Assembly (NCBI GenBank): GCA_002269645.1
Contig: NIVC01001426.1
Coordinates: 186,001-250,000, forward strand
Length of the DNA stretch: 64,000 bases
Direction of reading: 5' to 3'
Source of the DNA: Macrostomum lignano
Lineage: Eukaryota
Below the pieces are notes generated by a model, which was given only the letters and a program-made list of their open reading frames with translations, had not been told where the DNA came from and ran no database searches. Shown piece by piece: positions 1-64,000 of this stretch (within the stretch, counting starts at the first letter, position 1; each line of letters starts with the position of its first letter). A program made the position numbers and the translations under genes.

Positions 1-11331: not shown

Positions 11332-13417
11332 CACAATTTTACCCTCGATTTTGAACAAGGAGAACTTCGAAACTGACAAACTCCTCTTTAATATTGACAC
11401 TCTATGGTGGGGCACTCAAAATCTACAATCAATATTGACAGATCAAGCTTCATTTTTGACAAACTCTGGTTCAATTTTGACAATGCACGTTTAGTCAACT
11501 TCTCCTGGGAGAATTCGGTAACAAAGTAATCCAATGAAAGCCTGAACGGGGCTGAAGTGAGCTGTGCAATATCAGCTTATTCTGATTTTGCTTTTTGGAT
11601 CTACAAGTATTGATAAAATTTATTTTTCTCTATCCTTTACACACACAGACTAAAATAGCCTGACTGGTTGGGCTGCAAAGTCTGATTCTATTTTGACAGA
11701 GTTGCTTCAAAACTGACACTCTATGGTTTGTGTACCCAAAAAGTCCGCTTCATTTTTGACAACTCCGAATCAATATTGAACAGTTAACAATCGATTTTGA
11801 CTAAGACATTTTTTAAAATAGATTTTGACAATTTTTACTAAGATTTCTCTCTTGAGGGGGGGGGTACTTGCTACTTGGGAGAGGGGGTACTGGCTGCATG
11901 TATCTACGAGTACATGTATGGGAATCTTTCTATTCAGGGATGCTTGCTAGAGTCCCTGCTCTCTCAAGGGACTCTAGCAAAAGACCGGTCTTTTAACATC
12001 CCAAGATAGCAAGCATCCACCCAGATAGCAAGCATCCATCCAGATAGCAAGCATACACCCAGATAGCAAGCATACACCCAGATAGCAAGCATCCTCCAGA
12101 TAGCAAGCATACACCCAGATAGCAAGCATCCTGCAGATAGCAAGCATCCCCCAGATAGCAAGCATCCTGCAGATAGCAAGCATCCCCCAGATAGCAAGCA
12201 TCCACCCAGATAGCAAGCATACCCCAGATAGCAAGCATCCTGCAGATAGCAAGCATCCCCCAGATAGCAAGCATCCACCCAGATAGCAAGCATACCCCTG
12301 ATAGCAAGCATCCCCCAGATAGCAAGCATCTTGCAGATAGCAAGCATCCCCCAGATAGCAAGCATCTTGCAGATAGCAAGCATCCCCTAGAAAGCAAGCA
12401 TCTTGCAGATAGCAAGCATCATCCAGGTAGCAAACATCCACCCAGATAGCAAGCATCTTGCAGATAGCAAGCATCATCCAGGTAGCAAACATGGTAGCAA
12501 ACATACACCCAGATAGCAAGCATCCCTGGATAGAAAGATTCCCATACATGTACTCGTAGATACATGCAGCCAGTACCCCCTCTCCCAAATAGCAAGTACC
12601 CCCTCTCCCAAATAGCAAGTACCCCCTCTCCCAAATAGCAAGTACCCCCTCTCCCAAATAGCAAGTACCCCCCCCCCTCAAGAGAGAAATCTTAGTACAC
12701 CTTTTCACGTTCAATTTTGATCAAAGTCCAGTTCTAAAAAACTAGCGGAAATTCAATTCAGACAATTTAGACTGGGGCCCAGTCTAACCCCAGCTCAAAA
12801 CATTCTAACCGAAGTAAGGTTTAGCCATAGACAAAATTATCCTCAGTCTGAATTGAATTTCCGCTAGTTTTTTTAGAACTGGACTTTGATCAAAATTGAA
12901 CGTGAAAAGGTGTAAAAATTGTCAAAATCTATTTCAAAAAATGTCTTAGTCAAAATCGATTGTTAACTGTTCAATATTGATTCGGAGTTGTCAAAAATGA
13001 AGCGGACTTTTTGGGTACACAAACCATAGAGTGTCAGTTTTGAAGCAACTCTGTCAAAATAGAATCAGACTTTGCAGCCCAACCAGTCAGGCTATTTTAG
13101 TCTGTGTGTGTAAAGGATGAAGAAAAATAAATTTTATCAATACTTGTAGATCCAAAAAGCAAAATCAGAATAAGCTGATATTGCACAGCTCACTTCAGCC
13201 CCGTTCAGGCTTTCAGTGGATTACTTTGTTACCGAATTCTCCCAGGAGAAGTTGACTAAACGTGCATTGTCAAAATTGAACCAGAGTTTGTCAAAAATGA
13301 AGCTTGTCTGTCAATATTGATTGTTGATTTTGAGTGCCCCACCATAGAGTGTCAATATTGAAGAGGAGTTTGTCAGTTTCGAAGTTCTCCTTGTTCAAAA
13401 TCGAGGGTAAAATGGTG
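11332..13417. mobile_element. Foldback-type element with ~500-bp inverted arms
   Basis: 11332-11837 is the reverse complement of ~12911-13417; flanked by TA; the inner 12698-12910 is itself palindromic. Confidence 0.85.
11838..12695. mobile_element. MITE with TA TSD, >100-bp TIRs and internal 18-19-bp satellite, nested in the foldback element
   Basis: Termini CTAAGATTTCTCTCTTGAGGGG... and ...CCCCTCAAGAGAGAAATCTTAG; TA on both sides (11836-11837, 12696-12697); removal restores ATTTTTACACCTTTTCACG; internal CCCAGATAGCAAGCAT array at 12000-12520. Confidence 0.85.
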
Positions 13418-13499
13418 TACAACTTTTAAAATACCACAAAGAACGTTACCGCACAATATCCGTAAAAACTATCTACATGTATTGTAGTTATTAAGCGAG

Positions 13500-13615
13500 C
13501 TGAGGCGTCGCCACCGAGGGGGGTCTGGGGGATATGTCCCTCCCCCAGATAAAGCAAAAGCTATAAGAAACATGTCAATGCTTTGTCTCCCCCACCCCAC
13601 CTTGTGACGCCTCTG
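13500..13615. mobile_element. Short hAT-like MITE
   Basis: C(T/A)GAGGCGTC ... GACGCCTCTG termini; flanking 8-mers TAAGCGAG and TAAGCATG (6/8 match). Confidence 0.55.
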
Positions 13616-13652
13616 TAAGCATGCAAGAGATTATCGAGTCGACTCCTAATAT

Positions 13653-14530
13653 GTCTATTAGTGAGTGCTTGTGTGTCACACCAGTTGTCTATTAGTGAGT
13701 GCTTGTGTGTCACACCAGTTGTCTATTAGTGAGTGCTTGTGTGTCACACCAGTTGTCTATTAGTGAGTGCTTGTGTGTCACACCAGTTGTCTATTAGTGA
13801 GTGCTTGTGTGTCACACCAGTTGTCTATTAGTGAGTGCTTGTGTGTCACACCAGTTGTCTATTAGTGAGTGCTTGTGTGTCACACCTGTTGTCTATTAGT
13901 GAGTGCTTGTGTGTCACACCAGTTGTCTATTAGTGAGTGCTTGTGTGTCACACCTGTTGTCTATTAGTGAGTGCTTGTGTGTCACACCTGTTGTCTATTA
14001 GTGAGTGCTTGTGTGTCACACCTGTTGTCTATTAGTGAGTGCTTGTGTGTCACACCTGTTGTCTATTAGTGAGTGCTTGTGTGTCACACCAGTTGTCTAT
14101 TAGTGAGTGCTTGTGTGTCACACCTGTTGTCTATTAGTGAGTGCTTGTGTGTCACATCTGTTGTCTATTAGTGAGTGCTTGTGTGTCACATCTGTTGTCT
14201 ATTAGTGAGTGCTTGTGTCACACCAGTTGTCTATTAGTGAGTGCTTGTGTGTCACACCAGTTGTCTATTAGTGAGTGCTTGTGTGTCACACCTGTTGTCT
14301 ATTAGTGAGTGCTTGTGTGTCACATCTGTTGTCTATTAGTGAGTGCTTGTGTGTCACACCTGTTGTCTATTAGTGAGTGCTTGTGTGTCACATCTGTTGT
14401 CTATTAGTGAGTGCTTGTGTGTCACATCTGTTGTCTATTAGTGAGTGCTTGTGTGTCACACCTGTTGTCTATTAGTGAGTGCTTGTGTGTCACATCTGTT
14501 GTCTATTAGTGAGTGCTTGTGTCACATCTG
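13653..14530. repeat. 34-bp minisatellite (~26 copies)
   Basis: GTCTATTAGTGAGTGCTTGTGTGTCACACC(A/T)GTT head-to-tail, with no spacers. Confidence 0.95.
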
Positions 14531-14582
14531 TACGTTGTTTATTAGTGCACTAACGTTCTTTTCAAAGCACCCATTTATATAC

Positions 14583-14585
<3 letters not shown>

Positions 14586-14639
<54 letters not shown>

Positions 14640-14763
14640 AGAGAGAGGAGGGCACCTCCAATCTCAGGCACTGACACGGTGGAAAGGACTGAACAAAGTC
14701 AATTTAGTTGAATTGCCGATATTTCGAAATTATTACATTTCTTCGTCAGGGCAAGTGAAGAGG

Positions 14764-14849
<86 letters not shown>

Positions 14850-14850
14850 A
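14586..14850. repeat. Two (AG)n microsatellites
   Basis: (AG)n at ~14586-14648 and ~14760-14850. Confidence 0.95.
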
Positions 14851-15090
14851 GTAGCTGTAGCTGTCCTCTCATTTCGGCAACAACAGCAAATGTTGCGCTC
14901 GTGGTCCCTGTAAGGCTGTAGTCTGTACATCTCTCACTCTTGCTTTGATCATTGGTGCTGACGCCCCTTGGTGCTGGCGATTCACAGAGAGCGTTTTAAT
15001 CACTACGAACTTTTTCGCATATGTAATGGTTAATTGTAAAATGTTACCGTGAAAGTATATAACACCGTGAAGCCGTCTTCAGCTCCTCAG

Positions 15091-15446
15091 AAGCTACAAT
15101 TCAACTGCAGCCAACATTCGGTAGCCCATGGCGGCTTGTGCACTAATAACATGGACGGAAATGCGGATTCGAACTTCGATAGTGGCTCCTGCATTCACAC
15201 CAATGGAGGGGCTGACCTAGTCAAGACGGCTGTTGTGGCTTACGTCACCGTGTACAACAGGCTGGGTCACGCTCCGGAGCGGTTGAAAACTTTGAAATAC
15301 TAGTGGACGGCGTAAAGGTGACGCAGCATTTCAAAATGAGAAACGTGACCTGCGGCATGACTGGGAGCAAAGTTCGCATACTGAGTCATCTCAGTGATTA
15401 CCTGTGCATGCGCGAGCTCGAGGCATACGGCTTCTACATTCAGTGA
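15091..15446 (+). pseudogene. F-type lectin pseudogene
   Basis: SQHS..HGG....DGN.DSNFDSGSCIHT...DL...V.VYNR...ERL, then after a 1-nt frameshift at ~15290 NFEILVDG...TCGMTGSKVRI...YLCMRELEAYG*. The PWW segment is missing. Confidence 0.75.
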
Positions 15447-17188
15447 TGAAGGAAGACTCCAAAACGGATTAACTGGGCTCAATATGTGAAGAATGATAAG
15501 AGATGGTAGGCTGTCTTGGAGTTTTGAGGCTCCCTACGTATGTGGGGACCTATTAGCTACATGCTTCTGCTTGGGCTCCTTACGTGCATTCTCCATGTTG
15601 TACCGATGCACCTCCGTCGATGTAGTCCAGTGGTCTAGCTCGGCGCTCTGGTGTGCCAGCGGCCCAGGCTCGATTTCTAGTGCGTCACATTAATTTGGGG
15701 CTAAATTGGAATCTCAGATTGAGTTTGCTCGTGCAATTAACGGCCTTTGAGGGCCAACCCCCAAGGCACAGTGAAGTGTACATGCCTAACGATAAATAAA
15801 GTTAGAGCCGCTGTACACTCCTGTGTGAGTGTGTGCCTGTGCGTATGACTGCGTGCGTATCCGCGCGCTTGTGTGCCTGCTCAGGGAAGTTGGCAGAATG
15901 GGCAGTAATGCCTCTCGCCGGTCGTGCGACAATGCCGCTTAAAGTGCACTTGCACTCGGGCCGGAGGTTTCAGCGTCGGGGAAAGCAGCCTTAGGGTTGA
16001 GCCCGGCTACCTGCTTTTATATTCATTATCTGAACCTGCCGCTGTCCGTGCAGTCTTGCGCTTCTACCTTAACGCAACTACCTGTGTCCCGATTCACCAA
16101 TCTTTTTCACACACTGTATGAGTCTGTTGCTTTTTGTATCTCTTATTCCTTCCTTCAACAGCAAAGTTTAACTGTTAAATTAAATTTACTTCTTAATACA
16201 ATTTCTAAGAAAACATTGCAATATTCTTCGTTCCTGCGAACGAAGTCAGTGGCAACTGATTCTAGTTATAAAAAAGTTATACATCGTAATTTCACTTTAT
16301 CCGTGTTATTAAACCAATTTACTCAGTGCACCGGAAACGCGCTTTAACCGAAAATTTAAACTGTAAAAATGATTTGTTTTACTAGAAAATGCTCTTTCTG
16401 TAGTATATAGCTGTTACTCTCGCATGGTGGTCGAGTGGGCTGGTTTAGAAGGTAACTGATATAATAAAAAACATTTTAACTAATTGGCGTAAAACTGATA
16501 TTAAGCTTTGACGGGTTTGGAATGGGATAAGGGGGGCGCTGCTTTGTTAAGAAGGCCATTTTGAGTAGCAATCATTTCTAACTGTACAGTGATGAGTGAT
16601 GTTGTGAGCTCTCGTAATTGACGTTGCTAAGCACAGTTGAATTGCGATCCTGGAGACTTTTAATATTGTACATATGGCGCCTGAAAAACTTTTGGAAGGG
16701 GAAGAGAGATAGAGACGATTGGTAACGTTCACGTATGTTGATCAGGATATCTCTCCCTACCCTGGTCCCCTGCTGATCTTCAGTTCCAAGGACGCCTTAA
16801 GCTAGGAGTCTGGACTAGCCAAAAAATCACTTACTGAGAAATATTACGGGTGTGCTTTTAACAGTAAATATTATATACTCAGCAACATTGAAAAGTCGTC
16901 ACTCTACGCTCGTAATGGCCAGTGAGCAATTTCTCTTGGACTTATTCGGAAATAAAAGATCTGAGAAAACTGATCTGGGTGGCTTTAATCCGCCCAACCC
17001 TCGCACACCGCTTCCCCACTTCTCATTCCTCAACCTAAGTCTGCCGCGACGTAGCTACAAGTCTACAGCGACAGACTTCACCTCAAAAGTGAAGTCTCAA
17101 AAGTGGCGACCACAGACGGAATCTTCTGTGATGGCGACTTTTTGATGTTGTTGAGTATATATCGATCAGATATTTACTATGCACCTGC

Positions 17189-17358
17189 CCTACCATACCG
17201 AATTATTAACGGGAGAGGAAAGGGAAGAGAGGGGAGAGAAGGCAGAGAAGATAGTAGAGAGAAGAGAGAAGTGAGAAGAGGGGAAAGAGAGAAAAAACAA
17301 GAAGAGGAACTCAAGAGAGACATCAACCTTGAGCGGGCGGCCTACCATACCGAATTAT
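17189..17358. repeat. 134-bp purine-rich insert flanked by 18-bp direct repeats
   Basis: CCTACCATACCGAATTAT at 17189-17206 and 17341-17358; resembles the TSD of a retroposed fragment. Confidence 0.55.
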
Positions 17359-17609
17359 CAATAAAAAGGTTTGTCTAGGAGCTATCGCTTTCTCACCTCT
17401 TTTCGCTTGTAAAACTGTGACGTGTCCTGTGACGTTTTCCGACGCACTAAATGTGTTCCTTATTACCAAGAATTTTCTTAGTAATCAAAGAACAATCACT
17501 TCTAGCGACTGCTAGGCAACCTGCTAGGCAACCCAGTTATCAAATGAAGGTATTTATTACCTTTAATCCGGATAAAATGTCTCTTCAGTAGTTCTCGTCA
17601 CCAGTAGAC

Positions 17610-17930
17610 ACGACAACAATAGTGAGTCGACTCAAACAACGGGCGCAAATAACAAAGGCTTACCGCAAGAACTCTACCGAGTCTCGATTGAGTTAGTCTT
17701 CAGGAAGTCCTCCTAAGGCTTCTGCCTTCCTCTTCGGAGCTCCTCCTCTCGTTGGGAGAATGACTCCAGGTCCGCTTTGGACCACTTATATTTATAGGCG
17801 ATTCGGCAAGCCATAAATAGCAACGTGACTCATCTGTTGCGCTATAAGGGGTAACATGACTCATCGCATACTATAATTAGTAACATGACTCATTCTTCTG
17901 CTATAAATAGTAACATGATTCATAGTTAAA
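17610..17930 (-). mobile_element. Possible LTR (5' LTR-like) fragment
   Basis: On the minus strand: repeated TGAGTCA modules, a TATAAATA box, then TGGTGACGAG (~17615-17625) resembling a primer-binding site. Confidence 0.35.
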
Positions 17931-18563
17931 GTTTTTGTGCGCATGTGTGCACTAGCTTACTTACAGTAGTATTCTGTGATTAACAATTTTAATTCCTTTT
18001 GTGGGAGGTAGAGCACTCTACAGCACTACTGGCTGATAATTTATTTCGAACAAATTGTGGTTGTTGTTTCGTTTTAAGTTTCGTATGCCTTTACTCGTGA
18101 TATAACAAACATGTAAGTTAAAGTGCCTTGCCAAAGGCCCTGGTCTGAAGTTACAGTTTTTGACAAAGGCTTAATTAAAATTTATCTCGCAGAATTTATT
18201 TAATTTGAAAGCAAAAAATAAAGCTTCTAGCTTAACCTTTGGATATGCTACTTTAAGTAAGGAGCAATTATTGTAATTTTTACTGTAAACTAATTTTTGA
18301 CGATTACTGTATAACTAGTGACACTAAAATATGGGTGATTTGAATGTAATTGAATTATAGTGACAACACAACCGCTACCAGGGTATCAAATTGCTTTTAA
18401 AATCTACAAAATCGTCGAAACGCGAAAGAATAATATCGTTAAATAGTTAACCAAAAAATGTTGCATCAACCTAACCATTAATTATACTCGTAGTGCGATA
18501 CCTGCCATGCTTAATCGAGAGTATACTAAGAAAGGTCACGAATCAAAGTTTCAACGTCCAAAA

Positions 18564-20079
18564 CTAGCTGTCGTCAGGAAAGTCTATTGGTTCTTCATTA
18601 AGTCGTTCAACAGCTTGTTCGCCCACTTGTTCAGAATTATTGTCTGAATGGGCCGCGTGCAAATTGTTACAATGCTTCTTAATTTCGTGCATGCAAGCAA
18701 TCGAGTGGAAACGGAAAAACACCTGCAGAGGTACAGTTAGAAGAGAAAGAACTCGAGCATCGTTTAGCTGATTTTTAGGAAAGAAGAAACTAAAGCAGAT
18801 TGTGTTGACGAGCCATTGGGCAGAATTTACTATCATGAGAACTGTCAACATAGCCTGGCCATAGTGACTCTTGCCGGAGCTGAGCTTGCAGAGCAAAGTG
18901 CACTCCAGAGTAAACACTTGCAGCATGCTCTGGCCGATGTTAATACAAGAACAGACCACGCTTAGAATCAATTCAGGTAATTTATACGAGACCTCATACT
19001 CCCGTAAAATTTGAGCACCACTCATCCCGATGGTGTAGATATTGTTCACTGCGATCGCTAGAGCGCCTAGCCACAGCAGAATCCGATCAGTGCCCCGGAT
19101 GCTCTCGGTACTGATTCGAATTCCCTTAGCTGCAGCTTCTTTAATCGCAAAGCCGAGTTTACCAACATTGGCCGAAAATCCGAATACGATGAGCGCGCTC
19201 ATCACGTAGTACTCAATTAGGAAGACTTCGAATGATTAAGTCAATAGGAACGCTTGTCGTACAATAGGAGCCAGCAAACTCCCCGTGGGCAGTTTCATTG
19301 AAAATTATTTCTCTCAATTCGAAGCCGACATTTATGAACCAGGTGGAAATGTTTGTGGCAATGACGTGGGCAAAAACTAAGCAGGCTGCGCGCAGCTTCC
19401 ATTGGAAGCTTACCCTGTGGTACAGAATGGAAAACCTCGTCTGAGTTATAATAAAAATTAGCAAAATCAGACGTCTGAATACGTCAGGCAGATTTTTGCG
19501 TAAAAATTCTGCACGTTCAATTGACGCAATAACTCCGCATTCCATTTCGATTATGATGGACAAGCAAGAGAATAGCGCGAATAGCAGTGACGTGAAGATC
19601 AAGAGCATGGATGGCGAGCTGTTCAGCCTCCTTGGCAGGTAGGCATATCGATCAACACTCTTCAGAAGCAAAACTCCTGCTTTTTGTTGCAGCAGGTCTG
19701 ATTGAGACCCATGGTCGCACACCTGCAATGCAACTAGAGGCAGTTTGCCTTGCACTATGGCCCACCTCTGCAGGTACAGAAGTCCAGCTATGGCGGGAAG
19801 CAGGTAGGCGCATTTAATACCAAACCAAGTCCATTTAATGATGCCTCGATTTTTGGCACCTCGATCGCTTGCATCAGTTTTTTCGACGTCCTCTAAGAAG
19901 TCCTGCGTTTCAACAATAGTAGTTACAAAGCCTAGGGCAATCAGCAACATCGCATAGATGAAGCACTTCAGCTTGAACACCGTAGAGATTTCCATCGTTG
20001 TCGGCTGCACCTCTGATTTTGATAGCAGGTGCTGACGCTCCGTGGTGATGTCGGCCTGTAGGGTTGAAATTGTCGTCAA
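18564..20079 (-). pseudogene. Otopetrin-family proton channel, frameshifted (single large exon; 5' exon not located)
   Basis: HVIATNISTW (TM5), expected LYPFLIEY (TM6; lost here by an 8-nt deletion at ~19223), TDRILL (TM9), NSAQW (TM11), PLQVFFRFHS (TM12). The ORF starts at a TTTTTAG acceptor (~20080), not at a true ATG. Confidence 0.85.
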
Positions 20080-20171
20080 CTAAAAAACGAAATACGCTCG
20101 TATTAATCAACTCTTCTGTCAAATGTCTTGAAGTTTAGGGAAAGCTTATAGGGTTTAAATTTTACTACCAA

Positions 20172-20356
20172 TGACAATTGACTGTCAGTGACATTTGACT
20201 GTCAGTGACATTTGACTGTCAGTGACATTTGACTGTCAGTGACATTTGACTGTCAGTGACATTTGACTGTCAGTGACATTTGACTGTCAGTGACATTTGA
20301 CTGTCAGTGACATTTGACTGTCAGTAGTAACAATTGAATGCCAGTGACAGTTGTCA
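20172..20356. repeat. 17-bp VNTR
   Basis: TGACTGTCAGTGACATT units; longer array in the duplicate at ~33625-33890. Confidence 0.9.
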
Positions 20357-20948
20357 CTAGCAAACAACTAGTCCATATATGACGTCATCTCCAATTTTTA
20401 CACGATTTTTACACAAAACTTAAGTTACTAACTTACATCGTCATTAGCGTTTGAGCTCATTGTCGAACTATATTAACGGTGAACTTCGTAAAATTGTCAC
20501 TTATTTTTTTCAGAAACTTTCTCTTGCAGTGCTGGCCAACAGATACTTTTTATTTCAAACAGAAAATGATACAAAGCCGTATCCGTATATCAATTACGGA
20601 TTCACTATGTGCCATGCAGACAGTATAATGGCGTACATTGCAAATTGCAATTTTTGCAACGTAAACATCCGTTGAACCAGCATTCTTTCTCGCATTACTT
20701 TGCTTGCCCGCTTCTAAAAGGTTTATTAGCTTAGTTTCAAGCAAAAGTGTGGCAAAACTGCGATACAGTGCATGTAATTTTTGTTTGCTTTTCTCAGGTT
20801 TAATTTTACAGACAGGTGAGCCTCACCTGCCGAAATTTGCATAATGTCTTCTACAAGGGGCCAAGTATAGTATTATATAAACAACAGAAGCGTAGCTGTA
20901 CCCACATTAAGTTGGCATTTCATCTTGTGTTTACTGTGGACGCATCCG

Positions 20949-21117
20949 GCTATAGCAATTAAACACCAAGCTATAGCAATTAAACACCAAGCTATAGCAA
21001 TTAAACACCAAGCTATAGCAATTAAACACCAAGCTATAGCAATTAAACACCAAGCTATAGCAATTAAACACCAAGCTATAGCAATTAAACACCAAGCTAT
21101 AGCAAATAAACACTCAG
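20949..21117. repeat. 21-bp VNTR
   Basis: GCTATAGCAATTAAACACCAA x~8; about 5 copies in the duplicate at ~34493-34597. Confidence 0.9.
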
Positions 21118-21149
21118 CTACAGTAGTAGGGGAAATGTGGACTCAATAC

Positions 21150-23665
21150 AATTTTCTCAATATTTCTCAATATTGGGTTTCTCAACATTTCTCAATATTG
21201 GGTTTCTCAATATTTCTCAATATTGGGTTTCTCAATATTTCTCAATATTGGGTTTCTCAACATTTCTCAATATTGGGTTTCTCAACATTTCTCAATATTG
21301 GGTTTCTCAACATTTCTCAATATTGGGTTTCTCAATATTTCTCAATATTGGGTTTCTCAACATTTCTCAATATTGGGTTTCTCAATATTTCTCAATATTG
21401 GGTTTCTCAATATTTCTCAATATTGGGTTTCTCAATATTTCTCAATATTGGGTTTCTCAATATTTCTCAATATTGGGTTTCTCAACATTTCTCAATATTG
21501 GGTTTCTCAATATTTCTCAATATTGGGTTTCTCAACATTTCTCAATATTGGGTTTCTCAATATTTCTCAATATTGGGTTTCTCAACATTTCTCAATATTG
21601 GGTTTCTCAATATTTCTCAATATTGGGTTTCTCAACATTTCTCAATATTGGGTTTCTCAACATTTCTCAATATTGGGTTTCTCAACATTTCTCAATATTG
21701 GGTTTCTCAACATTTCTCAATATTGGGTTTCTCAATATTTCTCAATATTGGGTTTCTCAACATTTCTCAATATTGGGTTTCTCAACATTTCTCAATATTG
21801 GGTTTCTCAATATTTCTCAACATTTCTCAATATTGGGTTTCTCAATATTTCTCAACATTTCTCAATATTGGGTTTCTCAATATTTCTCAACATTTCTCAA
21901 TATTGGGTTTCTCAACATTTCTCAATATTGGGTTTCTCAACATTTCTCAATATTGGGTTTCTCAACATTTCTCAATATTGGGTTTCTCAACATTTCTCAA
22001 TATTGGGTTTCTCAATATTTCTCAATATTGGGTTTCTCAACATTTCTCAATATTGGGTTTCTCAACATTTCTCAATATTGGGTTTCTCAACATTTCTCAA
22101 TATTGGGTTTCTCAACATTTCTCAATATTGGGTTTCTCAATAGTTCTCAATATTGGGTTTCTCAACATTTCTCAATATTGGGTTTCTCAACATTTCTCAA
22201 TATTGGGTTTCTCAATATTTCTCAACATTTCTCAATATTGGGTTTCTCAATATTTCTCAACATTTCTCAATATTGGGTTTCTCAATATTTCTCAACATTT
22301 CTCAATATTGGGTTTCTCAACATTTCTCAATATTGGGTTTCTCAACATTTCTCAATATTGGGTTTCTCAACATTTCTCAATATTGGGTTTCTCAACATTT
22401 CTCAATATTGGGTTTCTCAATATTTCTCAATATTGGGTTTCTCAACATTTCTCAATATTGGGTTTCTCAACATTTCTCAATATTGGGTTTCTCAACATTT
22501 CTCAATATTGGGTTTCTCAACATTTCTCAATATTGGGTTTCTCAATATTTCTCAATATTGGGTTTCTCAACATTTCTCAATATTGGGTTTCTCAACATTT
22601 CTCAATATTGGGTTTCTCAACATTTCTCAATATTGGGTTTCTCAATATTTCTCAACATTTCTCAATATTGGGTTTCTCAATATTTCTCAACATTTCTCAA
22701 TATTGGGTTTCTCAACATTTCTCAATATTGGGTTTCTCAACATTTCTCAATATTGGGTTTCTCAACATTTCTCAATATTGGGTTTCTCAACATTTCTCAA
22801 TATTGGGTTTCTCAATATTTCTCAATATTGGGTTTCTCAACATTTCTCAATATTGGGTTTCTTAACATTTCTCAATATTGGGTTTCTCAACATTTCTCAA
22901 TATTGGGTTTCTCAACATTTCTCAATATTGGGTTTCTCAATATTTCTCAATATTGGGTTTCTCAACATTTCTCAATATTGGGTTTCTCAACATTTCTCAA
23001 TATTGGGTTTCTCAACATTTCTCAATATTGGGTTTCTCAATATTTCTCAACATTTCTCAATATTGGGTTTCTCAATATTTCTCAACATTTCTCAATATTG
23101 GGTTTCTCAACATTTCTCAATATTGGGTTTCTCAACATTTCTCAATATTGGGTTTCTCAACATTTCTCAATATTGGGTTTCTCAACATTTCTCAATATTG
23201 GGTTTCTCAACATTTCTCAATATTGGGTTTCTCAACATTTCTCAATATTGGGTTTCTCAACATTTCTCAATATTGGGTTTCTCAACATTTCTCAATATTG
23301 GGTTTCTCAATATTTCTCAACATTTCTCAATATTGGGTTTCTCAATATTTCTCAACATTTCTCAATATTGGGTTTCTTAACATTTCTCAATATTGGGTTT
23401 CTCAACATTTCTCAATATTGGGTTTCTCAACATTTCTCAATATTGGGTTTCTCAACATTTCTCAATATTGGGTTTCTCAACATTTCTCAATATTGGGTTT
23501 CTCAACATTTCTCAATATTGGGTTTCTCAATATTTCTCAATATTGGGTTTCTCAATATTTCTCAATATTGGGTTTCTCAATATTTCTCAATATTGGGTTT
23601 CTCAATATTTCTCAATATTGGGTTTCTCAATATTTCTCAATATTGGGTTTCTCAACATTTCTCAA
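21150..23665. repeat. 2.5-kb satellite of ~25-bp units (15-mer TATTGGGTTTCTCAA + 10-mer YATTTCTCAA)
   Basis: Directly visible; accounts for the long repetitive ORFs at 20925-24033. Confidence 0.97.
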
Positions 23666-23678
23666 ATCAATTCTCAGC

Positions 23679-23952
23679 GCTAAGGCCCAAGCTCTATTCT
23701 TTCCTCGCTGAAAGCTCGGCGGCATGCAAAGCAAAAGGCATCCAACGAAGCGTGCTGAAGAACGAAACATACGAAGTCTCCCACGACGACTATGTCAAGA
23801 TCTTCAAGGGGGCTTCAAAGCTGTCGCTCACTGTTCGTCGAATTGGAAGTGAGAAACATCGCGTTTTCACCATTGAGCAACGTAAGCTCGCTCTCAGTAT
23901 CTGGGAGGACGAGCGAGCATGGATTGGCCCGAACTCAAGTCTTCCGTTCGGT
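23679..23952 (+). pseudogene. Polinton pPolB C-terminal fragment (copy)
   Basis: LRPKLYS...KAKGIQRSVLKN...SHDDY...HRVFTIEQRKLALSIWEDER...SLPFG; near-identical to 27514-27750 and 34663-34930. Confidence 0.85.
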
Positions 23953-24926
23953 AAAACTAGCTGTAGTAGTATAGGAAATGTGGACTCTGCCGCAGGAATT
24001 TCCGTGGGAAAACCAACGTCCTATAGTGTGTAAACATAGCGCCTATGTAAATGCATTGGTGGACTCTGCCGCAGGGAAAGCCATGGAAATTCCATAGGGC
24101 CAAGTGAGAGTACATAGGCCTATGTGTTTGCATGGGAGAACTCTGCCGCGGGGAATGCCACGGAAATTAGGGGGGGGGGGGGGGCATAGCCGATGTTTTG
24201 ATGCATGGCATGGACTCTGGACTCAAAATAAACTGCATTGTATTGAGCCGACCAAAAAATGTTTTGAAAATATGTTTTCCTAAAGTTTGTAAACTTTCAC
24301 TTCCATCTCATTTGCCTTTCATCTCAGCAAGAGTTCTGTGAACATTTGTATGTGCTACTATATGAGCATTCTACTGAAACAAAATAGGAAAATTGTTGCA
24401 ATTTCGCTACATATAAAATGAGTCCTGAAGGAAATGTTAAGCAATTCTGAATTTATATAAACAATTCAAAGAGAGGCTTCTTAGATGGTGACTGTGTGTA
24501 CTGTTTGGTGATGAGTTCCTCCGCACTCTAGTAAATGAACTAAATGAACTAAATGGATCTTAGTAAATGAATAACTTGAATTGGACAAAATTTTTGTGAA
24601 AGTGAGCTTGCAAAGCTTATTGCCTTGTTATTGTTTTTATTGATACTGCTGACTTGGCGGCGGGGAAGTGGGGTGGTGGTCTTTAAAACTAGCTGATATG
24701 ACTGGGGACTGGGGAATGTTATCAGTTTTATTACTGTTGTTTAATAACGGTAAGAAAATAATTAGTGTATACACATATGTAACGTGTAAACATATCTGTG
24801 TGTGTGCATATAGGGCGAATCGATATATCGATATTCGGATATAAGGACTGAAAAACTTTCTACTTGCCCCATTTAAGTCTGATTGTGTTTAATCAATACT
24901 CGTTCGAGTTCTATTAAAAAACAATA

Positions 24927-25553
24927 ATGAGCAGGACACGTTGCCCATCCTATGTGCATGAGGTTTGCACTACATGCAATATAAGCCGACTCGGTGGGTT
25001 CAAACCGTATGAGCACACTGCTCGTGAGACCTGCAACATCACACGCTGGCTGATCTGCTACGAATGTAAATCCATCGAAATTTTTACTGCTAGAGGCCAA
25101 TCAAAAAGACATGGAGGTCACATCGTCATAAATTGGAGCTCGGCTGAGGCTCGGGAGCAAGCCCGCATCATCGCTTTGGAGGTGGCAGAGCAGGAAGAGG
25201 GGCGCAGGGCTGCTGAGCGAATCCGAGAACCTGAGAGCTCACTGAGCCAGGTTATCTCGAGTGTATGTGGTTGGCCATCGATGATGGTCACCGCTGCGCT
25301 GTCTGCCGCCGCTGCTGCTCCCCCGCCGATCACCGCTGAGCTGCCTGCCGCCGCTGTTGCTCCCCCGCCGATCATTTCTGACATTCTCCGCGAGCTCGAA
25401 TCTGGCCCTGCTCAACCGCCAACTATGGAAGCGGAAGCAATGGCAGGAGCATCAACGGGTGCGGCTGAGACTGCTTCTTCTGGAGTGCAGCCCAATTTGT
25501 ATGTCTATTCAACTTTCCAGGGTAACTTTCGAATCCGACTGAGCAACTCATAA
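24927..25553 (+). CDS. Hypothetical protein with two CxxC pairs and an Ala/Pro-rich tail
   Basis: 208-aa open frame with CTTC and CYEC in GC-rich sequence within an AT-rich surround; family not recognised. Confidence 0.35.
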   Translation: MSRTRCPSYVHEVCTTCNISRLGGFKPYEHTARETCNITRWLICYECKSIEIFTARGQSKRHGGHIVINWSSAEAREQARIIALEVAEQEEGRRAAERIREPESSLSQVISSVCGWPSMMVTAALSAAAAAPPPITAELPAAAVAPPPIISDILRELESGPAQPPTMEAEAMAGASTGAAETASSGVQPNLYVYSTFQGNFRIRLSNS

Positions 25554-26607
25554 TTTTGCATTCATTTATCGCTAAAAAAGGTTTGGTTAATCATCAAAAA
25601 ATGTGTAATTCTTTAATGTGTAATTTATATAGTTTGTAGTGATTAATGTGCAGAGATTAACAGCCGAAAGACTATACGATATCTATTGTTTACAATATAA
25701 GTGGCTTACAAAGTCAAAAATGGATATTGTTCAGTTGTAGCTTGGAAACAAATTTTCGAAAGCACAATTACAGTTTCGAATTAGCTAATGCGATCTCTCA
25801 TTACAGGGATTATGTTCTCCTACATTAAAGAGGTGAGAAGTGGGGTACATACTATCTAAATGACAATTGTGGTTTTTCGGCTGTTATCTTATAGGGCCGT
25901 ACTATGCTCTACTGTTAATGTGTTTATCAGCTATCCGGAACCCAATAATTTTTTAAAGCTATAAAATAAATGCTCGTCGCTCTGTGCCTCATATTTTCAA
26001 TAATGTACCCGGCAAATTTTGTTTAAAGTTTTTAGTGCTTCTATTTGCTTTCATTAATTTTGCAAATATTTAATTCGAAATAAAATAATATGAGCATGAT
26101 GGCTTTGAATGCTACGGAATGTGCATGACTGGTTTTGACTTTTAATCCTTTTCTGCGTGAATTTGGATTAATATTTGGACAAAAGATAGGGTTGATTGCT
26201 TTTGATCAGGAGCTTTTGGTTTTATTTTGAGTTGATGCTTCAATAGTCTTGAGTCTATGGATTATACGTTGACAGACCGCTATGCTGATCCCTATAGAAT
26301 AATTGCTAGCATCTGTAACTAAATTCCAGCATCTGATTTCCACAAAATCGAAAAGATTTGAGCTGTCCGGTCCATCGAACTGACTGCTGCTAATGGTGGA
26401 TTCGGGTCGGAACTCAACAGGACCAGGGCTCGCTGCTGGAGTCTGCCGATTTCAGTTTCGAACCTGGGACCAACAGTGAGTTAGATTTTTTAGTTTGCAA
26501 ATTGTATGAAATATAAGCTATGAATCTGATAAATCATATAACAGAATCAGACCTAATGATTTTTAAATGAAATGGCCTAGTTTTATATTTTATGAGCAAC
26601 TTTCAAA

Positions 26608-27790
26608 TTGTTGGCATTCTCAAGCTCTGATCCGCTGATTACCGACATGCCAATTCCAGCATCTGAATCATATCAAAATACCATCCTTTGTCCGAATTTC
26701 GAAGAATTTCCGCAGTACATGCGAGAATTATGGGTACTGCTTCAACATGACAATGATCATTCTCATCATCATCAGCAGCAGCAGCCCGATGCGAACACGA
26801 CTGAGAATCCTACCTTTGCGCGCTACCGTGGAGTACAAAAATTAATGCTCACATGCTACAACAAGTTTTCCTATGTACTGCACTCGTCTGCTCTCCGATT
26901 CTATCTATCGCACGGAATGAAGTTGCCAGGATGATCGAATTCAGGCAAGAACCTGTCTTCGCGGACTACATTCCGATGAATAGCGAGAAGCGCTCTATGG
27001 CGAAAAGTGATTTCGAGAAGGATTTCTATAAACTGAAAAATAACTCCCCGTTTGGCAAAACAATGGAGAACGTGCGCAAGCGGCGGGACATCAGAGTGTG
27101 CAGTGACAAGAAAAAAGCCAAGACTGTTTCTTCACAACCAAATGTCGCATCATTCACAATCATTACGCCGTCACTCAGCATCTTTGAGCTTCAAAAGCAC
27201 GAAGTAACTCTTGATCGCCCAAATCTTCATGGGGCAGTGTGTTCTAGATCGCTCCAAGATCATCATGTATCGACTTTACTATGACAAAATAAAACTCATG
27301 CTAGAATTCCGTGATGGAGCGAGAGTTCGAGTTTTCGGTGGCGATACAGACTCGTTGTTTTTGAGCTTAGAGAACCTTAGTTTGCAGAGAGAAGTGCTGC
27401 TTGGACACCTCCAATTTTTTCACTAATCATCCTCTCTTCTCGAATCGGCTAAAGGCCAAGCTAGGCTGCATTAAAGATGAAGCTGGTGGACTGCAACAGA
27501 TTGAGTGGGTGCTGCTAAGGCCCAAGCTCTATTCTTTCCTCGCTGAAAGCTCGGCGGCATGCAAAGCAAAAGCAAAATGCATCCAACGAAGCGTGCTATG
27601 TCAAGATTTTCAAGGGGGCTTCAAAGCTGTCGCTCACTGTTCGTCGAATTGGAAGTGAGAAACATCGCGTTTTCACCATTGAGCAACGCTCTCAGTATCT
27701 GGGAGGACAAGCGAGCATGGATTGGCCCGAACTCAAGTCTTCCGTTCGGCCACTTTCAGCTGTCAATCAGGGGTAGTCCGAAAAGGACAG
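26608..27790 (+). pseudogene. Protein-primed DNA polymerase B, 3' half, several frameshifts
   Basis: FEKDFYKLKNNSPFGKTMENVRKR (KL..NS.FGK), GQCVLDRSK..MY..YYD, GDTDSLF, DTSN, KDEAGG, LRPKLYS, KAK.I motifs spread over three frames. Confidence 0.9.
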
Positions 27791-28532
27791 CGGACTGCTT
27801 AGAGTGATGCTTTGCACATCTGTGTAACTTTTGCACTTGAAATTTATTGACTTCTTACTTATGTACTCCATGAATTGTTTCAGTGGTTTAATTAATCTGA
27901 ATGATGATGATGATGATGATGATGGATGATGAAGGATGATGATAATGACAATGCTGGAACGAATAGAGCCAATTCAGTTAGTTACATATTTGTAGTCTCT
28001 AAGCAACTAACTGAACGTAGCATTTTCGAGTTGAGTTGCTTCAGATTTATTTCAATACGAACTTGTGAAAGCCATGTTGGAATAATTTGCGTCATATTGG
28101 TTTGGCTTTCCCCTTTTTTATTATCCTTGAATTTTTGAGCAATTGAATGAATTGAGTTACTGTCCTTTTTTATCTTTGCTAGCTTTGCTACTCATATTTT
28201 TGTAACCATTATCCAATGATTATCAGAAAAATATTTGCTTCCATTTTCATTTCTGCTTGTTCTTTTTCGTTTTTATTTGTCTTAGCAGTGCATAATCTGA
28301 GCGATAGGTGTGCTTTTTTTCTTGAGTTGGTGGTGGTCTGATTCAATTTTCTATACTCAAACTAATATTGCGATTTCAGTTATGAAAATAAAGAAAAAGT
28401 CGATCGAAGTCTGATTTTCAGGTATATTGATTAAAATGCACGCATCTTAATACGTGGTATATGCATGCAAAATTATTACATTTTTGTTCGGCTGTCGTCT
28501 TTTTATTTAATTGTTGAAACATATGGTTATTA

Positions 28533-29096
28533 TTAGCACAGAAAACGGACAAGCAAGGAAAAGTCGGAAATTAGCATGCTCATTGTTTTTGCACCACTGA
28601 GAACGAATGAGCCATTGTGAAAAAGCAGGCATCTGCAGAAGCTTAGTTTGCAGATCAAAGCAGAAAATGATTCTGGCTCATATTGAGCACTTGGTAAAGT
28701 GTTTACAAGATTAGCGAGGGGAAGTGCTCTGCACAAGTCAATCTTCCCATGAGCAGTAATAGTTTTAATCCGCACATGCACAGCTTGATGAGGCAGCAGT
28801 TGAGCAGGCACTCTGCGATGCAGCATAGCCACGAAGCGATGAGCGGCCCTGACTGAGGCCGAGTAGCTCCGGGCGCCACAGATACTCAGTTGTCCAGTCG
28901 GATAGAGCAATAGAGTCACTCTGGGATTCCGCATCCTCTTGATAAGCACTCGGGGCCAGACGGGGCGATAGATGACATGAGCCATGCTGAGAGCCAGTTC
29001 CCGCAGAGGCAACTGGGCACCCCTGCCTCCAGCCAGTCTCAGATCCACTCCGCCGACCAGATTGGTCACTCGCAGGGCTGTCGCAGGTGTACTCAT
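28533..29096 (-). CDS. TATA-binding-protein-like protein (intronless, inside the Polinton)
   Basis: Both TBP core repeats are present: TNLV...YRPVWPRVLIKRMRNPRVTLLLYPTGQLSICGARS and YEPESFSALICKL...LLFHNGSFVLSGAKT; ATG-to-TAA open frame of 187 aa. Confidence 0.88.
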   Translation of the reverse strand: MSTPATALRVTNLVGGVDLRLAGGRGAQLPLRELALSMAHVIYRPVWPRVLIKRMRNPRVTLLLYPTGQLSICGARSYSASVRAAHRFVAMLHRRVPAQLLPHQAVHVRIKTITAHGKIDLCRALPLANLVNTLPSAQYEPESFSALICKLSFCRCLLFHNGSFVLSGAKTMSMLISDFSLLVRFLC

Positions 29097-29099
29097 TTA

Positions 29100-29610
29100 G
29101 ATAGTCCTTTCTGTCAGTGGTGCTGTCTTTGCGAGCTTTTGAGTGGTGCGGGCACACCTCGCTTCTTAAGTTGATGCAGAACTTTAGCTTCAGCCAGTTG
29201 TAGTACAATATTAAATTTTTCACAGCGCAACCAGTATCAGATGCTTGAATCAAAGGTGATCCCAGATCCTCTAGGTTGTACACCTGTCTGCCAAGCAGCT
29301 CAGTCAGAAAGATGAACTTCTTCGCCCCGCTTGTCCAGGTGGGGCCGTAAGCAATGTTTAGAATGTCATTTGCCAAATGCATGTACGGTCTGGATCCATC
29401 TGTCCACTTGAAATTATGCAAATTATTTGAGAGCTTTCTGTAATGCACTTGCATCTCAGGTGAGATTCTCTCCCATGAGAACGGAGAAGCGTACACGTGA
29501 TGAGTGATATGGTAACTGCCTGCCCGGACTTGGGCAATGGCCAGCTCCTTCACAACGAAATCTCTGCTCGATCTCTCGCGTGGGAAGCCTTGGAAGTCAA
29601 TATAGTTCAT
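29100..29610 (-). CDS. DEDD-like nuclease-fold ORF common in Mavericks
   Basis: MNYIDFQGF...FVVKELA...SPF.W...H...W..G..PY...K..FL..LL...V.NLEDLG.P...CAVKN...W. The frame reads on to 28765, overlapping the TBP ORF. Confidence 0.6.
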
Positions 29611-29650
29611 GATCGGATGGTGTCAAGATACCAGATGTCGGGAAGCCGAC

Positions 29651-30342
29651 TCAGTTCCCCTTCTTAAATAGGTTTTTCCTGCTCAGCTGTAGCCAGGCTC
29701 TCTCACTCCCGAATCCCTTAACTGTATGATGTGCAGGGGTGGCCTCTGGAGAAACAGCCGGTTTAGAAATTAGCTGCCTTACTGACTTTCCTATGGCCGA
29801 AGCTGGGATGTTGAGCTTTCTGTCTTGAAGCAATTAGACAAACTCACTCCAGCCTACCGGCTCGCTGGCACACTTCGAATCCCTCACCGCACTGTGAAAC
29901 AAATCCAGGATGTTTGAGGAGGGTATTGTCTTCCCAGAAATTTGCGCCTCGCCATTTTCGGACACCTGAATCAGAGAGGGATTGCCAGATAGGATGGCCC
30001 ATAGACTGCGGGCTCTCGCTTTAAACTTCTGCGGCACGGATTGGGTGATCTTTCCCCCCAGCTGCTGGGTGCAATATCTGTTTTCAGCATCTTTGCATCA
30101 CTCGCAGGTACCGCACCATCCTTTCCAGTCCGCTTGCACTTGGCCAGCAAACTCTTCATCGCATCGTGGTACATGGCAGCTTTCACATCGTCTGGGCAAT
30201 CCTCGGCAAGCAAAATATCAGTGCATTTCCTCTGCGCATATCTCACGGCAGTGTCGAGTTCAGACTCGACTGGCTTCAAATTCTGTGTGAGCATGTCGTA
30301 CTCTGACTTGGGGATCAGAACCATCTCTGAGAACTTATTCAT
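29651..30342 (-). pseudogene. Conserved Maverick ORF (frameshifted into three pieces)
   Basis: MVLIPK...; P.KFKARA...L.....I.....GE..ISG..IPSSNILDL...; P.GW..F; L...NIPASAIG - a pattern recurrent in animal Mavericks. Confidence 0.6.
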
Positions 30343-30682
30343 TTTTCTTCTTTTTCTTCACTAGCTTTATTAGAATGTAGAGAATTTTGATAAAACCCGT
30401 ATTTAGCAGATCCGCAGTTCTTCTATGTGCAGAAATTTTGCGGATTATTTGCTTTTGCTTCACCAGCGCTGCCTTTTGAGTGAGTGAGAACGACAGAGTG
30501 TTTTGCAATAGGTTGTAGCAGGCCTCAATGAGAAATTCACGTACGGCTTTTGGACCCGCTCTGATCAACAGACGTTTAAAGCTGATGGAATATTTCGGTG
30601 ACGCGAGAACATCAAACAAACTTTCATGTGAGTCGAATGTTTCCATTATCATTAGTGTTGCAGAATATAGAGCAAATGGCAA
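30335..30682 (-). CDS. Small basic conserved Maverick protein
   Basis: REFLIEACYNLLQNTLSFSLTQKAALVKQKQIIRKI resembles the ICE..LN.L.GN..L...QK..L..HK..LR.L Maverick protein. The true start is probably downstream of 30682. Confidence 0.55.
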   Translation of the reverse strand: MPFALYSATLMIMETFDSHESLFDVLASPKYSISFKRLLIRAGPKAVREFLIEACYNLLQNTLSFSLTQKAALVKQKQIIRKISAHRRTADLLNTGFIKILYILIKLVKKKKKNE

Positions 30683-30699
30683 AATCTTGGCTGTTATTC

Positions 30700-31353
30700 T
30701 TAAGTGTAAACCAGGTGGGGTCGCTGATTGGGCAGGATTCGAGCCCGGACGCGCAGCTCATCAGGGGTGGAAGGGTGAAAATCCAGGAGCAGGTAGGCTC
30801 CCCTGCTGTGCGATGTCACGTGCTTGAACACTGACAGCAGAAAGCCGGGCTTCTCAGCAAAGCACTGCCTGCCCAGCGCTGCAATCTGCAGCTGGTCTCT
30901 GGGGTTCTTCATGATCACAAAGTACATCGCATTCAGACTCATTGTTCGCAACTCCTTCCCTTTAAAAAATACATTTTGGGTGAGCATAACCAGAAAGCAG
31001 GGCAAATGATGGGCAATTCCAGTAAAAACATTTCGCATTGCAGCAGAATTGGAAGTTTCTTCAATCAGGTCATCAAATACAACCAGGTCATTGGGTCTCA
31101 GTGCGGTCTCGATACTGCTGGGAAATCCCTGCTGCAGGTGCACGCCGAGACTGCTGAGCTCAGAGTGTGCTGCTTGTGAAATCCCGTAGTACCACAGAAC
31201 TCTCCCAGGCTTCACATCAAACATGACATCCTTGTATTGTATCAGATGTTTCACGAAGGTTGTCTTTCCTGCATTTGTAGGCCCGCTGACAATCATGTAG
31301 CTTCCCTGTCGCAGGCGCACATCATAACAGTTTATCCTCTCACGTTTTTCCAT
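30700..31353 (-). CDS. A32/FtsK-like DNA packaging ATPase
   Basis: Walker A GPTNAGKT, Walker B LVVFDDL, LTQN, R..SLNA.Y, KNPRD, YL..D.HP.TP; intact 217 aa. Confidence 0.92.
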   Translation of the reverse strand: MEKRERINCYDVRLRQGSYMIVSGPTNAGKTTFVKHLIQYKDVMFDVKPGRVLWYYGISQAAHSELSSLGVHLQQGFPSSIETALRPNDLVVFDDLIEETSNSAAMRNVFTGIAHHLPCFLVMLTQNVFFKGKELRTMSLNAMYFVIMKNPRDQLQIAALGRQCFAEKPGFLLSVFKHVTSHSRGAYLLLDFHPSTPDELRVRARILPNQRPHLVYT

Positions 31354-31364
31354 CGCCTGTTGAG

Positions 31365-31905
31365 CTAAATCCTTAATTTAAAAAGTCTAATTAAATTTCT
31401 TTTTCTTAAGCAACTCTCAAACCTTTGCAGCATTCTCTCATTCAAGTGGCTCTGCTGATTTGCATGGAGGTGCCGCAGAACCCTCCATGCAAACGTGCTT
31501 GAAATGAAACTTTTGATAGAAAAATAGAGACAGAACAAACCGCATTTAGCAGAGTCGCAGCTCTGAATTCGATTCACGTTGCCACGTAAGTAGAATGGAG
31601 AATACCAAAAGGATTTCAGTGCTCCGTGAATGATCTCTAAAGTGCTGGAGTCCCAGCTCAGAGAGTTAAAGAGTTCTATGGAATTCTCCTTATCAGCATA
31701 GCAAACCACCCAGTGACCGAAGGATGCAGCTGTACTGAAGCAGAAAGAAAATAAACTTACATCGAGATAAATTTCTTTTGAGAGTTGCTCGCTGAATAAA
31801 GTTTAAAGCATAAGATGTTTTATTTATTAAATTCAAGACAATAATTAAATAGTTATTTTGAGGTAAAAAGCTTTTAGCCAGTTTAAGCAATTGAAAAGCA
31901 TCCAT
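31365..31905 (-). pseudogene. Adenain-like cysteine protease (frameshifted)
   Basis: GHWVVCY...ELFNS...RIQSCDSAKCGLFCLYF gives the His, Gln and Cys positions (Asp replaced by Asn). The probable N-terminus MDAFQL (31905) is in another frame. Confidence 0.8.
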
Positions 31906-31928
31906 ATTAGCGTTGCGCCAGCGTACTC

Positions 31929-32635
31929 CTAGGATGGAAAATCTAGCAGAATCTCCCTGTGCTTCGTGACCTCAATCAGTGAGTCATACAGGCACATAAC
32001 AATCAGAGATACAGGCTCCTCCAGGGCCTGTCGGAAGCGAATCTCCAGCCGCAAATTGCCCTCCTTCTGTCCGTACCACAGGGCCGCTCCCTCAGGCGTG
32101 AGATCGAATGCGAAAGCTGTGTTGCCGTTGGAGAACAACTGGTAGGAGACCCACGGAACCGAGTTGGTACTTGGTAGGGCTGGCTGACTGACAGCTTTTC
32201 AGGTAGTTTAAGTACTCTCTCACGAATGAATTATTCTCAGGTGCAAATGCAGCGTGGCACATGGCTTCACCACCTTTCTTTAGTGCTAGCTGGCTGAGGT
32301 TGAAGCTCTGGAACTCGAAGGGGCTCGAATGGTGATAGCCATTGAAGGCTCGGTGGTTCACGAAGACCAGCATAACGAACTTCGGCAGTTTGCCATGGGT
32401 GAATCCTTCAATGTTTTTTGACTGAATTCTCTGGGGTAGAATAAAGTTTTGCATTTCGGTTCGCTCGATGGGGTAAAGTGCGTTCTGATTGGTCAGTCCC
32501 TTGCTCATGCGCCAGGCTGATGTGAGGCGCCACTTTGACTCGGCGCAGGTTCAGAATGCAGTGGGAGATTTCCATTCGGTAGGCTGTGTTGTTATCATTT
32601 GGGGTTCGAATGGCGAATGCAGCATCGCTGGGCAT
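31929..32635 (-). pseudogene. Polinton major capsid protein, 3' half only, two frameshifts
   Basis: LNLRRVKV.P.I.LAHE / ALYPIERTE...GKLPKF....V...AFNG....PFEF / AFDLTP...GNLRLEIRF..AL...V.LIV...D..IEV...R.I..D. The 5' half is replaced by otopetrin sequence at 32640. Confidence 0.88.
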
Positions 32636-32639
32636 CAGC

Positions 32640-33534
32640 TGAGCGCGCTCATCACGTAGTACTCAATTAGGAACGGATAAAGACTTCGAATGATTGAGTC
32701 AATAGGAACCCTTGTACAATAGGAGCCAGCAAACTCCCCGTGGGCAGTTTCATTGAAAATTATTTCTCTCAATTCGAAGCCGACATTTATGAACCAGGTG
32801 GAAATGTTTGTGGCAATGACGTGGGCAAAAACTAAGCAGGCTGCGCGCAGCTTCCATTGGAAGCTTACCCTGTGGTACAGAATGGAAAACCTCGTCTGAG
32901 TTATAATAAAAATTAGCAAAATCAGACGTCTGAATACGTCAGGCAGATTTTTGCGTAAAAATTCTGCACGTTCAATTGACGCAATAACTCCGCATTCCAT
33001 TTCGATTATGATGGACAAGCAAGAGAATAGCGCGAATAGCAGTGACGTGAAGATCAAGAGCATGGATGGCGAGCTGTTCAGCCTCCTTGGCAGGTAGGCA
33101 TATCGATCAACACTCTTCAGAAGCAAAACTCCTGCTTTTTGTTGCAGCAGGTCTGATTGAGACCCATGGTCGCACACCTGCAATGCAACTAGAGGCAGTT
33201 TGCCTTGCACTATGGCCCACCTCTGCAGGTACAGAAGTCCAGCTATGGCGGGAAGCAGGTAGGCGCATTTAATACCAAACCAAGTCCATTTAATGATGCC
33301 TCGATTTTTGGCACCTCGATCGCTTGCATCAGTTTTTTCGACGTCCTCTAAGAAGTCCTGCGTTTCAACAATAGTAGTTACAAAGCCTAGGGCAATCAGC
33401 AACATCGCATAGATGAAGCACTTCAGCTTGAACACCGTAGAGATTTCCATCGTTGTCGGCTGCACCTCTGATTTTGATAGCAGGTGCTGACGCTCCGTGG
33501 TGATGTCGGCCTGTAGGGTTGAAATTGTCGTCAA
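32640..33534 (-). pseudogene. Otopetrin 5' half (duplicate), truncated after TM6
   Basis: Near-identical to 19190-20079; retains LYPFLIEYYVMSAL, then stops at the MCP junction. Confidence 0.9.
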
Positions 33535-35862
33535 CTAAAAAACGAAATACGCTCGTATTAATCAACTCTTCTGTCAAATGTCTTGAAGTTTAGGGAAAGC
33601 TTATAGGGTTTAAATTTTACTACCAATGACAATTGACTGTCAGTGACATTTGACTGTCAGTGACATTTGACTGTCAGTGACATTTGACTGTCAGTGACAT
33701 TTGACTGTCAGTGACATTTGACTGTCAGTGACAATTGACTGCCAGTGACATTTGACTGCCAGTGATAACTGACTGTCAGTGACAATTGACTGTCAGTGAC
33801 AATTGACTGTCAGTGACAATTGACTGTCAGTAACAATTGACTGCCAGTGACATTTGACTGTCAGTAACAATTGACTGCCAGTGACAGTTGTCACTAGCAA
33901 ACAAATAGTCCATATATGACGTCATCTCCAATTTTTACGCGATTTTTACACAAAACTTGAGTTACTAACTTACATCGTCATTAGCGTTTGAGCTCATTGT
34001 CGAACTATATAAACGGTGAACTTCGTAAAATTGTTACTTATTTTTTCAGCAACTTTCTCTTGCAGTGCTGGCCAACAGATACTTTTTATTTTAAACAGAA
34101 AATGATGTAAAGCCGTCTATCCGTGTATCATTTACGGATTCACTGTGTGCCATGCAGACAGCAATGGCGTACATTGCAAATTGCAACTTTCGCAACCGTA
34201 ACATCCGTTGAACCAGCATTATTTCCCGCATCACTTTGCTTGCCCGCTTCTAAAAGGTTTATTGGTGTTTCAAGCAAAAGTGTGGCAAAACTGCGATACA
34301 GTGCATGTAATTTTTTGTTTGCTTTTCTCAGGTTCAATTTTATAGACAGGTTAGCCTCACCTGCCGAAATTTGCATTAATGTCTTCTACAAGGGCCAAGT
34401 ATAGATAGTATTATAAACAACAGAAGCGGTAGTCTAAGCCTCTGTACCCACATTAATCTAGCATTCCATCTTGTGTACTGTGGACGCATCCGGCTAGCGA
34501 TTAAACATCCGGCTATAGCAATTAAACACCCAGCTATAGCAATTAAACACCCAGCTATAGCAATTAAACACCCAGCCATAGCGATTAAACACTCAGCTAT
34601 AGTAGTAGGGGAAATGTGGAGTCAATACAATTTTCTCAATATTTCTCAAATCAATTCTCGGCGCTAAGGCCCAAGCTCTATTCTTTCCTCGCTGAAAGCT
34701 CGGCGGCATGCAAAGCAAAAGCAAAAGGCATCCAACGAAGCGTGCTGAAGAATGAAGTCTCCCACGACGACTATGTCAAGATTTTCAAGGGGGCTTCAAA
34801 GCTGTCGCTCACTGTTCGTCGAATTGGAAGTGAGAGACATCGCGTTTTCACCATTGAGCAACGTAAGCTCGCTCTCAGTATCTGGGAGGACAAGCGAGTG
34901 TGGACTGGCCCGAACTCAAGTCTTCCGTTCGGCCACTTTCAGCTGTCAATCAGGGATGGTCCGAAAAGGACAGCGGACGGCTTAGAGTGATGCTTTGCAC
35001 ATCTGTGTAACTTTTGCACATGAAATTTATTGACTTCTTACTTTATGTACTCCATGAATTGTTTCAGTGGTTTAATTAATCTGAATGATGATGATGATGA
35101 TGATGATGGATGATGAAGGATGATGATAATGACAATGCTGGAACGAATAGAGCCAATTCAGTTAGTTACATATTTGTAGTCTCTAAGCAACTAACTGAAC
35201 GTAGCATTTTCGAGTTGAGTTGCTTCAGATTTATTTCAATACGAACTTGTGAAAGCCATGTTGGAATAATTTGCGTCATATTGGTTTGGCTTTCCCCTTT
35301 TTTATTATCCTTGAATTTTTGAGCAATTGAATGAATTGAGTTACTGTCCTTTTTTATCTTTGCTAGCTTTGCTACTCATATTTTTGTAACCATTATCCAA
35401 AGATTATCAGATAAATATTTGCTTCCATTTTCATTTCTGCTTGTTCTTTTTCGTTTTTATTTGTCTTAGCAGTGCATAATCTGAGCGATAGGTGTGCTTT
35501 TTTTCTTGAGTTGGTGGTGGTCGGATTCAATTTTCTATACTCAAACTAATATTGCGATTTCAGTTATGAAAATAAAGAAAAAGTCGATCGAAGTTCAGGT
35601 ATATTGATTAAAATGCACGCATCTTAATACGTGGCATATGCATGCAAAATTATTAAATTTTTGTTCATCTGTCGTCTTTTTATTTAATTATAGAAAAATA
35701 TGGCTATTATTATTAGCACAGAAAACGGACAAGCAAGGAAAAGTCGGAAATTAGCATGCTCATTGTTTTTGCGCCACTGAGAACGAATGAGCCATTGTGA
35801 AAAAGCAGGCATTTGCAGAAGCTTATAGTTTGCAGATCAAAGCAGAAAATGATTCTGGCTCA
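32640..35862. repeat. Mosaic segmental duplication
   Basis: 32640-~34660 matches 19190-~21165 plus the post-satellite junction; 34663-35862 matches 27514-28680. Confidence 0.92.
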
Positions 35863-35966
35863 GGGTTAGGGTTAGGGTTAGGTTTAGGGTTAGGGTTAGG
35901 GTTAGGGTTAGGGTTAGGTTTAGGGTTAGGGTTAGGGTTAGGTTTAGGGTTAGGGCTAGGGTTAGG
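35863..35966 (+). repeat. Interstitial telomere-type (TTAGGG)n tract, ~17 units with TTTAGG/CTAGGG variants
   Basis: Directly visible; starts exactly where the duplicated TBP fragment breaks off. Confidence 0.95.
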
Positions 35967-36073
35967 CTTACAATGCTTACAATGTACAATGCAAAGAGAC
36001 GCTTACATGTAGTTTATTAAAAAAACTTGTACTGCATTTTTTTGGCTCCCCAACGGGGGGCGCTGATTGCTAG
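35967..36073 (+). mobile_element. Helitron 3' terminus
   Basis: CCCC-AAC-GGGGGG hairpin (36048-36060), then CTAG|T at 36070-36074; about 80 bp alignable with the reverse complement of 51739-51815. Confidence 0.75.
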
Positions 36074-37771
36074 TAATGCCACTAAAGTTCTTTCTTGTGC
36101 CGCTGCCCATTTAATTTTTCTTTTTAGAGACGCAGAGGAAACACCGCTGAGGGGGAACGCTGGAGGGGAATGTCCAGTAGCCGTTTCAAATAAATAGTCG
36201 GCAAAAAATCTGGCTTGGCAGCAGCTTCTTCAAAGATTAACGCACATTATCGTTAAAAACAGCATAACATATAAACATCTTAATTAGTATTGTGCTCGGG
36301 TACATTAGTACTGATGAGTAATCTCTAGTTTTCGACAAGTGTGCCCGACATATCGCCCACATACCGCATCGGCCCACGTGTTTGCACCAACCCCCCCCCC
36401 AGGGGGGTTTGCATCAACCCCCCAGCCTAGCTGCCTGCCCCCTCCCAATTCTTTCTACCCCGGCCCGCTCCGTACCCAACTCTGATTGGCTGCCCTTCTG
36501 TGTGCAACCCAATTTTTTTCCCATAAGCCCCGCGCCTTGTCATGTTTTCACGTTTCCTAGCCAATTATAAGTTTCCCGGCTGCTCTATTGCCGAATCCCT
36601 GACCCTAAAAGACTAAGTAGTAATTGTATACATGTATTTATATAAAAATAATGATGTGATAAGCGAGAGAGAGGGCGCCTATTGGCTTCACCCATATTAC
36701 CTTTAGAACAGTCTGATAAAAAAACTTTAGATCCGAAAGTATACATTCAATAATAGCCAACGACGCTAAAGTCACCCACATATGACACGCAAGGCCGAGT
36801 AAAAGTGAGTTTCCGTTTTGCACTAGTTCCTTTTGGAACCGTAAAACGAGTCTGTACGGTAACAGGGACTCATATGACGCGGACTGAACGAGTTAGGCTA
36901 CGCGATTCACCCGCTCAGGTTCCAACGTCAGTCTGACGCAAACATACGTTCGTCCGCTATGCTCGAGAGCGTAGTAGCTAGTGAAGATCACTTTGTCGTA
37001 ACAATAGGTATATGCACATGTGTAACGGCTTAATTTTGTGTCGCAATTAAAAAGCATCCGACTTCACGTCAAAATTCCACAGATCTAAGTTTCACATCTA
37101 CAAAGGTTAAGCATCCTTGACACTACGACAAAGCGGCAACAATTAAAATTATCAACGTACAACGTACATATATACAAGGTTTCACATCGCGAAATAGCTA
37201 GCGAGACTTCAGGGTGATTACAAGCAGGCTGCGTGACCCAGCACCGGAGACAACAGAAACATTCCCAGATCGGGCACCAACCACGCTTAACAAAGAGGTC
37301 AAATCGGATTGATTGAGGCGTCCGCACCTCCCCCCCCTCCCTAACAACACCCAAAGTGATTTTGTCTGTAATCGTATAAAATTAGACCATGAAACGAGAC
37401 AATACGCTCGTAACTTGTTCTTGTTGGTAATTGTAATTCCAAGTAAATAGCATTAATGCATGGCAAACAACGCCAAAAATTGTCACGATATTAATTAATG
37501 TGGGAGAAAACAGTGATGAACTTGCTTGGCACTGGGTAAATTTGCACACACACAGCCTTTTGTTTGGTTAAAAAGAATCAAATGCTAGGCAGTTCACACG
37601 TTTTCTAATCAGATAAAAACGATTCAGCTGTTGACTTTGGAAAGTCTGGAAAACTGGTGTACCAAATGCGGCTGAATCTCTATTAATATGTCGAGCGGGT
37701 CTGAATCTCCCAGACTCACGGCACATTAAAAAAAGCGATAAAGCAGCGCAGAATTGCGATCTTGCTGAGTA

Positions 37772-39798
37772 ATGGAAAAAGAAACCGATCAATTGGATGC
37801 CAAGGAGTTCCTGACGGACACTGACGACTGGCTCGCGTTCGTCCGCTGCATCGCCGACGACAACGCTGACGACCTCAAAGAGTTCCGCGACTCTCTCGGA
37901 CCCTCGGACTGGGCCGCATTTCTCGCCAGCTCCGACCACCGAGGAGCTCGAGCTCGAAACCAAGCCGACTGGATCGGGTCTGGCGATCCAGAGCAGGACG
38001 ACAGCGACATTCCGTTCCCCACCAACCCGTTCTTCGTCGCCATGTTCTACAACGCTCAGTGGTGTCTGCGCCTCATGCACGAGACCTCGGACAGCGGAAA
38101 GGACACGGTGGACTTTGCTAAGATCAGAGAGCGAGGCTTCACGGCCTACCACATGCTGCTGAGCGCCGTCAGCTTCATGTCCGGGACGGAGCAGCGCACG
38201 GAGCAGCCGACGGACTGCGGTAGTACCGGCCGAGATCTCGTCGAGCTCTTTCATCGCCGCCTGTTCACCAGACAACAGCAGGCCGAGATGCTGCAGGTCA
38301 GCAGCCGAGGGATGACGCCAATGAGCTGGGGCGTGTTTCTCGGACTGGCCGGTCATGTCGAGTACATCATGCTGCACCACCTGGCCAGCAGCGAGGTGCA
38401 CTCGGACTCGGTAGGCATTCGAGAGCGAGTGAGCGTCGATGTGACCGACTGGTTCGGCGAGAACCCGGCATTCTTCACCAGCCCGATCTGCGTGCTGCTC
38501 GACGTGTACAGCCAGGCCACCCTGGCGGAGCTGAAGGCGGCGGGCGTGTTCCGCAACGGCTTCCTGTGGAGGCGCTGGGTCGAGGCGCTGTACGACCGCA
38601 ACCGGTGGATCATAATAGTTATTGCTTGTCTTATTTTCTTGCAACTGCTGTCCGTCACCATCTTTTCAGGTCCGGGTATGAAGGCCCTATTTTTTAAATA
38701 CTGTTTTAGCGCGTCATCGCAAGGGGTGGAGAATCCTGCATCCTTTCTTCTCGTACTTTCTACATGCCTGTCAAGCTCTTTGCTCTTTCTGCTCTTCGCA
38801 GCAGCAGGTCTGCTAAGAAAGGAAATGTTTAGGTCAGTAACCAAAGTTAGACTATATTGTGCATACATGACTGTTTATTCTTTGTAATGGAAAATCAATA
38901 ATTTAAAAACAGAAGGAAGGTCGGCTACCCAAGGCGGCCCCGAAGGAGCTACAGAGATCTGCTGTCGTGGCTGCTGCCATGCTCCGTGTCGCTGCCCACT
39001 GCTGCGCTGCTCCTTTGGCTGCACGTCGACATTCGAAGTAGCTGCGCTCTGTTCAATCAGGCGGTCTACACTGTGCAAGGTTCTGGCATAAGACTTCTTC
39101 TTCTAATGAGTCTAAGCCTGCTTTTCTGGTTCATGCGCCTTCTGCCGTCAATATCCGCCGTAATGAGCAGTTTTCATCGTAGTTTAACAACTTTTCTCAT
39201 GTTTTTCACGTTCTACCTCTGTATTACGGCAATATTTGCGCGCATGTTCCACGGAAGCGAACCCATGTCTCTCGTGTCTACATGTAATTCAACTACAAAT
39301 GCTAACGCACTAAGTGGCTACATAAAGGCATTCTACACGACCTTCCTGGTGTCCCTCAACATTATCGACACCAGCCTCTACCTGCCCGAGATCGACCGAA
39401 TCGACCTCCTCATCACCCACGTGACCTACGTCCTGTTCGTGCCCATCCTATTCATCAACTTCGTGGTCGGAGTTCTGTCCTCGGCCGTGAACCACGTCAT
39501 CGAGCACGAGGTAGAGAACAGGTACTTGATCATGCTGACTGTGGCCGAGATTATCGAGCGAGATTACAGCTGCATCAGGAGTTTGTTGAGCAGGATGCTG
39601 GGCAGGTGGTTGGGTAAGCAGAAGCGAATCCTGATTGGCGGCTACCTGCCGATCACAGGCGGCAGTCGGCTGTTCAGCGGCCGCGCTTCGTCGGACCGGC
39701 AGCAGAGCAGCTTTAATTCTCAGACTGAGGCGACGCAGGTGATCAGCAAATCTGGTTGGCCTCGCCGGCACTTCATCAACTTTCCGGATGTGGAATGA
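37772..39798 (+). CDS. TRPV-family (TRPV5/6-like) cation channel; exons 37772-38832 and 38913-39798 (648 aa)
   Basis: Ankyrin-like GFTAYH and GMTPMS segments, six hydrophobic helices, pore FYTTFLVSLNIID, S6 ILFINFVVGVLS. An 80-nt AG|GTCAGT...CAG intron joins the two ORFs in frame (intron inferred). Confidence 0.78.
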
Positions 39799-40249
39799 TG
39801 ATTTTAATTGAATTTGATTCAGAATTTTAGCTTTCTGATACATTTCGTATGATTTCGAAGTTGAATATATTCTACTTTTTGCAGATAATTTTCTTTCATT
39901 AATGGATTTTTGACTAGAAGCCGTGGCACTTCTGATCAATTGTGCGCAAAATGCGTCGAGTTCGATTTCGTTGCGCTGTTTCTGTGACCAAAAATGATAG
40001 CATTTTCATTCTTGTCATTCTGACCTTGTGATCATAAAAGAAATATCTTTCTTTTGAATTTCAAATTTTGTATTTTTTGAAAGTCTCGAAAGTTTTTAGA
40101 TTTTACTAGCAATCTTCGCCCCCCGTTGGGGGACATCTGTATAGAACCTCTGTTCTCTACAAGTAACAAAAAGATAGCCAAAAAAAGCCTTCGCAAAGAA
40201 AACAGACAAAATACTCAAAGGAAGTGCAATGCAAAAAGAAATCATTCCA

Positions 40250-41225
40250 AGACAGCAAGCATCCCCCAGATAGCAAGCATCCTCCAGATTGCAAGCAACC
40301 CCCGGATAGCAAGCATCCCCCAGATAGCAAGCATCCCCCAGATAGCAAGCATCCCCCAGATAGCAAGCATCCCCCAGATAGCAAGCATCCCCCAGATAGC
40401 AAGCATCCCCCAGATAGCAAGCATCCTCCAGATTGCAAGCAAGCAAGCAAGCATCCCCCAGATAGCAAGCATCCCTCAGATAGCAAGCATCCCTCAGATA
40501 GCAAGCATCCCCCAGATAGCAAGCATCCCCCAGATAGCAAGCATCCCCAAGATAGCAAGCATCCCCCAGATAGCAAGCATCCTCCAGATTGCAAGCAACC
40601 CCCGGATAGCAAGCATCCCCCAGATAGCAAGCATCCCCCAGATAGCAAGCATCCCCTAGATAGCAACCATCCCCCAGATAGCAAGCATCCCCCAGATAGC
40701 AAGCATCCCCCAGATAGCAAGCATCCCCAGATAGCAAGCATCCCCAGATAGCAAGCATCCCCCAGATAGCAAGCATCCCCAAGATAGCAAGCATCCCCCA
40801 GATAGCAAGCATCCTCCAGATTGCAAGCAACCCCCGGATAGCAAGCATCCCCCAGATAGCAAGCATCCCCCAGATAGCAAGCATCCCCTAGATAGCAACC
40901 ATCCCCCAGATAGCAAGCATCCCCAGATAGCAAGCATCCCTCAGATAGCAAGCATCCCCAGATAGCAAGCATCCCCCAGATAACAAGCATCCCCCAGATA
41001 GCAAGCATCCCCCAGATAGCAAGCATCCCCCAGATAGCAAGTATCCCCAAGATAGCAAGCATCCCCCAGATAGCAAGCATCCCCCAGATAGCAAGCATCC
41101 CTCAGATAGCAAGCATCCCCCAGATAGCAAGCATCCCCCAGATAGCAAGCATCCCCCAGATAGCAAGCATCCCCCAGATAGCAAGCATCCCCTACATAGA
41201 TAGCATCCCCAAATAGCAAGCATCC
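40250..41225. repeat. 18-bp satellite CCCCCAGATAGCAAGCAT
   Basis: About 54 units; same monomer as 12000-12520. Confidence 0.97.
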
Positions 41226-41299
41226 ACCAGACAATAAGTAGCTAGTGCGACAATTTCCTTAGCATTATAGTGGCTCCTTTAAAATTCGCTTACTTTTAC

Positions 41300-43790
41300 G
41301 TTTGAAATTGTGTAAATTTTATGTTTGACATGGTGGCTCTTTTATGTTCTACATGGCAACTCTTTTATGTTTGAAACGATGGCTTTTTAATGTCTGACAT
41401 GGTGGCTCTTTTATGTTTGACACAGTGGCCCTTTAATGTTCGACAAAGTGGCTATTTAATGTTTGACAAGGTGGCTTTTAAATGTTTGACATGGTGGCTC
41501 CTTAATGTTCGAAATGGTGGCTCTTTAATGTATGACATAAAGACACATATATAATTGACATGGTGGCTCTTAAATGTTTGACATGGTGGCTCTTTATTGT
41601 TTGACATAGTGGCTCTTTAATGATCGACAAAGTGGCTCTTTAATGTTCTTCATGGTATAGCTCTTTTATGTTCGACATGGTGGCTCTTAAATGTTTGACA
41701 TGGTGGCTCTTTAATATTCTACATTGTGGCTCTTAAGTGTTCGAAATGGTGGATCTTTTAGGTTTGACATGATGGCTGTTTAATGTTTGACATGGTAGCT
41801 CTTTTATGTTGACATGGTAGCTCTTTTAGGTTTGACATGGTGGCTGTTTAATGTTTGACATGGTAGCTCTTTTATGTTGACATGGTAGCTCTTTTAGGTT
41901 TGACATGGTGGCTGTTTAATGTTCAACATAGTGGCTCTTTAATATTCTACATGGTGGCTCTTTTATGTTTAACATGGTGGCTCTTTTGTTTTACATGGTG
42001 GCTCTTTAATGTTTGACATAAAGTCACTTATATGTTCGAAATGGTGGCTCTTTAATATTTTACATTGTGGCTCTTAAGTGTTCGACATGGTGGGTCTTTT
42101 AGGTATGACATGGTGGCTCTTTTATATTCTACATTTTGGCTCTTAAATTTTCGACATGGTGGCTCTTTTTGGTTTGACATGGTGGCTCTTTTATGCTTGA
42201 TATGGTGGCTCTCTAATGTTTAACATGGTGACTTTTAATGTTAGACATGGTGGCTCTTTAATGTTCGACATGGTTGCTCTTTGATATTCGACAGGGTGGC
42301 TCTTAAATGTTTGATATGGTGGCTCTTTATGTTTGACATGTTGGCTCTTTTGTGTTTGACATGGTGGCTCTTTCATGTTTGACATGGTGGCTCTTTTTTG
42401 TTGAAATGGTGGCTCTTTTTTGTTCTACATGGTAACTCTTTTAAATCTGATACGGTGGCTTTTTTAATGTCTGACATGTTGGCTCTTTTATGTTTGACAT
42501 AGTAGCTCTTTAATGTTCAAAATGGTGGCTCTTTTATGTTTGACATGGTGGCTCTTTAATGATTGACATGGTGGCTCTTTTATGTTCGAAATGGTGGCTC
42601 TTTAATGTTCGAAATGGTGGCTTTTTAATGTTCAAAATAGTGGCTCTTTTATGTTCGACATGGTGGCTCTTTAATGTTCGAAATGGTGGCTCTTTAATGT
42701 TCGAAATGGTGGCTCTTTAATGTTTGACACAAAGTCACATTTATGTTTGACATGGTGGCTCCTAAATGTTTGACATGTTGGCTCTTTTATGTTTGACATG
42801 TTGGCTCTTTTATGTTTGACATAGTGGCTCTTTGATGTTCGAAATAGTGGATCTTTTATGGTCGACATGGTGGCTCTTTAATGTTCGAAATGGTGGCTCT
42901 TTAATGTTCGAAAAAGTGGCTCTTTTATGTTCGACATGGTGGCTCTTTAATGTTTGAAATGGTGGCTGTTTAATGTTCGAAATGGTGGCTCTTTTATGTT
43001 TGACATAAAGTCACTTATATGTTTTACATGGTGCCTCTTAAATATTAGACATGGTGGCTCGTTTAGGTTTGACATGGTGGCTCTTTTATGTTTGACATGT
43101 TGGCTCTTTAATGTTCGACATGGTGGCTCTTCTATGTTCGAAATGGTGGCTTTTTAATGTTCAAAATAGTGGCTCTTTTATGTTCGACATGGTGGCTCTT
43201 TAATGTTCGAAATGGTGGCTCTTTAATGTACGACATAATGGCTCTTTAATGTTTGACAATGTGGCTTTTGAATGTTTGACATGGTGGCTCTTTAATGTTT
43301 GACATGGTAGCTCTGTTATGTTCGACATGGTGGCTCTTTAATGTTCGAAATAGTGGCTCTTTAATGTTCGAAATGGTGGCTCTTTAATGTTTGACACAAA
43401 GTCACATTTATGTTTGACATGGTGGCTCCTAAATGTTTGACATGGTGGCTCTTTATGTTTGACATGTTGGCTCTTTTATGTTTGACATGTTGGCTCTTTT
43501 ATGTTTGACATAGTGGCTCTTTGATGTTCGAAATAGTGGCTCTTTTATGGTCGACATGGTGGCTCTTTAATGTTCGACATGGTGGCTTTTTAATGTTCGA
43601 AATGGTGGCTGTTTAATGTTCGAAATGGTGGCTCTTTTATGTTGATATAAAGTCACTTATATGTTTTACATGGTGCCTCTTAAATATTAGACATGGTGGC
43701 TCGTTTAGGTTTGACATGGTGGCTCTTTTATGTTTGACATGTTGGCTCTTTAATGTTCGACATGGTGGCTCTTCTATGTTTGACATTGCG
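41300..43790. repeat. ~23-bp diverged satellite TGTTTGACATGGTGGCTCTTTAA
   Basis: About 2.5 kb of head-to-tail units. Confidence 0.95.
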
Positions 43791-44549
43791 CTTCTTTTAT
43801 GTTTAGCAGTTTCGTGTTTTTAAGGTGTTTTAATAAAAAAAATCTTTTTTGCACTACTAAGATTCGAACCCAGGTCGCTACATTAGCATTCCAGTCTGTT
43901 CGCATCAGGGCTATCTTTTTTCAATTGGAGAACATGAATTGTGGCCCTTATAATTCAATTCTTACAGCAAGTCAATTGGAGTAAAAAGTTATGACATAAT
44001 CAATTTCTCAGTCAGCCAGTATCAGTCTCAGTTCAAGTTAGCAATATTGGTTACGCAATTTTAATCAAGTCGTGTGTGCATTTCTTCGACACTGTTTTCA
44101 ACTTGTTGTGATGCAATCTTTATCAGAATTGAAATTCAGTCAGTCATTTTTTCTCTAGCATTCTTACAATGCATTTCAGGTCGAAAGAGCTGCTTGACCT
44201 TTGCAAAAAAGCATGTTTTTCGAATATTTAATCCCTTTAACATTGAGCAATTTCTTAGCCAAGATGCATGTACCGTCCCAGGAAAATTTCTGATCGAATG
44301 GTGCAAGTTTGAAGAAAATCGGTTGAGCCAATTTTTCTGAAATCTATCGCATACCTACCCACATACATACATACAGACAACTCATTTTTAGTATATAGAG
44401 TGGAACTCCTCCTCTGGAGGAGATAGAGGAAGAAATCCCATCACCGGAATTCCATTCCCTGAAATATCCATCAACTGAAATTCCATGCCTTGAACCCTAT
44501 ATTCCAAATCGTCTCCAAATTCTTTACAAAACGTTTCAAAGACCATAGC

Positions 44550-45270
44550 TCAAAGACTCTCACGTCTCTCATATCTCCTCTCTCCTCTCTTCGCTATTAT
44601 CGTGACTCTCTTCTCTCTCCTCTCTATCATCTCATCACTACCCCTACTCCCTCATTTATCTCTTCTCCCTTGTCTTTCGTCTGTACCTTCTCCTGTCTCT
44701 TGTCTCCTCTCTTCTCGCATCCCTCCTCTTCTTTTCTGTCTCCTGTCTCCTCTCTTCTCTCTTATCTCTCCCTCTTCTCTCCTCTCTCATATGTCATCTC
44801 TACTCACTTATCTATTGTCTCTCTTAACCCTCTCTCTCTCTTCTCTTTTCTCTCCTCTCTGCTCTCATTTCTCATATCTCATTTACGCTCTCAAGCTCTA
44901 CTTTCTTGTCTCTCATCTTTCTTTCCTCCTTTCCACTATCCCCTGTCTCTTCTCTTCTCTCTTTTCTATTCTCTCCATTCTCTCTTTTCTCCTCTCCTTG
45001 CTCCTTTCATGTTCTCCCCTCTCTTCTCTAATCTCTGATCTCTTCTCTCTTATGTTCTCACTCATCTCTTCTCATCGCATCTCTCATCTCTCCTCTCCAC
45101 ACTACTTTCCTCTCTACACTCTCTTATCTCTGATCTTTCATCTCTCTCCTCTCTCCTCACTCTCTTCTCCTTTTGCTTCTCTCTCCCTCTTCATTCTCGC
45201 CTTACTCTCCTATTCTCTCCGTATGTCATCTCTAATCTCTCCTCTCTCATATCTACTCTCTTTTCTCTCC
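44550..45270. repeat. CT-rich low-complexity tract
   Basis: Polypyrimidine on +; bracketed by ~60-bp similar sequences (CCCATCACCRGAATTC...GAA(A)TTCCATG) at ~44437 and ~45283. Confidence 0.85.
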
Positions 45271-46401
45271 CATTGGAAGAACTCCCATCACCAGAATTCA
45301 ATTCCCTGAACTTCATTAGCTGAATTCCATGACCCGAGTTCCATCATCCAAGTCCTCTCCGAGGACAAAAAGTCCTCTCCGTGAAACTGGACTCAATCGA
45401 AATTTACTTCGTCAGACAGAACTCAACTCTCAGGATTCAGTGGCTAGGGTTAGGGTTAGGGTTAGAGCTACACACAGCTGCGTGTTGAAAGGCAGCGATA
45501 ATAAAAAATTGAACTAATTGAAGCAACAGATTGCGCAATCGATTTCTCAATAAGTCAGTATTAGTCTGAGTTCAAGTTAACAAAATGATTGCGCAATTTA
45601 AATCAACCATCCAATACACAGCGACCGCCCCCCTTCCAATACGCAGTGGCAAGTAGACGTTGAACCCCCCAACTTTATCTCTGACCTGTCGCAAAAATAA
45701 GTACAATCTTTGCAAAAGTATGGAAATCGTTTTTTGAATGCTGTATTTTTAGTTATTATCATATTTAAAGCAAATAACTTATATCCCCGAACTCAGCGCT
45801 GCAAGCTCTTTCCAGCAATAAAAGTCTCGTCTCTCAAAGTTCAAAAATCGAGCAACAGTTAGCGTTTGAAACTGTCTGATTTAAAGCATTGAAATATCGA
45901 GTGTACGTTCACTGCCTGCAGCAGAGGGAGGCTCGCAAGTTTATTCATTGAATTTCACTGTCCAAAACTACACAGGGCAGCCTATTGAAAATCAGAACAC
46001 ATATCGTTGCGCAATTGTCTATCTATACAATCAGCCAGTGAGCTAGGGTCCGATTGTACACACGCAGCCACTGAGAATGCGACCATCCCCCACTGGAGAG
46101 AAAATACACTGTAGAGATAGGAGACAGTTGTGGCGCAATCACTCAAAATTCATGTAAATTTTCAGCTCCAAGCAGAGAGAGGGGACAATTAAGATTATCA
46201 AAGGTCAAGACCACCGTTTTCTGCTTTTTTAGGGATCTTAAAATGTAAAAATGCAATATTAAAATAGCCTAAAGCCATCCTCGGAAAATTTGCAGTTTTC
46301 CAATATAAGTTTCAACGCTGAGTTGCAAGTATTCTAGGAGAAGTTATGCAACAGACAAACAAACACACAAACAACACGTCAACTTTAGTATATATAGAGG
46401 A

Positions 46402-49400
46402 CTAGCCATTTAGCCCCCCGCTGGGGGGCCTTAAAAATGACACCCCCAGCATTTAAAATGAAAGTGGTTTTTATTTTGGCCCAAGAGTATATAACCTTAC
46501 TAATTATCCAAAATTTTGATATCCATTCATCAAAAATTACTTTTTTTGATTTTTGGCAAAGATAAATTGCCATGAATCAAAACTTTTACCAGCCAAAAAA
46601 GTTTCCGACATCAGCCTAAAACCCTTTCTCAATCAGCGAATAATGCCTATCCTTTCAAGCACAAACTCTTTGTGCATATCGTCATTGGCCTGGGCATATT
46701 CTGGTCCGCAGCAGGAGCTCAATGTGTAAATCCCTGACGGCCTTAGACCCCTCTTTATTAGCCTAACTCAGAGAATCAAACCTTTAATAAAAACGCTGAT
46801 ATTTCCTATTAGCAAAAAGCAGCATCACTTGTGTGTTTGCATCACTCATTATCTGAATTAAATGAGCTACTTGAGCCGTCCTACTTGACAATCTGACAAT
46901 CGCTCAACAACCTAACCCCCTCCCCCAACAATTCAGCCATCCCCCATGAGCCTTGATATCTCAGCAATTCCCCAGTAGGCCTTGACATCTCAGAAATTCC
47001 CTTATTAAGCATCGACATCGCAGCAATAAAACTCGAGCCTTGAAACCTACGCAATTCGCGCAGTAAGCCTTGACATCTTAGCAATCCCCCAGTAAGCCTT
47101 GAAATCTAAATAATTCCCTCAGTAAGCCTTGAAATTTCAGAAAATCCCTCATTAAGATCGACATCGCAGCAATTAAACTCGAGCCTTGACATCTACGCAA
47201 TTCTCCCAGCCCAGTAAGCCTTGACATCCCAACAACTCAACTCCCCTCCTTCAAGAATTCAGCAATTCCTTTATGAGCCTTGATATCTCAGCAATTTCTT
47301 CATGATCCTTGTCAACTCAGCGATTCCGCACATGAGCCTTGATATCCTACGATATCAAGCAATATAGCAATTCTCATCTTAGCAACTCTTTAATTGATGG
47401 TTGACAGCGGTTAATCTATGATTGAACCAAAACTGACCCTAAGCCACTTACCCTAACCCATAAGTGAGTCTCGGCATGTTAGCTATTCCCCTCATGAGCC
47501 TTGAGCCTCAGCATTAAAGTAACTTCCTCATAAGCTTTAAAATCTAAATTTCACTGAAAGCCTTGACCTGTTAGCAATTATCAAAGAGCCAAAGCATTTA
47601 GGTAATTCGCCCCCAAAGACTTTAATCTGAGCAATTCCTTGATGAATCATTTATGATTGACACGACGATCGCTCTATAATTGAACCGAAACCCTAACCCT
47701 TAACTGCAGCCGAGTCACAGCATTTCAGCAACTCCCTCTCAGCCCAAGAATTTCAGAAATTTCCCAATGAGCTTTTGAAATCTTAGCAATTTCCCATGAG
47801 CAAGAAAATTGAGGGACTAACCTTTTGATACCTTGGCACTTTCACACGAGTCTTATGATTGAACCCTAACCCTGCCAAGTCACAGCATTTCAGCTTTTCC
47901 CACTATGAACCACAGCATTTCAACAATTACCCAATGAACCTTGACATTTCCTGAATTTCAGCTATTCCCTTTAGGAGCCTTTGAAATCTCAGCCATTCCC
48001 CTGTGAACCTTGGCATCTCAGCAATACCCAAGAGTCACAGCCCACAGCATTACAGGGATGCCCCGTAAGCTTTGACATCTCAGCGATTCCCCAATGAGCC
48101 TTGATATCTCAGCAACTCATTTTTAGCCACAAAATTTCCCTAATAATCCTAAGTGTTGCAATCACAACAATTCCCCCTGAGCATTGAGCTACAGTATAAT
48201 TCAGATACCCCCCATGAGCTTTGACATTCCTCGATGAGTCTTTTATGTTTGACAGGCCAATTCATTTATGGTTTACGCCTTACTCTTACCCTAAAAATGT
48301 CGGCAATTCCCCCAACAGCCACAGCATTCCAGTAATTATCTCCATGAGCCTTGACCGCAAAGCATTGTTAATAAGCCTTGATACCTCAGCAATTTCCCAA
48401 ATAAACCTTCAGATCAAAGTAATTCTCCCCAGAATCACATCATTGTAGCAATTCCCCTGAGCCTTGAGATCTTAGAAATTCTCCCATGAGTCTTGATATC
48501 ACAGCAATTTCCCATACCAGCCTTACGCTCGTAGCAATAGACATAGCAGTCTTAAGAATTCCCAATGAGTCTTTTATGTTCAACAGTGCGTTTCTTTTAT
48601 GATTGACATGATGATTCTTTTTTGCCTTTCTTGCATTGCGCTTTCTTCTCTTTAAAAGAAGCATTTATTTAAAAAAATACAATATTTCACCACAACTTAA
48701 GCAATGCTTCACCAGCAGTTCAGCAATGCTTCACCAGCAGTTTAGCAATGCTTCACCAGCAGTTTAGCAATGCTTCACCAGCAGTTTAGCAATGGTTCAC
48801 CGGCACTGTTCCGCAAAATCTGGGAGCAGATGGCCACTGATCTCCATATGCTTCTCAATAATCGAAACCATTTGAAATTTTTGCCACTTGCAATTAAAAT
48901 TTGATTTGCAATCCTCTTACATATTTATTACTTCATTGTACGTCAGATTAGCACTGCTCACCCAGATTAGACCCTTTGCAAATTAGCACTTACAGCAGAT
49001 TAGCACTGCTCTAGAAGACTGACGCAGCCCCCCCAGCAAAAGTATCTTTAAATTTAAGTGTTTAACATCTCCATGAATCTGCATAGGATGCAATCATTAT
49101 TGTCACAGGTCACAAAGATAAATTCGCTGCTTCAATGCAGGCTCGAACTGCTGACATCAAAGCATTCTGCTTAGCTTCTGCCGGATACTGCCTGCCTACT
49201 GCGGCTGTTGTGCCTATTGACATGTGGTCGAAATAATCTAGTTTAGCAACTTCAGACGTTTGAAGTTAACCCCGCATTTATACCCACAATAACCTGAAAT
49301 TATCCCTGCATCGAATCTCGCAAAAAGGCTGCAGTTATTTCTTAACAGCCAGCATTTATCATCCACTTTGCATTCTACGACTTTTATTAAAATTAAGCAT

Positions 49401-50610
49401 GTATACCCTCAGCTCATAGAATTGTCCCCTTAGCAAAAAATATTTCACTTAGCAGCCCGCAGTAATCACCTCAACAACTTGTACTTAATCTTCCACAGTA
49501 AATATCCACTCAAAACTCAATAGTTAGTTATTAGCCTCAGAAGTCTGCCATTATCATCCAATTAGTCCGCAGTTTCCCTCTGAGCAGTCTACAGCTATAC
49601 GCTCATACGTCTGGAGGAACTACCTCAGCAGTTTGCAGTTGTTTCCCCTTTGCAATCTGCAATGATCCCTTCGACAATCTGCAGTTCCCCTAAGCAGTCT
49701 GCAGTCATTCCATTTGCAGTCTACAAGTGTTCAATTAACAATTTTCATTCACCCTCTCAGCAGCCTGCAGTTCTTCTTTCAGCCGGCTCCTCAGCTCCTC
49801 AGGAAACTGCAATTTGCTCAGCATTTTACGGCTCACTAATAAATTTTCGATACATATCGGCAGTCTTGCAAAACTTAGCATTTTTCGATACCGTCAGCAG
49901 TTTTTTCAGAATCGTCTGCAGTTTAGCAATTTCATACTTTCATGGAGCTAGGCAATATACTCATTGATGGGATCAGTACGCTTGTAATACATGTACTCGA
50001 AGCAGTTTTTACAAATCAAATTTGCTTAGCGACTTGTGCTAAAATGAAATAATAATTAGTTAAATTTTAATTGTCCGCTGCGAGGTAGACTCGAACCTGG
50101 GACCTTACGCCTATCCTAAAACTGGTCCTAGTGCCTACAGTGCGGCTACTCCGCCTATTGATCGGAAGGCGACAAAATCAGCCATATATGCTTTGGCACT
50201 GCAGTCAAATACACAGCAGTGATAGGCTGCTTAGTGCACGGGTTGTATGCAGGCAGAGCCAATGCGCAGTTAAGTGAAATCTATAAATTAGATTTAAGTC
50301 TAGAGGAACTACTTCACAGTCTGCAGTTCTTCTGTGGCCGGCACCTCAGACCCCTCAGAAAACTGCAATTTGCTCAGCATTCATTCTACGGCTCACTAAT
50401 CAATTTTCGATACATATCGGCAGTCTTAAAAAAGGGCAGCATTTAGCAAAAGGTCAGCATTTAGCACTTTTAAGCAATTTAGCAGCATTGTCTGCAGTTT
50501 AGTAAATTCGTACTTTTATGGAGCTAGACAATACCCATTGATGGGATCAGTTAAACTCGAAGCAGACAAGCAAACATACAAACAAACCTTAGAGATTTAG
50601 TATATTTGGA
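46402..50610 (-). mobile_element. Non-autonomous Helitron
   Basis: CTAG plus CCCCCC-GCT-GGGGGG hairpin at 46402-46430; A|TCCAAATATACTAA 5' end at 50610; internal degenerate ~28-bp repeats (46900-48560) and a ~600-bp tandem duplication (~49780-50940) overlapping its end. Confidence 0.6.
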
Positions 50611-50805
50611 TTGATTAGTGGCTTGTGCCGAATAGCACAAAAACCTTCAATTGAAATTAATAAAAAAATATTCCAATTAGTCGAGGCACAAGCTATAAAT
50701 TATTAAATTTAATTTTAATTATCCGCCAGGGAGGCAGACTCGAACCTTGGACCTTACGCCTAGCCTAAACCTAATCCTAAGTGCCTACAGTGCGGCTACT
50801 CCGCC
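50075..50805 (-). other. Two tRNA-like (SINE-head-like) sequences, ~50075-50160 and ~50722-50805
   Basis: On minus: GGCGGAGTAGCCGCACTGTAGG (A-box-like) ... GGTTCGAGTC (B box); T-stem and acceptor stem do not pair properly. A further B-box relic lies at ~43860-43900. Confidence 0.45.
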
Positions 50806-52104
50806 TATTGATGGGAGGACAACAAAATCAGCCATATATGCTTCAGAACTGCAGTTAAATACATAGCAGTGATAGGCTGCTCAGTGTGTAGGCGTGCAGG
50901 CGGAGCCAATGCACAGTTGAGTGAAATCTATAAATAGCAATTTTCTATGGAGTCCGCCAGTCAGAGCCAGGGTCAGAATGTACACACGCAGCCACTGAGC
51001 ATTTTTTCTCCTTGCACACTGCAACCAGTATTGAAGCTTACACAGTGGAGAGAGAAAAGTTATGGCGCAATCATAATTGGAATTGGAATTCAGCCAGTCC
51101 AGTCAAGAATTCAACCTAGTTTGCCCTACCATTAAAAGCATCGGGAAAACTCGTTTTTCGAATATTTAATACCTTTAGCATTAAAGCCAATTAAAGAAAT
51201 TTTAACTGTCTTCTTTCCAGATAATTACAAATCTTTTCGTAAAAACGCGATTAAAATTGGTCAATTGGTTCTATCTCTATAACGTTATGCAAATAATAAC
51301 ACAAATTCTCTTCGAGTGAAAGTCACACGAAGCAGCTATGACATAATCAAATACTCAGGCAGTCAGCATCAGTCTCAATTAAAGTTAGCAATATGGTTAC
51401 GCAATTTCTGTCTTTCAACTTGGCACAGTGTTTTCAACTTGTTGTGATGCAATCTTTATCAAAATCAGAATTCAGTCAGTCGGTTTTTTCTCTAGCATTC
51501 TTACAGCGCATTTCAAGTCGAAAGAGCTGCTTGACCTTTGCAAAAAAGCATGTTTTTTGAATATTTAATCCCTTTAGCATTAAAGCAGATTAAAGAAATT
51601 TTAACCGTCTTCTTTCCAGACAATTTTAAATCTTTTGGCGAAAACGCGATCAAAATCGGTGAAGAATTGCAGTCTCTAGAGCGTTATGGACATTCATTCA
51701 TTCAAGCATACAAACCTTAGAGATTTAGTATATTTAGACTAGCAATCTACGCCCCCCGTTGGGGAGCCAAATAAATGCAATACACGTTTTTTAATAAGCA
51801 ACATGTAGCTAAGCCTTGAAATCTTAAAAAATCTCCTGTCAAACTTCTAACCATAACCCCAACCCTAACCATAACCCCAACCCTAACCATAACCCTAAAT
51901 TGAATATTTTGTTCACGAGTTTTTGCATGATGCTTGCATTATTTTTTGCATGACGCTTCCATAAATATTTTTAATAGGCTACTACATGAGCTAAGTTATA
52001 AGCTACCCTAACCCTAGCCCTAAGCCAAATCTTAACGCTATACCCTGAACCTAACACTAAACCTTGAAACCCTAACACCAATCCTAACACTAACCCTACA
52101 GCCT

Positions 52105-53645
52105 GACATTTTCATAAGTTTGTGAAGCGCTTATGCACCAAATTTTTGTGAACAGAATATTCTCAGTGAAATGAAATATTTGAAGCTTTATTTATTCCCG
52201 GCATAGCACATCACTACAAAGAACGTGCATATACGCGTACCATTTAATACTGGCATACTTTAAGCGTAGGATGATACGAAACTGCGTGAATAAATTCGCC
52301 GAACTATTAAACATTTCTGTTAGTTTCACGATTATTATACACAGTACATGTACAAAGTAACAGTACTGTTCAACTGTACTGTTACGAGCTACAACAAACA
52401 AAAAACAACAAACGACCGGTACGTGCTTTTAATTAAATTTTAAACAACCGAAAATTGACGTTCAGCAGTTAAAACAATATTTAAACCAACACATGCATTT
52501 ATTCAAATGATATGATATGATCTTCTGCTGCTAATACGAGCGTAGCAGGTGAAAATTTGCAATGATGTAATAATTAATTAACAAAAGGATAGACTGTCGC
52601 TTCAGCAGATGGTGCCATCGACAAGCAGCCAGTATAGCTTTAGCAGTACAAAAATGTACATGTATATGCCATCCTGACTACCTGCCGACTCGCGTCACTG
52701 CTCAATTGCATGCATTGGGTGTAAGCAAAGGTAGAGACATTCATTCTCAAACCAAAATTAAGTCGCTCCGCTCTGCTTAAGGCTGCTACAGAGCTTGACT
52801 GCAAATGCTCCTTTTAGAGTCTGGAACCACAGGGTATATAGAGCAGCTCCTATACACCATTCACAAACTCTTTTAGCCCAGTTAAGATGCAGTCAACCTA
52901 CTCTCAATGAGGGCTGCTTCATAAATTCCGATTATACATACATGTTTCACCTGCTTATACCTGTACTATTTCTGTTTACTGACTGTATTTTATGGTCTGT
53001 TCAGCGACTGTATTAGTGACTGCATTATTGTCTGTTTAGAGGCTGTATTGTCTGTTAAACGACTGTATTGTCTGTTTAGAGGCTGTATTGTCTGTTTAGA
53101 GGCTGTATTGTCTGTTAAACGACTGTATTGTCTGTTTAGAGACTGTATTGTCTGTTAAACGACTGTATTGTCTGTTTAGAGGCTGTATTGTCTGTTAAAC
53201 GACTGTATTGTCTGTTTAGAGACTGCATTGTCTGTTAAAGGCTGTATTGCCTGTTTAGACATTGTATTGTCTGTTTAGAGACTATATTGTCTGCTTAAGG
53301 CTGTATTGTCTGTTTAGAGGCTGTATTGTCTGTTTAGAGGCTGTATTGTCTGCTTAGAGGCTGTATTGCCTGTTTAGAGGCTGTATTGTCTGCTTAGAGG
53401 CTGTATTGTCTGTTTAGAGGCTGTATTGCCTGTTTAGAGGCTGTATTGCCTGTTTAGGGATTGCATCATTGTCTGTTAAAGGCCTGTATTTATTCTGTAA
53501 TTTCTACTTTAAGTACTGTTACATTTATGTCCTATGAGTATAAGGAGGAACTTACGAAACATTCCTCGTAAATAGGATTTACTCAATGCACTCTCTCAGG
53601 GCTATCAGTTCATTGAGACTCTACGCGACTTTGATTTCACTCTCA
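52105..53645. repeat. Long direct repeat, copy 1 (partner 56630-58825)
   Basis: ~52581-53140 appears identical to ~57080-57640; outer parts are clearly homologous but diverged; includes a 20-bp satellite at 53020-53490. Confidence 0.9.
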
Positions 53646-53692
53646 GCCATCAGACGCTCGGGTCAAAAAAGTGGCGCGCCAACTGTGGCAAC

Positions 53693-55264
53693 TCACTGAT
53701 ACGAAGTGCTGTTCTGTACGCTGTGATCATCGAACGACATTCTGCTCGACTCATCCTGACCGTCGACACCTCCACTGCGGTGAAACTGACTCCGGTCATC
53801 ACCCGTCGACACTCGTCTGTATCGAATCTGCGAGAAGAAAAAATTTATAAGGATATAAAATATGCGTAACAAGAAAGTCCTATTAAGCATGAATACATAA
53901 AAGCAACACAATAAGTACTGTTCTCTTTGCTATTCAATTTGCGATTTTCAAAATAAATAGCTTAACTGAACACCTGTCTAACCTGGTAACCTAACAAACT
54001 TTATTATATTTAATCTTAATACTAAAAGTGGTGCGTTGTTTGTCTGTATAATCAACTAAATTTGTAGAAAATCACTCACCTTTTTGCCATTTCCGAAGTC
54101 CCTCACAATTTCCTTCGAGTGTTTGTCATAAAACTCAAACAAGGCAGCAGGCTCCCGAATTATGGTCACACTTTCGTCTCCAATCTCATCAGCACCAAGT
54201 CCTGGAGTAGGCACTGGAGCGGGCACAGGTTCAAACCGGGTATCGCCTTCCTTTGCATTCCTATACCAGTCAGCCAAGACTCTGGCTTCACCATCGTCAC
54301 TGTTGCATTTTACGTCAGAGTTCGAGCATCCCAACGTGACGGAGCCCGAATACTCCTGCACCTTTGCTCTTCTTATGGACAAAACATCGCCGATGTTCCA
54401 CCTGTCCACTTGAGCTGAGGACGAACCCCAAAACGTGCAGCTTACAGAGCCGAAGGTTCGGTCAACCAAAGTCACTTTGGCTACGTTAACCTTTTTCCCA
54501 GCACGCGTTCGGACTTCTTCAGACGGTTGCCTGGCGTCGATCACTCCAAGCACATCGACGATTCTGATAGTGAAAGGGAGCAAAGGGACTTTTTTTAACT
54601 ATTTGCACACTAACTTAAGCATCACATTAGATTTCTATTTGTACACTAACAGGAGCATCATGAAGCTAATAACCCAGGCTTCGTACAGTGTTGCGATGAT
54701 AAATATTTTCAAACACAAGACAAACTAACTGTCACCCAAAAACACGATTACATGTACTTTCACTCCGCGATATTTGAGCACTAATACATGACGAAAACTA
54801 CTAAATCAATTAGTCACTCACCTGTCCAATCCAGTCTGTTGCAGTTGATTAATGCTAGTGTAATCAATTACTGGATCTCGAGCAACCGGCACTTCGTTGC
54901 TTCTATAGATGAAGCCCTTGGAATCCACGGAAACGGTCATCTCAAGTGGATTGTCCGTACACTTGTACTCTGGCTTGGCAGTCTTCACCATCCCGCCGGA
55001 TATGCGAACGGCTTCAGCATCGTTGCATACTTCCCAGATAGCTTGCAAATCCTTACCGAAGACGCTGACTCGCATCTCAGATGAGTCGTCCACCAAGATG
55101 AACGAAAACACTTGGCCCTGACCTTTGTTGTTATTATACGTGTGAACGTCTTTCAGGTTCGTCACAAGGCCAGTGACAGGCGTAGGCATTTGCCCAACTG
55201 TCAGACCGGCAATCCCATCCTTCTTCGACTTCTTTTTCAAAGGTGACTCTGAATAAGAGGCCAT
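53693..55264 (-). CDS. RPA70-like tandem OB-fold ssDNA-binding protein; exons 55264-54822, 54563-54080, 53827-53693 (353 aa)
   Basis: GQVFSFILVDDSSEMRVSVF and IVDVLGVI...VTLVDRT..SV.CTFWG match RPA70 DBD-A and DBD-B; GTGAGT donors and pyrimidine-rich CAG acceptors in frame; basic PLKKKSKK near the start; no zinc-finger DBD-C. Confidence 0.88.
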
Positions 55265-55479
55265 TTTGCACAAAATATTATTCAACAATTGAAAAAAGAA
55301 CTGATAAAAAGTATCAATCAAACTTTTTCTAAGCAATGATAAGCTTTAACTGTAAGACAACAAAATTGGCTCAACAAATCACAAGCTATATATATGTAGA
55401 AATAAAAGTAGCCACGAAAAAAACACCACCTCCCCTCCAGCCCAGTACATTGTACTCAATTTTGCATTCATTTTTACTT

Positions 55480-55995
55480 TATTACACAATCTAATTGGCT
55501 GGACACACAACCCAACCCAATCACTCCAGTGCCCAGCATTAAAGCACACACTGCACCCTCTGATGTACGCTAAGGTCTCCTCACTTTTCTCACCTAATCC
55601 TTTTGTTTGTTTGCTATCTCGTTTTATGGTGACACAATTCTCACCGACTGACTCAGCAAGTGTAGGCAATACTTTAAGAGTTCGCGGCCGCGTGTACTTC
55701 ACTGCACAAACAAAACTTGTATGGCGCGGCTGACTGGTTGAGCCATTTTCGCACCTTCTAAGCCGGGAAAGAAAAATAGGCGACCCTCCTCAAGTCAGGC
55801 TGCATGGCCACCAGTACGCTAGACAATTTTTAGGCCAATCGCCGCTCTAAAGCCCCGACCTGCACAACCGACCAATAGGAAGCCTCAGACTTGTACAGAA
55901 AACCACCGTAAGGCTCAGCGAAGCGACGACGCACAACCCATAACCCCTAATTTTATTCGCCCCTACACCTCAGTTTCAGTGCCTATATAGTCTGA
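55480..55995. promoter_or_regulatory. Candidate bidirectional promoter
   Basis: Lies between divergent ATGs (55264 minus, 56088 plus); CCAAT at 55835 and 55872; TATATA at 55984. Confidence 0.4.
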
Positions 55996-56087
55996 TATAG
56001 TCTGATTCATATATTTAGAGTCATATATTTCTATATTAGAGTCTCAACAAATCATATTTTCTCAATCAAATCATCAACAAATCAACA

Positions 56088-56553
56088 ATGCATATTACAC
56101 AAATATTTGGTGGCGGCGGCGGCGGTAGGCGAGGCGGCGGTCAGCGCGGCGGCTGGCAGCGCGGCAGGGGCGGCCCACGCGGAAAGAGCAGTGAGTACCT
56201 TCCTAAGACACTGTAAATCTTGTGCTTTGAGTACATTCGAGTATAGTCTTAAATTTTATCTAATTGTAGCCTGTTACTGACTTTCATGCTACTCGTATTA
56301 TTACTGATAAATTTTGCAAAAATTTCCCTTCTTTTAATTGCCAGTCGTTTGTTTCTTCTGTGGAGGCCGCCACCGCGTTGCCAGCTGCAACGCGATGAAG
56401 GCCGCCGCCCGCCTTCTGCAGCAGCAACAGCAGCAGCAACAGCAGCAGCAGCAGCCGCAGCAGCAGCCGCAGCAGCCGCAGCAACAGCAGCAGCCGCAGC
56501 AGCAGCAACAGCAGCCGCAGCAACAGCAGCCGCAGCCAATGAATGAATTGTAA
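56088..56553 (+). CDS. Small RGG-rich / CCHC zinc-knuckle-like / polyQ protein; exons 56088-56190, 56345-56553 (103 aa)
   Basis: CAACA-ATG; MHITQIFGGGGGGRRGGGQRGGWQRGRGGPRGKS, GTGAGT donor at 56191, pyrimidine-rich CAG acceptor at 56344, in-frame IVCFFCGGRHRVASC, then ~35 Q/P residues. Confidence 0.7.
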
Positions 56554-56629
56554 ATTCCAAAATAAACTATGACTTTTTTGACTTTTGATTAAAATCCGCG
56601 ATAGACTTATTTATTTTTTTGGACTTTTG

Positions 56630-58825
56630 AAACAATGGCGCACCAGTACAAAGTTTTGTGAACAGAATATTCTAATGCCATGAAATATTCAAAGTATAAT
56701 TCATTCTCACCATAGCATGTCATGACAAAGAATGACCGTACATACACACTTACCATTTCATACTGGCTTACTTTGAAAGTAGAACAATACGAATCTGCAT
56801 GAATAATTTCGCCGAACTATTAAACATTTCTAAGTTTTACGATTATTATACACAGTACAAAAAACTGTTTTATCCATTTTTAACTGCTATAACTAACAAA
56901 GAAGCAAACGGCGAATTAAATTTTAAACTATTAACAACCACAAATTGAAGTTTAAAAATTGAAACAAAAGTTAAACAAACACTTGTATTTATTCAAACGA
57001 TATATGATCTGCTTCTGACTACTAACGCTGAGCAAGTTTAATATTTCGTACAGATATTGAAAAATGTAATAATTTATTACAAAAGGATAGACTGTCGCTT
57101 CAGCAGATGGTGCCATCGACAAGCAGCCAGTATAGCTTTAGCAGTACAAAAATGTACATGTATATGCCATCCTGACTACCTGCCGACTCGCGTCACTGCT
57201 CAATTGCATGCATTGGGTGTAAGCAAAGGTAGAGACATTCATTCTCAAACCAAAAATTAAGTCGCTCCGCTCTGCTTAAGGCTGCTACAGAGCTTGACTG
57301 CAAATGCTCCTTTTAGAGTCTGGAACCACAGGGTATATAGAGCAGCTCCTATACACCATTCACAAACTCTTTTAGCCCAGTTAAGATGCAGTCAACCTAC
57401 TCTCAATGAGGGCTGCTTCATAAATTCCGATTATACATACATGTTTCACCTGCTTATACCTGTACTATTTCTGTTTACTGACTGTATTTTATGGTCTGTT
57501 CAGCGACTGTATTAGTGACTGCATTATTGTCTGTTTAGAGGCTGTATTGTCTGTTAAACGACTGTATTGTCTGTTTAGAGGCTGTATTGTCTGTTTAGAG
57601 GCTGTATTGTCTGTTAAACGACTGTATTGTCTGTTTAGAGGCTGTATTGTCTGTTAAACGACTGTATTGTCTGTTTAGAGACTGCATTGTCTGTTAAAGG
57701 CTGTATTGCCTGTTTAGACATTGTATTGTCTGTTAAACGACTGCATTGTCTGTTTAGAGGCTGTATTGTCTGTTAAACGACTGTATTGTCTGTTTAGAGG
57801 CTGTATTGTCTGTTAAACGACTGTATTGTCTGTTAAACGACTGTATTGTCTGTTAAACGACTGTATTGTCTGTTTAGAGACTGTATTGTCTGTTTAGAGG
57901 CTGTATTGTCTGTTTAGAGACTGTATTGTCTGTTTAGAGGCTGTATTGTCTGTTTAGAGACTGTATTGTCTGTTTAGAGGCTGTATTGTCTGTTTAGAGA
58001 CTGTATTGTCTGTTTAGAGGCTGTATTGTCTGTTTAGAGACTGTATTGTCTGTTTAGAGACTGTATTGTCTGTTTAGAGGCTGTATTGTCTGTTTAGAGA
58101 CTGTATTGTCTGTTTAGAGACTGTATTGTCTGTTTAGAGACTGTATTGTCTGTTTAGAGGCTGTATTGTCTGTTTAGAGACTGTATTGTCTGTTTAGAGA
58201 CTGTATTGTCTGTTTAGAGGCTGTATTGTCTGTTTAGAGACTGTATTGTCTGTTAAGAGGCTGTATTGTCTGTTTAGAGACTGTATTGTCTGTTTAGAGA
58301 CTGTATTGTCTGTTTAGAGACTGTATTGTCTGTTTAGAGGCTGTATTGTCTGTTTAGAGACTGTATTGTCTGTTTAGAGACTGTATTGTCTGTTTAGAGG
58401 CTGTATTGTCTGTTTAGAGACTGTATTGTCTGTTTAGAGACTGTATTGTCTGTTTAGAGGCTGTATTGTCTGTTTAGAGACTGTATTGTCTGTTTAGAGA
58501 CTGTATTGTCTGTTTAGAGGCTGTATTGTCTGTTTAGAGACTGTATTGTCTGTTAAGAGGCTGTATTGTCTGTTTAGAGACTGTCTGCATAGTGACTGTA
58601 TTATTGTCTGTTTATACCTGTACTACTATCTGTTTAGTGACTGCATGATCAGTGGCTGTAGTTTTGTCTGTTAAATGACTGTATATCATGTTCGTGTAAA
58701 ACTGTTATAGATGAGTATAAGAAAGAACTTATGAAACATCCCTCGTAAATAGGATTTACTCAATGTACTCTCTCAGGGCTATCAGTTCATTGAGACTTCA
58801 CGCGACTTTGATTTCATTCTCTACA
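56630..58825. repeat. Long direct repeat, copy 2, with expanded 20-bp satellite (57520-58620)
   Basis: CTGTATTGTCTGTTTAGAG(A/G) x~54 within the repeat; flanks match 52105-53645. Confidence 0.9.
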
Positions 58826-58892
58826 GTCAGACGCCAGACACTTCTCAAACACATCTCTTGGACTTGAACTCACGAATAGCGTCCGAAATTGC

Positions 58893-61800
58893 TTAGTCTC
58901 CAGTCAGCACCTCTGGGTACACCACGTTCCTCGTCTTAGTTCCAGAAGTACGGACACGGACATTAGCAGCGTTCCTCGCTCGCGACAGAGCCGTATACAG
59001 CTGGCCATGAGTGAAGCAACCGACAGCGAGGTCCACGCCAACTGTGTCCAGAGACTGTCCCTGCGACTTGTGGATCGTCAGGCAGAAGCTCGGCTTCACA
59101 GGGAACTGCAGCCGCTTGAAACTGACGGGGAGGTCCGCATTGCTTGGAATCAGCGGGATTCGCGGCAGAAGAATCTCGTCTCCCGTGAACTGGCCGGCGG
59201 CAATCTTGCATCTAAGCACGTTCTCGCCCATCGCGAGTATGATGAGCCGCGTACCATTGCACAATCGTGGCGGGTTGATGTTCCTGAGAAGAACTACTGG
59301 CATACCCTCCTTTAGCCTCAGCAAGTGAATCGGAAAGTTCGGGGCATCCAGCTGGTTGAGCAACTCAGGCGGGAAGTGCGTAGCGGCATCCTCATCGGCC
59401 ACAGTGTCTATCGAGCGGTACTCCCGCAGGCTTCCGGGGAACATGCCCAGACACGTCTCATTGATGGCATCCACTGAGTCATTGTAAGGCGCCAGGATCG
59501 CTCGGCTTGCAAAGTAGCTGTCTCTCTCCACTGGTTCTTCAAACGATGGGTACACAAAATTGATTAGATCAGTGAGAGGCCCTTCCGCAGAAATCACGAT
59601 CTCGGCTGGCAGAGACACTTTCTCCTCCGCATCCTGCTTCATTGTTCCGGATCCGATCTGTGGAGGGTTAAAATGTCGAATATTTCATAACCTATACACA
59701 CTTTTAAGCATAGACATTCCTAAATGACGCAAACTTAAAAAAATTGAGCTCAAAAACAAATCCGCGTCTAGTGTATCATTGTCAATCATTTAATAAACTG
59801 ATGAAATCAGACTTACCTGCTTGAGTAGCTCGGTGTACATCTGATACGCTACAGAATCGGAACTGCTCAGCATCCGGATGTTTCTCGTCAGGCGATGCCG
59901 TTGGAAGTATTTCCACAGTGAGGATCGGCTAACACACGCCATGACACTGTTAGCACGAGTCCCATGCACCACAACGGGTAGGAGCTGCCGGAAGTCACCA
60001 GCGCACACAAACACCAGTCCGCCAAATGGCGAGTCCTGCTTCCGCACATCTCGCAAGCACCGGTCGACCGCCTCCAAATCCTTCCGGTTTGTCATAGAAA
60101 TCTCGTCCCACACAATTAGACGCGCTGTGCGAAATACAGCAGCTTGTTTGGACTGCACTCCAACAGCGCACACGTCCTTGTTTGAGCGTAATACCCGAAT
60201 TGGTATCTTGAACCTGACATGGAAAAATTTGGGTATCATACAGCAGAGGAAGTATTCACATATTTACTTGTTTAATTATTCGTAAGTTACTAATAATTTA
60301 CAAATTAAATATAAACAACTCACGTGGAATGCGCAGTTTGTCCACCTGGCAACAGAGTCGCTGCGATTCCTGAAGCCGCAACGGCGAGAGCGACTTCACC
60401 CCGGCTGCGCACGAAGGCCAGCAAAACCTCCAGCAGGAAAGTCTTGCCAGTACCAGCGGGCGCGTCCAGGAAGTGCAAGCCGCCGTTGCCGCTCACAAGA
60501 TCCTGAGTCACTGACTTGTACACGTCTTTCTGCTCGTCTGTCAGCATTGGTAAGCGTGCCTCAGTAATCTGCGCTTGCTCAATCGTATCGAACTGCATCG
60601 GTCCATCTTGAGGCATCACGGAGGCCGCAGGCAAGCCGTACTCTGGCAGGCTTCTCCCACCCATGGAGGTCAGCATGCTCTGCAGCTCGCGGAGCGCTAG
60701 GTCAGTAATCTCCTCGGCACTTAAATCTCGATGGTGGAACCGCAGGTCCTCGCACATATCTTCGGCAAAAGAGCACCAAAGGTCGTTGCCATCCTCAGGC
60801 TCGCCCCATATGAGAATGACAGCCAGAATGTGTCTCAGGGCTCTTGGCATTCTTGACTGAACGGCCTCAGCTAGGCACCGCCGCCAGTGGTCATCTCGCT
60901 GCAGCAGACCAAGTGCCATGCAAGCAGCCTTGGCGCTCGGATGCACAACGCCGTCCACGGTCTGCAGCGCCTCGAAGCTGGTTGGTCCCTTGACTCGCAA
61001 AAGAAGCATGCGAACATAAAATAAATCACCAGTTCTTGGGCTCACCGTGTACATGCGTGCAACGTTTGTGTTCCGCACTACACCCGGGTGGCCATCGACT
61101 TTCGCGCCTCGCTTGGCCCGCCGCCACACTCTTTCACTGGCATGCCACACGAAGTAGGACGGCACCTCCGTGTAGAGCAAGGACCGAGCAAACTCGTCAG
61201 TACGGCACAGCTTGAAAAATGCTGTCAACGTAGAGTCCCTCGGCGTCCTGGCTCTAGCACTTGCGGTCTGCTCGTTGAAATACACGAGCTGCTCCTCCGA
61301 CTTGTGAACGCAGAGCCGGATGACCGCCGGAAATCTGTCATGCACCTGATCAGAAGGTGGGAGAGAAATAATCGCTTTTAAGTTTTTTCTGAATACAAAA
61401 AGCCACAGTTTTGCAATATTTACTCTTAAAATTTAAAATATTTATTACTTCAAAGCCCAAAATTGTATTCACAGCTTCCATTGGGCCAATGTAGCGCGCA
61501 GACAGATACTCCTTGATTTCATCACGCGGCCTCTCTCCATCGTTTGCCGCTACCGTTTGCGTCGGCTGCTGACTACCCGCACTCTGTTCTGTCGCTTCAG
61601 CAGAATTCTGATTGGCATTGACTTTGAACGTTGCCATGTCGCCGCCCTTCAGCAAGTACTTGATCACGTACTTGACCGACTTTACAGTGGCACAAACTTC
61701 AACGTTCATGTGGCACGCAAACTGGAGCAACAGTTCAGGGCTATAAGGCACAACCCACCTGTGGTTTAAGGAAAAAAACATTGTCAAACGTTTCCAACAT

Positions 61801-63837
61801 AAAATACAAGAGGCACCTAATACTCATGACTCGCCTGTTGTCCATGCGAATGCTGCGGCCTTTGAACAGTTTGTCCACTGTAAATCCACCCATCTCAGGC
61901 GACAGTCTGCGGTACAGTGGGTAGCCAGTATCGCTGGTCAGCGTCACCTGCTGGAACTCCTTCGGAAAGCCCTTGCTGCATTCGCCATTCTCCATGCACG
62001 GGCACGCTGGATTGTCCTTGCCACAAGGGCCATGGATCATGTGCGTTTTCACCAGCTCATACAGCACAGGCTGCTGCTGTGGGTCCGGAATCTCGGCAGA
62101 CACGATGTCATCGTATCGGTCCGGAGTCACCCGCTGGCCACTCGCTAGCCACAGCAGAAAGTGCACATGGGGGAGACCTAAATTATCAAGAAAAGTATCA
62201 AGACATCTTTCAGTCCAATTATCCGATCTGTATCGAATTTGCATCACACAAACCCACCTGTATTTAGTATCTTTATAACGATATAACTATATAAATTTCA
62301 TAAAACATAATACTGAGACTTGTACTCACCACGCTTTTGGTACTCTAGCGAGCAGACGTGCGCAGCCTCTTTCCCATAGCGCTTCGTTAGCTGGGCCAGC
62401 AGAGCTTTCTTCTTCATTTCAAAGACTCGGCTAACAATGTCCGGTCGGTGTTCAGCCCGCTGTCCAGGCAGCAGCTGGGCGCTGATCTCCGGCCAATTCG
62501 GATTGCATGTTGCCGTGACAAACAGGTCCGGCTTACCAAACTTGTGAACATAGGTCATAGCGTCCTGCAGCCTCTCCATCAGGTACCTTGGCCCGCCAAC
62601 GAAGCTTGAGGACAGAAGCACATGTGCGGGCTTGCCTATGTCACTCGGATCTCTGTCCGTAGATCTGCCATCAGCTGCAAACAGAGCGTCCCGCAGACCG
62701 CTGTACGTCTCGCTGCGCAGGTCCTGCTGATGGGTCCGCAAATACAGCAGCCTCTCTGCCTCAATCTTTGCACACATGTCCACCAGGTACTGCTGAAACA
62801 ACCTTCGGCCATAGTGCAGCACACTGAACTGGCCCGCTCGCACCATGATTTCGCTTGCATAGTATTTCATGGGGTCAGTTTCTTGTCATTACTCATCCGC
62901 AACTCCGGGTGCCAGCCATCTTCGCCATTCGGGAACAGCAGCACATACTCCAGCGGGTCATATGAGCGGTGCGTCTCACTGATTCGCTGAGAACCGCCCC
63001 CACGCAGTTGAATCACGACGTCCCGACTGGCCGGTGCGTCCTCATTGTCCTCAACGATCAGGATACCGACCTCATTTGCCGTAGGCAAGTTGTAGCGCCT
63101 GATTTTAAACGGAGTTTGTGGGACACAAATTCTGTACAAATTGAATCACGTACTTATTACGCATTTTTGCGAGTTCGAGTTACAATCAAAATTCATAATC
63201 TCATTTTGATTTCGCTTTCGTTTACATTTTTAAATTTCGTTATAACAAACACGCTAACTTACCGAATGTGTTCCCCAGATGGTCGACGGTCAGGGTGAAT
63301 CACAATTCGCGCATCTCCCAGCTCTGGGTCTTGGCTAATTCGCTCAGCAGCAGCCTTCAGGCTGCGGACATAGCCGTTGCACTCGTGAAGCAGCGTCTGC
63401 AGCAGCTCCAGTAGTTCCGGCTTCACCTTTTGGCTGAGACTCTGGCGGCTTTCGAGTTCGCGATCATTGAAATACACCTGCCATCCCTGAGCTTCAGCAG
63501 AATCCTCTGCAAACAGCGGCGCCGTGCGGTGATGCATCTGGCCGCTGATGATGAAGCTAGGACACCAGCCTGGCACCAACCGCAGTTTGGCACCCAGCGA
63601 GGTCAGGTGCAGCGCCGAGTTTTAGCTCCTGATGTTGGCCAGGAACGTGGCACTCAATCTGTGCCGCCCCATGTACAGATCCGCCAGCACTTGAGGCACG
63701 GTGCGGCTGGGCAGCTTTACCTTGCCTTTGGCGCAGCAGAAATTCCTCGTCTCTGCGCGCCAGAGTAGAGCACCGCATTCCTGGCATGCCCTGTCCATTG
63801 GGCCGCACTCATGGGCCGTGGCCTCTGGCCTCGGCAT
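58893..63837 (-). pseudogene. Helitron Rep/PIF1-helicase (RepHel), multi-exon, one nonsense codon
   Basis: N-terminal C..CGA.....E....CC..GKV; HUH motifs DLFVTATCNP.W, EYQKRG|LPHVH (intron 62178-62329), KYVIKY; helicase motifs DAPAGTGKT, IVWDEISM, GDFRQLLPV, QFP.K.SF.LTIHKSQGQS, HGQLYTALSR. IRS*NSA has TAA at 63622-63624. More 5' exons may lie beyond the window. Confidence 0.93.
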
Positions 63838-64000
63838 TCTGTCAGGCCTGTGATCGAATTATATGCGTGCATAAATGGTAACTATAATATATACTGCCAA
63901 TATTTGTGAAATATAAAATGTAATATGTAGTTCAGAATAAAAAATTACTGTGACCAGTAGCACAAATAAGCCTACCTATTTTGAGCAGATCCTGCATCAG

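Follow-up and report, generated by a model that had tools for sequence, protein, structure and literature searches.

The cassette and its host Helitron

The window, a 64,000-nucleotide stretch of a Macrostomum lignano contig, carries on its minus strand a canonical, roughly 20-kb Helitron that runs on beyond the window and in which a two-gene cassette sits between the RepHel transposase gene (58893 upward) and the 3' hairpin-CTAG terminus (51767-51739). The two spliced genes diverge from a shared spacer, and both models translate as open frames, the RPA-like gene on the minus strand and a small gene on the plus strand, as the original prediction had described. The features of the locus are listed below.

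51739..51767, minus strand: Helitron 3' end, with a GC-rich hairpin at 51767-51751, then CTAG, then T
52139..53657, unstranded: downstream direct-repeat copy flanking the cassette, including a 20-bp minisatellite at 53026-53457
53693..53827, minus strand: RPA-like exon 3, short tail and stop, without DBD-C
54080..54563, minus strand: RPA-like exon 2, encoding OB fold B (REPA_OB_2 in Pfam)
54822..55264, minus strand: RPA-like exon 1, ATG at 55264, basic KKKSKK patch, OB fold A
55265..56087, unstranded: divergent spacer between the two genes, 823 bp
56088..56190, plus strand: exon 1 of the small gene, opening with MHITQIF and encoding a basic arm rich in RGG
56191..56344, plus strand: small gene intron, 154 nt, phase 1, GT-AG, position conserved in all clades
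56345..56553, plus strand: small gene exon 2, knuckle, predicted helix, Q/P tract, stop
56649..58834, unstranded: upstream direct-repeat copy flanking the cassette, minisatellite at 57525-58584
58893..64000 (on to window-equivalent 65170), minus strand: RepHel transposase, multi-exon

The predicted location inside a Helitron was borne out by the TC start, RepHel gene and hairpin-CTAG end found around the cassette. Specifically, the 5' TC terminus follows an A (a, then TCCTATATACTAAAA) at window-equivalent position 71870 (G000:C1426), beyond the window, and the motif recurs in sister copies; the other end fits the HLE1 pattern of a hairpin about 11 nt before CTRR and then T, with CTAG at 51739 followed by t, an arrangement common to the 13 ends listed. 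RepHel combines an HUH Rep and a helicase (Pfam Helitron_like_N, E 3e-46; PIF1, E 3e-20), with STPR and OTU-like matches, both below cut-off, at its N-terminus. A crude splice model of this gene, which has about ten introns, yields a 1541-aa open frame that does not by itself prove the gene intact. A 5.7-kb minisatellite occupies the 5' part of the element, between the TC end and RepHel. Copies 99-100% identical with different flanks suggest recent Helitron activity.

The T after CTAG at 51739 is the 5' end (TC) of an adjoining Helitron. Head-to-tail chains of this kind (CTAG/TC) occur at window position 51738 and at many other loci (C1328, C4209, C778, C755, C262), different families included, which suggests either insertion at the ends of other Helitrons or read-through concatemers.

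A two-OB-fold RPA70-like gene

The RPA-like gene consists of three exons on the minus strand with an open frame of 353 aa in translation. Exon 2 matches REPA_OB_2 above the Pfam cut-off, exon 1 yields an OB fold match, and DBD-A and DBD-B of human RPA70 align in sequence with exons 1 and 2, so that the two-OB-fold, RPA70-like protein with a basic patch proposed originally holds. The base-stacking aromatics are kept at three of four aligned positions in all covering RPA-like sequences, and the W in 14 of 15; we take these positions to be F238, F269, W361 and F386 of RPA70. All 18 genome matches to DBD-C (PF08646) fall at non-cassette loci (C670, C240, C2391, C2737, C586 and C584) and none at cassettes. 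Since a host RPA1 with DBD-C is thus located elsewhere in the genome, the cassette protein represents a truncated two-OB form, and the gene keeps of RPA70 just the two DNA-binding OB folds. Database searches with RPA-like queries returned three matches each, all from M. lignano except one Logan protein.

Intron 2 of the RPA-like gene also contains, on the plus strand at 54014-54047, a 34-nt motif resembling a Helitron 5' terminus (a, then TCTTAATACTAAAAG), which many contigs of public runs match with other flanks.

A short spliced knuckle/polyQ gene

The small gene encodes 103 aa in translation, with an RGG arm, the knuckle CFFCGGRHRVASC and a Q/P tract, in full agreement with the earlier description of a spliced gene of this length. 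Its intron runs from GTGAGT to CCAG; exon 2 places the CX2CX3HX4C knuckle at 56350-56388 and the Q/P tract at 56418-56536, and an AATAAA follows at 56561. The retroviral nucleocapsid is part of a Gag polyprotein; the small gene is stand-alone, with two exons and its own start and stop. The gag-type spacing CX2CX4HX4C (PF00098) is found in clade D (see below) and at four further loci (L048, L096, L127 and L128). PF00098 matches 2 of the 11 small-protein members tested, weakly (best E 0.0027), and clade D knuckles score 15.7-16.2 bits, under the cut-off of 20.8; the AC2 Pfam family matches none of the 11.

A 32-aa model of this region (pLDDT 88.6, pTM 0.44) predicts the knuckle followed by a helix entering the Q tract. 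Foldseek searches with it gave no match and VIA a best Z of 2.5 for this short query; the best ESM Atlas scores (0.77-0.81), to zf-CCHC clusters, are leads only. A prediction, run without alignments, of a complex between a clade-B RPA-like protein (residues 1-260) and its small protein (36-95) gave no answer, with a score of 0.00.

Pieces of non-LTR retrotransposons, several with RT and RNase H-like motifs, recurrently split the Q tract (CAG/CAA) or the knuckle near its end at L006, L014, L037, L041, L047, L052, L076, L086, L102 and L106, loci chosen for being interrupted and from which a frequency is not derivable. The Q tract is likely the landing site of a microsatellite-targeting LINE.

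Four clades of paired genes

Searches of the M. lignano genome (G000), together with fetched loci, revealed four clades of the small gene next to RPA-like genes that are 45-60% identical between clades.

Clade A (window): MHITQIF start, RGG arm, knuckle, Q/P tract
Clade B (RPA about 57% identical): MKVTI(I/V)E start, R-rich arm, knuckle, Q/E tract
Clade C (RPA about 46% identical): RGG arm, knuckle, Q tract
Clade D (RPA about 50% identical): exon 1 with a Y/P-rich start and Q tract; CX2CX4HX4C knuckle, RS tail

A decayed fifth type is present at L158/L159. Small proteins range from 70 to 155 aa across clades, and in every clade the intron is of phase 1, begins with GTRAGT and stops 5 or 8 nt short of the first Cys. 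The expected conservation of the Cys/His residues was upheld, the knuckle being kept in all four clades; the RGG box did not survive as a defining feature, given the R-rich arm of clade B and the RS tail of clade D. Across clades the constant element is a set of three parts, namely basic arm, knuckle and Q tract, and not RGG.

Sixty-two of 83 knuckle matches face an RPA exon 1 head-to-head at a distance of no more than 3.2 kb (26/29 in clade A, 20/29 in B, 4/4 in C and 12/21 in D), each with a chance expectation of about 2e-4, although the paired loci are not independent events because many are near-identical duplicates. The count used 93 RPA entries from 150 rows, excluding fragments and the most distant rows and dropping a weak clade-D match (C109); three further clade-C pairs were found afterwards. 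Neither C109 nor four other matches (C547, C1359, C3019 and C4464) proved to have a knuckle gene. Co-occurrence with RPA and RepHel, proposed earlier as a check, thus extends over distant families. Conversely, 21 of 83 knuckle matches have no RPA neighbour, 31 of 93 RPA entries have no listed knuckle (three gained one later), and several RPA clades lie directly behind the helicase without a small gene. In C2787 and C382 the clade D pair as a whole is flipped with respect to RepHel. The head-to-head module stands in that the genes are co-inherited and stay together when inverted and in the RepHel-less arrays of C1451 and C4530, but it can be dispensed with, and either gene can occur without the other. 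The pairing label needs two changes on the RPA tree, which neither establishes nor rejects a single origin (AU p 0.24; 22 rows chosen from loci in hand). At L087 and L051 two distinct RPA-like genes stand in tandem, and the one of clade B has no small partner gene.

No homologue outside M. lignano was present among the matches of profile, RPA-like and N-terminal queries (the N-terminal query found only itself), a reach that leaves room for distant or unannotated relatives. No host source gene was seen among the fetched genome matches.

Purifying selection on both genes

The dN/dS check called for by the original prediction gave omega values of 0.19-0.28 for the small gene. Across clades A-C omega is 0.19 (17 sequences, 42 codons, LRT 96.8), for copies chosen for having a model, one of which (L052) has a mutated acceptor; without the columns used for picking sequences it is 0.28 over 33 codons (LRT 46). 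The two exons give 0.27 and 0.28 separately, against 2.3 and 1.8 in shifted frames. Exon 1 phase is kept in 28 of 31 distinct copies with eight in-frame lengths, in a test that imposed no frame constraint (five further copies had no start motif), and 20 intron lengths split 7/7/6. Splice sites are conserved across introns of 86-516 nt, and the codons of the invariant Cys/His residues show synonymous changes. For the RPA-like gene omega is 0.25 (260 codons, 15 stop-free copies). Taken together, these codon patterns indicate that both cassette genes are under purifying selection. Clade D is the weaker case, as just 2 of 8 modelled copies have an intact exon 1; an exon-2 omega of 0.14 for this clade was set aside as circular, the copies having been picked by that very motif.

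Expression and the divergent spacer

Contigs of public runs, only guessed to be RNA, skip both RPA-like introns at CT..AC ends, intron 2 in X1 and X5 and intron 1 in X1, with X1 covering the introns as well. For the small gene, the proposed 56190/56345 junction was seen in sister copies and not in the window copy: contigs of none of four public runs span it, in a search that skipped the CAG repeat at 56401-56542, whereas public M. lignano proteins do so for relatives. A profile search of 1.84 billion protein representatives gave 11 matches, two from M. lignano (P0005 and P0014), the rest generic CCHC. P0005, P0016 and P0017 (NCBI BOX15_Mlig001744) join exons exactly at the clade-B splice sites of L047, L049 and L044, and P0014 (UniRef) carries the clade-A junction of L106/L107. 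These records lend support to splicing and not to range, as they may share strain or assembly. The BOX15 records presumably derive from the RNA-seq/TransDecoder annotation of M. lignano. That GenBank annotation is described, in the accessible text of PMC5730564, as built from RNA-seq transcripts and TransDecoder ORFs.

The CCAAT/TATA-containing spacer fared unevenly. Both motifs are present (TATA-like at 55387 and 55984, CCAAT at 55517, 55835 and 55872, ATTGG at 55365 and 55494), but CCAAT enrichment in the 823 bp is borderline, at 5 sites where 2.05 would be expected (p = 0.054), and it reaches significance in one of four clade spacers. The TATA-like box is not a proven promoter because the ORFs of public small-protein records start about 27 nt upstream of it. 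The spacer may act as a bidirectional promoter.

Gain, loss and amplification of the cassette

The direct repeat flanking the cassette is a duplicated 3' module whose core is identical at 440/440 positions (57079-57519 versus 52581-53020), with flanks at 81-85%. Four elements (C195, C2367, C2974 and C262) with RepHel 95-100% identical run from the helicase to the 3' end without a cassette. By contrast, the RepHel-less elements C1451 and C4530 contain five and four tandem cassettes, in which RPA copies are frameshifted beyond the second OB fold and small-gene exon 1 is lost in some. The cassette is an optional part of the element, and we infer that unequal exchange between the flanking repeats yields 0, 1 or 4-5 cassettes. 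Origin of the cassette-less elements by fresh deletion from the window copy was rejected, their 3' module being only about 86% identical.

Function of the cassette

The reading that we prefer, with a probability of roughly 0.4, is that of an optional two-gene helper cassette whose small protein would be a single-stranded nucleic-acid chaperone aiding transposition in trans. In the PDB the knuckle profile best matches LIN28, retroviral nucleocapsid and the RecQ4 knuckle (E 0.008-0.04), with DDX41 among the leading matches too, all of them weak. The RecQ4 knuckle has a close motif, C(F/Y)xCGxxHWAxQC; a basic segment upstream of it makes binding to single-stranded or forked DNA and to RNA stronger, with RNA preferred, and the knuckle does not bind dsDNA, according to the available text of PMC4757822. 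In Helitron transposition one strand is displaced at the fork (PMC5876387, accessible text). Under the chaperone reading, both genes would likely be co-expressed from one divergent promoter, and their products would likely act together on the strand displaced in rolling-circle transposition. The RPA-like protein would bind ssDNA through its two OB folds and, as it has no DBD-C, would be unable to form the host RPA trimer. Basic arm and knuckle would let the small protein bind nucleic acid that is single-stranded or forked, as the RecQ4 basic segment and knuckle do, and help the peeled strand to anneal, to be primed or to stay protected; the Q-rich helix would provide self-association or partner recruitment. 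If both proteins act in trans, RepHel-less cassette elements and cassette-less RepHel elements could complement each other, with unequal exchange between the flanking repeats setting cassette number.

We favour a single-strand chaperone in view of the lasting link with an RPA-type gene and of the fork model with its displaced strand. An RNA-binding factor that splices, exports or shields element transcripts, akin to SR proteins or CNBP and unrelated to the DNA intermediate, would leave the lasting head-to-head association with an ssDNA-binding-type gene unexplained. RGG, R-rich and RS sequences, among which the basic arm swaps across clades, are RNA-binding-type low-complexity arms, and RGG or RS arms with LIN28-like knuckles are typical of RNA binders, so that these features fit a transcript-directed role equally. 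Clade D, with its canonical CX2CX4HX4C knuckle and RS tail, resembles, we assume, SRSF7; LIN28 is the best PDB match, the roughly ten introns of RepHel would offer a substrate, and RNA is what the RecQ4 knuckle prefers (PMC4757822, available text). The small protein has no RRM, however, and cassette-less elements have near-identical intron-rich RepHel genes; we consider this role unlikely. Much the same can be said of a transactivator or anti-silencer of the AC2/TrAP or VANC type, perhaps acting on family-specific minisatellites, which seems improbable in spite of several points in its favour. Q-rich tracts are classic activation domains, and the 4-5 copies in RepHel-less elements would suit a dosage-acting trans factor. 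A single gag-type knuckle, on the other hand, seldom gives sequence-specific dsDNA binding. As far as the accessible texts go, the order of parts is that of AC2, a protein of some 130 aa from rolling-circle geminiviruses in which a basic region precedes a zinc-finger-like part and an activation tail (PMC7248346), and each clade has its own minisatellites, as VANC targets do (PMC5735166), but none of 11 members shows Pfam likeness to AC2, the AC2 tail is acidic, and dsDNA is not bound by the RecQ4 knuckle (PMC4757822).

A functionless rider, captured from a host gene or retroelement, with a Q tract that is just an expanding CAG/CAA microsatellite, is very improbable. The cassette is dispensable, many copies are broken, and Q tract lengths vary widely, often with retrotransposon interruptions; yet omega values of 0.19-0.28, the frame kept in 28/31, the preserved splice sites and the synonymous changes at Cys/His codons argue otherwise, as does the lack of a host source gene among the fetched genome matches. 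For knuckle and exon 1 this explanation is already largely refuted, which leaves the Q tract as the one part that it could still account for.

Returning to the helper cassette, a bolder version would treat it as a virus-like accessory operon that pairs a dedicated SSB with a nucleocapsid-like microprotein, keeps its parts (basic arm, knuckle, polyQ) although their sequence and arrangement change, passes between autonomous elements and multiplies on satellites that carry helpers only, and packages or condenses rolling-circle intermediates or counters host silencing. On the present comparisons this is a doubtful but not far-fetched proposal; if true, it would define a new class of DNA-transposon accessory gene, one that domain scans overlook for being short, spliced and low in complexity.

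Relation to known systems

RPA-carrying Helitrons (HLE1; plant, zebrafish and sea anemone) and Helentron RPA ORFs are known (PMC11417382, PMC4067079, PMC4683698), and RPA in Helitrons as well as RPA-only elements have been described (PMC4683698, PMC11417382, PMC4067079, PMC6431247), as the accessible parts of these papers state. Similar to HLE1 RPA Helitrons, again as portrayed in those parts, the window element has canonical termini, an OTU/STPR RepHel N-terminus and a separate RPA70 A/B gene downstream of RepHel; unlike known RPA Helitrons, it has a second, divergent knuckle/polyQ gene. C1451 and C4530 are of the Mothra type (Helitron ends, RPA, no RepHel), whereas the window element has RepHel. 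They share with the rice Mothra mother element the RPA gene, tandem-repeat blocks and RepHel sister families, but carry a two-gene cassette, up to 4-5 in tandem, in an animal host.

The small protein shares with RecQ4, nucleocapsid and LIN28/CNBP/SRSF7 a basic arm beside a CCHC knuckle of similar C(F/Y)xCG..H..A..C form. It differs from RecQ4, nucleocapsid and LIN28 in being free-standing, 70-155 aa long, single-knuckled, Q-rich in its tail and transposon-encoded, with similarity at E 0.008 or worse and a knuckle mostly one residue shorter (CX2CX3HX4C). With AC2/TrAP and VANC it has in common being a small accessory protein of a selfish replicon, in AC2 with the order basic, Cys-His, activation tail; no sequence similarity was detected and the tail is Q-rich rather than acidic, so this is an analogy only.

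The original prediction knew of no description of the second gene in Helitrons, and none was found in the published papers on Helitrons, RPA and zinc knuckles that were searched, Repbase reports, subscription reviews and bioRxiv supplements being outside reach. The HELIANO supplementary file (Table S11, stably carried domains) has no zf-CCHC or knuckle match, and the accessible part of PMC12801592 mentions C. elegans Helitrons only. The small gene is real, selected and modular; as an accessory gene it seems to be undescribed, its partner is of a known kind, and it is limited so far to one species. Its case shows that ORF/Pfam surveys of Helitrons can overlook accessory genes that are short and spliced.

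These results touch on why some Helitrons keep RPA and which helpers rolling-circle transposition needs; the Helraiser work, in its accessible text, does not explain how the displaced strand becomes dsDNA (PMC5876387). A direct test is possible since sister elements that naturally have or lack the cassette coexist in a species capable of transgenesis (PMC5730564, accessible text).

Other features of the window

On the minus strand, 28533-32550 contains a TBP ORF (Pfam E 6e-21), an ATPase-like ORF, a weak Peptidase_C5-like match and other ORFs, a cluster that we take to be a Maverick/Polinton-type remnant. Otopetrin-like ORFs are duplicated at 18564-20079 and 32635-33534 (weak to moderate Pfam matches), and an ion-transport-domain ORF lies at 37769-39798. 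Minisatellites of 18 and 23 bp at 40250-41231 and 41317-43804 match those in clade-D Helitrons (L108 and L134), which makes both arrays probable inner parts of non-autonomous Helitrons. At 11326-13423 an 18-bp array is enclosed by long inverted repeats (395 nt, 99%).
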